This document shows, piece after piece, positions 1 through 62,561 of a stretch of DNA of 62,561 nucleotides; the stretch's first letter is position 1, and every line of letters begins with the position of its first letter. The stretch is from an uncultured Methanosarcinales archaeon. GTDB lineage: Archaea > Nanobdellota > Nanobdellia > Woesearchaeales > ARS49. The DNA is taken from the NCBI GenBank assembly GCA_964497645.1, contig CAZCCU010000003.1, forward strand, positions 1 to 62,561. The letters are read 5' to 3'. The notes under the pieces were generated by a model that saw only the letters and a program-made list of their open reading frames with translations, had not been told where the DNA came from and ran no database searches. The position numbers and the translations under genes are program-made.

Positions 1-112
1 TGTCCACTGGGCCCTTACTGGGCCTGAAAGTACATAAAGCCAGAAAACAATTGTAGTGACAAGCGCGCTACAACGCTTATATCAGCAAAAAAACATCAAA
101 TTGTACGGACAA

Positions 113-343
113 ACGCTGTACAAAGTTGATAAGCGCGAAAAACAATGTATCTTTTTGTTGGACAAAGTCCGACATTTTCGAGTTACACGCTTTTATAGAA
201 GGCGTGTCCGCAAAGTGTCCTGCAAAGTTGATAAGCGCAAAAAGCAATGTATGTTTGGGTTGGACAAAGTCTCATCTAAATGTGCTACCTGCTTTTATAG
301 TCGGGCACAGAATGTCCGCAAAATGCGCTACAAAGTTGATAAG
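113..343. repeat. Tandem repeat, about 2.2 units of 102-108 bp, ending 15 bp before the integrase start
   Basis: CAAAGTTGATAAG occurs at 121, 223 and 331. Units also share GTTGGACAAAGTC, GCTTTTATAG and TGTCCGCAAA. The sub-motif RCAAAGT occurs about 7 times. Confidence 0.8.
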
Positions 344-357
344 GTGATTTTGGCTTT

Positions 358-1638
358 ATGATAGATGTGCAAACTCCGGAAATTGACGGCTTGTTCAGTG
401 CAGGAGTCTGGAGACCAAACATGGATACGACAGACTACCATCGATTTAGCAAGCAATACCAGACGGCGATTACGAGGCTCTGGAAGGCAAAAATGCCCGA
501 AGACGATAAAAGACTCGTCGAGAAGTTTGCACGCGACGTAAAGGCAGATGGAACGGGTTATTCGCGCCTTACGAAACTTGTGCGAAACCTTGCGGTTATC
601 GGTGAAGCGTTAGGCAAACAGTTCAAACAGGCAACCGTTGAGGATATCCGAAGGATTGTCCATGTTTACGAATCAGGCAATTATTCTGTTTGGACAAAGC
701 ACGACGTGAAAGTCATACTGAAACAATTTTACAAATGGCTTGACGGAGAGGATTATCCGAAAGTTGTCAAATGGATTTGCACTACTATTCCGCAAAAAGA
801 CAAGCCGTTAACCCAAGAATCTGAACTTCTTACAGAAGATGAGGTTAACAAGTTGATAGCGACAGCTGACCATCCACGAAATAAGGCAGTAATCGCAATA
901 TTAGCAGAAAGTGGGGCACGCATTGGTGAAATTGGCAACTTAACCATCGGTCAAATCAAGATTGATGCAAGCGGTACTGTGTTGAATGTCTCTGGAAAGA
1001 CTGGCAGGCGAAGGTTACGCATAATTTCCGCTACGTCTTACTTAGTCAAATGGCTCGATATTCACCCTGACAATGCCAACCCCTACGCTCCGCTATGGGT
1101 GAATATCGGAACGAAAGACTACCACAAACAAACGACCTATGAAGGCATCCGCAAGATTTTGATAGAAACTTTCAAAAAAGCTGGCATCAAAAAACGCTGC
1201 CACCCGTACATTTTCAGGCACAGCAGAGCTTCACAACTTGCCAGACACCTGACAGAATACCAAATGAACGCTTATTTCGGCTGGATACAAGGAAGCAGGA
1301 TGCCATCTTGTTACGTCCACATTTCTGGCAAGGATTTGGATGAAGACATACTGCGCATTAACGGAATGAAGCCAGGAGAAAAACCAATACCCTACAAACC
1401 ACAACTCAGAGCCTGCCCAAGATGCAGAGAAATCAACAGTCCAAACGCCTTGTACTGCTGCAAGTGTGCGGAAATCGTAGACCCCACGCTTGCCTTGAAA
1501 AGCAAGCTGGAAGAAGCCGAAAAACCTGCCAATATAGTCAAGAGTCCATTTCTCGAATGGGTGCAAAACGACCCAGAACTGCGGGAAATGCTCAAGCGCA
1601 AAGCGATGGAGTTCAAAGATGAAATCCAGCCAATCTAG
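358..1638 (+). CDS. Tyrosine recombinase / phage-type integrase with C-terminal zinc ribbon
   Basis: Catalytic-domain motifs ESGARIGE, HPYIFRHSRASQL (H-x-x-R) and SCYVHISGKD (Tyr region). C-terminal CPRC...CCKC ribbon. Confidence 0.85.
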   Translation: MIDVQTPEIDGLFSAGVWRPNMDTTDYHRFSKQYQTAITRLWKAKMPEDDKRLVEKFARDVKADGTGYSRLTKLVRNLAVIGEALGKQFKQATVEDIRRIVHVYESGNYSVWTKHDVKVILKQFYKWLDGEDYPKVVKWICTTIPQKDKPLTQESELLTEDEVNKLIATADHPRNKAVIAILAESGARIGEIGNLTIGQIKIDASGTVLNVSGKTGRRRLRIISATSYLVKWLDIHPDNANPYAPLWVNIGTKDYHKQTTYEGIRKILIETFKKAGIKKRCHPYIFRHSRASQLARHLTEYQMNAYFGWIQGSRMPSCYVHISGKDLDEDILRINGMKPGEKPIPYKPQLRACPRCREINSPNALYCCKCAEIVDPTLALKSKLEEAEKPANIVKSPFLEWVQNDPELREMLKRKAMEFKDEIQPI

Positions 1639-2560
1639 TGACCCGATAGTTGACTTTGCATTTTATGGAGGAATTATCGTATTTACAGCTCTGCTAGCTC
1701 TAAGACTGGCAACAATTATCTGGCAATTTCTTACCAGTATTTGGCAGGTATGCGCGCTACTTTTTGCAACAATAATCAGCACCCTATATTTTGTCAGCGC
1801 GTTCAGGCGACTACGGTATACTCCAATGCGCACCGACGTTGATTTACAAGGAATTGAAAACTCTGACCTTTTTGACGAAGAACCCGTCAAACCTGAACCA
1901 AAGGTTCAGACCGCCCCTGCAACACAGGAAATACAAAAAAGAGAAATCAGAATTGATACTGATAAATTGTCGAGCAAAGCAGTGCACTGGTATGACTTCT
2001 TAATTCCAGAAGAACAAGAATACCTCACAAGGCAAGGTTACGAATTAAAACGCTTTGTTCCATTAGGCGAAACCCACCCGCAACCCTTCTTGATAAAGAA
2101 AAATGGCGTGGAAAGCTACGAACACACTTTCGTGGTAAACATAATTGCTGACGAACTACGCCAATACACCAAGAAAGTCAGCATACACCTAACACAATAC
2201 CCCGACATCTTATTCGAGTGTAACAACAAGGAATGGGCTGTTGAAGTTGAAACACCCTTTGGCTTGCCGAAAAAACACAGACGTCTCGCACAAAAGACAC
2301 TAGAAAACAACCAAAAATACACTTCACGATGGGTCATTGCGGTAACACACAGCGCTTACGCTAAAAGCTTCAAACGCTACGCCAAAGTCTTACGCAGAAA
2401 CGAAGTTGAAGAATGGATTAAACACCTATTTGTGCCCCGCAGGGTACAATATACCGTTCCACAAAAACGCCATTTTGGCCGTGCCATTACCGACGATAAC
2501 ACCCAGAAAAAAGCAGCCGTGCCACCCACGAACAAAGCACACCAGCATCAAGCAGATTAG
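1619..2560 (+). CDS. Hypothetical membrane-anchored protein
   Basis: 313-aa ORF overlapping the integrase stop by 20 bp. Two N-terminal hydrophobic helices. The C-terminal PDILFE...AVEVETPFGLPKK pattern is faintly PD-(D/E)xK-like but unverified. Confidence 0.5.
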   Translation: MKSSQSSDPIVDFAFYGGIIVFTALLALRLATIIWQFLTSIWQVCALLFATIISTLYFVSAFRRLRYTPMRTDVDLQGIENSDLFDEEPVKPEPKVQTAPATQEIQKREIRIDTDKLSSKAVHWYDFLIPEEQEYLTRQGYELKRFVPLGETHPQPFLIKKNGVESYEHTFVVNIIADELRQYTKKVSIHLTQYPDILFECNNKEWAVEVETPFGLPKKHRRLAQKTLENNQKYTSRWVIAVTHSAYAKSFKRYAKVLRRNEVEEWIKHLFVPRRVQYTVPQKRHFGRAITDDNTQKKAAVPPTNKAHQHQAD

Positions 2561-2686
2561 AAAAACCAAGACTTCTTGATGTGCCAAAAACCAAGCTCTA
2601 AAAGACTATTAAAACAACGATTGGAAAGAGCAAGACCAACACCCTCCCAAATGGCGAAGGATTTCACAAGATTTATATACTACTAA

Positions 2687-2947
2687 ATGGTAGTTACTAA
2701 TATGATAAATCATGAAACTTTAGAACAGATAATAACTGTTGCAATTCCAACAGCCTTTGTTGGAGGTTTAGTGGTCGGCAATATAATGGATTATTTGGTT
2801 GCTCGTTATTCTACGCTTCGTTCATTAGGGCGAGAACGCGCTGAAGATTTTGCTTCTGAACAACTTAAAAAATGGGAAAAATCTAATCCATTAATTAAAG
2901 TTGGAACGTATGGTCGCAAAATAGCGTATGAGCAAACATTAAGATAA
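2687..2947 (+). CDS. Hypothetical small membrane protein
   Basis: 86-aa ORF with one hydrophobic helix (IITVAIPTAFVGGLVVGNIM). A TATA-like ATTTATATA lies upstream. Confidence 0.4.
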   Translation: MVVTNMINHETLEQIITVAIPTAFVGGLVVGNIMDYLVARYSTLRSLGRERAEDFASEQLKKWEKSNPLIKVGTYGRKIAYEQTLR

Positions 2948-3008
2948 ACCCTAGATTTTTTAAGGGTGTAAGTGAATTTTTATAAAGTCAACAAGTATAC
3001 AAAGCGTT

Positions 3009-3335
3009 ATGGACGAGAATATTGAGAACATAGCCACGAAAGTACAAACTGTTGCACAAATGCTTGGCAAGCCGTGTGCAGCGCATGGCTGGAACTCATT
3101 TCACGCATATCAGGATGATCGGATAGTTCTTTCATACAAATGTATGACAGGAAAACCAGAAGGAATAGCAGAGGTCCGCGCTGATGACCAAACTGTTTTC
3201 TTCCAATTTTTGACCGCGCAGAAACCTGATGTACTGAAGCCAGGAGAATGGGAGCGGCGGCTGAATGATTTGTACGCGAAAACGAAACAGCAAAAAGATC
3301 CTCCCAAAACTCCGGTTGATTGCGAACATTTCTAA
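3009..3335 (+). CDS. Hypothetical protein
   Basis: 108-aa ORF preceded by TTTTTATAAAG. Followed by the hairpin AAAAGG-TAC-CCTTTT. Confidence 0.4.
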   Translation: MDENIENIATKVQTVAQMLGKPCAAHGWNSFHAYQDDRIVLSYKCMTGKPEGIAEVRADDQTVFFQFLTAQKPDVLKPGEWERRLNDLYAKTKQQKDPPKTPVDCEHF

Positions 3336-3473
3336 CCATCCCAAAAGGTACCCTTTTCGAACTGTGGGGAAAATCAGAGGAATTGCTACTATTTTGTAAC
3401 TACTATTAAGGGGCTAAAATAGATAGCTTTATATAATGGTGTTATTTAATTGAAGCGTAGGGCGAATACTCAT

Positions 3474-4208
3474 ATGAACAAACTCACAATTCCTGCTGGC
3501 GAGAAAGAACAGCTTAAAGGTTACCAACACTTTGGTTCTTTTGACAAGGGCGTTGCAGCCTTGAAGAAAAAGGGTCTTGAACTTATCACTTCTGAGGACC
3601 TTGCCGAGCATCGTATTGCTGCGAAAGGGCACGAAGAGTACCATCAAAGAAATACAGGAACGTGGACTGCTGAGAACTACAATTACGGTCTAAAAGGAGA
3701 GATTTTGATTGCATCAAGAAAATTTAACCCGATTCTCAAAAACCCTACGAAAGCTACGGATGCCCACAGAAGTGGCAATGAATTTTATCTTGATGCGATA
3801 ACTTGGAAGGCGCTTAGAGAACGTGCTGAGACTGATCCCGAAAAGGCGATTAAAAGTGGCGTACTATTGCTTCCAAGAAAGGATTACAGAAGAAACCTTC
3901 CAACAAATGCTTTTGAAGAATACGCCCCAACACGTTTCCACTTCCGCCAACAGGCAACTCCTTATGGCAGATTCCTTAAAGCACGAGGCATCACGAGTAT
4001 TGGACATTACGTTGTTGAGGAATATGATGCTCGAAAACAGCCCAAGCCCTTTGGTCAGGCCTTGTGGGTCGACTACCTGCACTGCGGGTCTAACCTCGAA
4101 GGCCACGACAGATACCGCCTTAGCGACAGCTGCGATGGCTGGCTGGGTGTGCTTGGGGTACGTCGTGCACCCACGGCTGTAAATGAGCCAAAAACGAAGA
4201 CTGGATGA
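3474..4208 (+). CDS. Hypothetical protein
   Basis: Long ORF (track start 3450 is TTG). The first ATG is at 3474, downstream of TATA-like TTTATATA (about 3428). No recognisable motifs. Confidence 0.5.
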   Translation: MNKLTIPAGEKEQLKGYQHFGSFDKGVAALKKKGLELITSEDLAEHRIAAKGHEEYHQRNTGTWTAENYNYGLKGEILIASRKFNPILKNPTKATDAHRSGNEFYLDAITWKALRERAETDPEKAIKSGVLLLPRKDYRRNLPTNAFEEYAPTRFHFRQQATPYGRFLKARGITSIGHYVVEEYDARKQPKPFGQALWVDYLHCGSNLEGHDRYRLSDSCDGWLGVLGVRRAPTAVNEPKTKTG

Positions 4209-4548
4209 CATCAGTGGAAGCGGGAAAGCCCTTTGTTTACAAAGGCATTAAATACGCGCCGCAAAAGAAGTAACTTCTTCTCGATTCTTATTTGCGATTC
4301 CTTCACCTTTTCTGACGGTCTTGACTTCGCTCTTTCCAATAGTTATTTAATGCTTTATTCGTTGCTTGAATTTTATGAACAAAACAAATAAATACAAGCA
4401 GCACTTTATAGCAAGTAGATTCTTGCAACCTCAAGCAAGCAATTGTATGCTTACGAAGAGGGTGCTGCTTCCCGTGTGAGGCTTTAACGGTTAAGTTTGG
4501 AGCACTCGGAAAATAGCGCGTTTTGCGCTACAAAAAATTCAGAGGATT

Positions 4549-5283
4549 TTAAGGTTGTGCTTGTTTCCATAACATTTCGAATAGAACCGTTTGCTGCTTG
4601 GCAAAATCGGCGTGCCTCACGATGATGCCGAGCGGGTTTTGCGGGTCTGTTGACAGAATTGCGACTTTATCTCCATAGATGTATTCTGTTATTTTCGTTC
4701 GTTCTAGCGCGGGCAAGAATCGGGTTTCCCGAAGCTCTTGCTTGTCCTTTTTCTTCCATGTCTCGATTGCGCCAGGTGTTTTTTCAGTGAGTAGCTTCGC
4801 AGGAATTTTCTCTGTTACTCGTTGTTGAATAAATCTGGGCGAGAAATATTTGAGAGTGTTGAACACGGATTCGTAGTTAGAAAATGCAAGGAGCGGTTGT
4901 TTTTCTCCGAGAATATCCTGCCAGATCGTGCGAATGCCCTCTACTCCTTCGTAGAGTTCAAGTGTTGGCCCTTCGGTGACGAATTGTCGTAATTTTCTCA
5001 GTTCCGGAAGTGCTTCCTGGATTTTTTGTTTCTTCGCGTCGAGACTTTCAATGAGCTTTTGCGGGTCTGCAGCTTCGAAATGGAGGATTCGATTTTTCAC
5101 AAGGCTAGCCACAATGCCTTTTTCTCGCAGCGATTTGAGGATGTCGTAGGTTGTTGTTCGAATGAGGTCAGAACGTTCGGCGATCATGTTGACTGTTGAA
5201 GGACCCAAGGAGAGCAAAACCAGGTAGACCTTTGCTTCTTTCTCGCTCAAGCCGACTTCTTGCAATAACGGGCCTAACTCCAT
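4549..5283 (-). CDS. TrmB-family transcriptional regulator
   Basis: N-terminal wHTH LSEKEAKVYLVLLSLGPSTVNMIAERSDLIRTTTYDILKSLREKGIV. Start moved to the ATG at 5283, which lies about 25 nt downstream of ATATTTAAATA (minus strand). The track ORF runs to 5349. Confidence 0.8.
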   Translation of the reverse strand: MELGPLLQEVGLSEKEAKVYLVLLSLGPSTVNMIAERSDLIRTTTYDILKSLREKGIVASLVKNRILHFEAADPQKLIESLDAKKQKIQEALPELRKLRQFVTEGPTLELYEGVEGIRTIWQDILGEKQPLLAFSNYESVFNTLKYFSPRFIQQRVTEKIPAKLLTEKTPGAIETWKKKDKQELRETRFLPALERTKITEYIYGDKVAILSTDPQNPLGIIVRHADFAKQQTVLFEMLWKQAQP

Positions 5284-5362
5284 AGGGTAACGTACTGAAG
5301 GGCTATTTAAATATTTTTTGTTTTGTCGTAGACTTTCGACAGCAAACATTTAATTACTTTTC

Positions 5363-5378
5363 ACTACTATGTAGTAGT
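5363..5378. promoter_or_regulatory. 16-bp perfect palindrome ACTACTA-TG-TAGTAGT in the divergent TrmB/cassette intergenic region
   Basis: Read directly from the sequence. Lies between divergent genes 4549-5283(-) and 5416-6480(+). Confidence 0.5.
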
Positions 5379-5415
5379 TAGAAGTGACTCATCCTCGAAA
5401 ACGGGTGGAGACGCA

Positions 5416-6480
5416 ATGACACAAAAAAAACCCATTAAAATCCGTGAAGACTGCCGGAGAGACGGCATCGCGGCTAATTTCTTGATAGATGCAAGTATGA
5501 TGAAGACGCTTGCAGAAGCGCTTCCCACAGCCATCATCGATGTTGGTTACCCGTCCATTTGTTCTGCGGAGGAAAAGCGTGTTGCACAGATTCTGGAAGC
5601 ACTGAAGGAAACCAACGTAGAGTCCGCAGTTTACAGTCACGCCATGCGCTCGCATCTTGATCAGACGGGACACCTGATTGCGCCTTACCGGAATGCAAGC
5701 GCGTGCTTCTGGATCCCTACAAGTGACCACTTCATTTCGCAGACGCTCGCGGACTGGAAGCCCGAGGATGTGCTCAACAATGCAGTTTCGCTGGTTGAGT
5801 ACTTCACCAAGCAGTACGGCAAGCCGGTCGACGTAGCGTTGACTGACACGACGCGCGCAGAAAGCGGACTTGAGCACAGACTCGCGGAATGGTCTAGTCG
5901 CCTCAGCGACGCTGGCGCGCGCTCTCTGATTGTGTGTGACAGTCTTGGAATCGGCAACCGGGAGATTGCGGAACGGCTCTTTGATGCCATTCGCGCCCGA
6001 TACAGCGGATTGCTTGAATTCCATGGCCACGATGACAACGGTACTGCCCTTGATCAGGTCAAGGTCGCAGTTGAACACGGCTCTCCCATAATCAATACTG
6101 CACTGTTCAATGCTTCTGAGCGGGGGACGCTCGTGTCGCCGCAACGACTATTGCAGGCGGGACTGAACTTCCCGTGTGACCAGGAGCGGCTTGCAACGTT
6201 CGTTACTGAGTTCGAGCACAAGATAGGAAACCCTCAGGAGATTGTCCGTCTGCTCTACGGTCCGTCAACGATCGTGACCGGATCGCAGTACCGGCTCCGG
6301 GACAGATTTGCAGACCCGAAACTGCTCTTTGGAGTGACAAGTGACCGGTTCATCTACCGTAAAATGACGGGCAGCACTGCTCCTGATGACGTTGTGCGCC
6401 AGGAAATGGAGCGCTTGAAGAATTCACTCTACCAGCAGGGGAAAGTGTGCTTTGACGAGCGCGAGATTAACGTAGCGTGA
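5416..6480 (+). CDS. HMGL-like (DRE-TIM metallolyase) family protein, divergent
   Basis: IREDCRRDG (compare TLRDG), VGYPS, CDSLGIG, FHGHDDNGTALDQ (H-x-H metal site) and ASERGTL (compare GERAGN). The segment is visibly GC-richer and carries long shadow ORFs. Confidence 0.5.
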   Translation: MTQKKPIKIREDCRRDGIAANFLIDASMMKTLAEALPTAIIDVGYPSICSAEEKRVAQILEALKETNVESAVYSHAMRSHLDQTGHLIAPYRNASACFWIPTSDHFISQTLADWKPEDVLNNAVSLVEYFTKQYGKPVDVALTDTTRAESGLEHRLAEWSSRLSDAGARSLIVCDSLGIGNREIAERLFDAIRARYSGLLEFHGHDDNGTALDQVKVAVEHGSPIINTALFNASERGTLVSPQRLLQAGLNFPCDQERLATFVTEFEHKIGNPQEIVRLLYGPSTIVTGSQYRLRDRFADPKLLFGVTSDRFIYRKMTGSTAPDDVVRQEMERLKNSLYQQGKVCFDEREINVA

Positions 6481-6487
6481 GGATACT

Positions 6488-7297
6488 GTGTCTTCGCCAC
6501 TCGAGAGCATCTACAGGAACAGGGAATTTAATTGGCGTGAGTACGCAAAGCTCTACGAACGCTACTGTGCGACGTCGGGGAACTACTACCGCTTGACCGC
6601 ACGCGCAATCCTCAATCGCATCGCGATTCAGGACAGCCACAGCATTGTTGATGCGGCATGCGGCACAGGAATTTTTACTGAGGAAGTGTGCCGTTCACAA
6701 TCGCCTCGAATCATTGGCATCGACCTGTCCGAGGAGGCGTTGGCACGCTACGCATCCAAGTTCGCTGCGCATGCACGGATTATGCCTGTTCGCGGAAATC
6801 TTGAAATGATCGATTCCTCGGTAGATTCCCCTATAGACCAGATTATCGCTGCCTCAGCGCTTTGGAACTTCAAATGGAAGGAGTTTTTCCCCAAGGCAGG
6901 CAAGATTCTCAAGCAGCACGGAGTGCTGTCGTTCAACGTTCCCGCGGCCTACCTAGGAGAAAAAAGCGGATTTTTGTACGAAGTCGCGCAGACGTTCGAG
7001 AAAGAGTGCAATACGAGCGGCAAGATGTTCTCTATCGAAGACCGCACGCTGCAGGACGTCCTTGCGGCCTCCGGTTTCAAGCACGTCGAGAAGCATGCAT
7101 ACCAATTTGCGATGTCTCCGGAAGCGCTGAAAGGCATGTTTGCACTGTTCAGGTTACGCGCACCGTTCATCTTCTTTCAGGACGACCTTCCGCTTGCCGA
7201 ACGGCAAGCGGTAACGGACAGGACACTCGACCGGATACTCAAACAATGGCAAAAGGGTCACGTCGAAACAGGGCATGTCTACGTTTGCAAGAAATAG
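6488..7297 (+). CDS. Class I SAM-dependent methyltransferase
   Basis: Motif I VDAACGTGIFT. GTG start 8 nt after the upstream stop. Same GC-rich segment. Confidence 0.7.
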   Translation: MSSPLESIYRNREFNWREYAKLYERYCATSGNYYRLTARAILNRIAIQDSHSIVDAACGTGIFTEEVCRSQSPRIIGIDLSEEALARYASKFAAHARIMPVRGNLEMIDSSVDSPIDQIIAASALWNFKWKEFFPKAGKILKQHGVLSFNVPAAYLGEKSGFLYEVAQTFEKECNTSGKMFSIEDRTLQDVLAASGFKHVEKHAYQFAMSPEALKGMFALFRLRAPFIFFQDDLPLAERQAVTDRTLDRILKQWQKGHVETGHVYVCKK

Positions 7298-7496
7298 CAG
7301 AACATTTTTCGAGGACATCAAACTAATTGGTACACCATCGAAACAATAATAAACTTCAACCACGTTAGTTATTTCATTCAGGAGCCCGCAGAAATTCCTT
7401 AAAGGGCTCCAAACTTAATCTACGGAGCACATCGGAGGCTCTAGTAGTTTAGTATGGATCCCTCGATGTTGAGACTGCAGTGTGCTTGAAGTCGAT

Positions 7497-7916
7497 CTAG
7501 TGCTTAATCTCCAGATATTTGATCAGGTCTTTTGTTTTCCAGATTTTGATGCGGTTCTGTTTTTCGAAGTGTTTGTCTTCGCTCCAGATTCCATCATTTC
7601 TGACCGATAGAGCAAGTGCGATAAAAATTGCGTCTTTTGGGTCGATAGAATCCATAACGCGTGCTGCTTCTTCCCTGTGCTTGATATCAGTTTCAGGTAC
7701 AATAAGTAGGTTGCTTTTGAGGCTCTCTATCAGAAGTTGAAATTTTTCGTCTGATAGCTTAGACTTGTGCAAAATTTCAGTAGTAATCTTTTCGATTTCT
7801 TGAAAAGCGAACTCAGGAACAAAATATTCCATTTCTGGATGCAAAAGAATCTCTCGTGTTACAGAATCCTTGATTAATGCTGCCACAAGAATATTTGTAT
7901 CGAGTACTAACTTCAT
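7497..7916 (-). CDS. vapC: PIN-domain ribonuclease toxin (VapC-like)
   Basis: N-terminal MKLVLDTNILVAAL, with later acidic residues (EF..QEIE, D..DA). 4-bp overlap with the upstream antitoxin gene. Confidence 0.8.
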   Translation of the reverse strand: MKLVLDTNILVAALIKDSVTREILLHPEMEYFVPEFAFQEIEKITTEILHKSKLSDEKFQLLIESLKSNLLIVPETDIKHREEAARVMDSIDPKDAIFIALALSVRNDGIWSEDKHFEKQNRIKIWKTKDLIKYLEIKH

Positions 7917-8134
7917 CCGTAGTATCTCTTGTGTAATCCTGCTTTGATTTTTTCACCAATCTCTTCTGCGTCTTTTTCTGTTAGTTTGCTTCCGGCAACA
8001 AGCTTTTCCATTAATTCAAGTTTTTTTGCGTGCGCCCACATTGCTTTTCTGGCTATCTCACTCCATTTTATTTCACTATGTTGTTTCATAACCTTGTTCA
8101 ATTCTTCCGGAACCGCTAATGTCATGTTTACCAT
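7913..8134 (-). CDS. vapB: Antitoxin partner of VapC (small DNA-binding protein)
   Basis: 73-aa ORF with an ATGA overlap to the PIN gene. GGAGG lies upstream. Confidence 0.65.
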   Translation of the reverse strand: MVNMTLAVPEELNKVMKQHSEIKWSEIARKAMWAHAKKLELMEKLVAGSKLTEKDAEEIGEKIKAGLHKRYYG

Positions 8135-8146
8135 TTTTCTGCCTCC

Positions 8147-8171
8147 TAAGTATTTTAAGTATGATAAGTAT
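8147..8171. promoter_or_regulatory. Three TAAGTAT direct repeats at 9-bp spacing upstream of vapBC (candidate operator)
   Basis: TAAGTAT occurs at 8147, 8156 and 8165, directly upstream of the SD of the antitoxin gene. Confidence 0.45.
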
Positions 8172-8261
8172 AACTACTTAATAAAGCTTACGGTCATAGA
8201 ACGCAGAAAAGAATATCTCGATTTTGGGCCAAGATTGAAGGCAGCAAATTTGTACTGATTT

Positions 8262-8741
8262 CTACAGTTCGCTTAGTAGACGTCGAAACCTTTTCAGATT
8301 CATTTTGATAAGTATGGAATCTCGACCAACTGGGGATGAAGTGAGTTCAGTTCCAAACCAGGAAGGTGGAACAAAAGACCGCGCTTCTTTTTCACTTTGA
8401 AAATTTACCTCTATACGTATTAATCCTGCATGATTTCCGTCATATACTTTTAATGATGTCTTCGGTGAATCGGATAATCGGTAGACTTTTCCGGTTATCT
8501 TTTTTCGCAAGGTTTTTTTAAGTTCATCAAATTCTTGAACGCTAATGGCCAGAGGGTATTTGTGTGCTGTGAGATCAGAGTTGATTTCTTTTCGTTCAAT
8601 TTCGCACTCATTTCCTTTTCTTTGCAGACGTATTTCTGTTTTTTTACCAATAAATAAGTAGTATCGCTCAAAAGATTTGCCCAGCTTCAATCCACTTGGA
8701 ATCTTTTTCAGGAAGAATTTTCGTTCGATTTCAATACTCAT
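8262..8741 (-). CDS. CYTH-domain protein (triphosphate tunnel metalloenzyme / CyaB-like)
   Basis: N-terminal signature MSIEIERKFFL (the EXEXK motif). Length about 160 aa. Start set at the ATG at 8741. Confidence 0.7.
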   Translation of the reverse strand: MSIEIERKFFLKKIPSGLKLGKSFERYYLFIGKKTEIRLQRKGNECEIERKEINSDLTAHKYPLAISVQEFDELKKTLRKKITGKVYRLSDSPKTSLKVYDGNHAGLIRIEVNFQSEKEARSFVPPSWFGTELTSSPVGRDSILIKMNLKRFRRLLSEL

Positions 8742-8974
8742 AATTCTCAAAAGAGAACACACGTATAAAAATCTAGTCGGTATATCGGTTGCCGACCAGC
8801 CGTACGAAAATTATAAATAAACCAGCATTATGAGGAATGTAAGGTTCAGGAGTCTGTTGAGGGATCCCACTTCTGCTTCTGTAGCCCACCGTAGGCTTTC
8901 AACTTTCTCTTTGTTGCACGGCGAAGATTTAAATATGTCGTCTTCTCATCATCGCGTATCAACGAGGTGATTTT

Positions 8975-9313
8975 ATGGCAGATTACATACGTGCATTGAA
9001 GTGGCCTGTCCTTACTTGGATAGTGCTCGATGTGTTATATTATGTTGTGGGCAAAGTATATGCCCCTGCAGGGCAACTGTTTACGCCGGACATTGCTGCA
9101 ATAACAGCAATCGTATTCGGTATTTGGGGCGGCAGCAAGATTGTCGAGTTCAAAGGCAAATACTTGGATGCTTTTGGCGCAGGTGTTGTTTTGGGCGTTC
9201 TATGCTTCGTCCTATGCCTGCTTGGAGGATTCGGAGCCCCGCTTGGAGTGTACATGGGTATCATGAACCTCTCAGGTGCATTGATTGGCGGCGGATACGC
9301 GCTAACGCGATAA
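8975..9313 (+). CDS. Hypothetical membrane protein (3-4 TM)
   Basis: 112 aa, Gly-rich and hydrophobic throughout. Confidence 0.5.
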   Translation: MADYIRALKWPVLTWIVLDVLYYVVGKVYAPAGQLFTPDIAAITAIVFGIWGGSKIVEFKGKYLDAFGAGVVLGVLCFVLCLLGGFGAPLGVYMGIMNLSGALIGGGYALTR

Positions 9314-9333
9314 TTTTTATTCTTTTATTTTTG
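9314..9333 (+). terminator. Oligo-T tract (archaeal-type terminator candidate)
   Basis: TTTTTATTCTTTTATTTTT immediately follows the stop codon. Confidence 0.35.
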
Positions 9334-9421
9334 ATTTCTCTATTGCTTTCCGCAGAAGGCTTCCATCCCGTCTTCTCACAAATCGTAATCTTTATAATGT
9401 TGCGAGCGCGTCTGTGTATTC

Positions 9422-9895
9422 ATGCAAAAGAAGTTCGGATTGCTAATCGTATTCGCGTTATTGGTTGCGTGCGCTCCGCAGCAACCTGCGCCGGTCCCGA
9501 TGAGTCCTGTTCTTGTTTCTGTGGATGAACTCGTGTGGGCAGACGCTCCGCCTTCTTTGCCTCCAGGTGCGAAAATCGCGGTCATTGAGGCGGGTGGTTT
9601 GAAGAATCCTGAACCGTTCACATTTAGGTTGAAGCTTCCTCCTAATTATGAGATAGCACCGCACACTCATCCTGCGATTGAGCACGTGACGGTCCTCTCA
9701 GGAACTTTCTATTTCGCGGAAGGAAGTGATCCAGAAAAAGCCAGGGAATACACAGCTGGAAGCGTTATAATCATGCCAATCGGTCATTCTATGGTGGCTT
9801 TCACGAAGGATGAAGAGGCAGTCATCCAGGTGCACGGCACCGGCCCGTGGGGAATCACCTACCTAGATTCTGCTGACGATCCGAGAAACAAGTAA
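9422..9895 (+). CDS. Secreted cupin-domain (lipo)protein
   Basis: Signal peptide with lipobox-like LLVACAP. Cupin motif HTHPAIEHVTVLSGTFYF. Confidence 0.65.
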   Translation: MQKKFGLLIVFALLVACAPQQPAPVPMSPVLVSVDELVWADAPPSLPPGAKIAVIEAGGLKNPEPFTFRLKLPPNYEIAPHTHPAIEHVTVLSGTFYFAEGSDPEKAREYTAGSVIIMPIGHSMVAFTKDEEAVIQVHGTGPWGITYLDSADDPRNK

Positions 9896-9898
9896 AAA

Positions 9899-10438
9899 TT
9901 ATCCCAATTCTCTTTTCAATATTTTGTGCGCGCGGTTGATTGCTTTGAATTTGGTCAGATTGCCTGTAGAAACATCAGGGTGGTGTTCTTTTGCTAATGC
10001 CTTGTATCTCTTATTAATAGCGTCTAAATCTTTGGTATCGTGGCTTACTCCCAATGTCTCTCGTGCTTCTTTGCGTTGTTCCTCAACATCTTCTTCCTCT
10101 TTGAATTCGCTGATGAAGTCTTGTATTGTTTTCCGTTTATGGATCACGGCGTCGACTTCAAGCGCGATTACTTTTGAGACGACGTACAAGTTTTCAACAA
10201 ACTTCGAAGCTGCTTCATAGCTGTAGTACATGCGGTGTCCATCCATGAACCACAATACTGATGCGGGAGCGTTTTTCAAGGCGAATTTTTCCATTTGGAC
10301 GTCAATCTGGCTTTCTGGAACTCCTAGTGCGTTCAGCGCTTCGATGATGTGATTCATGAATTGTATGGCTCGCCTGCTGAACGAGTCTTTTACTATGAAC
10401 ATCTCGAATTCATATCCTTTAACTTTTGTTATCGTCAT
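9899..10438 (-). CDS. J-domain protein (C-terminal DnaJ domain)
   Basis: C-terminus reads RYKALAKEHHPDVSTGNLTKFKAINRAHKIL, with an HPD tripeptide. Confidence 0.7.
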   Translation of the reverse strand: MTITKVKGYEFEMFIVKDSFSRRAIQFMNHIIEALNALGVPESQIDVQMEKFALKNAPASVLWFMDGHRMYYSYEAASKFVENLYVVSKVIALEVDAVIHKRKTIQDFISEFKEEEDVEEQRKEARETLGVSHDTKDLDAINKRYKALAKEHHPDVSTGNLTKFKAINRAHKILKRELG

Positions 10439-10481
10439 TATTCATTACCACTCAGTGGTTATATACAAAAAACGCGCGTCC

Positions 10482-10489
10482 TTTATAAA
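10482..10489. promoter_or_regulatory. TATA box TTTATAAA
   Basis: Palindromic TATA between the J-domain gene start (10438, minus) and a structured region on the plus strand. Confidence 0.4.
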
Positions 10490-10548
10490 CTTGGCTATGC
10501 GTATATAACCGAAACATTAAAATGCTCTTATCTTAACTTCTAGCGTGT

Positions 10549-10639
10549 CAAGAACCACGAGTGGTTCTTGAGCATGCTCGGAAACCCCGCGCTTCATATT
10601 ACAATCTGAAGCCAGTGGTTTCCGTGCAAGGGGTTTCCG
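10549..10639 (+). other. Cluster of perfect inverted repeats (structured leader, ncRNA or operator candidates)
   Basis: CAAGAACCAC-GA-GTGGTTCTTG at 10549-10570. CGGAAACCCC (10579-10588) is complementary to both GGTTTCCG (10617-10624) and GGGGTTTCCG (10630-10639). Confidence 0.4.
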
Positions 10640-10643
10640 ACAC

Positions 10644-10787
10644 ATGACCATTGGAAAAAAGGATCTTGAAAAGTTAAGAAAAGGATACCGCGAAGACCTG
10701 GCCATATTGGAAGAAAAATGCAAAGCCGGTAATGCGACTAAAGATGAGTATGAACAGTTGAACAAACTCAGAAAAAAGATGAAATAA
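10644..10787 (+). CDS. Possible 47-aa small ORF
   Basis: Translation MTIGKKDLEKLRKGYREDLAILEEKCKAGNATKDEYEQLNKLRKKMK. Below the ORF-track cutoff. No SD seen. Confidence 0.25.
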   Translation: MTIGKKDLEKLRKGYREDLAILEEKCKAGNATKDEYEQLNKLRKKMK

Positions 10788-11138
10788 TCAGTATTGACAG
10801 AGTCCTGGTACAACACTCGTGATGGTTGCTTCTGAGCCGCACGATTTTTCGCATATTTCTCGTGCTTGGTCCATATTCTCTGCAGTAAGTTTTTCACAGG
10901 TACACTGGTAGCATTCCTGTACATCATGTTGTTCAGGTGGTATTTCTTGGCCGCAGTTTGCCAGGCATTGGCGCAATTCATTGCCACCAAGCGCGTTAAA
11001 ACATTGTGGCTGGCAGTCCAAAGAAGCACCCCACAAACCTGTTGGTTTGTCAGCAAGCATTGTGTACGTCAGACCAATTCCTGCAACGACTGCAAATGCG
11101 AGAAATATGTAAAGTTCTACGTTCCCTCTTTTTGACAT
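10788..11138 (-). CDS. Small Cys-rich secreted/membrane-anchored protein
   Basis: N-terminal TM ELYIFLAFAVVAGIGLTY, then 10 Cys residues. Confidence 0.5.
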   Translation of the reverse strand: MSKRGNVELYIFLAFAVVAGIGLTYTMLADKPTGLWGASLDCQPQCFNALGGNELRQCLANCGQEIPPEQHDVQECYQCTCEKLTAENMDQAREICEKSCGSEATITSVVPGLCQY

Positions 11139-11173
11139 GACTCTTATTAGCTGAGGCGTGTATAAAAATGTTA

Positions 11174-12370
11174 CTATCGTCTTCTTTTCCAGAATTGTTT
11201 CTGTCTTTTCTGTCCGCCGTGGTGTTGGAACGTTCTTTCTTGTGTTGGTCCTGCGACCATGGTGACTTTCTCAAATTTCGGCAGTGGTACAGATGTGACT
11301 TGTCTTCCTGTGCTGCGGAGTATGAGTTTGAAATCGCGTACGTCTTGTGGCGTTACGAACGTGACCGCTTCGCCTTTTGCTCCTGCGCGCGCGGTGCGTC
11401 CGATGCGGTGGACATAATCATCTGCTGTTTGTGGTAGTTCATAATTGTAGACGTGTGAGATATTGTTGATGTGGAGTCCGCGCGAAGCGACATCGGTTGC
11501 AACGAGGATTCCAATTCCGCGTTTGTGCAGTGTGTTGATCGTGTTGATGCGTTTGCTTTGGGAAAGTCCGCCGTGGATTGGTGTCGCGTCGATTTTTTGC
11601 ATGCGTAGATTCTTTGCGACTTTATCGCAGCTGCGTCGTGTTGCGCAGAAAACAAGCGCGATTCCAGGAGTTTCGTGTTTGAGGCAGTGCACCAGAAGGG
11701 AGAATTTGTCTGGCATGGGTACTGCGTATGCTTTTTCAGTGAGCAGGCTCGTGTCGACTTGGGTTTGTCCGTGTACTGGTGTGGGATTGTTCATGTATTT
11801 GTGCACTAGTGCTTTCAGTCGGGGTGATAATGTCGCGCTGAACAATAGTGTCTGTCTGTTTTTTTGAGTATGGCGTAAAATCTTTTCTACATCATCAATG
11901 AATCCCATGTCGAGCATTCGGTCTGCTTCGTCAAGTACTAGGTACTTTACTGTGCTTAGTCTCAGCCCCCGTTCGATCAGGTCGAGTAGTCTGCCGGGTG
12001 TTGCGACGATGACTTCTGCGGTGCGTACTGCGTTGATTTGTTGTCCGATTCCGACTCCGCCGAACACTGGAACGATTTTGAGTGGGAGGTATTTTGCGAA
12101 TCCGCGTAATGCGTCGCTTACTTGAACGCAGAGCTCGCGTGTTGGGGTTAGGATGAGGGATTGGACTCCTTGTCCAGGAGAGACTTTGCTCAGTATCGGG
12201 AGCCCGAACGCGGCTGTTTTTCCTGAGCCGGTTTCTGAGTGCCCGATGATGTCTTTTCCAGTAAGAATTAATGGTATGGCTTGTGATTGGATTAATGTTG
12301 GCGTTGAATATCCTTGGTCGTGTATTGCCTTAAGGATTGGCGCTGGTAGGTTTAGGTTTGAAAATGGCAT
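11174..12370 (-). CDS. DEAD-box ATP-dependent RNA helicase
   Basis: Q-motif region, ETGSGKTAAF (motif I), DEAD, SAT and HRIGRTARAG. Confidence 0.92.
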   Translation of the reverse strand: MPFSNLNLPAPILKAIHDQGYSTPTLIQSQAIPLILTGKDIIGHSETGSGKTAAFGLPILSKVSPGQGVQSLILTPTRELCVQVSDALRGFAKYLPLKIVPVFGGVGIGQQINAVRTAEVIVATPGRLLDLIERGLRLSTVKYLVLDEADRMLDMGFIDDVEKILRHTQKNRQTLLFSATLSPRLKALVHKYMNNPTPVHGQTQVDTSLLTEKAYAVPMPDKFSLLVHCLKHETPGIALVFCATRRSCDKVAKNLRMQKIDATPIHGGLSQSKRINTINTLHKRGIGILVATDVASRGLHINNISHVYNYELPQTADDYVHRIGRTARAGAKGEAVTFVTPQDVRDFKLILRSTGRQVTSVPLPKFEKVTMVAGPTQERTFQHHGGQKRQKQFWKRRR

Positions 12371-12398
12371 GGTCTGCTCTTATCTATTCTTTAAACAT

Positions 12399-12419
12399 CG
12401 GAAATCCAAAGGATTTCCG
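12399..12419. promoter_or_regulatory. 21-bp perfect palindrome CGGAAATCC-AAA-GGATTTCCG upstream of the helicase gene
   Basis: Read directly, 29 nt upstream of the helicase ATG. The half-site resembles CGGAAACCCC/GGTTTCCG at 10579-10639. Confidence 0.45.
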
Positions 12420-12553
12420 AGTGTACTCAAGAACCTAGGTTCTCGATACTATATCTTTGAGAATAGTAATCTATTCACGAGAGTGTTCATTTATAAAGGT
12501 TTGCATGTTTTTTTCAAGAAAACTTTATTAACATCTAAGACGGATAGTCGTTG

Positions 12554-13102
12554 ATGAAATCTCGTTGTTTTGGCAATGGCGACCCTTTGTACGAGCGCTA
12601 TCATGATGAGGAATGGGGAGTTCCGGTTCATGATGACAGGAAATTGTTTGAATTTATTACTTTGGAGGGCGCTCAGGCCGGTCTTTCCTGGAGTACTGTT
12701 TTGAAGAGAAGGGAAGGATACAGAAAAGCCTTCAAGAATTTTGACGCGCAAAAGGTTTCAAAGTTCACTGCAGTGGACGTGAAGCGTTTGATGAATGATG
12801 TTGGAATTATTCGCAACAGGCTTAAGATAGAATCTACTATCAGCAACGCGAAAGCTTTCCTTATAGTTACGAAGGAATTCAGCTCTTTTGACAGATATAT
12901 CTGGCAGTTCACAAAAGGAAAAACTATTAGAAACCGGATAAAGCGCGGTCAGTGGCAGGCGACTTCAAAAGAATCTGATGAAATGTCTGAAGAATTGAAA
13001 AAGCGCGGCTTCAGGTTTGTGGGCAGCACGATTTGTTATGCTTTCATGCAGGCTGTTGGCATGGTGAACGACCACGCTATAGATTGCTGGAAATACTCAT
13101 AA
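12554..13102 (+). CDS. tag: DNA-3-methyladenine glycosylase I
   Basis: The stretch CFGNGDPLYERYHDEEWGVPVHDDRKLFEFITLEGAQAGLSWSTVLKRR is characteristic of Tag. TTTATAAA at 12490. Confidence 0.88.
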   Translation: MKSRCFGNGDPLYERYHDEEWGVPVHDDRKLFEFITLEGAQAGLSWSTVLKRREGYRKAFKNFDAQKVSKFTAVDVKRLMNDVGIIRNRLKIESTISNAKAFLIVTKEFSSFDRYIWQFTKGKTIRNRIKRGQWQATSKESDEMSEELKKRGFRFVGSTICYAFMQAVGMVNDHAIDCWKYS

Positions 13103-13490
13103 GCGAGCTCTTGTATTTCTCTGGAAAATATGCTTTTGCTCTAAAGATAAGTGGCGTCAGTCCTCTTTTCGCCAGCGCTTCTTTTAATCTTGTTTCATCA
13201 ACTTTCTGGTCATATCCTAAGCAAATCACGTCTGGCTTTTCTTGCTCAACAATTTTCAGTTTATCTCCTTCGTTTCCTAAAATCGCCTTATCCACGATTT
13301 GCACAGCAGTCACGCGTGCGTGCCTTTCTTTTTCTCCAAATCTTGGCAGTTTTCCTTTTTCTTTTAGGACTGTTGAATCCCGTGCAACTACAACAATAAG
13401 GTAATCTCCATACTGCTTTGCCTGTCTGAAGTAGTCTAAATGTCCTGGATGCAATATGTCGAATGTCCCCATGCACATGACTTTGCCCAT
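13077..13490 (-). CDS. ribL: Cytidylyltransferase-fold nucleotidyltransferase, RibL-like FAD synthase
   Basis: MGTFDILHPGHLDYF (H-x-G-H motif), about 137 aa. The assignment against other small cytidylyltransferases is uncertain. Confidence 0.55.
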   Translation of the reverse strand: MGKVMCMGTFDILHPGHLDYFRQAKQYGDYLIVVVARDSTVLKEKGKLPRFGEKERHARVTAVQIVDKAILGNEGDKLKIVEQEKPDVICLGYDQKVDETRLKEALAKRGLTPLIFRAKAYFPEKYKSSLMSISSNL

Positions 13491-13672
13491 ACAGCAGTAC
13501 TGTACGTACGTCAGTATTATATCTTTCTTTTTCTATTTAGATTTCAATGGAAAAGAACAGTGGAAGGATGAGCGTTGATTGACGCGTGCGCAAACTCTCA
13601 ACGCAACACGGGCCTTGAGCTGAGCGCTTAGCTATATGCCTTGGCCCATTCCAATTTACTGTTTTATGGTTT

Positions 13673-14362
13673 ATGGAGATGAACAACTTCCCAGGATCGA
13701 TTGATAGAATAGTGAAAGAAAGTGGTGACATTGTAGTAATTTCAAGGGTCGAATATGCGACTTTGTTACAGCGTGCTTCTACAGACAGTCTGACTGGGTT
13801 GAAAAACAAAAGGTGTTTTGAGGATCAGTTGCTTTATGATGTGAGAATGGCCCGGCGGGATATTCAGAAGGGTGGTAGTCCTGATAATGTTGCTTTGTTG
13901 TATTTTGATTTGAATGGTTTGAAATATGTGAATGATGAGTATGGGCATGATGTGGGAGATACAGTGCTAAAGGAATTTGCTGACTTGTTAAAACTCTATT
14001 TCCGCCGCGCATCAGATACGAATGCAAGGGTAGGCGGTGATGAGTTTGCCGCACTGCTGCCAAAGACGGAAATGGAAGAAGCTTGGAGTATGGGAAGAAA
14101 TATTCATAAAGCCGCCCGTCATCTGGGTATCCTTGTGGCAGTCGGCGTGGCAAATTATCGGTTGAGTGTGGAAGATCCTATTGTGGATGGCAGATATACG
14201 CGAAAATTTGAGGATGTTGTGGATGAATTGAAGCAGAAAGCTGATTCCGGCATGTACAGTAATAAAAGAGGAATCTATAGGAAGATAACTCCTCAGCAAT
14301 TTTATGATGCGCATTTCCAAGAGCGCGGTGTGCTTACGATGGCCGAATCTATTGCTGCGTGA
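13673..14362 (+). CDS. GGDEF-domain protein (diguanylate cyclase-like)
   Basis: DSLTGLKNKRCFEDQL, LLYFDLNGLKYVNDEYGHDVGD and an intact RVGGDEFAALLP active-site motif. There is only about 45 aa of N-terminal sequence. Confidence 0.85.
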   Translation: MEMNNFPGSIDRIVKESGDIVVISRVEYATLLQRASTDSLTGLKNKRCFEDQLLYDVRMARRDIQKGGSPDNVALLYFDLNGLKYVNDEYGHDVGDTVLKEFADLLKLYFRRASDTNARVGGDEFAALLPKTEMEEAWSMGRNIHKAARHLGILVAVGVANYRLSVEDPIVDGRYTRKFEDVVDELKQKADSGMYSNKRGIYRKITPQQFYDAHFQERGVLTMAESIAA

Positions 14363-14389
14363 TTATTTTTTGGAATCTATTTGTGAATT

Positions 14390-14614
14390 CTACTGTGCTT
14401 TTGTTTTCTTGTGGTAAACATATAACGCGTACGCCAAGTAAATGAATGATAGAACTCCAAGAATGATTATTACGGCCTGATGCATGATTAATGGCATGAG
14501 GAACGTGTCAAAAGTTCCGATGTAATAAACATACATGGAGCCGACTGAAGACAAAGAGATGACGATTGTTAACAACGACAAGGCCTCAACTAAACTTCTT
14601 TCGTACCTTTTCAT
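14390..14614 (-). CDS. Hypothetical small membrane protein (2 TM)
   Basis: 74 aa, hydrophobic. Confidence 0.4.
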   Translation of the reverse strand: MKRYERSLVEALSLLTIVISLSSVGSMYVYYIGTFDTFLMPLIMHQAVIIILGVLSFIYLAYALYVYHKKTKAQ

Positions 14615-14656
14615 CAGTACACCTCTTTTTTGTAAAATTTCGTGAAAATGAAGAAA

Positions 14657-14866
14657 TTATTTCGCTTTCTTCTGAAACTCTGTATACCCGCAGCCACCGC
14701 AATACAATCTATCCTGGTGTTGTGCCATGAAGAATCCTTGTCCGCATTTCGGGCAGCTCTTGTTCTTGCGTTCCAATTTGTCGCCTTTTTTCTCGTATAG
14801 TTTCCACGCGCCTTTGGTTGGTGGTCCTTTTTTCACTGGTGCTTTTTTGTCTGCCATGGTTATCAC
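14657..14866 (-). CDS. rps27ae: 30S ribosomal protein S27ae (eS31)
   Basis: Zinc ribbon CPKCGQGFFMAQHQDRLYCGGCGYT. Lies in the conserved archaeal rpoE-spt4-S24e-S27ae cluster. Confidence 0.85.
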   Translation of the reverse strand: MITMADKKAPVKKGPPTKGAWKLYEKKGDKLERKNKSCPKCGQGFFMAQHQDRLYCGGCGYTEFQKKAK

Positions 14867-15171
14867 TTAGCTGGTGCTGCCACAGGAGCTGCTCCTGGCG
14901 CTGCTTTTGCAAGTTTCTTTCTCGGCTCTATTTTGTCGAATTGTTCTTTGGTTGCATAAGCAACTGCTTCGAATGCTGCTTTTCCTGATCCGAATGAGCC
15001 GTAAATGTGTCTTATTGCGACCAATTCTATTTGTATTCCTAGTTTCTTCGCTAGTTCTTCTTGTAAATGTTTGTTGCTTGGTGTTGCTGTTCCTGTAAAT
15101 TTAATCTCTCCAGTTATTTCTTGTCTCTGCAATACTGGATTTTCTTTCTTGTTCTTGATTTCTAAGTCCAT
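14863..15171 (-). CDS. rps24e: 30S ribosomal protein S24e (eS24)
   Basis: NPVLQRQEI...TPSNKHLQEELAKKLG...GSFGSGKAAFEAVAY. Cluster context supports the call. Confidence 0.85.
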   Translation of the reverse strand: MDLEIKNKKENPVLQRQEITGEIKFTGTATPSNKHLQEELAKKLGIQIELVAIRHIYGSFGSGKAAFEAVAYATKEQFDKIEPRKKLAKAAPGAAPVAAPAK

Positions 15172-15359
15172 TAAGTCACCTTGATTGCGTATTCTCCGTC
15201 ATTATCAACACCAATCTTCTTGGCTATGCCGCTTTGTTTGGCGTCAACTATGAATATTCTGCCTTTCCAGTTTGTTACAGATTGCGATGTCTTGCATAGC
15301 GGGCATTCGTCTCCTTCAAAAAAGTATTTGCATCGTTTGCAGGCTTTTTTCTTGCTCAT
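15171..15359 (-). CDS. spt4: Transcription elongation factor Spt4 / RpoE''
   Basis: Zinc finger CKRC...CPLC followed by NWKGRIFIVD. 62 aa. Confidence 0.8.
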   Translation of the reverse strand: MSKKKACKRCKYFFEGDECPLCKTSQSVTNWKGRIFIVDAKQSGIAKKIGVDNDGEYAIKVT

Positions 15360-15958
15360 TTTTCTTTTTTCTCCTTTTTACCGGCTTTCTTTTCTTCTTT
15401 TTTCTCTTCTGGGGCAGCTGCAGGCTCTTCTTCTGCTGTTATCCATTCTAGCTTTCCGAGTCCTGGCTGTCTCATTGTTAGGCCGATTTTTGGATTGGTA
15501 ACGTCTTTGAATGATACTGCTATTACTCTTGCTCTGCACATGTCGCCGACTTTTAGTGCTCTTTTGCTGTCTCTTCCGCTTAATGTTTTGTCTTTTGCGA
15601 ACGTTACGAAGTCGTCCATTGTTTGTGAGATGTGTATCATTCCGTCTATTGGTCCTAGTGTGATGAACGCGCCAAAGTCTGCAATGTCTTTGATCTTTCC
15701 CGTGCAGACTTCTTGTAGTTCTGGTTGGAATGCGAGTAATTCAAATGTGGTGTCGTAATAGCTTGCGCCGTCTCCTGGGATTATTACGCCTTCTCCTATT
15801 TCTTTGACTTGCGAGACATCTATGACTACGCCTAAGTTTGGATCAATCAAGCCGTCGTACTTCTGTTTGACTGCTTTGAGTACAGCTTCGTTTACATCGA
15901 ATGTGAAAAACCGTGGCGGTACTCTTATGTGGTCTTTTACTTCTATCTTGTAAAACAT
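15356..15958 (-). CDS. rpoE: DNA-directed RNA polymerase subunit E' (Rpo7) with S1 domain and K/E-rich tail
   Basis: MFYKIEVKDHIRVPP at the N-terminus. S1-like GKIKDIADFGAFITLGPIDGMIHISQ. Confidence 0.88.
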   Translation of the reverse strand: MFYKIEVKDHIRVPPRFFTFDVNEAVLKAVKQKYDGLIDPNLGVVIDVSQVKEIGEGVIIPGDGASYYDTTFELLAFQPELQEVCTGKIKDIADFGAFITLGPIDGMIHISQTMDDFVTFAKDKTLSGRDSKRALKVGDMCRARVIAVSFKDVTNPKIGLTMRQPGLGKLEWITAEEEPAAAPEEKKEEKKAGKKEKKEK

Positions 15959-16034
15959 TTTTTGGTCTCCATCAATAACGAGCGGTTAGAAGAAACCCCC
16001 GTTATCTCATCTGTACTCGAAAACCAGAGAGGGA

Positions 16035-16042
16035 TTTATAAA
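16035..16042 (+). promoter_or_regulatory. TATA box TTTATAAA (with GGGA BRE-like flank)
   Basis: Lies 23 nt upstream of the ATG at 16065. Confidence 0.55.
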
Positions 16043-16064
16043 GGTTATGGTGTTTTCCGCTGGC

Positions 16065-16403
16065 ATGAAAGTTCATCGCCCTTGGGGCTATTATGAGACG
16101 CTGAGAAGTTCTCCTGGTTGGCAGTTGAAGGTTTTGGTCATTAATCCTGGTCATGCTATCAGTTTGCAGAAGCATAAGCACAGGGCAGAGCATTGGACTG
16201 TTGCGAGTGGCAGTGGTCTTTTTACTGTTGGGAATAAGATTCTTGCAAAAAAGGCAGGCCAGGATGTTTTCATCAAGAAAGGCCAGAAGCACCGCATTTC
16301 AAACAATGGCAAGAAGCCTGTTACGATTGTTGAAGTTCAGTTTGGAGAGATCATCAGCGAAGATGACATTATCAGATTCGAAGACCATTATGGAAGGGCT
16401 TAA
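16065..16403 (+). CDS. Cupin protein, mannose-6-phosphate isomerase (type II C-terminal domain)-like
   Basis: RPWGYYETL...LKVLVINPGHAISLQKHKHRAEHWTV. The track start 16047 is only 5 nt from the TATA box, so the ATG at 16065 (leaderless) is preferred. Confidence 0.6.
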   Translation: MKVHRPWGYYETLRSSPGWQLKVLVINPGHAISLQKHKHRAEHWTVASGSGLFTVGNKILAKKAGQDVFIKKGQKHRISNNGKKPVTIVEVQFGEIISEDDIIRFEDHYGRA

Positions 16404-16463
16404 GCTTCAATATCCTCCAAATAAGTAGAGGAAAAACCAGAAGGGGGTTTATAGAGCTTGTGC

Positions 16464-16994
16464 CTATTCTTCTATTTTCTTCCAATCGAAGTGTGTGGTT
16501 TTTGCTGAAGGTTTGCCGATAACTTTTTCCCAGAGGTGATAGTCTTGTCCGTACCAGTGTTTTTTCAATTCTGCGACGCGTCGCAAGCCGTGTGCTTTTG
16601 CAAATGCTGTACCTTCTTTGTTGATTACAAGTGAGTCAGCCATGACCTTATGTATGCCATTTTTCTTGGCCAAATTGATTTTGTAATTCCATATTGCGAT
16701 TCCTATTCCGTGTCTTCGATATTTTTTGTCTACCATTGTCCAGTCGCTGTAACCTACTCCGCCAAAGGATTTCCATACCGAACCAAAGGCTGCAATTTTG
16801 TCCCCTATTTTTGCCACAACAAGAATCATGTCTTTCTTTTCCAAGTGTTTACTGAGTTGATATGGTGTATACCATGTTATGAATTCTTTTTTTGACGCAT
16901 TGTTATAATAAGGATTTTCTCGTATGATTTTTTTGATGAGTGCTGCAGTTTCTTTTACTTCTTCTTGTTTGAGTTGGCTTAGTTTGCACTTCAT
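16464..16994 (-). CDS. GNAT-family N-acetyltransferase
   Basis: Acetyl-CoA binding motif RRHGIGIAIW. Confidence 0.65.
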   Translation of the reverse strand: MKCKLSQLKQEEVKETAALIKKIIRENPYYNNASKKEFITWYTPYQLSKHLEKKDMILVVAKIGDKIAAFGSVWKSFGGVGYSDWTMVDKKYRRHGIGIAIWNYKINLAKKNGIHKVMADSLVINKEGTAFAKAHGLRRVAELKKHWYGQDYHLWEKVIGKPSAKTTHFDWKKIEE

Positions 16995-17374
16995 GCTTTC
17001 ATCAACGCCAGCTTCTTCTGCGCTCTAATAATCACAACATCCTGCCCTTTCCTCTTTAATTTCCGCTTTAATTCTTTGTCCATTGTTGCTATGATGTTGT
17101 TTTCATCAGCTTTCTCAAGAAGTAAGTTGTCTGTATGCCCGCCGGCAGTGGGCATTATTGTTACTTTCTTCGTCATCAGTATTGTTTTTACCAGTTTTGC
17201 GTATTGTCCTTCTTTTTTGCCTCGCGCGATTATGGTATCAAGCTCTTCCATGGTTCTATCAAGGATGGCAACTTCGAATGAGAAATCTAGAATTCTTGTC
17301 AGTTCTGAATGCATATCTACCTTGTTCTTTGCGCATTCTACTAAAAAGTTAGTGTCTACGAGGATGGTTTTCAT
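16991..17374 (-). CDS. PIN-domain protein, Fcf1/Utp24-like
   Basis: ILVDTNFLVECAK at the N-terminus. C-terminal IIATMDKELKRKLKRKGQDVVIIR. Confidence 0.6.
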   Translation of the reverse strand: MKTILVDTNFLVECAKNKVDMHSELTRILDFSFEVAILDRTMEELDTIIARGKKEGQYAKLVKTILMTKKVTIMPTAGGHTDNLLLEKADENNIIATMDKELKRKLKRKGQDVVIIRAQKKLALMKA

Positions 17375-18527
17375 GTGTGCTGAACCAAGTTACGATTGAT
17401 GATAAAATAATGCTGTACGAAATGAATGCGAATGTCATGTCTACTACTGTGCTCATGCCTTCGATATTATATACTGCCAGTACAAATACGACTGCTGCTG
17501 TTGCTATTCCTTTTGGCGCGTCCAGTGCCATGATTAATATTTCGTTGATTGTGTATTCTTCATGGACTGTGAACCATGCTGCTATGAATCTTATGGCAGT
17601 GTATGCTGCCAGCAGTAGTCCTGAGGTGATGAAAAACTCTGCAGTGTATGGTATTTTGATGATGAGTCCGGTTAGCATGAAGACTAGAATGTAGAGCGCT
17701 TTTGTGAGCACGCTTTCTATGTTGAGCAGTTTGATTTTTTCTTTTACGTAGACATTTCCGAAGAAGAAGCCGAGTGCGGTTACTGCTAATACTCCTGACC
17801 CGCCGAGATTTTCAGCTAATACGTATGATAATAGCGCTGCAATAATGACTGCCAGTGGCGAATAAATTTCGGTATAGGCTTTCTGGATGAGTTTGAACAG
17901 CACTATGCCGACAAAGACTCCTGCTCCTATTCCGATTACAAAGTTGAGGATTAATGGCACAATTTTTTCTATTATTTCAGTTAAGGCGCTTGCTTGTATG
18001 TTTTGCATTAAATCGATTACTATGAATGGTAAGATGACGTTTAATGGCGTGTTGAAAATGCTTTCAAGTTTGAGCAATGTCAGCACTCTTGATTTTCCTT
18101 TTAATTCCAGCATGACTTCTGGTGATGTTCCTGTCATGATTGCCGCAAACAATAAGCTGCTCCAGAATGGTATTTCTAGTATGTATTGTGCTGCTGCTGT
18201 GAAGAGTACGAGCGTGAATATTGTGAAAATAATGGTGAACTTTGCTGCTTTCCAGCTGAAAGTGTCAAGTTCTCGCAGTCTGAGTCTTGCTGTGCTGTCA
18301 AATACTATCATTGCCAATGCCAGAATTGCAACGCTGGAAAGAAATACTGTTGGAAACTGGATGAGCGGCGCGTTCTTGTATTCAATATTTCCAAAAATCA
18401 TGCCTGCGAGAAGCAGCAACAATACATCAGGTATTCTTAGTTTGCTTCCAATCCATGAGCAGATGACGCCTACAAATAATAGTACTGCAATTGCTGTTGT
18501 TATGATTAGCGCGTCTTGCATGCACAC
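17349..18527 (-). CDS. Cation:proton antiporter (Na+/H+ exchanger family)
   Basis: 392 aa, about 11 TM helices, typical CPA-type hydrophobic profile. Confidence 0.65.
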   Translation of the reverse strand: MCMQDALIITTAIAVLLFVGVICSWIGSKLRIPDVLLLLLAGMIFGNIEYKNAPLIQFPTVFLSSVAILALAMIVFDSTARLRLRELDTFSWKAAKFTIIFTIFTLVLFTAAAQYILEIPFWSSLLFAAIMTGTSPEVMLELKGKSRVLTLLKLESIFNTPLNVILPFIVIDLMQNIQASALTEIIEKIVPLILNFVIGIGAGVFVGIVLFKLIQKAYTEIYSPLAVIIAALLSYVLAENLGGSGVLAVTALGFFFGNVYVKEKIKLLNIESVLTKALYILVFMLTGLIIKIPYTAEFFITSGLLLAAYTAIRFIAAWFTVHEEYTINEILIMALDAPKGIATAAVVFVLAVYNIEGMSTVVDMTFAFISYSIILSSIVTWFSTHENHPRRH

Positions 18528-18573
18528 TAATCTGCTCGGAGTGTATTTAAATGTTTATTACTACTCTGCGTCG

Positions 18574-18699
18574 TTACTCGTATCCTTTGCCGTTGAAACT
18601 GTCAAGCTCGCTTTCGTAGAAGCAGCCAGTCCATTTGTCGTCTTGTAGTTGTGGTTCTTCGTGGTCAAGTTCGACTAGTTTCTCAAGTTTCTGTTCCAT
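18574..18699 (-). CDS. Possible 41-aa small ORF
   Basis: Translation MEQKLEKLVELDHEEPQLQDDKWTGCFYESELDSFNGKGYE. GGAGGA lies 6 nt upstream. Overlaps the upstream stop. Confidence 0.25.
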   Translation of the reverse strand: MEQKLEKLVELDHEEPQLQDDKWTGCFYESELDSFNGKGYE

Positions 18700-19147
18700 T
18701 GTCTTCCTCCGTTTTGTCATCTCCAGGCCAAAGCATTCCTCTCAATGTTTGTCTGTTTTTCATTAGATAGCCAAAGACTTGTTTCCAGGCAGCTTCCTCG
18801 GTTTTGTGTGGTGTTTCCAGTACATATCTGTCATGCGAGGCCATGTAATGACAGGGGTCGTCGTATACTCTTGCTTTGCCCCATTCTGGTTTTTCCGTGA
18901 ACAGCAGGCTTGGGATCAGGTTGTTCATCGTCTTGCACATTGTCAGGTATCCCCACCCGTTAATGCTCCCTGATTTTGGTATCAGGTGTTCAATGATTGC
19001 GCCGTGGTATGGCCTTTCTGCTTCAATCATTGCTTCTTCGTAGCTGCCGGCAAATATCAGAATCACTCCATCAGGGCACGCTTTTTGCGCTGCCTGCCGG
19101 TTTCTGGGCTCGTGCTCAACTACAAGTATTTCAAGCGGTTCTTCCAT
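18683..19147 (-). CDS. Hypothetical protein with receiver-like N-terminus lacking canonical Asp residues
   Basis: ILVVEHEP replaces the usual DD pocket, and AIIEHLIPKSG replaces the D-phosphoacceptor region. This is pattern recognition only. Confidence 0.45.
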   Translation of the reverse strand: MEEPLEILVVEHEPRNRQAAQKACPDGVILIFAGSYEEAMIEAERPYHGAIIEHLIPKSGSINGWGYLTMCKTMNNLIPSLLFTEKPEWGKARVYDDPCHYMASHDRYVLETPHKTEEAAWKQVFGYLMKNRQTLRGMLWPGDDKTEEDNGTET

Positions 19148-19150
19148 TTT

Positions 19151-19309
19151 TCACCTGTACTTTCTTGCTTCGTATATCGTTCGAGCTACTCTGTTTGTGT
19201 ATTTTGTCTGCCAGTCCTGAATTGTCCTCAGGCCGTATGGCTGGTTTTGTGCCACATATGTTGGGGTTCTGCCTCTGGTTTGTGCGCGTTGTTCTAGGTT
19301 TTTTGTCAT
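19151..19309 (-). CDS. Possible 52-aa basic small protein
   Basis: Translation MTKNLEQRAQTRGRTPTYVAQNQPYGLRTIQDWQTKYTNRVARTIYEARKYR. GAGGTGA lies 5 nt upstream. The stop is 3 nt before the next ATG. Confidence 0.35.
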   Translation of the reverse strand: MTKNLEQRAQTRGRTPTYVAQNQPYGLRTIQDWQTKYTNRVARTIYEARKYR

Positions 19310-19363
19310 TTGTTTCACCTCGTTTTGTCTGGAGTGCTCCTGGACGAGGCTAATAAATACATT

Positions 19364-19385
19364 TGTTGTAGAACTTTCTACAACA
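19364..19385. promoter_or_regulatory. 22-bp perfect palindrome TGTTGTAGAA-CT-TTCTACAACA abutting the TATA box of a TrmB gene
   Basis: Read directly. TTTATAT at 19392-19398 and ATG at 19422. Confidence 0.5.
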
Positions 19386-19421
19386 GTAAAGTTTATATCT
19401 GAGAGAATTCTTCATTGCGTT

Positions 19422-20144
19422 ATGCCTGACGTTTACTCAGACCTGGAAAAGCTGAACTTCAGCACTAATGAGTCCAAGGTGTACCTTGCTCTCATCAGAA
19501 TTGGCTCTTCTTTTGCAGGCAGGATAGCTAAGGAAGCTAATCTTGACAGAAGCAGTACTTACAACGCCCTGAAACAGCTGATCGAGCGGGGCATTGTATC
19601 GACTGTGTTTGAAAAAAAGCGTACTATCTATGTTCCGGCTGACCCAAAAAAGATTGTTGATTACTATAAGGAAAAAGAGGAAATCGCCAACAGGGTTATT
19701 CCATCTTTGCGCCAGCTCTTCTCAGTGCAGAAAGAGAGAAAAAATGTTCTTCTCTTCCAGGGCTACAAGGGGCTCAAGACGATTTTGCAGGATATGCTTG
19801 ACTCTGGCGACAAAGAGCAATACGTTCTTGGCTCAGAAGGGCAGTTAAGGGAGCGCATGCCGTATTACGCGCCTATTTTTAGCAAGATGAAACAGGAGCG
19901 CGGCATTAAATCAAAAGTGCTCATCCGAGCAGGCAGGACAGACACTTCTAGAGGCAGGACGACTGAATATCGTGAAGTTCCTTCAGATGTTGTTTCGCCA
20001 GCCACTATCAACATCTATGGTGGCAAAGTGGCTATTTTTATCTGGGATGAAAAGCCAGAAGCAGTACTAATAGAAAATGAGAAGGTCAGCCAGACTTTGA
20101 AGAATTATTTTGATTTCATGTGGAAGCATGCGAAGAAGTTTTAA
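19422..20144 (+). CDS. TrmB-family transcriptional regulator
   Basis: wHTH STNESKVYLALIRIGSSFAGRIAKEANLDRSSTYNALKQLIERGIV. Confidence 0.8.
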   Translation: MPDVYSDLEKLNFSTNESKVYLALIRIGSSFAGRIAKEANLDRSSTYNALKQLIERGIVSTVFEKKRTIYVPADPKKIVDYYKEKEEIANRVIPSLRQLFSVQKERKNVLLFQGYKGLKTILQDMLDSGDKEQYVLGSEGQLRERMPYYAPIFSKMKQERGIKSKVLIRAGRTDTSRGRTTEYREVPSDVVSPATINIYGGKVAIFIWDEKPEAVLIENEKVSQTLKNYFDFMWKHAKKF

Positions 20145-20168
20145 AGCGAATGTGAGTTTGATGTTTAA

Positions 20169-21395
20169 ATGATGTTTAAAACAATTTTCAATGAGGTTCA
20201 GAATGAAATCGTTCCTTCGAAAGAGGAGCGTTCTAAATTGCTCAGTCAGGTAAATGTTTTTCTCAAAAGTCTGAACTCTGAGCTGAAGCGCGTGCGCGTG
20301 CAGGCCAAGGCAATGCTTGGCGGCAGTTATTCAAAGGATACGTGGCTCTCGGGCGATTACGACGTTGACATTTTCGTTAAGTTCAATCTTCAGCATAAAG
20401 AGCAAAATCTCAGTGACTTGCTCGAAAAAGCGCTGAAAAAATGGAGTCATGAGAGGATTCATGGCAGTCGCGATTATTTTTGGGTTAGAGAAAGCATAAA
20501 ATATGAAATAGTTCCCGTGCTGGACATTTCAAAAGCCGACCAAGCCGTGAACGTCACTGATTTTTCTCCTTGGCATGTTGCTTGGGTGAATAAGAAGGGT
20601 GCGAAATTCAAGAACGACATTAGATTAGCCAAAAAGTTCTGCAAGGGTTCTTCCTGTTATGGCGCGGAGAGTTATATCAGGGGTTTTTCAGGTCATGTTC
20701 TGGATATTTTAGTGATTTATTACAAAGGTTTCCTGCAGTTATTGAAGGCATCAAATGGCTGGAAGCCTAAAGTTGTATTGGACTATAATAATGTCTACAA
20801 GGGCAAAGCTCTTATGATGCTCAACAAGAGCAAAACAGAAGGTCCGTTAATCTTAGTCGACCCTGTCCAGCCTGGCAGGAATTCTGCTGCTGCGTTGACA
20901 GAGGAAAATTTCAATAAATTTGTTTCAGCAGCAGGGAAATTCTTGAAAAAGCCGTCAAAAGCTGCTTTTGTTGAGAAGCAGGTTGATTTTGATAAATTAA
21001 GGAAGAAAGGTCATTTAATCAAAATCTCAGCGCAAACATTGAATGATAAGGAAGATGTTGCCGGCACGAAATTCGTAAGAGCTTTTGAGCATGTGAGGAA
21101 GTCTCTTGCTGATTTTCAGGTGAAAGATTCTGGCTGGTTGTGGGATAAAAAGTCAAAAGGCGCTTGGTGGTTTGTATTAGGCAAAAAGCAGTTGTCTGCA
21201 GATATGGATTGGGCGGGTCCTCCATTAAAAATAAAAGATGCAGTAATGAATTTCAAGAAGATTTACAGGAAGACTTTCACCAAAAAAGGTCGTTTGTGGG
21301 CTAAAATCAAGCGTCAGGAGCGTACGCCTGAACAAGTATTAAAAAGAGTTCTTAGCGGGCAGTATGTCAAAGAGCGTGTGAGGTCTGTGTCATGA
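20169..21395 (+). CDS. cca: CCA-adding tRNA nucleotidyltransferase (archaeal class I)
   Basis: GGSYSKDTWLSGDYDVDIFVKF nucleotidyltransferase motif. About 408 aa. Confidence 0.75.
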   Translation: MMFKTIFNEVQNEIVPSKEERSKLLSQVNVFLKSLNSELKRVRVQAKAMLGGSYSKDTWLSGDYDVDIFVKFNLQHKEQNLSDLLEKALKKWSHERIHGSRDYFWVRESIKYEIVPVLDISKADQAVNVTDFSPWHVAWVNKKGAKFKNDIRLAKKFCKGSSCYGAESYIRGFSGHVLDILVIYYKGFLQLLKASNGWKPKVVLDYNNVYKGKALMMLNKSKTEGPLILVDPVQPGRNSAAALTEENFNKFVSAAGKFLKKPSKAAFVEKQVDFDKLRKKGHLIKISAQTLNDKEDVAGTKFVRAFEHVRKSLADFQVKDSGWLWDKKSKGAWWFVLGKKQLSADMDWAGPPLKIKDAVMNFKKIYRKTFTKKGRLWAKIKRQERTPEQVLKRVLSGQYVKERVRSVS

Positions 21396-21865
21396 ATTCG
21401 CTTGTTTGGGCTGCATTGTTGAGCATGATGCCTATTGTTGAAATGCAGGGTGGTATTCCTGTTGCGTTGGCTGGTGGTTATTCGCCTTGGGTGGCGTTTA
21501 CTGTGTGTTTGATTGCGAATATTGCTATGTATCCTGTCATTTATTTTTTCCTTGAGGTGATTCATAAGAGGTTGTTGCACGTTAATCATACGTATCAGTC
21601 TTTGTTTGACAAGTTTATGGAGCGGACGAGGCGCAAGACTCAGAAGTTGGTTGCCAAGTATGGGGCTTTTGGTCTGGTGGTGCTCGTCGCGCTTCCAGGG
21701 CCTGGGACTGGCGTGTATACCGCAACTCTTGCCTCTTGGTTTTTCGGGATGAAGCCTGGTAAAGCGTTTTTTGCTATTTGTGTTGGGATGTTTTTTGCTG
21801 CTTTGATTATCTTGGGCGCTAGCTTGGGGATTATGAACGGGTGGAAGTTCTTTGCTGGTTCTTGA
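21392..21865 (+). CDS. Small membrane protein (putative small multidrug-export family)
   Basis: 4 TM helices. PIVEMQGGIPVALAGG near the N-terminus. ATGA overlap with cca. Confidence 0.4.
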   Translation: MNSLVWAALLSMMPIVEMQGGIPVALAGGYSPWVAFTVCLIANIAMYPVIYFFLEVIHKRLLHVNHTYQSLFDKFMERTRRKTQKLVAKYGAFGLVVLVALPGPGTGVYTATLASWFFGMKPGKAFFAICVGMFFAALIILGASLGIMNGWKFFAGS

Positions 21866-21919
21866 AATATAGTTTTCACTACCAATATCATTTTTAATTC
21901 AAGACTGTCCGCATAATAT

Positions 21920-22903
21920 ATGCATGTTTTCGATAAACTGATTCCGTTTTTATCAGAAAGATTGCAGAAGAAGGGTTCTGCTATTCTTATAGGCTCTCAT
22001 GAGCGTATTCCTTTGAGGCAGGAGGCTTTTGCGCGCATAATTCCTCAGGTTGGCCCTTCCATGGTCTTTATTGATGGTGGGAATGGTGAGATTGTCAGGG
22101 GTCCTAATGTGAGTGTTCAATTCATCCGTCTATACGCTACTTGGTATGAGAATAATGTGCGTGTTTCTCGTGAGCTGAGGGAATTTTATGTTGTTGTTCT
22201 TGCTTATCAGAAGGGTCTTGATCTTGGTTTTGAGGCTACAGTGTTTAATAAGGATGGTGATGAGCTTCATAAGTATTCTTTTGATGCTTTTGATCCTGCT
22301 ATGTGTTTTGCCGGCAAGCGTGCTGAGCCTTCTACTGTTGCTAATCATTTGAGAAAGTTGATGGAGTTTCGTTTTGCAGAGGAATTGTGCGGCAATATGA
22401 AGAATGGGATTCTTGTTCGTGACGGTGATTTGGAGGCTCGCGGCGAGCCTATGGAGGACGCCTTGCGTCTTTTGAAAACAAATGCCCAGCGTGGGAATGT
22501 TGTTGTTTTGGGTTTGTCCAAGACTTCTACTTTGTGCACTGACAGCGGCAATAGTGCCATAGCTGTGTTGCATGATATTGCTCCTGCTGGTGCCTGGTAT
22601 TTTTATACCGGCGGAAACGTGGCGTTTGTTAAATTGAATGGTGGTTCTGATTATGTTTTTCGTTGTGATGTATTCCAGCATGACAGGGAATCGCTGCCTA
22701 AAGCGTGGGCTGAATTATCCGCGATTTCCGCAGATCCATCTTTCTTAGGCTACCCGTATGGGTTGATAGATGCTGATAAGTTTGCCCAGGTTACAAAGGA
22801 GGAAACTATGCAATTAAGGGCGCGTTTTGCAGTCCAATCAAAGGAATTGTTCAAGAATATAGAGGCCGCTTTGGACGCTCATGACATACTTAACTCTTTT
22901 TGA
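21920..22903 (+). CDS. Hypothetical protein, possibly NurA-like nuclease
   Basis: VFIDGGNGEI, LVRDGDLEA and VVLGLSKTST resemble NurA acidic motifs. This is weak. Confidence 0.35.
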   Translation: MHVFDKLIPFLSERLQKKGSAILIGSHERIPLRQEAFARIIPQVGPSMVFIDGGNGEIVRGPNVSVQFIRLYATWYENNVRVSRELREFYVVVLAYQKGLDLGFEATVFNKDGDELHKYSFDAFDPAMCFAGKRAEPSTVANHLRKLMEFRFAEELCGNMKNGILVRDGDLEARGEPMEDALRLLKTNAQRGNVVVLGLSKTSTLCTDSGNSAIAVLHDIAPAGAWYFYTGGNVAFVKLNGGSDYVFRCDVFQHDRESLPKAWAELSAISADPSFLGYPYGLIDADKFAQVTKEETMQLRARFAVQSKELFKNIEAALDAHDILNSF

Positions 22904-23036
22904 CCGCGGGGATCTAGAAGGGGTCGGCGGTTGAGGCCCCTTCGGTATAATTGCGAAGCCTATATTCTCTTAGTAGTAATAACATAACTTTATATCTGAT
23001 TTCTTGATTGATTGTCCTAGAAAGGAGGTTTTTACT

Positions 23037-23363
23037 ATGGATGGAAAAACAGGACATTGGGCATTCTTGATTGGTATTGTTTTGGCAATTATTGCTGGTT
23101 TTGTGCCTCAGTTGCAAACCCCGACAGTAACATGGGTGTTAGTGTTGTTGGGTCTGATTGTTGGACTCTTGAACATTACAGCAAAGGAAATACAGGAGTT
23201 CTTGATCGCGGCTGTTGCGCTGGTCATTGCGGCTGATGCTGCTGCTGATATTATTGCGCTTGGATTGACCATGGCAGTAATCTTGGGCAATATTGTGACG
23301 TTTGTCTTCCCTGCAGCAGGACTTGTTGCGTTGAAGGCTATCTGGCAGCTTGCCTCAGAGTAA
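23037..23363 (+). CDS. Hypothetical membrane protein (3 TM)
   Basis: AGGAGG lies 8 nt upstream of the ATG at 23037. Hydrophobic, Ala-rich. Confidence 0.55.
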   Translation: MDGKTGHWAFLIGIVLAIIAGFVPQLQTPTVTWVLVLLGLIVGLLNITAKEIQEFLIAAVALVIAADAAADIIALGLTMAVILGNIVTFVFPAAGLVALKAIWQLASE

Positions 23364-23364
23364 A

Positions 23365-23386
23365 TTTTTTTATTTTATTTTTTCAA
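23365..23386 (+). terminator. Oligo-T terminator candidate
   Basis: TTTTTTTATTTTATTTTTT follows the stop. Confidence 0.4.
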
Positions 23387-23533
23387 TTTAATTACAGAGA
23401 GTGAAGACACAGTGAACTACGATAGAAGACACGTTGAAGCGTTAAAGAAGCGGCACCACGCCCATCACTTTCCTTTTCTGAAGGCTTTTCTTTTGTTGGC
23501 AGCCTTGGTGTTCATTCTTTTGACAGTGTTGCG

Positions 23534-24154
23534 TTAGCGCAGCGGCACAAAGACATAACCTCCTAGCTTCTCATGGAAATAGTCTTTTCCTTTTCTTCTC
23601 ACGCGTATAAGCTCTTGCCCATACTCTGGTCCTACTGGCATTAGCAATACGCCGTTGTCTTTGAGCTGTTTTAACAGAACGTCAGGTATCTTTTCAGCTG
23701 CAGCCGTGACGATTATCCTGTCATATGGCGCTTCTTTGGCATGTCCTTTTTTTCCGTCGGAATGAATCACAGTAACGTTCTTTATTCCGGCTTTTTTCAG
23801 GTTCTTCTTGGCAAATTCAGCCAATTCCTTTATTCTCTCAATACTGTATACTTTTCCGGCAAGTTTGCTTAATAGCGCTGCATTATACCCAGAACCAGCT
23901 CCTATTTCGAGCACTTTCATGCCTTCTTTGACTTCAAGTGCATCTAGCATCAGAACTACCGTGCTTGGCTGTGATATTGTCTGTCCTTCAATGATTGGTA
24001 GGGCGCTGTCTTCGTATGCCGCCTCTTTCCATCTCGGCAGTACGAATTCTTCGCGCGGTATTTGTTTGAATGCAGAAATCACTCTTTTGCTTATCCCCAT
24101 TTTTTCAAATTGCCTGATGAGTCTTTCTTTCATATATTGCAACATATAAACCAT
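23534..24154 (-). CDS. pcm: Protein-L-isoaspartate O-methyltransferase
   Basis: GQTISQPSTVVLMLDAL and VLEIGAGSGYNAALL. The track ORF extends to 24283 and overlaps ppsA. The internal ATGs at 24154, 24145 and 24133 are more plausible. Confidence 0.85.
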   Translation of the reverse strand: MVYMLQYMKERLIRQFEKMGISKRVISAFKQIPREEFVLPRWKEAAYEDSALPIIEGQTISQPSTVVLMLDALEVKEGMKVLEIGAGSGYNAALLSKLAGKVYSIERIKELAEFAKKNLKKAGIKNVTVIHSDGKKGHAKEAPYDRIIVTAAAEKIPDVLLKQLKDNGVLLMPVGPEYGQELIRVRRKGKDYFHEKLGGYVFVPLR

Positions 24155-24203
24155 AATGTTTAAATAGATTCTTGTCAATTTTTGTTGCAAAAGAGGTGTA
24201 TCG

Positions 24204-26624
24204 ATGAAGGAAGATAAATCGAAGTCTTTTATTCTTTGGTTTAACGAGATAGGCATAGAAGACATTCCTTTAGTGGGAGGCAAGAACGCTTCGCTGGGTG
24301 AGATGTATCAGAATCTCACAAAAAAAGGTGTTAAAGTTCCAAATGGCTTCGCAATCACAGCTTATGCCTATCGTTATGTTCTTGAGAAATCAGGTGTAAT
24401 GGACAATCTCAAAAAGTCCTTGCGCGGTTTGAATGTTAAAAACATTAAAGACTTGGCAGACGCTGGAAGAAAGGCAAGAGACATCGTCTTGCACTGTGAG
24501 TTTCCTCCAGAACTTCAGGTTGCTATTGCAGACGCGTACGAAAAATTGTCTAAAGAGTACAAAGGAAGGAACACGGATGTTGCTGTGCGTTCTTCTGCTA
24601 CTGCTGAGGACCTGCCTGAAGCGTCTTTTGCTGGTCAACAGGAGACTTTTCTCAACATCAGGGGCGTTCATGAATTAATGGACGCGTGCAGGCGTTGTTT
24701 TGCTTCATTGTTCACCAATAGGGCTATAGCATATCGTGCTCAGCACAAGTTTGACCATTTCAAAGTCTATTTGAGTATTGGCGTGCAGAAAATGGTTCGT
24801 TCAGACGTGGCTTGTGCTGGTGTCATGTTCACTTTAGATACAGAGACTGGTTTTCCGAATGTTGTTTTCATAACCGGGAGCTATGGTCTTGGTGAGAATG
24901 TCGTGCAGGGCGCGGTTAATCCTGATGAGTTTTATGTTTTCAAGCCGACGATGAAACAAGGTTTCAAGCCTTTGATTGACAAGCGTTTGGGCGAGAAGGC
25001 TACGAAGATTATTTACACAGATGAGGGTACTCATCCAATTAAGAAGGTTGACACTCCTACGGAAGACAGGAAAGAGTTCTGTTTGACTGATGATGAGGTT
25101 CTCACGCTTGCTGAATGGGCGATGGTTGTTGAGGATCATTATAGTCAGAAGAAGGGCAAATGGTGTCCGATGGATTTGGAATGGGCAAAGGATGGAGTGT
25201 CGCATGACCTCTATATCGTTCAGGCGCGTCCTGAGACAGTGCAGTCGCAAAAAAACAGGAATATTATTGAGGAATACAAGATTTTGCAGAAGGGCAAGGT
25301 TCTTACTATGGGAAAGAGTGTTGGTAATAAGATCGCGCAGGGTCCTGCGCATATCATTAGGGATGTGAAGGATATTGCTCAGTTTAGGGCTGGTGAAGTT
25401 CTGGTAACAGAGATGACTGATCCTGATTGGGTTCCTATCATGCGTATTGCTTCTGCTATCGTTACGAACAGAGGTGGAAGAACAAGCCATGCTGCAATAG
25501 TAAGCAGAGAGCTCGGCCTTCCTTGTATTGTTGGCACAAATAACGCTACGCAGGCTGTCAAGAACGGTCAAAAAATCACAGTCAGTTGTGCTGAGGGCGA
25601 GCACGGTCTTGTCTATGAAGGCTATCTGAAATTCAAGGTTGACAAGATTGACGTGCAGAACGCTCCTCAGCCGAGGACTAAGGTTATGATGAACATTGGC
25701 GATCCTGATGAGGCTTTTGAGCTTTCTTTCTTGCCGAATGATGGTGTTGGTCTTGCAAGAGAGGAATTCATCGTCAACGAATACATTAAGGTTCATCCGA
25801 TGGCGTTGATCAAGTTTGATCAGGTGAAGGATGAAGCAACCCGAAAGCAGATTGAGGAATTGACAGCAGGATACAAAGATAAGAAACAGTTTTTTGTTGA
25901 CAAGCTTGCTATGGGCGTTGCGATGATTGCTGCAGCGTTCCATCCTAGAGATGTTATTCTGCGTTTCAGCGATTTTAAAACAAACGAGTACGTCAATTTA
26001 ATCGGAGGTAAATACTTTGAGCCTAAGGAGGAAAACCCGATGATTGGCTGGCGTGGCGCTTCGCGTTATTACAAGCCTGGCTATAAGGAAGGTTTTGCGT
26101 TGGAGTGCAAGGCCATAAAGAAAGTTAGAGAGGAATTCGGGTTGACAAATTTGAAAGTGATGATTCCTGTTTGTCGAACGCCTGAGGAAGGCAGAAAAGT
26201 TATTGCTGTCATGAAAGAAAACGGCTTGCAGCAGGGCAAGAATGGTCTTGAGGTTTATGTCATGTGTGAAATCCCGAGCAACGTTATTCTTGCTGATGAA
26301 TTTTGTGATATTTTTGACGGATTCAGCATTGGTAGCAATGATTTGACTCAGATGACTCTGGGTGTTGATAGGGACAGCGAATTGGTCGCTGACATTTATG
26401 ATGAAAGGAATGAGGCTGTTAAGCGCATGGTCACTCATGTCATTAGCATTGCTAAGGAGCGCAAGAAAAAGATTGGCATTTGCGGCGACGCTCCTTCCAC
26501 TTATCCTGAGTTCGCTGAGTTCTTGGTTGATTGTGGTATTGACAGCATCAGCTTGAGTCCTGACGCTATTGTCAAGACGCGGGTTGTGATCGCTAATCAC
26601 GAGAAGCGTCGCAAATCAAAATGA
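24204..26624 (+). CDS. ppsA: Phosphoenolpyruvate synthase (pyruvate, water dikinase)
   Basis: VAVRSSATAEDLPEASFAGQQETFL, the phosphohistidine region GGRTSHAAIVSRELGLPCIVG and the PEP-utilizer C-terminus. Confidence 0.93.
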   Translation: MKEDKSKSFILWFNEIGIEDIPLVGGKNASLGEMYQNLTKKGVKVPNGFAITAYAYRYVLEKSGVMDNLKKSLRGLNVKNIKDLADAGRKARDIVLHCEFPPELQVAIADAYEKLSKEYKGRNTDVAVRSSATAEDLPEASFAGQQETFLNIRGVHELMDACRRCFASLFTNRAIAYRAQHKFDHFKVYLSIGVQKMVRSDVACAGVMFTLDTETGFPNVVFITGSYGLGENVVQGAVNPDEFYVFKPTMKQGFKPLIDKRLGEKATKIIYTDEGTHPIKKVDTPTEDRKEFCLTDDEVLTLAEWAMVVEDHYSQKKGKWCPMDLEWAKDGVSHDLYIVQARPETVQSQKNRNIIEEYKILQKGKVLTMGKSVGNKIAQGPAHIIRDVKDIAQFRAGEVLVTEMTDPDWVPIMRIASAIVTNRGGRTSHAAIVSRELGLPCIVGTNNATQAVKNGQKITVSCAEGEHGLVYEGYLKFKVDKIDVQNAPQPRTKVMMNIGDPDEAFELSFLPNDGVGLAREEFIVNEYIKVHPMALIKFDQVKDEATRKQIEELTAGYKDKKQFFVDKLAMGVAMIAAAFHPRDVILRFSDFKTNEYVNLIGGKYFEPKEENPMIGWRGASRYYKPGYKEGFALECKAIKKVREEFGLTNLKVMIPVCRTPEEGRKVIAVMKENGLQQGKNGLEVYVMCEIPSNVILADEFCDIFDGFSIGSNDLTQMTLGVDRDSELVADIYDERNEAVKRMVTHVISIAKERKKKIGICGDAPSTYPEFAEFLVDCGIDSISLSPDAIVKTRVVIANHEKRRKSK

Positions 26625-26634
26625 CGGCAAGTAA

Positions 26635-27084
26635 ATGAAAGAGCTCGATAAATTGTTCCAGGAAGAGGAGAAGATAGAGCAGGCCGTGCGTGAGATTTCT
26701 CAGGGTTTGCTGGACTTGAGTGATTATGCTCTTGCCAAGAGTGTAATAGACCTTGCCGAATCCGAGATTGTTGGCAAAAGAATACGCAATGCGTGTGATA
26801 AGATAAATGAGGAAGTTCATCTTGCGCGGAAAAAACTCGGCGCTTTATTGACGAATTCTACTAAAGTTAAGTTCAAGAAGGCTGAAAAGCCTTTGCATGA
26901 GATGGAGAATGAGCTTTCTTTGATTCACGGTGATGTGGAAGCTATCGGCCAGATCGCAGAGAAATTTCACGAGGCAGAAAGCAGAAAGGCGGCGTTTGAA
27001 AACTTGAACACGCATTATTCTGAACTCATCCAGCACGTGACTTCTCTCATGATCGAAGAGTCAAATCTCAAACAACTTCTTTAG
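26635..27084 (+). CDS. Hypothetical helical protein
   Basis: 149 aa, heptad-rich, no motifs. Confidence 0.45.
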   Translation: MKELDKLFQEEEKIEQAVREISQGLLDLSDYALAKSVIDLAESEIVGKRIRNACDKINEEVHLARKKLGALLTNSTKVKFKKAEKPLHEMENELSLIHGDVEAIGQIAEKFHEAESRKAAFENLNTHYSELIQHVTSLMIEESNLKQLL

Positions 27085-27180
27085 ACTTGGTTGTAGTAAC
27101 AAACATTTATAAGCCAAAAAGGTGATTTATTTTCTATATGTCGGAAATACTTTGCGCGGAAGCAATCGGTGATTCTTAAT

Positions 27181-27507
27181 ATGGCATCTCGTGGAAGACC
27201 TGTTAAGTCTGAAATCCGTCAGAACATTATTGAAATTCTGAATGTTATTGGCTCTACATACGGTTATTTGCTTCACAAGTATTACAATGAGCTTTTCCCG
27301 TCGTGCACAAGAGAAAATATTTACTATAATTTGAGAAAAGGGGTCAAGTTGGGCGAATTTGAATTAGCAGAAGTCAAGCAGGAAAAGGGCGCGTACTCTT
27401 GGGGCACGGTTGTTGAAAAGAAATATTACAAGCTCGGTGCAAATGCCGCTCCAAGGGGCAATCCTAAAGTAAAAGACTTCTTTGATAAGTTGAAGCCGAG
27501 AAAGTGA
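27181..27507 (+). CDS. Small wHTH protein, PadR-like
   Basis: IIEILNVIGSTYGYLLHKYYNELFPSCTRENIYYNLRKGVKLGEF. Confidence 0.4.
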   Translation: MASRGRPVKSEIRQNIIEILNVIGSTYGYLLHKYYNELFPSCTRENIYYNLRKGVKLGEFELAEVKQEKGAYSWGTVVEKKYYKLGANAAPRGNPKVKDFFDKLKPRK

Positions 27508-28398
27508 TTATTTCTCATCCATGCTCTGCATGATTATCAAATCTTGGGTCGTTAACTTCTCTCCTTTTTTGATTTTCTGTTGAACTTCTTGCTGCAATTC
27601 TGATAATTTTCTTTTCTTTTGCGCTTCCGTCTTTAAATTCTCTTCTTTGACCTCTTCTCCAACCTGCTTTTTCAATTCAGTGAACTTTTTGAGCATTTCA
27701 TCAAGCGGTTTTCCCTTCTCTTCCAGTTCTTTTTTCCTTTCTTCTGTTTTCTTGTTCAATTCGTTCTCTTTTTTCTTTAATTCATCGACTTCTTTGCTTA
27801 ATTTCATTAGTTTCTCGTGCTTTTCCTGTGAAGGCTTGGCTTTTTCTTGTATTGTCTTATGTAGGTCGTCTGCTTTGTCCTTGAGCTGGTCGATCTCCTT
27901 GCTCAATCCGCGCGTGTTTTCCCACATTCCTGAGACTTTTTCAACGCTTTTGAGTTTTTTCTCGAGGTCTCTGACGGTTTTCATCATCTTTTTTTCTTGT
28001 TCGAAGCTTGGCGCTTCGGTTTCTATCTTGTATTGTAATCTCTCTATCTGTTGTTTGAGTGCTCCTGGGCTTTCTCGTATGCCTTGCTTTTGCTGGATGT
28101 CTTTTTTGGCGTCTGAGACTTTTTTGAACGTGCCTATTTTCTCTTTGATGCCCTTTGCCAGAACATCTCTTTCTGTTTTTGCAGTTTTGACTTCTGCTGT
28201 GAATGCGTCTCTTTCCAGCCTTAGTTTCTTGATTTCTCTGATAGAAGTTGCTATTTGTTTGCCGACGGCGTTGCGCTCAGAAAACAGCTGTTCTTTTTGG
28301 TCGTATATCTGCTTTAAACTCGTTCGAAGTTCTTTGATGTCTTTGAACAAGTCATCAATTTGGCGCTGTATGTGCTGTTTCTCTTGCGTTGTCAACAT
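27508..28398 (-). CDS. Archaeal K/E-rich coiled-coil protein
   Basis: 296 aa of almost continuous heptad-like K/E/L sequence. Confidence 0.55.
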   Translation of the reverse strand: MLTTQEKQHIQRQIDDLFKDIKELRTSLKQIYDQKEQLFSERNAVGKQIATSIREIKKLRLERDAFTAEVKTAKTERDVLAKGIKEKIGTFKKVSDAKKDIQQKQGIRESPGALKQQIERLQYKIETEAPSFEQEKKMMKTVRDLEKKLKSVEKVSGMWENTRGLSKEIDQLKDKADDLHKTIQEKAKPSQEKHEKLMKLSKEVDELKKKENELNKKTEERKKELEEKGKPLDEMLKKFTELKKQVGEEVKEENLKTEAQKKRKLSELQQEVQQKIKKGEKLTTQDLIIMQSMDEK

Positions 28399-28437
28399 GC
28401 ATTTTCCCCCGGCTAACTAAAGATAACATAAAAAATT

Positions 28438-28752
28438 TTAGCCGAAGAGTGCGCTTAGACCAGCAGCTGCTTGTTCTTCTGATTTCTTTTCATCTTCTGC
28501 TGATTTCTTCTTGTCTTCTTTCTTTTCGCCGGCTGGTGCTGCTCCTGCTGCAGGTGCTGCTGCTACCGCTACTGGTGCAGCTGCTTTCTTCATGGCTTCG
28601 TCAATGTTGACGCCTGATAGGCTTGCAACTAGTGCTTTGACTCTTGCATCGTCTGTTTTGACGCCTGCTGCTTCAAGCACTTTCTTGACGTTTGCCTCTT
28701 CTATTTTGTGCCCTGCTTTGTGGATGAGCAAAGCCGCGTATATGTATTCCAT
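28438..28752 (-). CDS. rpl12: 50S ribosomal stalk protein P1 (L12e)
   Basis: [11 protein letters not shown] at the N-terminus, an Ala/Pro hinge and a C-terminal GLSALFG. Confidence 0.88.
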
Positions 28753-28774
28753 TGTCTATTACCTCCGATAAGTG

Positions 28775-29635
28775 TTATTGAACTTGAACATTTCCTTCTG
28801 ATGCTACCGCTTTTGCTTGGCGTTGTGCGTTTGCCAGTATTTCTTCTACGAGTTCTGGTTCCATCACGCTGCCCTCTACACCGACTGCTTTTGCTTCTCT
28901 GTGTGCTTTTCCAAGCAGTGTCTCTATTGTGTCTTTGTTGATGAATGTGATATCGATTGCAAGGTTGAACGCTCCGCTTACCGCGCCCATCAAGTCTGCC
29001 ATAAACTTGTCTTCATCGATGTCAAGTACTGATCTTGGATAGATGATTCCTTTCTCATACACGCAGCTTAAATCAAGGCCGATTTCCATTGGCTCTATGC
29101 CAAGGCGTTGCAGCATGCTTGCTAATTTCGCGTTGATTGGCTCTCCTTCTTTGACTACTGTTGTTTCTTGTTTGATTGCGACTTTTCCGCCTTCAACTCC
29201 TGCTTTGATTCCTAATTGTGCGAATTCTGATATTACTGGTCCTGGTGTGAATGGTGTTGGTCCTGGCTGCAGGACTATGTCGCGTGGTGCTATTTGTCCT
29301 GCTTTTGCTGCTGCTGGTGTCTTGCTTTTCTTGATTATTTTGTAGAGTGCGAATGGATTTTCTTTGGTGAACATGAGTGCTGGCATGCCTGCGATTTTTT
29401 CGAGTAGTTTCTCGCCGTTTTGTAATTTTAAGTCTTTGAGGCCGTGCTGGATCAGGGTTTTTCTTGTCATGACAAGCTCTACTTTTCCTCTGAGCTGTTT
29501 TTTCATCTGTAAGAGGCTGCCTGCTGGCAGGTTTTCCATGTTCAGAAGCCCGATTATTGGGTATTGTTTTCCTAGTGTGACTATTTTTTTGACTACTTCT
29601 TTCTTTTCTGGTGCTGCTTTGGAGGTTTTGGCCAT
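28775..29635 (-). CDS. rpl10: 50S ribosomal protein uL10 (P0)
   Basis: Position between L1 and P1. N-terminal L10 domain. Confidence 0.85.
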   Translation of the reverse strand: MAKTSKAAPEKKEVVKKIVTLGKQYPIIGLLNMENLPAGSLLQMKKQLRGKVELVMTRKTLIQHGLKDLKLQNGEKLLEKIAGMPALMFTKENPFALYKIIKKSKTPAAAKAGQIAPRDIVLQPGPTPFTPGPVISEFAQLGIKAGVEGGKVAIKQETTVVKEGEPINAKLASMLQRLGIEPMEIGLDLSCVYEKGIIYPRSVLDIDEDKFMADLMGAVSGAFNLAIDITFINKDTIETLLGKAHREAKAVGVEGSVMEPELVEEILANAQRQAKAVASEGNVQVQ

Positions 29636-30432
29636 TATGCTTCACCCTCCTGAGCCTGCTCAGGAGACTCGCCGGAACTCTGTTTCGGCGATGCCTCTTT
29701 GGCTTTCTTGCTCTTCTTCGGCTTCTCAGCAGCTTCTTTTGCTGACTCTGGTGCAGCAACTTTTGGCGCTTCTATGCCCTTCTCTGTTATCTTTACCGGT
29801 GCGCTCATTGTGAATTTCAAAAGAATGGACTTGATGTTGAATGTTTCTTGTGGTAATTTTGATAGTACGTTGGTGTAGATTGCCATCATGTTTTCTGCTA
29901 TTTGTTCGTCCGGCATGTCTTCTATGCCGACCATTACTTTTACGCTTGGCTGTAGTTTTGCAGAGACTTTGGTTGTCTTTCGCAGGGTTTCAGTCAGTGC
30001 TTTCAGGTTGGCGTTTGGCAGAACAACACAGCCTGCTTTTGGGTTCGGCATTTTGCCTCTAGGACCAAACACCCGTCCGAAGGTCTTTGCAACGTCTGGC
30101 ATGATGTCCACTTGTGCGATAAAGTAATCATACTGTCTTGCCAGCTTCTTGACTTCTTTCTTGTTGGCTGCGTATTGTGGGAAATTGTCATGAAGAATTA
30201 CGACATCACAGTTCGCTTTTGCCTGGTCTGCTAGTTCTGGTCCAACCAGTGCGCCGACTTTTATTGGTTTTCCCTTGTCAAATGGCAGTTTTACCCAGAG
30301 TTCGACTTGTTCTTCTGGTTTTTTGAGATCAAGATGTCTTAAGTTGATGATGAAGTCGTATGTCTGTTTGAACTTTCGTTTAGGAAGAGCTTTCAGTGCT
30401 TGTATTGCTTCAATAAATATTTTTTTGTCCAT
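29635..30432 (-). CDS. rpl1: 50S ribosomal protein uL1 with about 50-aa charged C-terminal extension
   Basis: YDYFIAQVDIMPDVAKTFGRVFGPRGKMPNP. ATG at 30432 (the track start 30450 is GTG). Confidence 0.88.
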   Translation of the reverse strand: MDKKIFIEAIQALKALPKRKFKQTYDFIINLRHLDLKKPEEQVELWVKLPFDKGKPIKVGALVGPELADQAKANCDVVILHDNFPQYAANKKEVKKLARQYDYFIAQVDIMPDVAKTFGRVFGPRGKMPNPKAGCVVLPNANLKALTETLRKTTKVSAKLQPSVKVMVGIEDMPDEQIAENMMAIYTNVLSKLPQETFNIKSILLKFTMSAPVKITEKGIEAPKVAAPESAKEAAEKPKKSKKAKEASPKQSSGESPEQAQEGEA

Positions 30433-30494
30433 ATAATAGCTCCCTTCCACCTAAGTGGTTTAGTTAGTGGGATACGTGCTGGGATGATGGAAGA

Positions 30495-30502
30495 TTTATA
30501 AA
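30495..30502 (+). promoter_or_regulatory. TATA box TTTATAAA
   Basis: Lies in the divergent region between rpl1 and the 30537 gene. Confidence 0.5.
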
Positions 30503-30536
30503 ACTTGCGTCCAAACACGCTATTTATGGGGGCTTT

Positions 30537-32054
30537 GTGAAAGGGCACTTTTGGGTTTTGTTTGTGTGGATTTCTCTAATCGTGCTAAGCGTAGCAGTCT
30601 TGGGCCAAGAATATCATGGTAGTCCTGAGCATCTAGAGGATTTTGAAGCACTCAACGTAACCAGTCTTAAAACCCCTGCGTATGTAGGAGTTGAAAATAT
30701 GTCCATTAATGTAACATTGATGGATGACACGCTTAAGATGCCCACGCGCATAAAGATATCTGCTGATGGAAAGTACATGTTCGTTGCTGAGTTGTATTCA
30801 GGAGAAGTAATTCTATATGTTCGCGAGGATAGCTACTGGCACCGACAAAAAATGCCCTTTTACGATGTTGGGGATTTGAATGTTGAGGGTGAAAGAGGAA
30901 TGACAGGACTTTTCTTCGGCGCCGGCTTTGATCCTGACGCAGAAGATCCGGTTTTGAGAGATGTATTCGTAACATATCAAATTTATGAAAATGATAAGTT
31001 CCGTAATAGGATTACGCGGGTTACCTTTACAAAAACAAAAAATGGGACCTATAGTGGTGCTGACCCTCAGATGATTTATGAAGGCCCGAGGCCTGGTTCT
31101 TCAGCGCACCAGATTCAGGATGGTATTGGTTTTGAGTATGAAGGCGCTCCTCATATCTTGGTGAGTATAGGAGACGGAAAGATGAGATCTTTTGCATTGA
31201 ATGCAAGCAGAGAAGGAAACGGAAAGCTGTTGTTGATGCAAAGAGATGGCTCAGATCCTTTGGGACCGCGTCCGTTCCCTGAATATCCTAATGTACAAGC
31301 CATTGGGTTGAGGAACACTTACGGCATTTTGATGCTTCCCGCCTCAATCGATTCACGACGAAGAATTTTCGGCGCAGAGAATGGAGAGAGCAAAAATGAT
31401 CGGCTTTGGTTTTTGGAAGCTGTTGATTTTGGTCATGAAGAAGACGCTCAAGTAAGCCTTGGCTGGAGTGGTTCTGACTCAGATAGGGGGTGGACTTCTG
31501 TCATAGATGTTAACACGCCTGGACCGATTAAACCAGAGGCAGTGGTTGCTTTACTTTCATCGCCAATTGTTTCTCCCACATCCGTGAGCTTACATCCAGG
31601 TAAAGGCGTTATTCCAAAATCAAAGGAAAACGAAGCTTCCATCTTAATTGTATATTACGGAAAAACCGGTTCTAAGGAAAATAAACCAGGTAAAGAAATT
31701 GTTTTGGGTCATCTAACTAACCTTGGTAATCAACCGTTTCTGGACCTAATTCCTATTATTGAGAGAAGCCCAGAAGCTGAAGGCACGTTAGGAAATCCTG
31801 TTGCCATGGATGTTGATCCGACTACAGGTGATATTTACTTCGCTGACATAATTACAGGAGAATTATATCGCGCCGTTATAGAAGGTGATGAAAGTGACGG
31901 GGGACAGCTTACCGGAATGGTCACAGAAGAGCTGGATAATACGTTTTCATTTATCAAAAAAGGTAACGGTGCAACTATGCTGCTAGCTGCGAACGCAGTT
32001 TTGCTCGTAATTTTGATCCTGGTTGTTGCTTTTAAGATGAAGAAAATGAAATAG
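30537..32054 (+). CDS. Secreted beta-propeller, glucose/sorbosone dehydrogenase-like, with C-terminal TM anchor
   Basis: Signal peptide. HQIQDGIGFEYEGAPHILVSIGDG, AIGLRNTYGI. C-terminal LLAANAVLLVILILVVAF. Confidence 0.5.
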   Translation: MKGHFWVLFVWISLIVLSVAVLGQEYHGSPEHLEDFEALNVTSLKTPAYVGVENMSINVTLMDDTLKMPTRIKISADGKYMFVAELYSGEVILYVREDSYWHRQKMPFYDVGDLNVEGERGMTGLFFGAGFDPDAEDPVLRDVFVTYQIYENDKFRNRITRVTFTKTKNGTYSGADPQMIYEGPRPGSSAHQIQDGIGFEYEGAPHILVSIGDGKMRSFALNASREGNGKLLLMQRDGSDPLGPRPFPEYPNVQAIGLRNTYGILMLPASIDSRRRIFGAENGESKNDRLWFLEAVDFGHEEDAQVSLGWSGSDSDRGWTSVIDVNTPGPIKPEAVVALLSSPIVSPTSVSLHPGKGVIPKSKENEASILIVYYGKTGSKENKPGKEIVLGHLTNLGNQPFLDLIPIIERSPEAEGTLGNPVAMDVDPTTGDIYFADIITGELYRAVIEGDESDGGQLTGMVTEELDNTFSFIKKGNGATMLLAANAVLLVILILVVAFKMKKMK

Positions 32055-32087
32055 TATTGAGCGACAGAGGGTCATTTATGCGCTTTT

Positions 32088-32795
32088 CTACTTGCCAAAC
32101 CTTCTTCCTCTGCTGTTGTACTCTTCTATGCACGCTATTAAGTCTTCTTTTTCTATTTCTGGCCAGAGTTTTTCAATGAATATTAACTCGCTGTAGGTGC
32201 TTTGCCAGGTTAGGAAGTTGCTTGATCTTTGTTCTCCGCCTGTTCTTAATACTAGGTCTGGTGCTGAGTCAAGCCATAAGTGCTTTCCAATCTCTTTTTC
32301 ATCAATTTTAGCCGGATCTATTGTGCCCTCTTTGGCTTCGGCAGCTATTTTTTGCACAGCGTCTATGATTTCTTCTCTTCCGCCGTATGCCATTGCGAAG
32401 TTGATTCTTCGAGGACTGTTATTTTTGGTTGCTTCCATGACTTTGTTCTGTAATTCTTGCACGTCTTTTGGCAGCATCCATTGTCTGCCGATGAAATTTA
32501 CCCTTACTCCGTTTTTCCTCATTTTTTCTAATTCCTCTGGTTGAAGGAGGTGTTCGAATTCTGCTCGGAATACTTTCATTATGTACTCGAATTCTTCTTT
32601 TGGCCTGTCGAAGTTTTGTACTGAGAACACGTAAGCAGTTATCTCCTCAATTCCAAGTTCGTGGCACCAGTCTGTGAATTTTCTGAACTTCTCAGCGCCC
32701 CATTCATGTCCTTTCCAGGGCTTGAGCATCAATCTTTTGGCAAATCGTCTGTTTCCGTCTAAAATAACGCCTATGTGTTTTGGCACTTCACTCAT
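32088..32795 (-). CDS. uppS: cis-prenyltransferase (undecaprenyl diphosphate synthase family)
   Basis: HIGVILDGNRRFAKR and RTGGEQRSSNFLTWQSTYSELIF. Confidence 0.92.
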   Translation of the reverse strand: MSEVPKHIGVILDGNRRFAKRLMLKPWKGHEWGAEKFRKFTDWCHELGIEEITAYVFSVQNFDRPKEEFEYIMKVFRAEFEHLLQPEELEKMRKNGVRVNFIGRQWMLPKDVQELQNKVMEATKNNSPRRINFAMAYGGREEIIDAVQKIAAEAKEGTIDPAKIDEKEIGKHLWLDSAPDLVLRTGGEQRSSNFLTWQSTYSELIFIEKLWPEIEKEDLIACIEEYNSRGRRFGK

Positions 32796-33280
32796 TGTGT
32801 CTTCACCTGCTCGAATAAATGTACGAATTGTTCGTTGCTCAGCTTCAATCCCGCCTCAAGTACTAGATTCGCCAGTTTTTTGGCGCTTTCGTCTGGTTTT
32901 TCGTCAGGGACAAAAGCAAGAAGTTGTTGCCAAGTGTGGTCGCATAAAAATCCTTCGTTCATGCCGAGTACGACTTTCTTGTTCTTTTCCCGTACTGTCT
33001 TTTCATTCAAATCAACGACAATACTTTCTTGCCTGAGTACGTTTCCTTCTCGTATGAATCCGTGGTTTGATAGTTCTTGTGCTGCTGCTTCCAGTATTGC
33101 TTGCTGTATTCCGATAGGCAGTTCTGCCATTCCTTCAGAATATCTGGTGAGTGTGTGCGTTTTGCCTAAATACTTAGAAACTCTTTGTCTGCTTCCCCAA
33201 GGTGTCCATTCATTCTCTACTAGGTAAGCGTATGGTCTTCCGCTGATTTTTTTGACGCGTACAAACATAGCACTAGGCAC
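32792..33280 (-). CDS. Hypothetical protein
   Basis: 162 aa, with an ATGA overlap to uppS. Confidence 0.5.
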   Translation of the reverse strand: MPSAMFVRVKKISGRPYAYLVENEWTPWGSRQRVSKYLGKTHTLTRYSEGMAELPIGIQQAILEAAAQELSNHGFIREGNVLRQESIVVDLNEKTVREKNKKVVLGMNEGFLCDHTWQQLLAFVPDEKPDESAKKLANLVLEAGLKLSNEQFVHLFEQVKTQ

Positions 33281-33323
33281 TATGGCTCTTATTTTTATAC
33301 TTTATGTTTTCAAGAAGATGAAT

Positions 33324-33596
33324 TTACTTTAGTTCTTTCGCTTCTGCCTTGACTTTTTCGAGGTCTTTCTGTATTCTTTTCGCAGCAGCAATGAGTGTCT
33401 TCTTTGGATCTGCGCCGTCTGTGTCGACAATGAATCGTGGAATCTCAATAAGCGGGTGTTCGATTGCGTACGCTGCTGCTTTAACGTGTTCGTCGTTCCA
33501 TAGTTCTTTGCGCAATGCGTTGCTTAACGTGTGTCCTTCACCTTTGATTTCAAAGATGATTTTGTCCTTTTTTTCCTCGAGAATGTTGACTTCCAT
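33324..33596 (-). CDS. rpoL: DNA-directed RNA polymerase subunit L (Rpo11)
   Basis: GEGHTLSNALRKELWNDEHVKAAAYAIEHPL. Confidence 0.75.
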   Translation of the reverse strand: MEVNILEEKKDKIIFEIKGEGHTLSNALRKELWNDEHVKAAAYAIEHPLIEIPRFIVDTDGADPKKTLIAAAKRIQKDLEKVKAEAKELK

Positions 33597-33615
33597 ATTC
33601 GTTGGGGCTAGTGTC

Positions 33616-34326
33616 TTACTTATAAACTTTTTGGCTTAATGCAACAATCTGCGCGACTGCTGTTATGCCTGCAGTCTCAGTGCGTAATATCGTCGGCCCA
33701 AGCGAGACGAATGTGCATCCTGCTTCTTTTGCTGCCGCAAGCTCTGCTTCGGTGAAGTCTCCTTCTGGTCCAACTATTGCAAGCACGGTTGCGCATTCAC
33801 AATACGCCTTGACAAGTGGTTGTCCTGTTTTGTGGCATAAAAACGCGTGATTGTAATTTTTTATCGTCGATAAAACCTCGGCAAACGGTATAGGAACAGA
33901 TATCGTAGGCACTATGCTTCTCTCACTTTGCGCACATGCTTCTAGTGCGATCCTTCGCAGTCTTTCTATTTTTGCCTCTCTTGGCTGTACAACGCTCCTG
34001 CTGCAAATGATAGGCACTATGCTACTAGCTCCTATTTCACTCACTTTTTCTACGAGAACATCCATTCTATCCCCTTTAGGCACCGCGATTGCGAGTGTTA
34101 TATTGACTTTGGGCTCTTCCCTAGGCTTTATTGCCTTCTCTGGGAGCATTCTGCCTTTACTCACTTTTTCAGAATAAACAGCTTCAAATTCGTGTCCTTT
34201 GCCATCAAATACTCCTATTTTCTCTCCTTCTTTCAATCTGAGAACCTTCAGGTGCCTAATTTGGTCTCTTGTAAGGGCTATTTCCTTGTCAAGTTCAGCT
34301 CCTGGAACGTATAATCGAACTCTCAC
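33616..34326 (-). CDS. rsmE: 16S rRNA (uracil-N3)-methyltransferase RsmE family
   Basis: PKGDRMDVLVEKVSEIGASSIVPI and IVGPEGDFTEAE...LGPTILRTETA. Confidence 0.7.
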   Translation of the reverse strand: MRVRLYVPGAELDKEIALTRDQIRHLKVLRLKEGEKIGVFDGKGHEFEAVYSEKVSKGRMLPEKAIKPREEPKVNITLAIAVPKGDRMDVLVEKVSEIGASSIVPIICSRSVVQPREAKIERLRRIALEACAQSERSIVPTISVPIPFAEVLSTIKNYNHAFLCHKTGQPLVKAYCECATVLAIVGPEGDFTEAELAAAKEAGCTFVSLGPTILRTETAGITAVAQIVALSQKVYK

Positions 34327-34622
34327 TTTTTGCTCACAAATTCATAGTTTTTAATAATCTTCTGGTGCCCAACTAACATTGAGGTTCTTAACCCTTGAAC
34401 TTTTAGGCACTACGTCAACAACCAAAACGTGATGTTGTCAAAATGACTCTGATGTCGCCAATCTGACTTATTTCTGTCAGTTTGACAAATTTTTTCCCGC
34501 ACCCTGTTTCCAGCCAAAAACCCGGTCACGGTCAAGGCTTATTTCGCTACGATCAATCGCAACTCAGTTTGGACTGTCTGGTTGTTAACCCAGGTAAGGA
34601 ATACCTCCTATTTTAATGTTTC

Positions 34623-34881
34623 TGTCCTGTCCCAGACCTGTCCCAGTCCTGAGACGGTCCTGAGACCGTCCCAGTTGCACATATAATATAGTCGAATAAT
34701 CAGTCCTAAGATAGTCCCAAATTAGTCCCAATCAAATCCTGAGACTGTCCTGGGACGGTCCTGAGACTATCTTGAGACGTTCCCAGGACTGTCCCAGTCC
34801 CAGCATTTTATCGTCGATAAATTAGTCCTGGGACGGTCCGAAATAGTCCCAGTCCCAAACACACATATGGGACCGTCCCAT
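34623..34881. repeat. Dense iteron array built on GTCC(C/T)(A/G)R
   Basis: I count 18 top-strand GTCC tetramers in about 260 bp. The longer unit GTCCTGRGAC occurs about 6 times and GTCCCAG about 6 times. Hairpin GACGGTC-CTGA-GACCGTC at 34653-34670. Palindrome ATGGGACCGTCCCAT at 34867-34881. Confidence 0.85.
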
Positions 34882-34899
34882 GACTGCACAACAATAAAC

Positions 34900-34907
34900 T
34901 TTTTAAA
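34900..34907 (+). promoter_or_regulatory. TATA-like TTTTTAAA
   Basis: Lies 23 nt upstream of the ATG at 34930 and immediately after the last iteron. Confidence 0.45.
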
Positions 34908-34929
34908 TGAAGTTCCATTAGCACCTTTC

Positions 34930-35610
34930 ATGTTTGATTTTTTTGGAACAACAAAAAAGATGGCTGAGATGGACAGGTCTGTCTCGCAGTCGTTCGCGAA
35001 GGTGAAGCAGGATACAGAGTCTCTTTACCAGTGGGTGAGCTACTTGTACCAGCAAAACCAGCAGCTCGTCGAGCAGAACGCTGCCTTGAAGCGTCTTACG
35101 GAAGAGCAAAAATTTGCTCTGAACGAAGTGAAAGTTACAGTTCAGCACTTGCCGAAGACGCCGCATGAGATCAAAACAATCGTCGAGCAGTACTACAACT
35201 TCGAGCCGATTCTTCAAAGAATCAAGCACATCGAATCAAAGATTGAACTGCTCGAGATTCGTCGTCAAGAGAGGCCTGTTTTCCGCCCTTTGGATCACCA
35301 ATCTCCTAGCGTGAGCGCTCCTGTTGCCGTCGAAAGGACGTCAAGCACCGCTTTGAAGGAAAAGCTTATGCGCAAGCTTGCCCGCAATAGCAAGGACTAC
35401 ATCAAGAATCTCGTCCTGGGCCTTGTGCACAAGTACGGGAAGATGGGCGCTCTCCAGCTCAGAGAGATTGTAGTGGAAGAACAAGGCCTGTGCTCAAAAT
35501 CAAGCTTTTACCGCGTTCTGGAAGAGATGGAAAAAGAGAGCTCATTGCAGATTATCAGCGACGGAAAACACACTGTTTACGTGGCTGCTGCTCAGCACGC
35601 AGCGCAATAA
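34930..35610 (+). CDS. Coiled-coil protein with C-terminal winged-helix domain
   Basis: N-terminal heptads. C-terminal LVHKYGKMGALQLREIVVEEQGLCSKSSFYRVLEEMEKE...DGKHTVYV. The track start 34867 lies inside the iteron palindrome, so the ATG at 34930 is preferred. Confidence 0.55.
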   Translation: MFDFFGTTKKMAEMDRSVSQSFAKVKQDTESLYQWVSYLYQQNQQLVEQNAALKRLTEEQKFALNEVKVTVQHLPKTPHEIKTIVEQYYNFEPILQRIKHIESKIELLEIRRQERPVFRPLDHQSPSVSAPVAVERTSSTALKEKLMRKLARNSKDYIKNLVLGLVHKYGKMGALQLREIVVEEQGLCSKSSFYRVLEEMEKESSLQIISDGKHTVYVAAAQHAAQ

Positions 35611-35683
35611 GAAACCTATTTTTTTCCCTACCGCAAATCTTTTAAACAACTCTCCTTTCCAAAAAACCATTCGACTAAATGGG

Positions 35684-36220
35684 GTGGTTGAAATTCGTGA
35701 CAAGCAAGAGTTATTGCTGTCGAGTGATGCAGATGTGTTCCGCCAGGAACTCTCCGTAGTGCTGTCGTGCATGAGGGAGGAGTTGGACGACCACAGATTG
35801 GCCGTTAATGAGAACACTGATGAGCTTGCAGCGACGAACGAGTTCTTGAATGAACTCTCAAAAAAGCTGGACAAGCTGACAGAGCGTGTTGACGAGCTTA
35901 CCTTGCACGTCAAGGGCCGGAAAGAGGAGAAGAAATTCCAGATTGAGCCATTGACGAACAAGGAGAAGGAAGTCTTCCAGGCGCTTTATTTGCTCACCGA
36001 GAGTCAGCCTTATGCCTCTTACGAGCATATTGCGAGAAAGACCATGCTGGCAAAGGGTGTCGTGATGGACCTCGCTACCTGCATGATTCAGAAGGGTGTG
36101 CCGATTGTGAAGAAGCTTGACGGCACAACTGTTTTCTTGAAGCTTGATGCAGAATTCCGTCAATTGCAGGCCAAGCAGAACATTATTGGCTTGAATTCTC
36201 TTCTGTCGGCGTGGGGTTAG
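35684..36220 (+). CDS. Coiled-coil protein with C-terminal winged-helix domain (same architecture as the upstream gene)
   Basis: LTNKEKEVFQALYLLTESQPYASYEHIARKTMLAKGVVMDLATCMIQKGVPIVKKLDGTTVFLKL. Confidence 0.55.
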   Translation: MVEIRDKQELLLSSDADVFRQELSVVLSCMREELDDHRLAVNENTDELAATNEFLNELSKKLDKLTERVDELTLHVKGRKEEKKFQIEPLTNKEKEVFQALYLLTESQPYASYEHIARKTMLAKGVVMDLATCMIQKGVPIVKKLDGTTVFLKLDAEFRQLQAKQNIIGLNSLLSAWG

Positions 36221-36674
36221 ACCTTAATTTTTCTTTTTTTATCTCGTTCTGAAGGTGTTCGATCATTCTGAAGCTGGAGTCCATGTGTGCTTTCAGCGTC
36301 GCTTCTGCTTTCCTGAATGCTCCTTCGAGATTCGTGCCATTCAGCTCGTAGCCGATGACGACTTTTCCGCTTGAGACAAAGCTTGTTTTTTTCAAAATCT
36401 GCAGGTCCAGCCATCGTCGTAGGTAATCGTACATCGTCTGGCGTTTGATTCCAGCATGCAATGCCATTTCTTCGACTGGCATGACTGCCGCTTCTGGCCT
36501 TTTCTCACGGTTAGCCTCTTTCTTGCGCTCGTACAGTTGTAGCAGTAGTTTGTGGAGTTGTGCGCTGCCGTCTTTTTTTCTCGGCAGGAGTCCAAAGCGT
36601 GCAAGAAGTACCTTCGAGAGTTCTTCAACTTCGTGGTTTACCGGTTCCGCGTTGCCAAGCAAAAATTCCATCAT
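36183..36674 (-). CDS. HTH DNA-binding protein
   Basis: EEMALHAGIKRQTMYDYLRRWLDLQIL. Convergent with the 35684 gene, with a 38-bp overlap. Confidence 0.5.
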   Translation of the reverse strand: MMEFLLGNAEPVNHEVEELSKVLLARFGLLPRKKDGSAQLHKLLLQLYERKKEANREKRPEAAVMPVEEMALHAGIKRQTMYDYLRRWLDLQILKKTSFVSSGKVVIGYELNGTNLEGAFRKAEATLKAHMDSSFRMIEHLQNEIKKEKLRSNPTPTEENSSQ

Positions 36675-36920
36675 GCACCTTTTTTCAAGTGTTGAAAATT
36701 TGTCTGCTTAAAAATTTTCCGATGATGCCTGTCCAGTGTCCACTGAAATCCCGACATCAATAACTTCTACTCTTTGCTTAAAACTTTTAATCAAATATTT
36801 TCTAAAGCATAAAAGTTTTCGCAAAAAACACCGATTTCCGCATTAGAAGTCTGTGGCGCTGTTTTTTCTAAAAAGATGAGTTATGACCTTTCCAAAGGCT
36901 TAAAATTTGACCTTGCTGGA

Positions 36921-37150
36921 TAGAATTCGCGAAAAATCCCGACACTTTCAGCCAACCCATTCCGAAACAGGCATCCACCCAACCGCCACTTTCTCCGATT
37001 TTCCCGTCAGCGCCGGCATTTTTCCTGTCTTTCTCTGATTTATCCGACAAACAAGGTCAAGGGGCTCCTGGCTTGTACCCTTGGTTCCGTGCCAAAAGTC
37101 GCTAAAAGATGCACGAATTCAAGAATTCTGGCAAAATCCCTTACACTTTT
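36921..37150. repeat. Imperfect ~28-bp direct repeat pair about 200 bp apart (AGAATTC-N-AAAATCCC-NN-ACACTTT), with a third partial copy at 36745-36756
   Basis: AGAATTCGCGAAAAATCCCGACACTTT (about 36922-36948) compared with AGAATTCTGGCAAAATCCCTTACACTTT (about 37121-37148). GAAATCCCGACA at 36745. Confidence 0.6.
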
Positions 37151-37662
37151 GGTGACGTTCTTTTTCGTGCGTTTTCGAGGATGGTTCTTGCTTGGTCAAC
37201 TACTGTTTTTTCGAGCGTTCCAAAGCCTTCTATTTCGACGGAAAATTGGTTGCCGGTGTTCGTGTTTTCGTGATAAAACGTTTTGAAATAGTCCATGTCT
37301 ACGGGATTAAACCCTCTTACGTCTGTACTGTTCGGATTTTTTGTTGGCGTGTAGAAAACAGTGATCATTGCAGGATGAACTCTCGATGCTGCAGCCAATT
37401 GTGAAGCTGTTTCTTCGTCTAATCGGCCATCGTACACTAATGCGACTGATTCTGTGTGTCCTGACTTTCGCTCGTACATTCTGATGCCATCAAAGGTGTA
37501 TGTGTCGACGGGTTTTGCCTTATTCGTGCAGAGATTTCGTTCGATTGGCGGCAGTGCAGCAATTCTTTCCTTTTCTTTTCTGTCGAGCGCTATGCGTTCT
37601 AAGTTTTCTTTCTTCCGAAGATCATATCTCGCAGTATCCGTAGTCATTTTATCTCCACCCAT
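37141..37662 (-). CDS. Hypothetical protein
   Basis: 173-aa ORF, no motifs. Confidence 0.45.
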   Translation of the reverse strand: MGGDKMTTDTARYDLRKKENLERIALDRKEKERIAALPPIERNLCTNKAKPVDTYTFDGIRMYERKSGHTESVALVYDGRLDEETASQLAAASRVHPAMITVFYTPTKNPNSTDVRGFNPVDMDYFKTFYHENTNTGNQFSVEIEGFGTLEKTVVDQARTILENARKRTSPKV

Positions 37663-38360
37663 TGCAATTTTTCAGGTGCTGGTATTTAAAGCTTTTGGCT
37701 ACTCTTTATTTTTTTTTAAATATAGAAAATTATTAATTTAACTTCTGAAAAGTGATAATAAAAGTTTAAATAAAATACACCTTACAAAATATATAATGGC
37801 AACTACTGCTGATAAAACATAAATAAGAAAGAATATGATATAAACTAAAAGTCTGAAAGAAAATATCACAAACTGTATTTTCAAAAATATCTATTGTAAA
37901 ATTACCAAAACCCTCACTTTTTATCAATTTCTGTGAGTGAAAAGTGAGCTTTCGTTGTTAGTTGGCTGTTTAGGCGCTTAAACAGGCAGGTCCAATAGTG
38001 CAAAACAGCAAATTTGAAATTCTCGTGCCTAATTATAATAGATTTTATGATGCCTAAAGAACTAAGAGTTTTTAGTTATTTTTTTACAAGTGCAAGCTGC
38101 AAGAAGGCACTCAGCTGTGTGTAGTTGAGCCTGTAAAGTGAGAGTTAGGTGAGTCAGGAGCAGAAAGAAACAAAACAAAAGATAGGCACTATTCAGAAGT
38201 CTTGTTTTTCTGTACCGTGTAGGCTTGTAGAAAGAACTGTAAAGGATAAAAAAAGTGAGTGTTGCTAGTGAAATTAGGTTAAAATCCCTGAAATCATTGT
38301 TTCTTCTTATCTGACTAGTGGTGATAAGTTCTTTTATATAGGGGAGTTCATGAAAAATGA
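37663..38360. other. About 0.7-kb AT-rich non-coding region with AAAGTGAG repeats
   Basis: No ORF of 60 aa or more. AAAGTGAG at 37941, 38135 and 38252, plus an inverted copy at 37913-37921 forming a 9-bp stem with 37940-37948. Confidence 0.7.
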
Positions 38361-39182
38361 ATGGAAGAAACAGTGGAGCCCGAGCATGGTGTATCGCCGG
38401 GTGTTTTAGGTCTTATTGCAGTTCTATCTATCGGTGGCTTGTTGTTCGTTGGCTGGCAGGCAAGCATTGCTGGCCAGTATGCTTCTGGCCCTTACTCGAC
38501 AGCTGGTCCATATGCGAGCTGTTGCACCGTTGAGCCGTGGAGTTCTTCGATCGCTGGATACAGTCCTGGGACTGGTTTGACGACGACAGAAATTTGCAAG
38601 CCGACTGAGCTGCCTCAGCGTTGTTGTGTTCGCGCGACGAGCGAGCGTTATCATTCTCCTGTCAGATTGTTGGACTCGAGCCAGGGCACGTGTCCTGGTC
38701 CTGAGGTGAGTTATCCGTTTGGCGGTGATTATTCTTCGTGTTGTACTGTTCAGTCTTGGAGGAGCGCTCCTACTGGCTTCATTCAGAGCACTGCTGAAAC
38801 GACAACAGAGCGTTGCACTGGTGCCGAAACTCCGACTGAGTGTTGTGCGAGAAATGCTGCGAGCAGGACTGAGTATAGTATTCGCGTTTTAGGCTCGAGA
38901 TTTGGCGACTGTAATCCTCCTGAAATTAATTATCCTGCATCGATCCCTGGCGGTTATACTGCTTGTTGCAGTGGAGAGATGTGGCAGCATGCTCCTACTG
39001 GTTATGCTCAGGGAACCCAGACAAGAACCACTGCATCTTGCGATCCTTTGGAGACTTTGAGCCAGTGTTGTGCGCGTTCTATTACTCAGAATTCTCAGTA
39101 TCCTGTGAAGTTGCAGGGCTTTAGGCTTGGTTCGTGTTTGTCAAGCGGTCCAGAGAAGAGTTATCCTGTTTGGATTAGATAA
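38361..39182 (+). CDS. Membrane-anchored secreted protein with three ~75-aa Cys-rich repeats
   Basis: N-terminal TM LGLIAVLSIGGLLFVGW. Three repeats follow the pattern Y-x-x-CC...W...P-T-G...T-T...C...E-x-x-x-x-CC-x-R...C...YP. Confidence 0.65.
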   Translation: MEETVEPEHGVSPGVLGLIAVLSIGGLLFVGWQASIAGQYASGPYSTAGPYASCCTVEPWSSSIAGYSPGTGLTTTEICKPTELPQRCCVRATSERYHSPVRLLDSSQGTCPGPEVSYPFGGDYSSCCTVQSWRSAPTGFIQSTAETTTERCTGAETPTECCARNAASRTEYSIRVLGSRFGDCNPPEINYPASIPGGYTACCSGEMWQHAPTGYAQGTQTRTTASCDPLETLSQCCARSITQNSQYPVKLQGFRLGSCLSSGPEKSYPVWIR

Positions 39183-39184
39183 TT

Positions 39185-39913
39185 TTATCCAACATAAGTT
39201 ATGTCTTTCTTTTCTTTGATTTCTTTGGCTTTTTGTGCTTGGTCTAGCATGGCGCGCAGTTTTTTCTCGAATTCTGCTGCTTGTTTTAGAAGGGGCTGAT
39301 AATCAACTTTTAGTCCTAGATAACGGTCTAAAATCTCAATTATCTTGGCTGCCGCTTTTGAATCCGGCAGGTTGCTGTGTGTTTCTGAGAACAGCGCGCA
39401 GACGTCAATGTCTTTTAGCGGCGCTTTTGTCAGCAAAGCAGCAGTAACTCCTACTATGATGCCTTCTCCGAGGCAGTCAACGCCTAGTTTTCCGAAAATC
39501 TTTTTGTGAGCCGGGTTTGAAGTGTAAAAGAATCCTCGGGCTTGGTCTGCTTCTTGGCTTCCAACGCCTTCCAGCGTGATTATTTCTTTTGCTCCGACTT
39601 GTTTTGCGACGTCAAGCACAATCTCGGCTGCTTTCCATTCCGTGCCTGCTGTTGGCGAGATGCTGTGAACGATCACCAGGTTGTATTTCTTGTTGTAATA
39701 CACTCCTATCGGGTCTATTAGGTGGCATGCGTGTATTGCTATGGTTGGCTGTCCTTCTTCAAACCAGTACTTTCCTATTTGTTCGCACTTTAGATGGTCT
39801 ATCAGAAATCCTGTGGCAATTGTGCCTACCAGTCCAAAGCCTGGAAATCCTTCAATTACTGTTGGCGCTTTGACTTTTTTGGATATTTCGCAGCAAAACC
39901 TCTTTTCTTCCAT
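39185..39913 (-). CDS. PAC2-family proteasome assembly chaperone
   Basis: VIEGFPGFGLVGTIATGFLIDHL and GVYYNKKYNLVIVHS. Confidence 0.65.
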   Translation of the reverse strand: MEEKRFCCEISKKVKAPTVIEGFPGFGLVGTIATGFLIDHLKCEQIGKYWFEEGQPTIAIHACHLIDPIGVYYNKKYNLVIVHSISPTAGTEWKAAEIVLDVAKQVGAKEIITLEGVGSQEADQARGFFYTSNPAHKKIFGKLGVDCLGEGIIVGVTAALLTKAPLKDIDVCALFSETHSNLPDSKAAAKIIEILDRYLGLKVDYQPLLKQAAEFEKKLRAMLDQAQKAKEIKEKKDITYVG

Positions 39914-40006
39914 GATGATGAATGATGATTGGTGCTTTATATAGGTTTGGTTTGCACAAATTATTTAAAGAAAAGATGGTTTCATTGGAAAGAAAAAGGT
40001 GATATA

Positions 40007-40207
40007 ATGAAAATAAGTCCGACAGCTTTGATTATTGTGCTGGTGTTCGCTGCTGTTCTTGGTGTTGGCATGCTCGGCGGTGGTTTGACCGGTCAGGCTT
40101 CTGGCTCAGCTCTTCCTATCACTAATGGTACTGTGTTGAGCGTTATCGCTGCAGTGATAGCTATTGGTGTTCTAATTGTTGCTGGCTTGAATCAAGGAAA
40201 GAATTAA
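40007..40207 (+). CDS. Small membrane protein (2 TM)
   Basis: AAGGTGA lies upstream of the ATG at 40007. Translation begins MKISPTALIIVLVFAAVLGVGMLGGG. Confidence 0.45.
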   Translation: MKISPTALIIVLVFAAVLGVGMLGGGLTGQASGSALPITNGTVLSVIAAVIAIGVLIVAGLNQGKN

Positions 40208-40785
40208 TTTAGGTATTTCTTGATCTCTTTGAGCTGTTGTGGTCCAATCGGCAATGTGTTCTGGCCGCCGTAGACTGAAAGTACAGCTTCTGCGACTTTT
40301 GCTTTTTCAGATTCTTTCTTATCGTTAATGTGTTTCGCAAGGTCTTCGCCGATTTTGTCAGTTGTCACAGCAATGTTCATGTTATACTTTCTGGTTAGTT
40401 CGTCTCTGCTGCCTTCTGCAAATGGTATTTCTTTTGTGCCTTTTTCTTTAGCGTATGCGTCTATAACATTGCCTATGTCGTTTGAGCTTATGTTTCCTTC
40501 CTTGTCTACTTTGAATGCCACGAGCATTTTGTCGTAGTCTGTGAAATCTTTGCCTTTGTCTTTTTCTAAAAGCAGGATGTAGCCGTCGAATGCGTTGGCC
40601 GCAATTCCGTCCTCAAAGCTGTATGAGACTTCTAATTCGATTGTTTTGTAGGCTTGTGCAAGAACAGGGGCGCTTTCTTTCTTTATCGCTAATTCGATTG
40701 GCTTTTGGTTCATTTCTGGCTTTTTCCATTCAGTGCTTGAACAGCCTGCCACTGTCATTAGTAAGGCTACAAGTGATTTTTTCAT
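40204..40785 (-). CDS. Orphan lipoprotein
   Basis: Signal peptide with lipobox LMTVAGCSS. 4-bp overlap with the upstream gene. Confidence 0.6.
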   Translation of the reverse strand: MKKSLVALLMTVAGCSSTEWKKPEMNQKPIELAIKKESAPVLAQAYKTIELEVSYSFEDGIAANAFDGYILLLEKDKGKDFTDYDKMLVAFKVDKEGNISSNDIGNVIDAYAKEKGTKEIPFAEGSRDELTRKYNMNIAVTTDKIGEDLAKHINDKKESEKAKVAEAVLSVYGGQNTLPIGPQQLKEIKKYLN

Positions 40786-41996
40786 TTTTTGTCTCCTTTG
40801 TATTGCTCGTCTAATGCCTTGATTGCGCTGTCAACTTGTACTTTTGTCATGCTGCCTTCTCCTTTGACTTTTCCAGGAGTGTAATTGTTTCTCAGCCAGA
40901 CTAATTGCTGTGCTGGTGTGAGGCTGTATTTTTCAGCTGCTTCTTTCATGCGGGTTAGGTCTTTTGGTTCCATCGCTACTTTTGCATAGCCTCGTATTTC
41001 TGTTTCTGTTCTTAAAGCAACATTTCCCCAGTTGAAGTCTTTGCTGTCTCCAAGTTCTGCAATTTTTCCTTCGAGACTTTTGATTTTCGCATCGAGTTCG
41101 GTTCCGTCCAGGATGTTGTCATCGCCTGCTATCAGGCTGAGCATGTATGTTCTGTCTTCTTCTGTTTGTGGAACTTCGGCTTTTGTTTTTTTGTTGTATG
41201 CTGATTTCATTTCAACGTATTTGTGTCCGAATGAGCCTACTACTGGTGCAAACTTGACTGTGAAGTCTACAATGTAATTTTTTTCTGCTTCTGAAGCTTC
41301 TTTTGGCGCTTCTGGTTTTTCTGCGTCAAGTACGCCTGGAAGGTAGAAGTTTGCTTTGTCTTTTTCGAAATTCGCAACCATTTCTTTGGTGATAAGGATT
41401 GACTGGCCTGCATGCGTGTTTATTTTCTTCGCGCTGTATGCTTTGGCAATCTTTGCTTTTATCATTGCCTGGAAGAGCGGCGTGTTTTCCGCATTTGCTT
41501 CTTTTGCTTTTTCTGCAATAAGCTGGTCCAATTTTTCCTGTGTATTATCTGAGATTTTGTATGCGAAGTTTGGTACTTGTACGCTCATGATTGCCGAGTT
41601 TACTTTCTTTGCCGTGAGGCCTTTGTATTTGTCGTTGCCTGCAATGAATTCTAGAAGGTCGCCTATTTCGACTCCGTTGACGCCGTTTCTGTTAAGCTGT
41701 GTTTCAGCGTACCACATTTCTTCTTCAGGCGAGAACGCTATCTTGTTGGCAGATCGTTTCTGTTCTGCTGCGAGCTTGTTCTCTTTTTCCTGCGTTTCTG
41801 ATTGGACTTTTTCTATGATTGCCAGTGCCATGCCGTGGTTTGCGGATGAGTGGAGTGGCAGGTGGGCTGGTCCGCCTTTTTCAACAGCGTATTCCAGAGT
41901 TTTTTCAGTTTTTGGAGCTTCTTTCGGAGCGTCTTGTGCTGAAATTATGCCTGGGGCTAGAAATCCCAATACGACTGCGAGTTTATTGAAGTTCAT
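40782..41996 (-). CDS. Orphan secreted protein
   Basis: Signal peptide MNFNKLAVVLGFLAPGIISAQD. 404 aa. Abuts the upstream gene. Confidence 0.6.
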   Translation of the reverse strand: MNFNKLAVVLGFLAPGIISAQDAPKEAPKTEKTLEYAVEKGGPAHLPLHSSANHGMALAIIEKVQSETQEKENKLAAEQKRSANKIAFSPEEEMWYAETQLNRNGVNGVEIGDLLEFIAGNDKYKGLTAKKVNSAIMSVQVPNFAYKISDNTQEKLDQLIAEKAKEANAENTPLFQAMIKAKIAKAYSAKKINTHAGQSILITKEMVANFEKDKANFYLPGVLDAEKPEAPKEASEAEKNYIVDFTVKFAPVVGSFGHKYVEMKSAYNKKTKAEVPQTEEDRTYMLSLIAGDDNILDGTELDAKIKSLEGKIAELGDSKDFNWGNVALRTETEIRGYAKVAMEPKDLTRMKEAAEKYSLTPAQQLVWLRNNYTPGKVKGEGSMTKVQVDSAIKALDEQYKGDKK

Positions 41997-43367
41997 TTAT
42001 TCACCGAATATTGCTTTCAATCCGCCTTTCTTCGCTAGTTCGTGTGCTTTCACAACGTCTAGTTTGGTTATCGTTTCTAAATTTCCTAGGTCTGCTGTGT
42101 TGAGGTAAGGCAGCCTTTCGATGAGCTTTTTGTATTGTGCTGGTTCTAAGTCTGCGCGGTTCTCGTATCTCTTCAGTGTTTTTATTAGAGAATTTATGCC
42201 TTCTTCTCCATGGACAGCATCTGGATGGATCGCTCTGGTTACTTTTTCTTCTGTTCCGTCCATTCTTTGGTTTTTGTAAGCAACTTGGTATTCTGTTGCT
42301 TTCGTTTCTGGATCTACTGTGGTCCATGATGCTGTTCCTTCCGCGCGTGCTTCAACTGAGAAGTATGGTTGCGCTGGCACTGTTTTTTCTGCTGTTTTTG
42401 GCGCTTCTGGTTTTGCGCTTTTGTCTGCAGGTTTTTCTGCTGTCTTTGGCGCTTCTGTTTTGGTGCTTTTTTCTGCAGCTTTTGGTTTGTCTTCTACTTT
42501 CTCAACTTTTGGTTTTTCTTGTGGTTGAGTGTAGCCTGATCTGCCTGCAACGTATGCTCCTGCAAGTGCTAGGAATGCTGTTACTGCAGCGCCGACGTAG
42601 CTGATTCTCCTGTATTTCTTATTGTCTGCTAGTAAGCGGTCTTTTTCTGCGGTTTCTGCAGCTTCGTGTTTTGTTTTGTAATCGTCTCGTTCGGTTGTAA
42701 TTCTTGCTTGGTTTGCGTTTGCAGCGGCTTGCTCGGCATCCTTGACATTTATGATGCCTTGATGTAAAGCAACTTCCAAGTCTTTATTTTTTTCAGCAAC
42801 TGCTAAATCCTTATCTTTTGCAGCGACTCTCAATTCTTCGGCGGTTAGTTTGCCTCTGAGTCCTTTGTCGCCTGTAACTGCTGGGTCACCATCGACGAGA
42901 ATTTCGAGTTTTGTTTTGTCTCCTTCTAGTCTTGTAACGTCTTTACCAAGGTAGTGTTTGTCTTTGTCGAGTCCTGCTTTGTCTACTTTTAATCCAGTGA
43001 CTTCTGTTCTTGCAGCGAGTAAATCTCCTCTTGCAGCGTTCAGCTGGCTTTCGTAAACGATTGCTTTTGAAGTTTCTTGTCCAAGTAGACCTATGTTGTC
43101 CTTGACTTTTTGTACTTCTGTGTTGTAAAGTGTGGTAAGATCATTAACATTTTTTTCTAATTGTAATATTCTAGCTTGTTTAGTCCCGTCTAAAGAGGTT
43201 GCGGTAGCTGCTTGTATTGCTGCTTTGTCTTTTGCTCTTTCAATAGAATCATTTTTTCTTCGGAGTTTGTCGATTAATTTCTGATCTGCTTTAAGATCTT
43301 TTTCAAGGTCTTTGTTTTCTGCTTTTGCAGTATTCAATTGGATTTTGATTATGTTTCTGTTAGTCAT
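41997..43367 (-). CDS. Bitopic membrane protein: ~250-aa N-terminal coiled coil, one TM, K/P/A-rich linker, C-terminal globular domain
   Basis: TM YVGAAVTAFLALAGAYVAG. Linker with repeated EAPKTAEK. Confidence 0.6.
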   Translation of the reverse strand: MTNRNIIKIQLNTAKAENKDLEKDLKADQKLIDKLRRKNDSIERAKDKAAIQAATATSLDGTKQARILQLEKNVNDLTTLYNTEVQKVKDNIGLLGQETSKAIVYESQLNAARGDLLAARTEVTGLKVDKAGLDKDKHYLGKDVTRLEGDKTKLEILVDGDPAVTGDKGLRGKLTAEELRVAAKDKDLAVAEKNKDLEVALHQGIINVKDAEQAAANANQARITTERDDYKTKHEAAETAEKDRLLADNKKYRRISYVGAAVTAFLALAGAYVAGRSGYTQPQEKPKVEKVEDKPKAAEKSTKTEAPKTAEKPADKSAKPEAPKTAEKTVPAQPYFSVEARAEGTASWTTVDPETKATEYQVAYKNQRMDGTEEKVTRAIHPDAVHGEEGINSLIKTLKRYENRADLEPAQYKKLIERLPYLNTADLGNLETITKLDVVKAHELAKKGGLKAIFGE

Positions 43368-43452
43368 TTTATGTCAACCCCGCTGTTTATTGCGATATAC
43401 CAGATTCTAGTATATAAATCTTTCTATATATTCACTACTTGATAGTAGTCAT

Positions 43453-44244
43453 CTAATTATGTAGATTGCATCGTGGCAGGCACTGCTGCACGCATCGGTA
43501 TAAGCGTGAACCGCGTACTGCGTTGAAGTATGATTCGCGTGACTGGGAATACTGCTCGAGTTCTTCGCGGGTGGACTGTTGGACTTTTCTGTTGCCTTCA
43601 GCTCTCATTCCTGCTACGAATCCTTCAGAATATCTCTTGTCTGATTTGTGAAGATCGTATTCTGCTTTTTCCCAGTCTTTGTGAGCTCCGAGTACGTCTG
43701 GTGCTTTCTTGCCGGTGTTTGTAATCATTTGAGGTTTTTGAGCCTGTTCGAGGTCTAGTTGGCCGATGAACGCTTTTGTGCCTTCTCCAAGCTCTGCTAT
43801 GATGTTTTCAAGCTCGTGTTGTATGATTACTCGACGATTATCGCCTCTGTCTCTTTTGTCTGTTTTAGCCAAAAGCTGGTAAAGGTCGTGTGCCGTGATA
43901 TTTCCGTTGCCTGTAAGCTCTCGTTTTGCTTTGCAGAGCGCAAGGTAGAAATCCGACTGCCAGTATGATTTGACTGCATGGTTTTCAAAGTAGAATTTGT
44001 CATCAAATGGGAGCTTGTCGTTTTTTTTGAAAAGGATGTATGGCTGTGCTGTTTTTTCGTCTTCCTGGAGTTCTATATCTTTCAATTTTGGGTGCTTTTT
44101 CGGGCTTACCTTTTTTTCAAGAGATTCAGTTCGCTCATGTTCAGGGCTCGGTTTATCCGGTATTGCGCCTTTTTGTAAATAGAATCCTGCTGCGGCAAAT
44201 ACCGGTAGTAATATTCCGATTGCGTAGTCTTTCCATGTTGGCAT
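43453..44244 (-). CDS. N-terminally anchored orphan protein
   Basis: TM YAIGILLPVFAAAGFY. 263 aa. Confidence 0.55.
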   Translation of the reverse strand: MPTWKDYAIGILLPVFAAAGFYLQKGAIPDKPSPEHERTESLEKKVSPKKHPKLKDIELQEDEKTAQPYILFKKNDKLPFDDKFYFENHAVKSYWQSDFYLALCKAKRELTGNGNITAHDLYQLLAKTDKRDRGDNRRVIIQHELENIIAELGEGTKAFIGQLDLEQAQKPQMITNTGKKAPDVLGAHKDWEKAEYDLHKSDKRYSEGFVAGMRAEGNRKVQQSTREELEQYSQSRESYFNAVRGSRLYRCVQQCLPRCNLHN

Positions 44245-44410
44245 ATTGATTACCTTCCTTTACAATCTATATTCATCTTAACTATTTAAATCTTTCGTTT
44301 TTTCACCACTGTGAAGTGTCGAAATAGCCCTATAGAAGTGGAAAATCCACTCACGAAATGTTTATATAGTATATGGAGTAAGTTTGGCTAGGTCAAAAAG
44401 GGTTGAATGA

Positions 44411-46348
44411 ATGGCTGCAAAGACTGCTTTTGGTAAATATTTGGATCCTATCCGGGTATACGACTATTCTCCGAAGTTATGGGATTTTGTCCTGTTAACG
44501 CTGATATTATTCTATGTCATTAAGCGAGCGTTTCTTACTGCGCACGCGATGAGGGCTAAAACCCTGGGCACTACAGGCACAGAGGACCATAAGAAAACTG
44601 ACAATGTTCTTTCCTTCCTTATTGCATTGGTCATGGCTATTGGCTTGATGCGCTTTGGCAAAGTATCCATGCAGTTCGCATTTACTTCTGGAATTCTGCC
44701 TGGGTTTGCTGCAGCGATCCTGGGCTTTGGCGCTTATAACACTCTGCTTGGGATGATGGGAAAGGAGAGATGGCCTATTGCGATGGGCATTGCAGCGGTT
44801 ATCGGCATTGGTGTTTTTGCCGCGCTGCGTTCTGCTGCTGGCGGAGATTATGAGTGGATGTATATACTTTTCTGGTTTGTCGGAATAATGATTTTTGTGA
44901 GCCTGGCGAAAGGCTCGAGTGCAGGGACAGCTCAAGCTGAAGGGACGGGGAATGTTGCGCAGAGTGCAAGGAGTGCAGGTGCTGCTGCTGACAGGCTGTC
45001 AAATTCTGTTACAGGTGCAATGGGAGATGTGGGCGAAGCTGCCAGTGCTGAGGACAAGGCTTTGCAGAATGCCCGCCAGGGTCTGAACTTGGCCCAGCAG
45101 CTGACCGGTGAGACTGTTTCAGATGCGATGGTGACAGATGCCAATAGCGCGTTCATGGCAACTTTGAGTTCATACCGCAAATTTGCGGATAAATTGAAAC
45201 TGATAAGCACGAAGTTGGGGGATGCTCGTACAATGAGAATTGCCGTGGAGAATGAAGAGCGGAATGCGCTTACGGAATTCAATAAGCTCTCGACCACTGG
45301 AAAGCATGCAAGGGAGATCAGGAGTTTGCACGTCGACTTCAAGTCCAAGTGCGATGCTTTCAACCAGCATATTGATGCTATATTTTCAATCGTGGGAACC
45401 GAAAATGCTGCAATCACTGCATTCAATTCTGATTTGACAACAAAACTGGCCGCATTGGAAATCAAGCTGAAGGAATTCGAGACGCTCATGGGGACGCTTA
45501 GAGGGGCGAAGGGGCTTGCGAAGAAAATCGGCAGTGCAGGAATACAACCGGCAGTTCGCAAAAGCCAGCTGCAAAATCTTGGAAAGGAGCTGTATATGCA
45601 GTTGAATGAGTTGATAGCGAGTTCCGAGGTAAAGGCTGGAAACCTTAAGCATTTGCACGATATGTTGGCAGGTCTTCCGCAGATTGTCCGCGCTCATCGC
45701 CAATACCTTGATGGTTTCAATGCCGAGGTAACACGTCTTGGAGCTGAGATTACAGCAGCAGGAACAAGTGAGGCGGCTACTAATACTGCGATTACTTCCA
45801 GGGAAGCTTTTATCAGGTCGTTCCCTCTTGCTGCCAATAATGCAAATACATTTGCTGGCCTGTTGACCAGTCCGAGTGGTTTGACTGCAAAGGCAGCTCC
45901 CGAATTACAGACCTGGTTCGCTGCTGATTATAAGGCTTTGTTTGATGCAATGGGTATTGCGAGGATTAATGTTGATAAGGCTGTAACAGACATAAATGCT
46001 TTCATTACAAATGCGAGAGCTGCCAGTGCTTCTCCTGCTTTGATTTCATTGTCATCTGTTATGAGTGGAGAACTGGATAGTTTGAAAAGTCTTGTTGATA
46101 ATATCCAGACAGAAATTCCGAATCCTACTGGCACTCCTACGTCAGGTATTACGAATTACTTTGAAGATTTGAATACGCTGCCTTCGACGATGCCCACAAA
46201 GCCCCTTGAAGATAAGATTAAGGCGTGGATTGCTCGTATGGGAGGACAGGCCGCGGATATCAAGAACAGAGTGACTGAACTGAAGACGCACATGAGCAGT
46301 TTGTCAACTTTGGATGTGAGGCCTGGAGTGCCTCCGGTAACACCATAA
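44411..46348 (+). CDS. Polytopic membrane protein with ~470-aa Ala-rich all-helical C-terminal domain
   Basis: About 5 N-terminal TM helices, followed by long low-complexity helical sequence. Confidence 0.6.
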   Translation: MAAKTAFGKYLDPIRVYDYSPKLWDFVLLTLILFYVIKRAFLTAHAMRAKTLGTTGTEDHKKTDNVLSFLIALVMAIGLMRFGKVSMQFAFTSGILPGFAAAILGFGAYNTLLGMMGKERWPIAMGIAAVIGIGVFAALRSAAGGDYEWMYILFWFVGIMIFVSLAKGSSAGTAQAEGTGNVAQSARSAGAAADRLSNSVTGAMGDVGEAASAEDKALQNARQGLNLAQQLTGETVSDAMVTDANSAFMATLSSYRKFADKLKLISTKLGDARTMRIAVENEERNALTEFNKLSTTGKHAREIRSLHVDFKSKCDAFNQHIDAIFSIVGTENAAITAFNSDLTTKLAALEIKLKEFETLMGTLRGAKGLAKKIGSAGIQPAVRKSQLQNLGKELYMQLNELIASSEVKAGNLKHLHDMLAGLPQIVRAHRQYLDGFNAEVTRLGAEITAAGTSEAATNTAITSREAFIRSFPLAANNANTFAGLLTSPSGLTAKAAPELQTWFAADYKALFDAMGIARINVDKAVTDINAFITNARAASASPALISLSSVMSGELDSLKSLVDNIQTEIPNPTGTPTSGITNYFEDLNTLPSTMPTKPLEDKIKAWIARMGGQAADIKNRVTELKTHMSSLSTLDVRPGVPPVTP

Positions 46349-46380
46349 GTTTTTTAACCTTTTCTTTCTAGCTCTATTGC

Positions 46381-47229
46381 ATGGGGCGTAAAAAGTCAAT
46401 TATTGCGGCAGTATTCACCGGCATCGGCAGAGGCATTGCTTGGATTATCGTCAATATTTTCAAGGCTCTGTGGTTTTTGATAGTTGGCTTGTTCAAAGGC
46501 GCTAAATCCGCTACTAAAGCCACTGCTTCTGCTGCTTCAAAAGTGCATCACGATGCTAAAGTTCGTGCAGAACAGCCTAAGGTTCCTGCGAATTATGATT
46601 CATTGAAAGAATCAACTGCGGTCAAAGGCTCTATTGAATCTTTCGAGCACCGTTTGTTGAATGAAAGCCTTATTCTGGCTGTTGCCGGCAGGCGTGGCAG
46701 TGGAAAGTCTGTTCTTGGCTTCAGAATTCTTGAGAACATTCACGCGAAGACGCAGAGGCCATGTTTTGCTCTTGGTGTTAAGCAGTCCGTTTTGCCTTCT
46801 TGGATAACAACTATAGAGGAAATCAGCCAGGTTTCCAATCGTGGCGTTGTATTGGTTGACGAGGGCGCGATTAGTTTTGGCAGCAGGGAGAGCATGAGCA
46901 AGGGTAATCGTGGTCTTGCTGGTCTGCTCGCGATAGCCCGTCATAAAGACCTGACTTTAATCTTCATAACCCAAAATACTGGCATGATTGACAAGAACGT
47001 TCTGAACTTGTGCGACACTATATTACTGAAGGAAGGCAGTTTGTTGCAGGAGAAGATGGAGCGCAGTGTGATGAAGGATTTGTATGTTACTGCTAATTCT
47101 GCTTTGTCTGAAATTCCTGCTCACGAGCGAAAGCCTTACTGTTATATTTTCGACGCAGAGTTTGAAGGTCTTGTCCAAGCCTCCTTGCCAAGTTTCTGGA
47201 GCGTTAAAGTGAGCAAGAATCAGGCATGA
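46381..47229 (+). CDS. TM-anchored mini P-loop ATPase, FtsK/HerA-superfamily-like
   Basis: N-terminal TM. Walker A AGRRGSGKS and Walker B GVVLVDEGA. IARHKDLTLIFITQNTGMIDKNVLNLCDTILL resembles the HerA/FtsK/VirB4 R-finger/sensor region. Confidence 0.6.
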   Translation: MGRKKSIIAAVFTGIGRGIAWIIVNIFKALWFLIVGLFKGAKSATKATASAASKVHHDAKVRAEQPKVPANYDSLKESTAVKGSIESFEHRLLNESLILAVAGRRGSGKSVLGFRILENIHAKTQRPCFALGVKQSVLPSWITTIEEISQVSNRGVVLVDEGAISFGSRESMSKGNRGLAGLLAIARHKDLTLIFITQNTGMIDKNVLNLCDTILLKEGSLLQEKMERSVMKDLYVTANSALSEIPAHERKPYCYIFDAEFEGLVQASLPSFWSVKVSKNQA

Positions 47230-48215
47230 CAAACTTCTGCTTAGGCATCGAAAGCACCGCGCACACCTTTGGCTGTGGAATCGTGACTTTTGAAGGAAAC
47301 ATTATTGCGAACGAAAAAAATACTTTTACGACTGAAACAGGCGGTCTTATCCCAAGTGAAGTCGCTAAGCATCATGAGCAGTTGAAAGATGTTATTCTGC
47401 AAAAAGCTCTTGCCTCTGCAAAACTCGAAATGAAAGACATCTCGCTTATTTCTTATTCTGCCGCTCCTGGCCTTGCGCCTTCTTTGTTAGTAGGACTAAA
47501 ATTTGCCAAAGAGCTTGCCAAGAAGCATAATATTCCATTAATTGGCGTCAACCATAGCATTTGTCATTTAACCATCGGTGATTTAATCTGCGGCACAAAA
47601 GATGTAGTCTATCTTTACGTCTCTGGTCCCAACACGCAAGTCATTGCGTATGCTGGTAAAAGATATCGTATTTTTGGCGAAACATTGGACATCGGTCTTG
47701 GCAACATGTTGGACAAGTTTGCTAGAGAGATCGGTCTTGGTTTTCCAGGCGGTCCTAAAGTCGAGCAGTTGGCGAAGTTAGGAAAGAATTACGCAGAATT
47801 GCCGTATTCCGTGAAAGGTATGGATGTTTCCTTTGCGGGAATGCTTACAAAAGCGTTGAGATTGCATAAGCAAGGCGCTTCTAAAGAAGATTTGTGTTTC
47901 AGCTTGCAAGAAACCGCGTTTGCCATGCTTGCAGAAGTTGCAGAGCGTGCAATGGCTCATACTGACAAGAAAGAGTTATTGCTTATAGGCGGTGTTGCTG
48001 CCAACAAGCGTTTGGGAGAGATGCTTAACATCATGTGCGATGAGCGCGGCGCGAAATTCTTTGCCGTGCCTTTGCAATACAGCGGCGATCAGGGTGTGAT
48101 GATTGCCTGGCAGGGTGTTCAGCAGTTCAAGGCTGGAGAAACAATTGATCCTGACAAGGCAGAAATCAGGCCCTACGAGCGTGTTGATGAGGTTGAGGTG
48201 ACGTGGCGTGAGTAG
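47226..48215 (+). CDS. kae1: tRNA N6-adenosine threonylcarbamoyltransferase Kae1
   Basis: LGIESTAHTFGCGIV, HSICHL and GGVAANKRL. No fused Bud32 domain. Confidence 0.92.
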   Translation: MTNFCLGIESTAHTFGCGIVTFEGNIIANEKNTFTTETGGLIPSEVAKHHEQLKDVILQKALASAKLEMKDISLISYSAAPGLAPSLLVGLKFAKELAKKHNIPLIGVNHSICHLTIGDLICGTKDVVYLYVSGPNTQVIAYAGKRYRIFGETLDIGLGNMLDKFAREIGLGFPGGPKVEQLAKLGKNYAELPYSVKGMDVSFAGMLTKALRLHKQGASKEDLCFSLQETAFAMLAEVAERAMAHTDKKELLLIGGVAANKRLGEMLNIMCDERGAKFFAVPLQYSGDQGVMIAWQGVQQFKAGETIDPDKAEIRPYERVDEVEVTWRE

Positions 48216-48696
48216 GGCAGTTTTCGAAAAAATCAAGAAATTATTGGACGATAATAAAATTCAGTACGAATTGCTAGTTCACGAACCAGTCTATACTTCA
48301 GCGCAGGCTGCTCAAATGCGCGGCAAGGGCATGGATGTCGGCATGCGCCGTGGGGCGAAGGCAATGATTTTCAAGTGTGACGACAAATTTATCCAGTGCA
48401 TTGTTCCTGCGCATAAGATTGTTGATGATAAGAAGATAAAGAAACTGCTGAATGTTAAGAAAGTCAGGCTTGCTTCTGCAGAGGAAGTTCTGCGAGTTAC
48501 TGATTGCGAGATCGGCAGTGTTCCGCCATTTGGCAATCTCTTCAACATTCCAGTCTATTGTGATCCAGAACTTTCAGGGGAAATAGATTTTAACGCGGGC
48601 TTGCATGACTCCAGCATTACGATGAAAAGAACAGATTGGGAAATAATTGTTAAACCAATTATTGCAGATATTGGAAAAGAGAGGGGTGTGTCTTAG
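48208..48696 (+). CDS. YbaK/ProX-type aminoacyl-tRNA deacylase domain protein
   Basis: About 160 aa. The pattern YELLVHEPVYTSAQAA...KAMIFK...IGSVPPFG is typical of YbaK/EbsC. Confidence 0.6.
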   Translation: MSRAVFEKIKKLLDDNKIQYELLVHEPVYTSAQAAQMRGKGMDVGMRRGAKAMIFKCDDKFIQCIVPAHKIVDDKKIKKLLNVKKVRLASAEEVLRVTDCEIGSVPPFGNLFNIPVYCDPELSGEIDFNAGLHDSSITMKRTDWEIIVKPIIADIGKERGVS

Positions 48697-48714
48697 AAAA
48701 CAGATTTTCCTGCT

Positions 48715-48954
48715 TTATTTCTTGCGCTTTTTCGCCTTTGCTTTTTTTGCCGGTTTTCTAGCCTTGACTTTTGCTCTTTGTCCTTCTGTTCCTAAGTTGT
48801 GTGTTCGTTCAAATACTTCCTCAACTTGAGGCGCAAGCGGTTCAAATATCAATCCGCATTCTCTGCAGATGACTTGTTCTTTTTCCACATTGTGCACTAT
48901 GTTTGCGCTCGCGCAGTCCGGGCATTCTCTGATTTGTTTTATGTCTTGTATCAT
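48715..48954 (-). CDS. Stand-alone TFIIB-type zinc-ribbon protein with Lys-rich tail
   Basis: CPDCASANIVHNVEKEQVICRECGLIFE. No cyclin-fold core. Tail KVKARKPAKKAKAKKRKK. Confidence 0.6.
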   Translation of the reverse strand: MIQDIKQIRECPDCASANIVHNVEKEQVICRECGLIFEPLAPQVEEVFERTHNLGTEGQRAKVKARKPAKKAKAKKRKK

Positions 48955-49085
48955 AATGCTGAGCGGTTTGCAGATGATATTTAATACTTGTGTTTCACTA
49001 GTCAAAGACACAATTCGGATGGTGATTCTGTCTTTTACTAGTTAGAAAATGTCAACTATTGTTTATGCCTTCTTGCCGCTGCACT

Positions 49086-50954
49086 TTATGAAGACGGTTT
49101 GAGCTGTTTTAAGACGGCTTCTTTTCCTGTCCAGTCCAGTGCTTCTTTCAAAACTTCATCCAACTGTTCGACTGGGATTATTTTTACTTTCGCCAGTTTT
49201 GCTTTGTCCACGATAATGTCCTGCAAATTCGACTTTGGCACGATTATTTTTTTGATGCCTGCTTCTATGGCGGCTTCTACTTTTGCCGAAACGCCGCCAA
49301 CCGGCAATACTTCTCCTCTGACGCTCAAGCTTCCCGTCATTGCAGTATCCTGCCTAACTGGCACGTCTTTCAAAGCGCTAATTATGGCAATCGCCACTGC
49401 TATGCTTGCGCTGTCTCCTTCAACGCCTTCGTATGTCTGCAGGAATTGTACGTAAATGTCGTAATCTTTGATGTCCGTGCCAAAATATTTTTTGACGATT
49501 GGCGTGACGTTTTTGATTGCTTCTTTGGCAATTTCTCCTAGTTTTCCAGTGGCAACAATCTCTTTTTCTTTGCCCCAAGGTCCGACGGCTGCTTCAATTG
49601 GCAATATTATTCCTGAGAACGTTCCTCCTCCTCCAATGACTGCAAGGCCGTTGACTCGTCCAACCTGCTTGCCTTCTGTGACTATGACTTCGTATTCTCT
49701 TTTTCTTTCTATGAACTTGTCCGCGATTTGTTGTTCAAGCGGTCGTGCTATTTTTTTGGCGAGTGAGAAGTGTTCTGGTTCGACGAATTTGGCTTTTTTC
49801 TCCACGGCGATGTCTCCTGCTGCTCTTATCAAACCGCCAAGTTCTCTCAGCCTTAATGTCAAATGTGCTTTTCTGTTTGCGAGTCTTCTTGCGTCGTCAA
49901 TGACTGAGAGTACTGCTTCTCTGGTGAAGTGTGGTATTTTTTTGTCTCTTATGACTTCTTGTGCGACAAATCGTGCTATTTTTTCTCTGTTGTCTGGCGT
50001 GTCTGCTACTGTGTCTTTCATGTATATTTCGTAACCATACCCGCGGATTCTGCTTCTCAGTGCAGGGTGCAGGTGTTGGACTGTCTCGACATTGCCTGCA
50101 GCAACAAGGATGAAATTGCATGGGACTGGTTCTGTTCTTACCATAGCTCCTGCTGATCTTTCGCTTTGTCCTGTGATTGAGTATTTTCCTTCCTGTAGTG
50201 ATGTGAGCAGTTCTTGTTGTGTCGTTGGGTCTAATGTAGCAATCTCATCGACAAACAGGACTCCCATGTGTGCTTTGTGTATTAGCCCAGCAACGACTCT
50301 TTCGTGTGCTGGTGTGCCCAGTCCTCCTGATTGTAATGGGTCGTGCAACACATCACCTAGTAATGCGCCTGCGTGTGCTCCTGTTGCGTCCCAGAATGGT
50401 GCTTGTTTTTTGCCGTAATTGTCTACGATGACTTTTGGCGCGTCTATTCTTTGCCCTCCGAATGGTCTTCTGTTGACGCTCATGAACATTACGTATGCTG
50501 CCAGGAATACCATGCCTCCTAGGAAGAATGCAGCGAACATGACGTCGCTGTTATATTGTTTTCTTGCCCACCATGGCATTATCATTGATGCGATTAAAAG
50601 CGCGATTAGAATGATGTTCTGCAGTTTGAAGAATCCCATGTTTTGGATTCTTGCTTTGGCTACCAAGTCTCTGCCTTTTCCAGCAGAAACAGTTCTGATT
50701 AAAGGCTGGTTTTCATCGTTTGGGTTGAAGAACGCCAGAATGTCCATTAATTTCTCTTTTGGCAGTAATTCTGCGAGTGCCATGCCGAGCATGCTTTTTC
50801 CTGTGCCTGGCTCTCCTATCAATAGAACGTGTCTTCTTTGTCGTGCTGCTTTTTTGACTATTGCGCAAGCTTCGTCTTGGCCTATGACTTGGTCTATGAT
50901 CTTCTCGGGTACTTTTATCTCTGCTGTCGTTTTGAAATCGAGTTCTTTTGCCAT
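49086..50954 (-). CDS. lon: Archaeal membrane-bound Lon protease (LonB)
   Basis: [10 protein letters not shown] Walker A. TM hairpin inserted in the AAA module. C-terminal Lon protease domain with [11 protein letters not shown] and a Ser-Lys dyad context. Confidence 0.92.
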
Positions 50955-50982
50955 GCCCCGTTATTGTCGTCGAGAAAAGGGA

Positions 50983-50990
50983 TTTATAAA
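50983..50990. promoter_or_regulatory. Palindromic TATA box TTTATAAA in the lon divergent region
   Basis: Lies about 30 nt upstream of the lon ATG (minus strand) and upstream of the plus-strand operators. Confidence 0.5.
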
Positions 50991-51006
50991 GCTTGCGCTT
51001 GAAAAT

Positions 51007-51021
51007 CCGTAAAGTTTACGG
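51007..51021. promoter_or_regulatory. Operator-like palindrome CCGTAA-AGT-TTACGG (copy A)
   Basis: Read directly. Flanked by AAAAT. Confidence 0.6.
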
Positions 51022-51027
51022 CTGGAC

Positions 51028-51042
51028 CCGTAATTCTTACGG
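51028..51042. promoter_or_regulatory. Operator-like palindrome CCGTAA-TTC-TTACGG (copy B)
   Basis: Centre lies 21 bp from copy A. Flanked by ATTTT. Confidence 0.6.
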
Positions 51043-51088
51043 ATTTTGTATCGATGGGTATATTAGAAACCACTCCTTAGTCAAATCC

Positions 51089-51628
51089 ATGGGTCTGTCA
51101 GCGTTAGTTCGTGAATTGATTGCCGAAGGAGCGATGCTCAGTCATAGTGGCAGTTCCACTCCGTGGAATGTTGGTGTTGGTCACGAACACAGGAGTTATC
51201 TGTCCGAGAGTTTTAGCCTGTCAAAAAAGCTCAAACTTGGCAGCGCGGCCAAGGAGCACAATTGTCGACTCGATATTGATTTTTTTTATATAGTGGGGTC
51301 TGCGCCTACTCGTGGCTCGCCATTGGAAATGCTTGATGAGCTTGAAAAGACCTTGAAGGCGTACTGTTTGACGCTTTTAGACGAGGTTCCTGAAGAATCT
51401 AGCTCTGTAGAAGCTGACGTGGTGATCGCAAATGGCCGTATTGAGTATGGCGGGCAATCCTCCACGTATCAAAATTATCTGAATTACTTAAATGGCTGGA
51501 CGATTGAAAAAAAGCTTAAATTTGGCTTTTTTGGAAGCATGTGCGAGGAAAGAGTTTTCAAGGTAGTCAAGACTTGCTTTGGGGTTGACCGTGGCAGTGA
51601 TTCGCAGCCGCCAGTCCAGAATTTATAG
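51089..51628 (+). CDS. Hypothetical protein
   Basis: The track ORF starts at TTG 50993, inside the promoter/operator region. The first in-frame ATG is at 51089. Confidence 0.45.
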   Translation: MGLSALVRELIAEGAMLSHSGSSTPWNVGVGHEHRSYLSESFSLSKKLKLGSAAKEHNCRLDIDFFYIVGSAPTRGSPLEMLDELEKTLKAYCLTLLDEVPEESSSVEADVVIANGRIEYGGQSSTYQNYLNYLNGWTIEKKLKFGFFGSMCEERVFKVVKTCFGVDRGSDSQPPVQNL

Positions 51629-51687
51629 TCACCCAGTAGTAGTGAAAAATCGAAACATTTAAATAGTCCGAAATCTGTATTCTTCCT

Positions 51688-53973
51688 ATGGTAAAAAGAG
51701 TTTTGATGACGGCTCACCAGTATGCACAAGGTGGTGTAGGAAAGGTTGTTTATAAGCTAGCAGAAGCTCTCAAGAAAGAGGGAGTTGAAGTTGATGTTCT
51801 TGAAAAGGGCTGGAATAAGCCATACGAGCTTCATAGGAGCAATGATAGTGCTAGTACTGTCACTGCAAATTCTTTTGCTCAGCTGCAGCGTTCTGGTCTT
51901 GATCTGGCATCATACGATCTTCTCCATATTCACAGTATTAATCTTGCCTGGACTGGAGCTCTTAAGCAGATTTGTGACACGGCAAACATTCCAACGGTCT
52001 ATACTGCCCATTCTGTTGTTAGTCACGAAAAGGAGTTGTATGAGAAAACCGGGCAAGATGTTCCTAAGTGGATGCGTGAGGACATCAAGGCTCAGGATCA
52101 GGTTGTTAAAGTGTCTGACAAGCTGTTTTTGCTTACTGATCCAGGTAAGAAGATTGCTGAAAGGCACTATGGAGAGAGCATTTCAGTTGTTCCAAATGGT
52201 GTCGATCATGTTAAGGTTCCTGATGAAATTTCTCAGCTGGTCAAAAAAACATATGCTCCTCTAGCGGATGACGTCTTGTTATACGTTGGTCGTATAACTC
52301 CTGATAAAGGTGTTAAGGAGCTTGTTGATTCTTTCCCTAGAATTCAAGAGGAATATAGAAAAAAGACTGGGAAGAGAATGGAGCTTCTGATGGTTGGTCC
52401 TTGTCAGGAAGAAAAGCCATTCATGGATTCAGTCCAGAAAAGCATTGCTCCGGAGTACAGGGATTCTATAAAGTTTGTTGGAGAAGTTACCGATCCTGCA
52501 TTGATGGCTGCTTTTTACAATGCGGCATCCTGGCATATTTTGCCTACAAAGCACGATAGCTTCCCTGGAGTGACGTTGGAAGCCATGATACAGGGCACTC
52601 CGACGATTGGTACTAATGTTGACGGACTGAGTGATATTATCAAGGACAAGGTCAATGGTTTGCACATTAATCCAAAATCTTTGAAATCGCATGATTTGAA
52701 TGAAGGTATTGTTGAAGCAATGAGTTACGCGATGGATCATAAGAAGGAAATGGCTGAAATGGCCAAGACCGCACAGCAGTCAGCTCAGCAGAAGTATAAT
52801 TGGAGGAATATTGCAAAGCTTGCTTTGAGCGAATATGATTCTGTTGTTCAATCAAAGGGCCGTACAGTGCACAAGCCGATTGCCAATAAAAGAAAGATTT
52901 CTTTGGAAGGCAAGCGTATTGGAATTGTTGGTCATTTTGCATACAAGAATGGGGCGATTGCAGATGGTGTTGCGCGATGGTGTGAAGGCGCAATGTCCAG
53001 CCTGAAAAAATCAGGTCATGATGTCAGTGGCATCGGTATAGTTGGTGAGTCTCGTGATGGTGTTGAAGTTGTGCGTGGATACTCCGACATTGGTGAGGCC
53101 ATAAGCAAATCCGATTTTGATGTCTGTATAATCAGAGGAAATGAGCAGGTCGCAAAGGAAGCGCTTGCTGCCTGCAGGGCTCGCGGAATTAAGTCTTTGT
53201 GGGTTCAGCCTTACTGGGGTGTCTGGCAGGGAGTTTACGATCTTGTGAACCAGGCAGACGCAACTATTGTTCCAACTGAGGAATATGCAGAAGTGCTTTC
53301 AGCACAAACTGGGAAAGAAGTTCAAGCAATACCATTCCCTCTTGACACGAATACGTGGAAGCCTCGCGCATTTAATAAAATCTTTGATGAGCCGAACGTT
53401 GCCTATGTTGGTCGAGTGACGAAAGACAAAGATTTGTCGAAGCTGATTACACCATTCAAAAGAGTGCGCTCAAGATTCCCGCGGGCAAAATTATCGATTA
53501 TTGGTCCTGGCGATGAAGAAACTAATATTGCTATTCAGCAGGCTGCTCGCGAGAATGGTTTTGAAGGCTCGTTAGTTCGGGTAGATAAGAGATTGACGAG
53601 CGAAGAGGTTGGGGAGGCTTATGCTTCTGCTGATGTTTTCGTGTTCCCGACGAATGAAAGTTATGGTCAGTCAAACCTTGAAGCAATATTAACAGGCACT
53701 CCTGTGGTTACTTTTGATGCGGTTCCTTTTGCAGGCTATCGTGTTCCTTCAATGAGCTGGATGCATGGCTATAAGTATTCTGCAAACCCGTTGGCACCTG
53801 ACATGTGGAATGATTTTGCTGATAAGATAAGTGATGTTTTGGAAGATCCTGTAGCAGCAAGACTTCATACTGCCAGTTTTTCGAATGATTTGAGAAATAA
53901 TTTCTCATGGGACGCTCTCAAGACTAATTTAGTTGGTTCTTTAGAGTCTGTTTTGACTGAGAAAGCAGCTTAA
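51688..53973 (+). CDS. Tandem double glycosyltransferase (two GT4/GT-B modules fused)
   Basis: Module 1: GGVGKVVYKLAEAL, GRITPDKGV, FPGVTLEAMIQGTPTI. Module 2: VGRVTKDKDL, ESYGQSNLEAILTGTPVV. Confidence 0.75.
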   Translation: MVKRVLMTAHQYAQGGVGKVVYKLAEALKKEGVEVDVLEKGWNKPYELHRSNDSASTVTANSFAQLQRSGLDLASYDLLHIHSINLAWTGALKQICDTANIPTVYTAHSVVSHEKELYEKTGQDVPKWMREDIKAQDQVVKVSDKLFLLTDPGKKIAERHYGESISVVPNGVDHVKVPDEISQLVKKTYAPLADDVLLYVGRITPDKGVKELVDSFPRIQEEYRKKTGKRMELLMVGPCQEEKPFMDSVQKSIAPEYRDSIKFVGEVTDPALMAAFYNAASWHILPTKHDSFPGVTLEAMIQGTPTIGTNVDGLSDIIKDKVNGLHINPKSLKSHDLNEGIVEAMSYAMDHKKEMAEMAKTAQQSAQQKYNWRNIAKLALSEYDSVVQSKGRTVHKPIANKRKISLEGKRIGIVGHFAYKNGAIADGVARWCEGAMSSLKKSGHDVSGIGIVGESRDGVEVVRGYSDIGEAISKSDFDVCIIRGNEQVAKEALAACRARGIKSLWVQPYWGVWQGVYDLVNQADATIVPTEEYAEVLSAQTGKEVQAIPFPLDTNTWKPRAFNKIFDEPNVAYVGRVTKDKDLSKLITPFKRVRSRFPRAKLSIIGPGDEETNIAIQQAARENGFEGSLVRVDKRLTSEEVGEAYASADVFVFPTNESYGQSNLEAILTGTPVVTFDAVPFAGYRVPSMSWMHGYKYSANPLAPDMWNDFADKISDVLEDPVAARLHTASFSNDLRNNFSWDALKTNLVGSLESVLTEKAA

Positions 53974-54494
53974 CGCGAGCCTGGTGGTCTTGGTGGCGTT
54001 GGTTCTGGTGACGGAGTTTTCTTCTTTTTTTCTTTAAAGAGCGAGTGCAATCCCCAGATTAGTCCGCCGAACAATAATAGTAAGAGAAGTACCAGCCAGA
54101 TGTTGTCTTCGTCTATCATTCCTGCCTGGGCGAGAGCGTAAAGGAAGAATAAGCCCATTAAGCCGAGCATGATCGCCATGAAGAGTTTGCTTTTGACTTC
54201 TCCGCCGGCCAGTCCGAGTACTAGTGCGAGTAGAAGTCCAATGACTATTAATAACACGAAGTAGAATAATATTATGTTGATGATGTTCAGCAAGTTAGTT
54301 GCCAGCACTGCGAAGAATCCCATGACGAACGCTACCATTGCGTTAAGTTTTTTCTTTGGTTTCTTGCCGTCCATTCCAAATACGTTTGTTCGCTGGAGAA
54401 CTCCGTATGTGATGGTGAATACGAGGAAGAATGGCAGTAAGACTTCGACTAAGCCAATGTCTACTAAGAACTGGAACACCTCTTTGTATGCCAT
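53970..54494 (-). CDS. Hypothetical membrane protein (4-5 TM) with Pro-rich tail
   Basis: Hydrophobic throughout. C-terminal PSPEPTPPRPPG. Confidence 0.5.
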   Translation of the reverse strand: MAYKEVFQFLVDIGLVEVLLPFFLVFTITYGVLQRTNVFGMDGKKPKKKLNAMVAFVMGFFAVLATNLLNIINIILFYFVLLIVIGLLLALVLGLAGGEVKSKLFMAIMLGLMGLFFLYALAQAGMIDEDNIWLVLLLLLLFGGLIWGLHSLFKEKKKKTPSPEPTPPRPPGSR

Positions 54495-54629
54495 GATGCT
54501 TAATAGCTGAACTCATTTTAAAAAGCTTGTGCCAGGCCACTAAAACATATACGCTTTAGATCTTCACCAGAGCTATATGGATACATTTATATACGATAAT
54601 TTGTTTTAAATCATTAAAGAGGTTATGCC

Positions 54630-55517
54630 GTGAAAAAAATATTTTTGGTGTTCCTATTGTTTTTTTTAGCCTCTTGTGTCGGTCGTTCTATAGACTCAGC
54701 TGATAGGGTTTTCATTGCTCGTGTTGTTTTTCCTGATGGGACTCTTGCTGAGAATGCAGAGGTGTCTTTGTATGCAAAAAGTGTTGAGACTCCTTTTGCT
54801 ATCGAAAGAACCAATTCTAAAGGTCTTGCTGATTTTGGCGAACTTCCCGTTGGCTTGTACACGATTAAAGCTGCTATTGAAAATTATGTAGGCGCGCGCA
54901 AATGTAACGTGATTGCCAGCTATAATCCTACATACACGTGCCGTGTGAGACTTAAACTAGCAGAATGTAATCAGGGAGAGCGTAACTGTATTACTGAGAC
55001 AGATGGCGAAGTCTGTATTGATGGAACATTGCAAGATTTATCCTGTCCTGAGAGTACTTTCTGTAGTGTGAGTAAAGAGTCAAAGGCGTGTGTTGCGTGT
55101 AGGGATGCTGCTGATTGTGCTGCTGGGCAGATCTGCAAGGGATGGGAGTGTATAACTCCACAAGAGTGCAGTCCGTTTGAAAGGCAATGTCTTTCCGCAA
55201 CTACGGGAAAGGTTTGTGGTGCAAAAGGATTCTGGATGGAGAGTTTTGTCTGTCCTTCTGAAGCTGCTTTCTGTAGTGTGAGTAAAGAGTCAAAGGCGTG
55301 TGTTGCGTGTAGGGATGCTGCTGATTGTGCTGCTGGGCAGATCTGCAAGGGATGGGAGTGTATAACTCCACAAGAGTGCAGTCCGTTTGAAAGGCAATGT
55401 CTTTCCGCAACTACAGGAAAGATTTGCGGTGCAAAAGGATTCTGGGGAGAGAGTTTTGACTGCGCACCTTGGGGCAGGGTCTGCAGTGTAGCCAAGGATA
55501 CAAAGCCTTGTGCTTAA
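54630..55517 (+). CDS. Lipoprotein with CarboxypepD_reg-like N-domain and Cys-rich repeat modules
   Basis: Lipobox FFLASCVG. VVFPDGTLAENAEVSLY...TNSKGLADFGELPVGLYTIKA. Repeated module CSVSKESKACVACRDAADCAAGQICKGWECITPQECSPFERQC. Confidence 0.65.
   Translation: MKKIFLVFLLFFLASCVGRSIDSADRVFIARVVFPDGTLAENAEVSLYAKSVETPFAIERTNSKGLADFGELPVGLYTIKAAIENYVGARKCNVIASYNPTYTCRVRLKLAECNQGERNCITETDGEVCIDGTLQDLSCPESTFCSVSKESKACVACRDAADCAAGQICKGWECITPQECSPFERQCLSATTGKVCGAKGFWMESFVCPSEAAFCSVSKESKACVACRDAADCAAGQICKGWECITPQECSPFERQCLSATTGKICGAKGFWGESFDCAPWGRVCSVAKDTKPCA
55057..55476. repeat. Two tandem 210-bp units inside the lipoprotein gene, 148 bp perfectly identical
   Basis: 55057-55204 is identical to 55267-55414. 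Only scattered mismatches occur afterwards. Confidence 0.9.
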
Positions 55518-55546
55518 CTATTTTTCAGACTGTCTAAAAGAATATC

Positions 55547-56371
55547 TTAACGCTTCTCAAACGGTCTGCAGATGTCAAAGAATGGGCATTGTCCTGTGCT
55601 GTACTTGCATAATGGGCTTGGGCTTTTTGGGTAATGGTTGACGTCTTTTGTTTGCGTGACTGCGTGCACGTGTTCTATTTCTTTTTTTGCCATGTCGAGG
55701 AGTTCTTCGTCTACTTCTATTGATGTTTCTTTTCCTTTCAGGAAGTATACGCCGACTTGTTTTGGCATGACTCCATGCTTGTCGAAGTAAAGCAAGGAAT
55801 AAATTCCGAGCTGTAAAAGATGTTCATTCAGGTTCTCTGAGCTTGATGTTTTGTAATCCATTAAGCGAACAGTTCCGTCGCTGTTGTGTTCTATCGCATC
55901 AATTATGCCTCTTGCGTGGTATTTTTCTGAGGTGAACATCAGTTCTCGTATTGGCGTTAATTGTTTGAAGCGTTCTTGGAAGTTTCCTTCTTTTGCTTCT
56001 AATTTCCTGCAGAATAGCTCCAGCCAGTTGAACAGCATGTTTAGTGTTTCTTCAAAATAGTGTATTTGCTTGTCTTGTGTTAATTGTAATTTGTCTAGCT
56101 GTGGCTTGTAGTGTTTCCATTCTTTCAATAACAGCTGTTGCATTATGAGTTTGAGGTGCGGCCCGTAATCATCCATTGTCATGAAGCTTGTGTCGATGTC
56201 AAAGTAGTGTTCAAGCGCTGAATGTGCTATGTTTCCTCGAACAGTATGAATGTTGGGCGGTTGTTCCAGCTCTAAAATGTAGGAATAATAGTATTTTCTG
56301 GGGCATTGCTTGTATGTTTTTATCGAGCTTGGACTCTGCACTTTTCTTTCTTTCATTTCACCCTTTTGCAT
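55547..56371 (-). CDS. Cas4/RecB-like PD-(D/E)xK nuclease with 4-Cys cluster
   Basis: N-terminal CPRKYYY, core RGIIDAIE...LMDYKTS, QLGIYSLL, C-terminal CKYSTGQCPFFDIC. Confidence 0.65.
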   Translation of the reverse strand: MQKGEMKERKVQSPSSIKTYKQCPRKYYYSYILELEQPPNIHTVRGNIAHSALEHYFDIDTSFMTMDDYGPHLKLIMQQLLLKEWKHYKPQLDKLQLTQDKQIHYFEETLNMLFNWLELFCRKLEAKEGNFQERFKQLTPIRELMFTSEKYHARGIIDAIEHNSDGTVRLMDYKTSSSENLNEHLLQLGIYSLLYFDKHGVMPKQVGVYFLKGKETSIEVDEELLDMAKKEIEHVHAVTQTKDVNHYPKSPSPLCKYSTGQCPFFDICRPFEKR

Positions 56372-56417
56372 GAAAAAATGGAAACGATGGTCCTTAATAT
56401 GTCTTTAGGTGGAAAAT

Positions 56418-56432
56418 CCGTAAGATTTACGG
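56418..56432. promoter_or_regulatory. Operator-like palindrome CCGTAA-GAT-TTACGG (copy C)
   Basis: Flanks GAAAAT and ATT. Lies 47 nt upstream of the nuclease ATG. Confidence 0.6.
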
Positions 56433-56542
56433 ATTAGTGTTTCCTGATTTTGGTTTTCAGGCTTTCTGACGGGATTATGGGTTAGCAAATTCTTCACTCC
56501 ATTGTCGGAGTGTCAGGCCTTTTTATAGGTCTCAGAAAAAAC

Positions 56543-56557
56543 CCGTAAAGTTTACGG
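56543..56557. promoter_or_regulatory. Operator-like palindrome CCGTAA-AGT-TTACGG (copy D)
   Basis: Lies about 12 nt downstream of TATA-like TTTTTATAGG (56520-56529). Confidence 0.6.
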
Positions 56558-56620
56558 ATTTCTCATCGCAGCAAATATTAAGCAGTGAATCATGGAATAA
56601 ACTGCGCCGGCGCACACCTT

Positions 56621-56905
56621 ATGAAACGCAAATCACTGCTGCTGATATCGTTAACACTTTCAATAATCGGAATCATTGTTCTTTTCTTCCTCAAGCCGGA
56701 AGTCTCTCCTCAGTCTTTGCAATTATCAGGAGTGGTAAAATACGTCAATCAAAAGGAGAATGTCGCATTCATCAGTTTTGTTCCCGACAATTTAACAGTG
56801 GTTTCTTTTGATAATCCAGACTTAGAGCCAGGACATCATGTCCTAACAGGCCGTTTGCAGCAATACAAAGGCAGGGTAGAATTTATTGTTGACGAGTATG
56901 ACTAA
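56621..56905 (+). CDS. TM-anchored OB-fold-like protein
   Basis: TM LLLISLTLSIIGIIVLFF. The pattern GVVKYVNQKENVAFISF...GRLQQYKGRVEFIV is like tRNA_anti/OB folds. Confidence 0.45.
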   Translation: MKRKSLLLISLTLSIIGIIVLFFLKPEVSPQSLQLSGVVKYVNQKENVAFISFVPDNLTVVSFDNPDLEPGHHVLTGRLQQYKGRVEFIVDEYD

Positions 56906-57558
56906 AACGGCATGAATAAGTCGGCAAAAAAGACGTATCTGAGTACGAAGTAAATAATCAGCGCGATTATTCCCAGGACTATGAGTCTTTTGAAGAATGA
57001 TGCTATTGCTCTTCTTCGTCGTAATATTTCGTCGTACTGGCTTTTGACTCTGAATAGTCTGATCGGATATTTCATTCCTTTGAGTTTTTCCAGTCCTAAA
57101 TGGACGTATGGTATCTCGCGCTTGTTCATTGCTTGGAATACTGCATCGCTGAAGACTATGTGGCCTGCTTGTGCCACGCCTTCTATTCGTGAAGTGGTGT
57201 TGACTGCTTCTCCAAACACGTCGTCGTTTCTGATGATGACTTCTCCTGTGTGCACTGCAACGCGTATTTTGATGGATCTTTTAGCGTGCCGGTTGTATTG
57301 GTCAAATGCGTTTTGCAGTTCAATTCCGCATAAGAGTGCGTTGGTTGGTGATTTGAAAGTTATCAGGAAGGCGTCTCCGATTTTTTTGATGACTTTGCCG
57401 TTATATTTGGCGAAGAGTGGAAGGGAAATGCTGTCAAAATTGTCGTGCAGTCGGGTGAATTCTTCTCTGCTCAGCTGTGCTGTTGTTTTGGTATACCCGA
57501 CTATGTCGGTGAACATTACTGTGAGGATTTCGCTTGATTCGTGTACTCGAGGATTCAT
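56902..57558 (-). CDS. Class III nucleotide (adenylate/guanylate) cyclase with C-terminal TM helix
   Basis: MFTDIVGYT, KKIGDAFLITF, RVAVHTGEVI and GEAVNTTSRIE. C-terminal LIVLGIIALIIYFVL. Confidence 0.8.
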   Translation of the reverse strand: MNPRVHESSEILTVMFTDIVGYTKTTAQLSREEFTRLHDNFDSISLPLFAKYNGKVIKKIGDAFLITFKSPTNALLCGIELQNAFDQYNRHAKRSIKIRVAVHTGEVIIRNDDVFGEAVNTTSRIEGVAQAGHIVFSDAVFQAMNKREIPYVHLGLEKLKGMKYPIRLFRVKSQYDEILRRRRAIASFFKRLIVLGIIALIIYFVLRYVFFADLFMPF

Positions 57559-57581
57559 ATCAGCGTGAGTAAAAAAGGGGG

Positions 57582-57589
57582 TTTATAAA
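57582..57589. promoter_or_regulatory. Palindromic TATA box TTTATAAA in the cyclase divergent region
   Basis: Lies about 24-30 nt from both the cyclase ATG (57558, minus) and the GTG at 57615 (plus). Confidence 0.5.
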
Positions 57590-57592
57590 ATT

Positions 57593-57607
57593 ACGTAATT
57601 TTTACGA
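57593..57607. promoter_or_regulatory. Degenerate operator copy ACGTAA-TTT-TTACGA (copy E)
   Basis: The outer positions differ from the consensus. Flanks are AAAATT and ATTTTT. Confidence 0.45.
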
Positions 57608-57614
57608 ATTTTTC

Positions 57615-58799
57615 GTGCCAGGGTATAATAAGCATCAAAATGTCTATATCAGAATGTTATTCGCAGTCCTTGCTGGCATTCTGACGGGAATTATTGCCGG
57701 TCTTCTTCCCGGTATTCATGCGAATTTAATCTCTGTGATTGTTGCTGGTTTGCATTTTGACGTGTGGCTTTCTTCTGTTTTTCTGGTCGCCATGGCCGTT
57801 TCGCGTTCGATTATTGACGCCATACCAGCGGTTTTTCTTGGCGCGTCAGAGGATGTGATGGCGCTGCTCCCAGGCCACAAATTATTAAAGAAAGGTTTTG
57901 GTGTTGAGGCCGTGAAGTTTTGCGTGCTGGGCAGCATTTTGGGAGTGATTGCTGGCGTTCTGCTTGTTCCAGTTTTTATTTTCATCTTTCCGATGTTATT
58001 CTCATTAATCCGCCCAATATTGTTCTGGCTGATCTTGACATTAGTCAGTATCTTGTTGTTTAGAGATTCGTGGTGGTCGGTTGTTGTGTTCATTCTTGCG
58101 GGTATTCTTGGCATTATTTCTTTGGACAGCGTGCGTGAGCCGTTATTTCCTCTTTTGTCTGGTCTTTTCGGCGCAAGTGGTTTATTGTTCTCGCTGTTCA
58201 GTAAAGTTGAGATTCCCCCGCAGTTTGACACAGACACATTGAGGATGCGGAAAATTCCTATGTTTTTTTCAGTTCTGACTGGTGTTCTTGCAGGAAGCAT
58301 TGTGACCTTATTTCCTGGTCTTGGTCCTTCGCAGGCTGCTGCTCTGGCTCAAATAAAACGTATGAAATCTATACGTTATCTTGTTTTAACCGGCGCTTTA
58401 GGAACAATTGATGTTATTGTTTCGCTCGTTACTTTTTTTGTTCTGAGCAAGGCCAGAAATGGCTCTGTGGTCGTTATTGAGCAGCTTCTGGGCTCAATCT
58501 CGAGTTCAATTCTCTATTCGTTCATCGCAATCGCGTGTGCCTCTGCTGGTATTGCGGCTATTATCGCATTATTTGCTTCAAAGTGGTACGCGAAATTGGT
58601 GGAAAATGTTGATTACGCATTAATTTCATTGACAGTTTTGTCGTTCTTATTGGTGATGAGTTATGTGTTGTCCGGCTGGCTTGGTATCTTGGTTTTCGTA
58701 ATTGCCGCTCTAATCGGCCTTATCGCTCCATTGACAAATGTTTCTAGAAGTCATGGGATGGGCTGCTTGCTTATTCCAACATTGTTGTTGCTGTGGTAA
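57615..58799 (+). CDS. Polytopic membrane protein, TctA/DUF112-like
   Basis: GLLPGIHANL and LFPGLGPSQAAALA motifs, about 10 TM helices. GTG start (alternative ATG at 57654). Confidence 0.5.
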   Translation: MPGYNKHQNVYIRMLFAVLAGILTGIIAGLLPGIHANLISVIVAGLHFDVWLSSVFLVAMAVSRSIIDAIPAVFLGASEDVMALLPGHKLLKKGFGVEAVKFCVLGSILGVIAGVLLVPVFIFIFPMLFSLIRPILFWLILTLVSILLFRDSWWSVVVFILAGILGIISLDSVREPLFPLLSGLFGASGLLFSLFSKVEIPPQFDTDTLRMRKIPMFFSVLTGVLAGSIVTLFPGLGPSQAAALAQIKRMKSIRYLVLTGALGTIDVIVSLVTFFVLSKARNGSVVVIEQLLGSISSSILYSFIAIACASAGIAAIIALFASKWYAKLVENVDYALISLTVLSFLLVMSYVLSGWLGILVFVIAALIGLIAPLTNVSRSHGMGCLLIPTLLLLW

Positions 58800-58801
58800 C
58801 C

Positions 58802-58809
58802 TTTATAAA
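58802..58809 (+). promoter_or_regulatory. TATA box TTTATAAA
   Basis: Lies 24 nt upstream of the ATG at 58833. Confidence 0.55.
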
Positions 58810-58832
58810 CCAGCTATAATCCCTTCGTCGCT

Positions 58833-59096
58833 ATGATGGGTGTTGTATCTCATTTCAGGGGCAGTTTCAGGAGGAAGAAGGGCAATCAGTTGATTGTCAT
58901 CGTTCCGGGTGTTGATGATAGAGAGAAAGCTAAATCATACATTGGTAAGTCTGCTGTCTGGATTGCTGAAGGAAAGGGCAAAACTCAGATTAAAGGCAAG
59001 ATTTCTAGCGCTCATGGCAACAAGGGCGCGTTAAGGGTTATTTTCGAGCGTGGCATGCCTGGTCAGAGTTTAGGCCAGGAAGTTAAGATAGAGTAA
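58833..59096 (+). CDS. rpl35ae: 50S ribosomal protein L35Ae (eL33)
   Basis: KGKISSAHGNKGALRVIFERGMPGQSLGQEVKI. 87 aa. Confidence 0.7.
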   Translation: MMGVVSHFRGSFRRKKGNQLIVIVPGVDDREKAKSYIGKSAVWIAEGKGKTQIKGKISSAHGNKGALRVIFERGMPGQSLGQEVKIE

Positions 59097-59108
59097 GGGT
59101 ATTTCAAC

Positions 59109-59636
59109 ATGAAAGCCTCAAAAAGTATAGACTCTCTGTGTTCGTTTCTTTCAGGGTGTGATGTGAGTTTGAAAGCAGTCAGTCGTTATTGTAATCCATT
59201 GACGCCTGAGAATATCGCTTCAAAATATCTCGCGGAATGCTTGCGTAGGGCATCAGAGCGTAAGCTTGCCTCAAGGATGTTTCTTCCTGATTACAATGGT
59301 AATTTTTCATTCAGAGAAGATCAAGTCACTCATAGTACAATTGTTCAGCGGCGCGGCATTGATTATACGAGATTGGATGCCGTGGTGTTTGCAGGGCTTC
59401 CGGCGCTTGTGGAAATGCGTACGACTGCAAGAGAAGATGTTTTGGGCCGTTATTTCAGGAATGCGCACAAGAAGCATGACGTGATGTCTGCTTTGTATAG
59501 AGATGATTTTGCTCATATCTTGATTGTTCCATCAAATTTTGGAAAGGATACAGTGCAAATGGCTTATTTCAAGCAGCAGGGTGGTAAGATAGCGGCTGTT
59601 CACTATTCTTCTGGTATGTTCGAGAAAGCTGCTTAA
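59109..59636 (+). CDS. Hypothetical protein
   Basis: 175-aa ORF, no motifs. Confidence 0.45.
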   Translation: MKASKSIDSLCSFLSGCDVSLKAVSRYCNPLTPENIASKYLAECLRRASERKLASRMFLPDYNGNFSFREDQVTHSTIVQRRGIDYTRLDAVVFAGLPALVEMRTTAREDVLGRYFRNAHKKHDVMSALYRDDFAHILIVPSNFGKDTVQMAYFKQQGGKIAAVHYSSGMFEKAA

Positions 59637-60454
59637 TACTGGGCGTCTAGTCCTTTTTTGTCGCCAGTTCCCAGTGTTCTCTTGAGTGTTTCGCCGCTTG
59701 ATGAGTATGGCCACATTGTTAGTGCATAATCGTTTGTTCTGCGTGCGTGGTCAAGGCCTAAAACGTGTCCGAATTCGTGTGTGTTGACACCTTCGATATC
59801 GAATGAGTTTCCTTGGCTGGTGCAGCTTAATTGCGGGTAGACTCTCCATGCATCACCTGAGTCAAATGTTACAGGCGATTTGATGATTGCTTTTGTTGCG
59901 GTGTTGTATGTAATGCTTGTGACTGCGAGTGTTCCGCCTGGTCCATCCAGGGACGCCCAGACAACTGGTACTTTTGCGTTTGCGCTTTGTACAAAGATGG
60001 TTCCTGCCGGGTGTTCTTCTGTTTCCCAGATTATTATGCTGTTTAATACTGCTTGGTGTGCTGCTTGTGCGTCATTAATGTCAACCACGCTGTCGCCGTT
60101 GACGTCTTGTGAAAGTCCTGATGTGTCTATGCTGTACGTGACTGGGAAAGTTTTCCATTTTACGCGCAATAGCTTGTATGAGTTTGATTCTGGTCCGCAG
60201 TCAGTGGTGAGCGGGGTCGCGTGATTATTTCTTGCATAGTCAATGAAGTGTATTTGCGATAATTCTTTTGATAATTGCACTTCTACTTGGTCGTGTCCTG
60301 CTTGCATTGCGTTCCAGACCGCGTCTGGTAGTTGTGCTTTTGGAGACAGGTCAGTTGAGACTGCGCCTGTTGGAGTGTTTAGAGACATGGCTAGAACTGC
60401 TAATACGAATGTTGCTACAGTGCCAATGAGGAAATGATGATGGCTTGTTTGCAT
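59633..60454 (-). CDS. Secreted metzincin (matrixin-like) zinc metalloprotease
   Basis: HEFGHVLGLDH (HExxHxxGxxH). N-terminal TM/signal FLIGTVATFVLAVLAM. Confidence 0.8.
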   Translation of the reverse strand: MQTSHHHFLIGTVATFVLAVLAMSLNTPTGAVSTDLSPKAQLPDAVWNAMQAGHDQVEVQLSKELSQIHFIDYARNNHATPLTTDCGPESNSYKLLRVKWKTFPVTYSIDTSGLSQDVNGDSVVDINDAQAAHQAVLNSIIIWETEEHPAGTIFVQSANAKVPVVWASLDGPGGTLAVTSITYNTATKAIIKSPVTFDSGDAWRVYPQLSCTSQGNSFDIEGVNTHEFGHVLGLDHARRTNDYALTMWPYSSSGETLKRTLGTGDKKGLDAQY

Positions 60455-60502
60455 GTATTTATCGTTTTGAAAGGCGTATTTATATTTAGTGTACGTACAA
60501 TA

Positions 60503-60823
60503 TTACTTCTGTGTTAGCTTCTGCCATAATAATTTCACTTTCTCTGTCCTTAGCCTTTCTATTTCTGCTTCGATTGTAGAAAACAGCAGTTCAGCGTCTC
60601 TGTCTCGCAGTGCGTTCAGAATGCTCTTCGTAAGATTCTGGTCGACAAGTTCCTGCGGTATTTCTTTATAATACTCTCCGATGTGCACTTCTGCTAAATT
60701 GAAATTCTTGTGCGCTTCTAAAGCATTATGAGCGCTTTCCAGCTTAATCAGAAGTGAACTGATCGTCTTCCGTGAGGGAGTGTAGCTTTTTTTCTTTGTT
60801 TGCTTTTTCTTTTTCTGCTTCAT
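60503..60823 (-). CDS. Hypothetical protein (start uncertain)
   Basis: 106-aa ORF whose first 27 codons overlap the upstream gene. There is no internal Met. Confidence 0.3.
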   Translation of the reverse strand: MKQKKKKQTKKKSYTPSRKTISSLLIKLESAHNALEAHKNFNLAEVHIGEYYKEIPQELVDQNLTKSILNALRDRDAELLFSTIEAEIERLRTEKVKLLWQKLTQK

Positions 60824-61040
60824 AATGGCTCAGTGCTCCTACGATTCCGTGCATGATGAGGCTTTTGTCGTTTGAAATAAGCCCTTGCTCGATGTAGTGG
60901 CTGTGTTTTTCATCCACTACGTCTTTGACTAGTGATCGTACTGCTTCTCTGTCAATGCTTCCCGCGCTCAGTATTGCGAGCGCGTTGCTTAATTTGGCAA
61001 TGGCATCTTCCGTGTTTGTCGAAAACTCGTTATTGGCCAT
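60744..61040 (-). CDS. Hypothetical protein
   Basis: 98-aa ORF. Confidence 0.4.
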   Translation of the reverse strand: MANNEFSTNTEDAIAKLSNALAILSAGSIDREAVRSLVKDVVDEKHSHYIEQGLISNDKSLIMHGIVGALSHYEAEKEKANKEKKLHSLTEDDQFTSD

Positions 61041-61055
61041 ATGTCAGTACCATGC

Positions 61056-61490
61056 TCAGAACTTGAGCCAGTCAGGTAGCATTGGCTCAACAACTGGGTA
61101 AGCGTATGGTGCTGCAACTATGAGTGCTGCGATTAGAACGCTGTGGAACCATGTTTCTCCTAGTCCTGCTCCTCCGCCTCCTGATTTTATTGCTTGGCTG
61201 ACTCCGTGGACTTTTACTGCAGCGACAAGTCCGATTGCGATCTGAAGTCCGAGCGCTGTTCCGAGTAAGGGAATTGCTTGAAGTGCTGGAATCAGGTCAA
61301 GTACGAATTGCGCGTTCATAGTGCAGAATACGAATAGTATTGATAATAGGAATGCGTGTATCATGTGTCCAAACCTGTGCGTTGGCACTGAGACGTCTCG
61401 ATGGATGACTATCGCCTCGTACGCTCCTATTATTACTCCGAGCGCAAGTGCTGGACCTATGATTAGTACCGGACCTACTGGTTCTGCCAT
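61056..61490 (-). CDS. Hypothetical membrane protein (4 TM)
   Basis: AGGTGA lies upstream of the ATG at 61490. Translation begins MAEPVGPVLIIGPALALGVIIGAY. Confidence 0.5.
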   Translation of the reverse strand: MAEPVGPVLIIGPALALGVIIGAYEAIVIHRDVSVPTHRFGHMIHAFLLSILFVFCTMNAQFVLDLIPALQAIPLLGTALGLQIAIGLVAAVKVHGVSQAIKSGGGGAGLGETWFHSVLIAALIVAAPYAYPVVEPMLPDWLKF

Positions 61491-61541
61491 GATATTCACC
61501 TCTTTCTTTGGATACATATATTTGAGAATGCTATTTAAATC

Positions 61542-62456
61542 TTATGTTGCGAATTCTCTGGGGAGGGGGAAGATGATTTCTTCTTTCACAATCTCAAGAT
61601 TTTCAACAGTGAGCTGGTTATTTCTATTTCTGAAAAAGTTTACAATATCCTGCACCAGTCTTTCCGGTGCTGATGCTCCTGAAGTGATGCCTACTGTTTT
61701 AGCATCAAGCCATTCTTCTTTGATGCCGTCTTTGTCGTTGATTAGGTGCGCTTTTATTCCTATTTTCTGCGCAGTCTCCACCAGTCTTTTTGAGTTTGAA
61801 CTGTTCTGAGAGCCAACAACTAAAACAAGTTCGCATTTTTTTGCCAATTCTTTCACCGCGTTCTGTCTGTTGGTCGTAGCATAGCAGATGTCTTCTTTTG
61901 CGGGAGTTGTTATTTTGTATTTTCTATTCAAAGCATCCATAATGTCTTTTGTTTCATCGACACTCAAAGTTGTCTGCGTTAAAACCGCTATTTTTCCAGA
62001 AGTCTTTAATTTCTCGACGTCCTCAACATTCTCAACTAGATGCATTGTTGCTTCTCCCATTGTTCCTTCGACTTCCGGATGTCCTTTGTGCCCGATTAAA
62101 ACAAGTTCATATCCTTCTTGTTTGTATTTTATCGCTTCCCAATGCACTTTTGTCACGAGAGGGCATGTCGCATCGATGATTTTTAGTTTCCTGTTTTTCG
62201 CTTCTTTTTTTATTGCAGGTGATACTCCGTGCGCGCTGAAGATTACAATGCTGTCTGCTGGAACTTCCTTTAACTCTTCAACAAATATTGCTCCTTTTCT
62301 TTTCAAATCTTCAACAACGTGCTTGTTGTGCACGATTTCATGCCGAACGTACACCGGCGCGCCGAAAAATGAGATTGCTTTCTCTACAATATCAATTGCT
62401 CTGCTTACTCCTGCGCAAAATCCGCGCGGCGATGCTAAAATTAATTTATCAACCAT
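61542..62456 (-). CDS. ispH: 4-hydroxy-3-methylbut-2-enyl diphosphate reductase (IspH/LytB)
   Basis: LASPRGFCAGVSRAIDIVE, VRHEIVHNKHVV, FSAHGVSP and ATCPLVTKVH (three conserved Cys). Confidence 0.9.
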   Translation of the reverse strand: MVDKLILASPRGFCAGVSRAIDIVEKAISFFGAPVYVRHEIVHNKHVVEDLKRKGAIFVEELKEVPADSIVIFSAHGVSPAIKKEAKNRKLKIIDATCPLVTKVHWEAIKYKQEGYELVLIGHKGHPEVEGTMGEATMHLVENVEDVEKLKTSGKIAVLTQTTLSVDETKDIMDALNRKYKITTPAKEDICYATTNRQNAVKELAKKCELVLVVGSQNSSNSKRLVETAQKIGIKAHLINDKDGIKEEWLDAKTVGITSGASAPERLVQDIVNFFRNRNNQLTVENLEIVKEEIIFPLPREFAT

Positions 62457-62561
62457 GTGAGCTTATTCTCATGATCATTTTATAATTCTTGCGTGGCTCA
62501 CGCTACCATTCAAAACAATCTCAAAGAAATAAAAAAAGGAGAGACCGTTCATAGTCGAACT

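Follow-up and report, generated by a model that had tools for sequence, protein, structure and literature searches.

Palindromic candidate sites for a dimeric transcription factor in a copied promoter module of a Woesearchaeota archaeon

Genes and palindromes at the locus

The window, as we call the whole stretch of DNA analysed here, is 62.5 kb long and comes from a Woesearchaeota (DPANN) archaeon; scanning of the source genome covered these 62 kb only. The genes that lie beside the palindromes, or close to them, are listed below.

49086..50954, minus strand: LonB protease gene (lon), adjoining a site in this genome only
51089..51628, plus strand: unk179, an orphan gene, the first of a cassette missing from all relatives
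51688..53973, plus strand: double GT4 glycosyltransferase gene, with a match to PF20706 'GT4-conflict'
55547..56371, minus strand: stand-alone Cas4-like PD-(D/E)XK nuclease gene, the conserved partner of the sites in relatives
56621..56905, plus strand: OB94, a small protein, helical at the N-terminus and all-beta in its C-terminal part (low-confidence model)
56902..57558, minus strand: class III nucleotidyl cyclase gene, found between OB94 and TctA in part of the clade only
57654..58799, plus strand: TctA-family membrane protein gene, 381 aa

OB94 is the first gene of an OB94-TctA operon in relatives that have no cyclase. Only two homologues of unk179 exist among 1.8 billion representative proteins, and a family search with it gave no match. 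AlphaFold models of unk179 and OB94 reached pLDDT values of 52 and 59, respectively, too low for a fold search. The glycosyltransferase gene has its own canonical TATA box, TTTAAATA, and a distinct palindrome-like element, AGTAGTAGT, and may thus be independent of the sites described here. A defence-system reading of the cyclase, Cas4 and Lon genes was rejected, as PADLOC returned only a weak PycC match (1e-7) and generic Cas4 and Lon matches. Since OB94 and TctA are conserved without the cyclase, the locus is not a Pycsar-like operon.

A preliminary description of this DNA reported five copies of the palindrome CCGTAA-N3-TTACGG, confined to three divergent promoter regions and always next to TATA boxes. 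Our analysis bears this out. Four copies, at 51007, 51028, 56418 and 56543, are perfect, and the fifth, at 57593, is the degenerate ACGTAA-N3-TTACGA; all five lie in three divergent intergenic regions spanning 6.6 kb, and TATA-like boxes adjoin every one of them. The spacing of 21 bp, centre to centre, given for the first two copies is likewise correct. The AAAAT/ATTTT flanks ascribed to all copies adjoin each site on one side at least, though not on both: CTGGA/TGGAC stands at the inner ends of the tandem pair, and ATTAG to the right of the site at 56418.

51007..51021, no strand assigned: site W1, CCGTAAAGTTTACGG, outer flank AAAAT, 16 nt from the lon TATA box
51028..51042, no strand assigned: site W2, CCGTAATTCTTACGG, 21 bp from W1 (centres), 16 nt upstream of the unk179 TATA-like box
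56418..56432, no strand assigned: site W3, CCGTAAGATTTACGG, 16-17 nt upstream of the Cas4-like TATA-like box
56543..56557, no strand assigned: site W4, CCGTAAAGTTTACGG, 16 nt upstream of the conserved OB94 TATA-like box
57593..57607, no strand assigned: site W5, degenerate, ACGTAATTTTTACGA, 16 nt upstream of the TctA TATA-like box

Matches to the relaxed core CGTAA-N3-TTACG number exactly five in the 62.5 kb, and intergenic DNA, which makes up 11% of the window, contains all five sites. Central spacers of 0-8 nt other than N3 yield at most one match each in the window, leaving N3 as the sole enriched length. When up to two mismatches were allowed, shuffled versions of the window gave a mean of 0.83 matches against the five observed, and none of 100 shuffles reached five. 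A scan at three mismatches gave 53 matches in the window compared with 38 +/- 6.5 in shuffles, two of 100 of which reached 53. Since this count is barely above that of the shuffles, we claim no additional weaker sites.

Promoter geometry and conservation among relatives

The TATA boxes that flank the sites are the following.

50983..50990, minus strand: lon TATA box, TTTATAAA, kept in all relatives, there without an adjoining palindrome
51059..51066, plus strand: unk179 TATA-like box, TATATTAG, followed 23 nt later by ATG 51089
56392..56401, minus strand: Cas4-like TATA-like box, CATATTAAGG, in relatives CATAA(A/T)AAGG
56574..56581, plus strand: OB94 TATA-like box, AATATTAA, aligned with TTAATATT/TTAAAGA in all relatives
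57582..57589, minus strand: cyclase TATA box, TTTATAAA, abutting W5, likewise in each cyclase-carrying relative
57624..57631, plus strand: TctA TATA-like box, TATAATAA, followed by ATG 57654

Judged by the TATA boxes conserved in relatives, the sites lie upstream of TATA for lon, the Cas4-like gene and the cyclase, as had been proposed. For the plus-strand genes the proposal was the opposite, a repressor-like position downstream of TATA, and this had to be abandoned: the conserved boxes at 51059-51066, 56574-56581 and 57624-57631 each start exactly 16 nt after a site, so that here too the sites are upstream. The last plus-strand gene does not start at 57615, as first given, but at the ATG at 57654, which is in frame, agrees with a JGI gene call of 381 aa and is found 46 nt past W5; the ATG at 57641 belongs to another frame.

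A distance of 16 nt from the core to the start of the TATA-like octamer is common to five of the six window promoters. Of these, three (unk179 from W2, the Cas4-like gene from W3, and TctA) have their start codon 46 nt after the core, and leaders are short at the other two, OB94 and lon. Only the cyclase promoter of the window departs from this layout: its TATA box abuts the site, 3 nt from W5. Over seven genomes or contigs, 16 of 19 site-promoter pairs have an A/T-rich TATA-like octamer 16 (+/-1) nt after the core, and the start codon lies 45-47 nt past the core in most of the 16-nt promoters where a start could be placed. As the unk179 ATG comes 23 nt past its TATA-like box, its mRNA is probably leaderless. 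With transcription starts placed from TATA boxes and start codons, the site centre would fall near -54 of such leaderless transcripts. The boxes of unk179, OB94 and TctA are non-canonical when compared with the typical aagnTTTATAAA promoters of the window; lon and a ribbon-helix-helix (RHH) gene on the related contig L223 have canonical BRE/TATA boxes.

We scanned about 249 kb, consisting of the window and close relatives, for CCGKAA-N3-TTMCGG with at most one mismatch. All 17 matches, checked by hand, were in promoter regions. In close relatives the sites have their ancestral place in the DNA that separates OB94-TctA from the Cas4-like nuclease gene, as two copies in tandem with centres 21 bp apart. 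This intergenic region carries, at an unchanged position, either the motif or variants diverged to CCGGAA, and the tandem pair of locus L006 is likewise spaced by 21 bp. Sites orthologous to W4 are found in L002, L003, L006 and L220, and the L003 orthologue of W5 has one perfect half, CCGTAA. W3 lies within a 75-nt segment (56413-56487) that is missing from L002 and L003. Among the window, L002 and L003 the half-sites are invariant at orthologous positions and the central triplet and +1 flank vary. Pooled half-site counts are C 30/38, C 37/38, G 38/38, K 36/38, A 37/38 and A 38/38, and G or C occupies 17 of the 57 bases of the central triplets.

Membership of lon in a common regulon, as put forward in the preliminary description, does not survive this comparison. 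The motif is found upstream of lon in none of 13 close relatives, one of which has a 98% identical LonB, and L002 has the same lon promoter, which functions without a site. The lon pair of the window came along with the inserted cassette of the orphan gene and the glycosyltransferase gene, and the lon|unk179 region and, in relatives, the OB94|Cas4-like region form a colinear alignment. Over 39-40 nt, spacer and TATA included, copies of the module share 62-74% identity (repeat families D2 and D3); part of this similarity may stem from recent duplication and not from selection.

Gene insertions recur at the sites. In L004 two genes (1.2 kb) are inserted between sites A and B of the tandem pair, and each promoter retained its site; 60-135 bp are inserted between the same sites in the window, L002 and L003. 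In all cases where a cyclase gene separates OB94 and TctA, the TctA promoter so created comes with a site at the 16-nt distance. The module of site, 16 nt and TATA also precedes toxin-antitoxin-like (TA-like) and other accessory genes in related contigs, and in L003 and L221 TA-like cassettes with module copies lie between Kae1 and g46381. The conserved core is OB94-TctA together with the Cas4-like gene, and not the regulon of proteolysis, nuclease and second messenger that had been suggested. The cyclase and unk179, like the association with lon, are lineage-specific additions brought by gene insertions.

Candidate regulators of the promoter module

Sites of a dimeric transcription factor common to several promoters, as originally proposed, are the best reading of the promoter-only matches, the fixed TATA spacing and the conserved half-sites. 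We consider it probable that the palindromes are binding sites of one such factor, within a promoter module that was copied before several conserved and newly acquired genes. A sequence-specific dimer would bind the consensus aaAATCCGKAA-N3-TTMCGGATTtt, and a dimer of dimers would occupy the tandem pair. The predicted order of the module is site, 16-nt spacer, weak non-canonical TATA box and start codon about 46 nt after the site. The ancestral copy would have controlled OB94-TctA and the Cas4-like gene in both directions, from two sites, A and B, that are 6 nt apart and have a TATA box on either side. Duplication or rebuilding of the module in this lineage may have placed it before new genes, that is, before unk179 upstream of lon, and the TctA promoter may have arisen when the cyclase gene split the OB94-TctA operon.

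Sitting a few bp upstream of BRE/TATA on a fixed helix face, the factor might modulate TBP/TFB recruitment at both flanking promoters. Weak-TATA promoters would most likely be activated by the bound factor; at the cyclase promoter, where the factor would overlap the BRE, repression is more likely. The activator reading has limits in that lon and the L223 RHH gene, with their canonical boxes, should need no activator, and that the cyclase geometry deviates.

The geometry of the sites points to the Lrp/AsnC (FFRP) family as the leading, though unproven, candidate. FFRP sites have the form abcdeWWWedcba, and the SELEX optimum of FL11 is CCGAAA[AAT/ATT]TTTCGG, binding being abolished only by an all-G:C centre (PMC2715240). 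The motif CCGKAA-N3-TTMCGG has this form, with a centre that is 70% A/T (40 of 57 bases) and never all G/C, though not strictly W. Like the FL11 site of Pyrococcus sp. OT3 it is a 15-bp palindrome with 6-nt halves and an A/T-rich 3-nt centre, differing by one base per half-site (CCGAAA versus CCGTAA or CCGGAA), and natural FL11 sites are likewise degenerate and clustered. In contrast to FL11, the centre triplet here often holds one G or C, the host is a DPANN archaeon and not a member of the Thermococcales, and FL11 is best known as a lysine-dependent repressor that binds over its promoters. In the recognition code described for FFRPs, an arginine at residue 39 of FL11 goes with a G at base position c (PMC2715240); among the relatives studied here, L006 and L011 are rich in CCGGAA.

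Lrp sites occur in clusters spaced two or three helical turns, and those of Lrp-type activators lie at a constrained position a few bp upstream of the BRE (PMC2995911). In our data, centres lie 21 bp apart in the tandem pairs of the window and L006, and 20 bp apart in L221, with W3, W4 and W5 as single sites, and the core-TATA distance is the constrained one described above, as far as TATA and BRE can be placed from sequence. The targets of Ptr2, LysM and Ss-LrpB similarly have a dimer site at a highly constrained place a few bp upstream of BRE/TATA, and those of Ptr2 have two regularly spaced sites (PMC2995911); the 21 bp found here matches their extra sites two or three helical turns off. 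Unlike in these systems, the half-sites are different, one site pair serves two divergent promoters symmetrically, and activation is suggested by geometry and weak TATA boxes only.

A Pfam scan of all 79 called window ORFs of at least 60 aa found two TrmB-family proteins, and no Lrp/AsnC gene was found either in the window or in loci L002-L014 of close relatives. A phmmer search with the Lrp and AsnC proteins of E. coli detected Lrp-like ORFs only in the distant Woesearchaeota loci L022, L024, L032 and L066, near which no similar motif was found. A homologue search with the L024 Lrp gave seven matches, none linked to this clade. TrmB-like and Lrp-like regulators turn up about equally often in these genomes, and the loci searched yielded no regulator gene that could be linked to the sites. 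In the literature we found no paper that ties CCGTAA/TTACGG palindromes to an archaeal regulator and no description of promoter motifs in Woesearchaeota.

Other families of binder were compared in the same manner. The TrmB operator is TACT-N3-AGTA and that of TrmBL1 is TATCAC-N5-GTGATA. These are short palindromes, some with a 3-nt centre as here, and their effect depends on position relative to BRE/TATA, but the half-site sequence differs. Both TrmB genes of the window have other palindromes upstream, ACTACTATGTAGTAGT at 5363-5378 and TTGTAGAACTTTCTACAA at 19366-19383, neither with CCGTAA, and TrmB-family operators were rejected as far as these two paralogues go; a third may exist elsewhere in the genome. 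The sites resemble operators of RHH or AbrB antitoxins in that they are palindromes which, in L003, L221 and L223, precede cassettes of the PIN, RHH and DUF4258-like kinds. The RHH gene in L223 itself has the module, and RHH proteins are further possible binders. Unlike antitoxin operators, the sites lie 16 nt upstream of TATA without overlapping the core promoter, and the motif also serves genes that are not TA-like (OB94-TctA and the Cas4-like gene). The VapBC-like pair of the window (7497-8134), whose RHH gene was seen only via a gene call on a related contig, has no such site. Homologues of the L223 RHH gene occur only in L017 and L018, where their promoters have no clear motif.

Alternative explanations and wider occurrence

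The same palindromes could be operators of a repressor, a tetramer of which, lodged where some 67 bp separate two TATA boxes, would block or distort the BRE/TATA region on either side and silence both divergent promoters. This is essentially the repressor idea of the preliminary description. We regard it as possible but rather unlikely. Toxin-antitoxin genes, with which some of the targets here share features, are classically autorepressed, and this was counted in its favour. It is also consistent with the site that abuts TATA and overlaps the BRE in each cyclase-carrying relative, with the canonical promoters that need no activator, and with the fact that many archaeal regulators, Lrp-like ones included, repress or act both ways (PMC2995911). 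Against this stand the 16 of 19 cases in which the core ends 16 nt upstream of TATA, with no overlap of TATA or transcription start, and the non-canonical boxes of unk179, OB94 and TctA, which fit activator dependence; moreover, a strictly constrained distance is a reported hallmark of Lrp-type activators (PMC2995911).

Mobility is a different matter. The copies border lineage-specific insertions (unk179-GT4 by lon, the cyclase, the TA-like cassettes in L003 and L221), two independent insertions fall exactly between sites A and B, the copies are alike beyond the palindrome, and a tyrosine recombinase gene lies at 358-1638. The element might then be a mobile or recombinogenic module, a dispersed promoter repeat or a cassette-insertion site, with the palindromes as recombinase or transposition signals. 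In core sites of the dif/att type, a crossover region of 6-8 bp is flanked by two inverted recombinase-binding arms; a replicon usually has a single such site, or the site adjoins the recombinase gene. Formally, the tandem pair can be read as two inverted 20-nt arms with 6 nt between them. But each arm is palindromic in its own right, unlike recombinase-binding elements, W3, W4 and W5 occur as single sites, and the only recombinase gene of the window is 50 kb away. Furthermore, TATA and start codon are kept at fixed distances, which is not required of a recombination site, orthologous sites persist in stable, uninterrupted positions across relatives, and no terminal inverted repeats or target-site duplications were seen around the copies. 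We judge this explanation to be very unlikely. As to MITEs, which the preliminary description had set against its promoter reading, the sites do share with short dispersed repeats several similar intergenic copies of 40-85 bp, some at indel edges. Unlike in MITEs, similarity is confined to site, spacer and TATA, and the copies all look like working promoters at a fixed distance from a start codon; the repeat families end at TATA and palindrome, with no flanking duplications at the window copies, and a MITE was rejected. A short dispersed repeat is thus present, but as a duplicated promoter module, which refines the promoter reading without refuting it. Hairpins in RNA or DNA (terminators, attenuators, small-RNA ends) seem hardly credible as the function of the palindromes. 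The extended 23-mer recurs, among the matches listed, in many unrelated bacterial metagenome contigs in terminator-like contexts; on the minus strand a TATA-like box (56520-56529) precedes W3 and TTTT follows it, making a transcript of about 85 nt conceivable; and the 110-nt W3-W4 segment folds with z = -3.3. However, hairpins of single sites are weak (-4.2 to -9.1 kcal/mol, two being no better than shuffles), the candidate small-RNA segment is missing from L002 and L003, and Rfam has no match in the window. Located between divergent starts and upstream of the TATA boxes as placed here, the five sites are probably untranscribed. An intrinsic terminator or structured RNA was rejected on this location, the weak hairpins and the Rfam result.

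The promoter-module reading makes the motif a credible transcription-factor site of a known type, with no new kind of mechanism. DPANN archaea cannot be grown alone and have very few regulators, and to our knowledge almost nothing is known of their transcription control. A motif with fixed promoter geometry offers a concrete handle on that control, with a predicted regulon of a conserved transporter operon, a Cas4-like nuclease and strain-specific accessory genes; it supplies a PWM for scans of MAGs and a bait for DAP-seq or pull-down. It also suggests how, in a small genome, inserted genes may gain regulation through copying of an existing promoter module. A bolder idea, to which we give only a small chance, is that the bidirectional region of about 85 bp (TATA, site, site, TATA) is a portable regulatory cassette and a preferred insertion point for lineage-specific accessory or conflict genes, such as toxin-antitoxin pairs, the GT4 'conflict' cassette and the nucleotide cyclase, which would land at or between the sites or bring a module copy. 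If so, genome-reduced DPANN archaea would automatically bring the genes they capture under a common regulator, in a manner that recalls gene capture by integrons.

Searches that started from the genes at the two ends of the window gave contigs that end at the same points as the window. Scans of viral and metagenome sequences for the motif gave at least 120 matches each. Nearly all of the matches listed were unrelated, being bacterial terminator-like hairpins or high-GC stretches, and the informative contigs among the matches listed were only L220, L221, L223 and L281. The high-GC stretches resemble coding sequence reading FKSVNxTDL.

A palindrome confined to divergent promoters

Perfect copies of CCGTAA-N3-TTACGG occur, as the preliminary description had reported, at 51007 and 51028 (the tandem pair W1/W2), 56418 (W3) and 56543 (W4), and a fifth, degenerate copy, ACGTAA-N3-TTACGA, lies at 57593 (W5). 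All five lie in the non-coding 11% of the window, within three intergenic regions separating divergent genes.

Window genes around the sites (minus strand where marked)
49086-50954, minus: LonB
51089-51628: unk179, an orphan of 179 aa
51688-53973: double GT4 glycosyltransferase ('GT4-conflict' hit)
53970-54494, minus: membrane protein
54630-55517: repeat protein; two 210-nt tandem copies, 96% identical, at 55057-55462; weak CarboxypepD_reg-like hit
55547-56371, minus: stand-alone Cas4-like PD-(D/E)XK nuclease
56621-56905: OB94, a protein of 94 aa
56902-57558, minus: class III nucleotidyl cyclase
From ATG 57654 (true start, not GTG 57615): TctA-family membrane protein

LonB homologues assign the window, essentially an entire metagenomic contig, to the Woesearchaeota (DPANN archaea). 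Dinucleotide-preserving shuffles of the window give a chance expectation of 0.83 matches at two or fewer mismatches, and none of 100 shuffles reached five. When the core was relaxed to CGTAA-Nx-TTACG (x from 0 to 8), the window yielded five instances with x=3, one with x=5 and zero with the remaining spacers. No further weak copies are claimed, the count at three mismatches being just marginally above chance. The AAAAT/ATTTT flanks ascribed to every copy are present on at least one side of each site and absent from the inner flanks of the tandem pair. The pooled half-site consensus is aaAAT|CCGKAA, in which all 38 half-sites have G at position 3. The preliminary description had also considered that the motif might be as frequent inside coding regions genome-wide; in the ~249 kb scanned (window and close relatives), all 17 matches at one mismatch or fewer are promoter-borne and none lies outside promoters.

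A known RNA was rejected on zero Rfam hits in the window, and a terminator because the sites lie between divergent starts and single-site hairpins are weak (-4 to -9 kcal/mol). Unrelated metagenome contigs of bacteria frequently contain the perfect 23-mer AAATCCGTAA-N3-TTACGGATTT, in terminator-like hairpins or coding-looking stretches, so beyond this clade the sequence by itself is not diagnostic. The bacterial copies are unrelated to the archaeal sites. They occur in high-GC contigs with mutually similar flanks (L253, L255-L257, L272, L293, L304, L305 and others), and one reading frame encodes FKSVNxTDL; they may represent a conserved protein motif that encodes the palindrome by chance.

One promoter module and its copies

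Typical promoter boxes of the window (aagnTTTATAAA or TTTATATA) lie ~25-35 nt ahead of the start codon, so most of its mRNAs are probably leaderless. An A/T-rich TATA-like octamer starts exactly 16 nt past the palindrome core toward unk179, OB94, TctA, lon and the Cas4-like gene, and the distance from core to start codon is 46 nt for unk179, TctA and the Cas4-like gene; these distances would put the site centre at about -54 relative to the inferred start sites, for the promoters on either side of a divergent region. The cyclase promoter departs from this: its box, TTTATAAA, starts at the fourth nucleotide past the core, with 3 nt in between. The boxes of unk179 (TATATTAG), OB94 (AATATTAA) and TctA (TATAATAA) are weaker than the window norm. 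The sites had been described as downstream of TATA for the plus-strand genes; the opposite is the case, since they lie upstream of boxes conserved in relatives, and the earlier placement had used the neighbour's TATA (50983-50990, 57582-57589) or an extra box (56520-56529). This extra box, CCTATAAAAAGG, is located in the W3-W4 interval, and two close relatives (L002 and L003) retain it. The 110-nt segment between W3 and W4 (56433-56542, minus) is more stably folded than shuffled controls (z = -3.3), and TTTT follows W3 on the minus strand; the segment may represent either a small transcript or what is left of an inserted cassette.

Copies of the module (site, spacer, TATA-like box and start codon) share 62-74% identity over 39-40 nt, spacer and TATA included, and the spacer often contains CATCGA. 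Furthermore, the window's lon|unk179 region is colinear with the relatives' OB94|Cas4-like region, unk179 replacing OB94 and lon replacing the Cas4-like gene. Because the similarity extends beyond the palindrome and includes this alignment, the five copies are best regarded as deriving from a single bidirectional control region. A dispersed repeat such as a MITE had been named as the alternative to a promoter motif; the copies do form a dispersed repeat, but the repeat is a promoter. No terminal repeats or target duplications were found around the copies, and every copy retains its distance to the start codon. Several indels at or between sites hint that the module might conceivably serve as a portable cassette or insertion hotspot, bringing accessory genes under the control of a single regulator.

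Conservation in relatives

For comparison, 80 Woesearchaeota LonB loci were fetched. Close relatives (L002-L013) show the order TctA, optional cyclase and OB94, and divergently Cas4-like gene, membrane protein, a variable insert of 0-2.4 kb and LonB. Their OB94|Cas4-like region has the motif, or diverged CCGGAA versions of it, at the equivalent position; in L006 the pair AAAATCCGGAAAGTTTACGG-gttag-TCCGGAAACCTTACGA lies between two TATA boxes with the same 21-bp spacing as the window pair. Among the window, L002 and L003, half-sites are invariant, whereas the centre triplet and +1 flank vary. Both sites are kept in the window's OB94|Cas4-like region, 125 bp apart, and a 75-nt segment holding W3 (56413-56487) is missing from L002 and L003. 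In L004 two genes are inserted between the two sites, and a site is retained at each promoter. Wherever the cyclase lies between OB94 and TctA, TctA has a new promoter with the 16-nt site spacing, and this site directly adjoins the cyclase TATA. The module also precedes a DUF4258/DUF2283-like pair (named by eye) inserted between orthologues of Kae1 and its neighbour g46381 in L003. In L221 it stands ahead of a small gene adjacent to PIN genes, in L223 ahead of a PIN gene and also of an RHH gene, and in L281 ahead of the gene for a small membrane protein.

The preliminary description had counted lon in the regulon. None of 13 close relatives carries the motif upstream of lon; in L002, whose LonB is 98% identical, the membrane-protein gene's stop codon abuts the same lon TATA. 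The W1/W2 pair accompanies the unk179-GT4 cassette, which is found in no relative. The proposed regulon is partly right, in that several promoters share the sites, but lon became a neighbour of the sites recently and in this strain only, and the argument from position had the direction reversed. Together the data show a motif that is promoter-restricted and fixed in spacing, that relatives conserve and that has been copied to new promoters; the palindrome is real and specific, and most likely a cis-regulatory motif.

unk179 has just two homologues among 1.8 billion representative proteins. The repeat-protein gene 54630-55517 is missing in all close relatives and is therefore another insertion in the variable region. 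The class III cyclase is present in some close relatives only, and its hits to PycC (Pycsar cyclase) are weak; this small DPANN contig also encodes a GGDEF diguanylate-cyclase-domain protein (13673-14362). At the g46381-Kae1 junction the genes overlap in the window (46381-48215), and relatives carry toxin-antitoxin-like cassettes there (L003 9415-10040). A duplicated 30-nt copy of the g46381 3' end borders the L221 cassette (810-840 and 1695-1725), which suggests repeated insertion at this junction.

Candidate regulators and other promoter motifs

The palindrome resembles sites of archaeal Lrp/AsnC proteins (FFRPs) in its 6-nt halves and 3-nt A/T-rich centre, its tandem copies two helical turns apart and its fixed place a few bp upstream of BRE/TATA. 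FFRP SELEX optima are all of the form abcdeWWWedcba, and that of FL11 is CCGAAA[AAT/ATT]TTTCGG (PMC2715240), one base per half-site different from the window palindrome. Lrp sites are clustered two or three helical turns apart, and activator sites of Ptr2, LysM and Ss-LrpB lie just upstream of BRE in a highly constrained position (PMC2995911). Lrp/AsnC genes are present in other Woesearchaeota loci; none was found in the window or the close relatives' loci, and a homologue search linked none to the motif. TrmB-like genes are about as frequent, and the window's two TrmB-family genes carry other palindromes in their own promoters. RHH proteins are possible binders as well.

We propose that a dimer (a dimer of dimers at pairs) would bind near -54 and contact or position TBP/TFB at both flanking promoters. 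It would most likely activate the weak-TATA promoters (OB94-TctA, TctA, unk179 and the accessory cassettes) and most likely repress the cyclase promoter, where the site overlaps BRE. The main alternative to this mixed role is a purely repressive one. With a canonical TATA of its own and another motif, the GT4 gene may be independent of the sites.

A second, more widespread promoter motif, ACTACT-N2-4-AGTAGT, occurs at 2679, 3399, 5363-5378, 8173, 18560, 22972, 43434-43449 and 51635-51643; its hexamers (ACTACT/AGTAGT) number 28 in the window, 13 of them inside the 11% intergenic DNA. The motif also precedes lon's divergent neighbour in L004-L014 and, at close range, the GT4 promoter. A perfect ACTACTATGTAGTAGT (5363-5378) separates a TrmB-family gene (4549-5349, minus) from its divergent neighbour, and this regulator probably recognizes the ACTACT-type motif. 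The second TrmB-family gene (19422-20144) has the 18-bp perfect palindrome TTGTAGAACTTTCTACAA (19366-19383) directly upstream of its TATA, probably as its own operator. Another perfect palindrome, of 23 bp (TCGGAAATCCAAAGGATTTCCGA, 12398-12420), precedes the TATA of a DEAD-box helicase gene (11174-12370, minus) by 2 nt. In the L004 TctA|cyclase region, TCGGAAAT/ATTTCCGA arms are also present on either side of CCGTAA-type sites.

A VapBC-like pair on the minus strand comprises a PIN gene (7497-7916) preceded by an RHH_12 gene (~7913-8134, seen solely via a gene call on contig L325); the pair has an ACTACT element upstream and no CCGTAA site. Four to five copies of the 11-nt unit TCCTGAGACGG lie at 34737-34794 within a 540-bp gene-free stretch, which had no Rfam hits, nor had the gene-free stretches 23364-23807 and 37663-38360. 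A tyrosine recombinase gene (phage integrase family, 358-1638) stands at the contig's very beginning, and the ~450 bp preceding it contain the break points of several independent assemblies.
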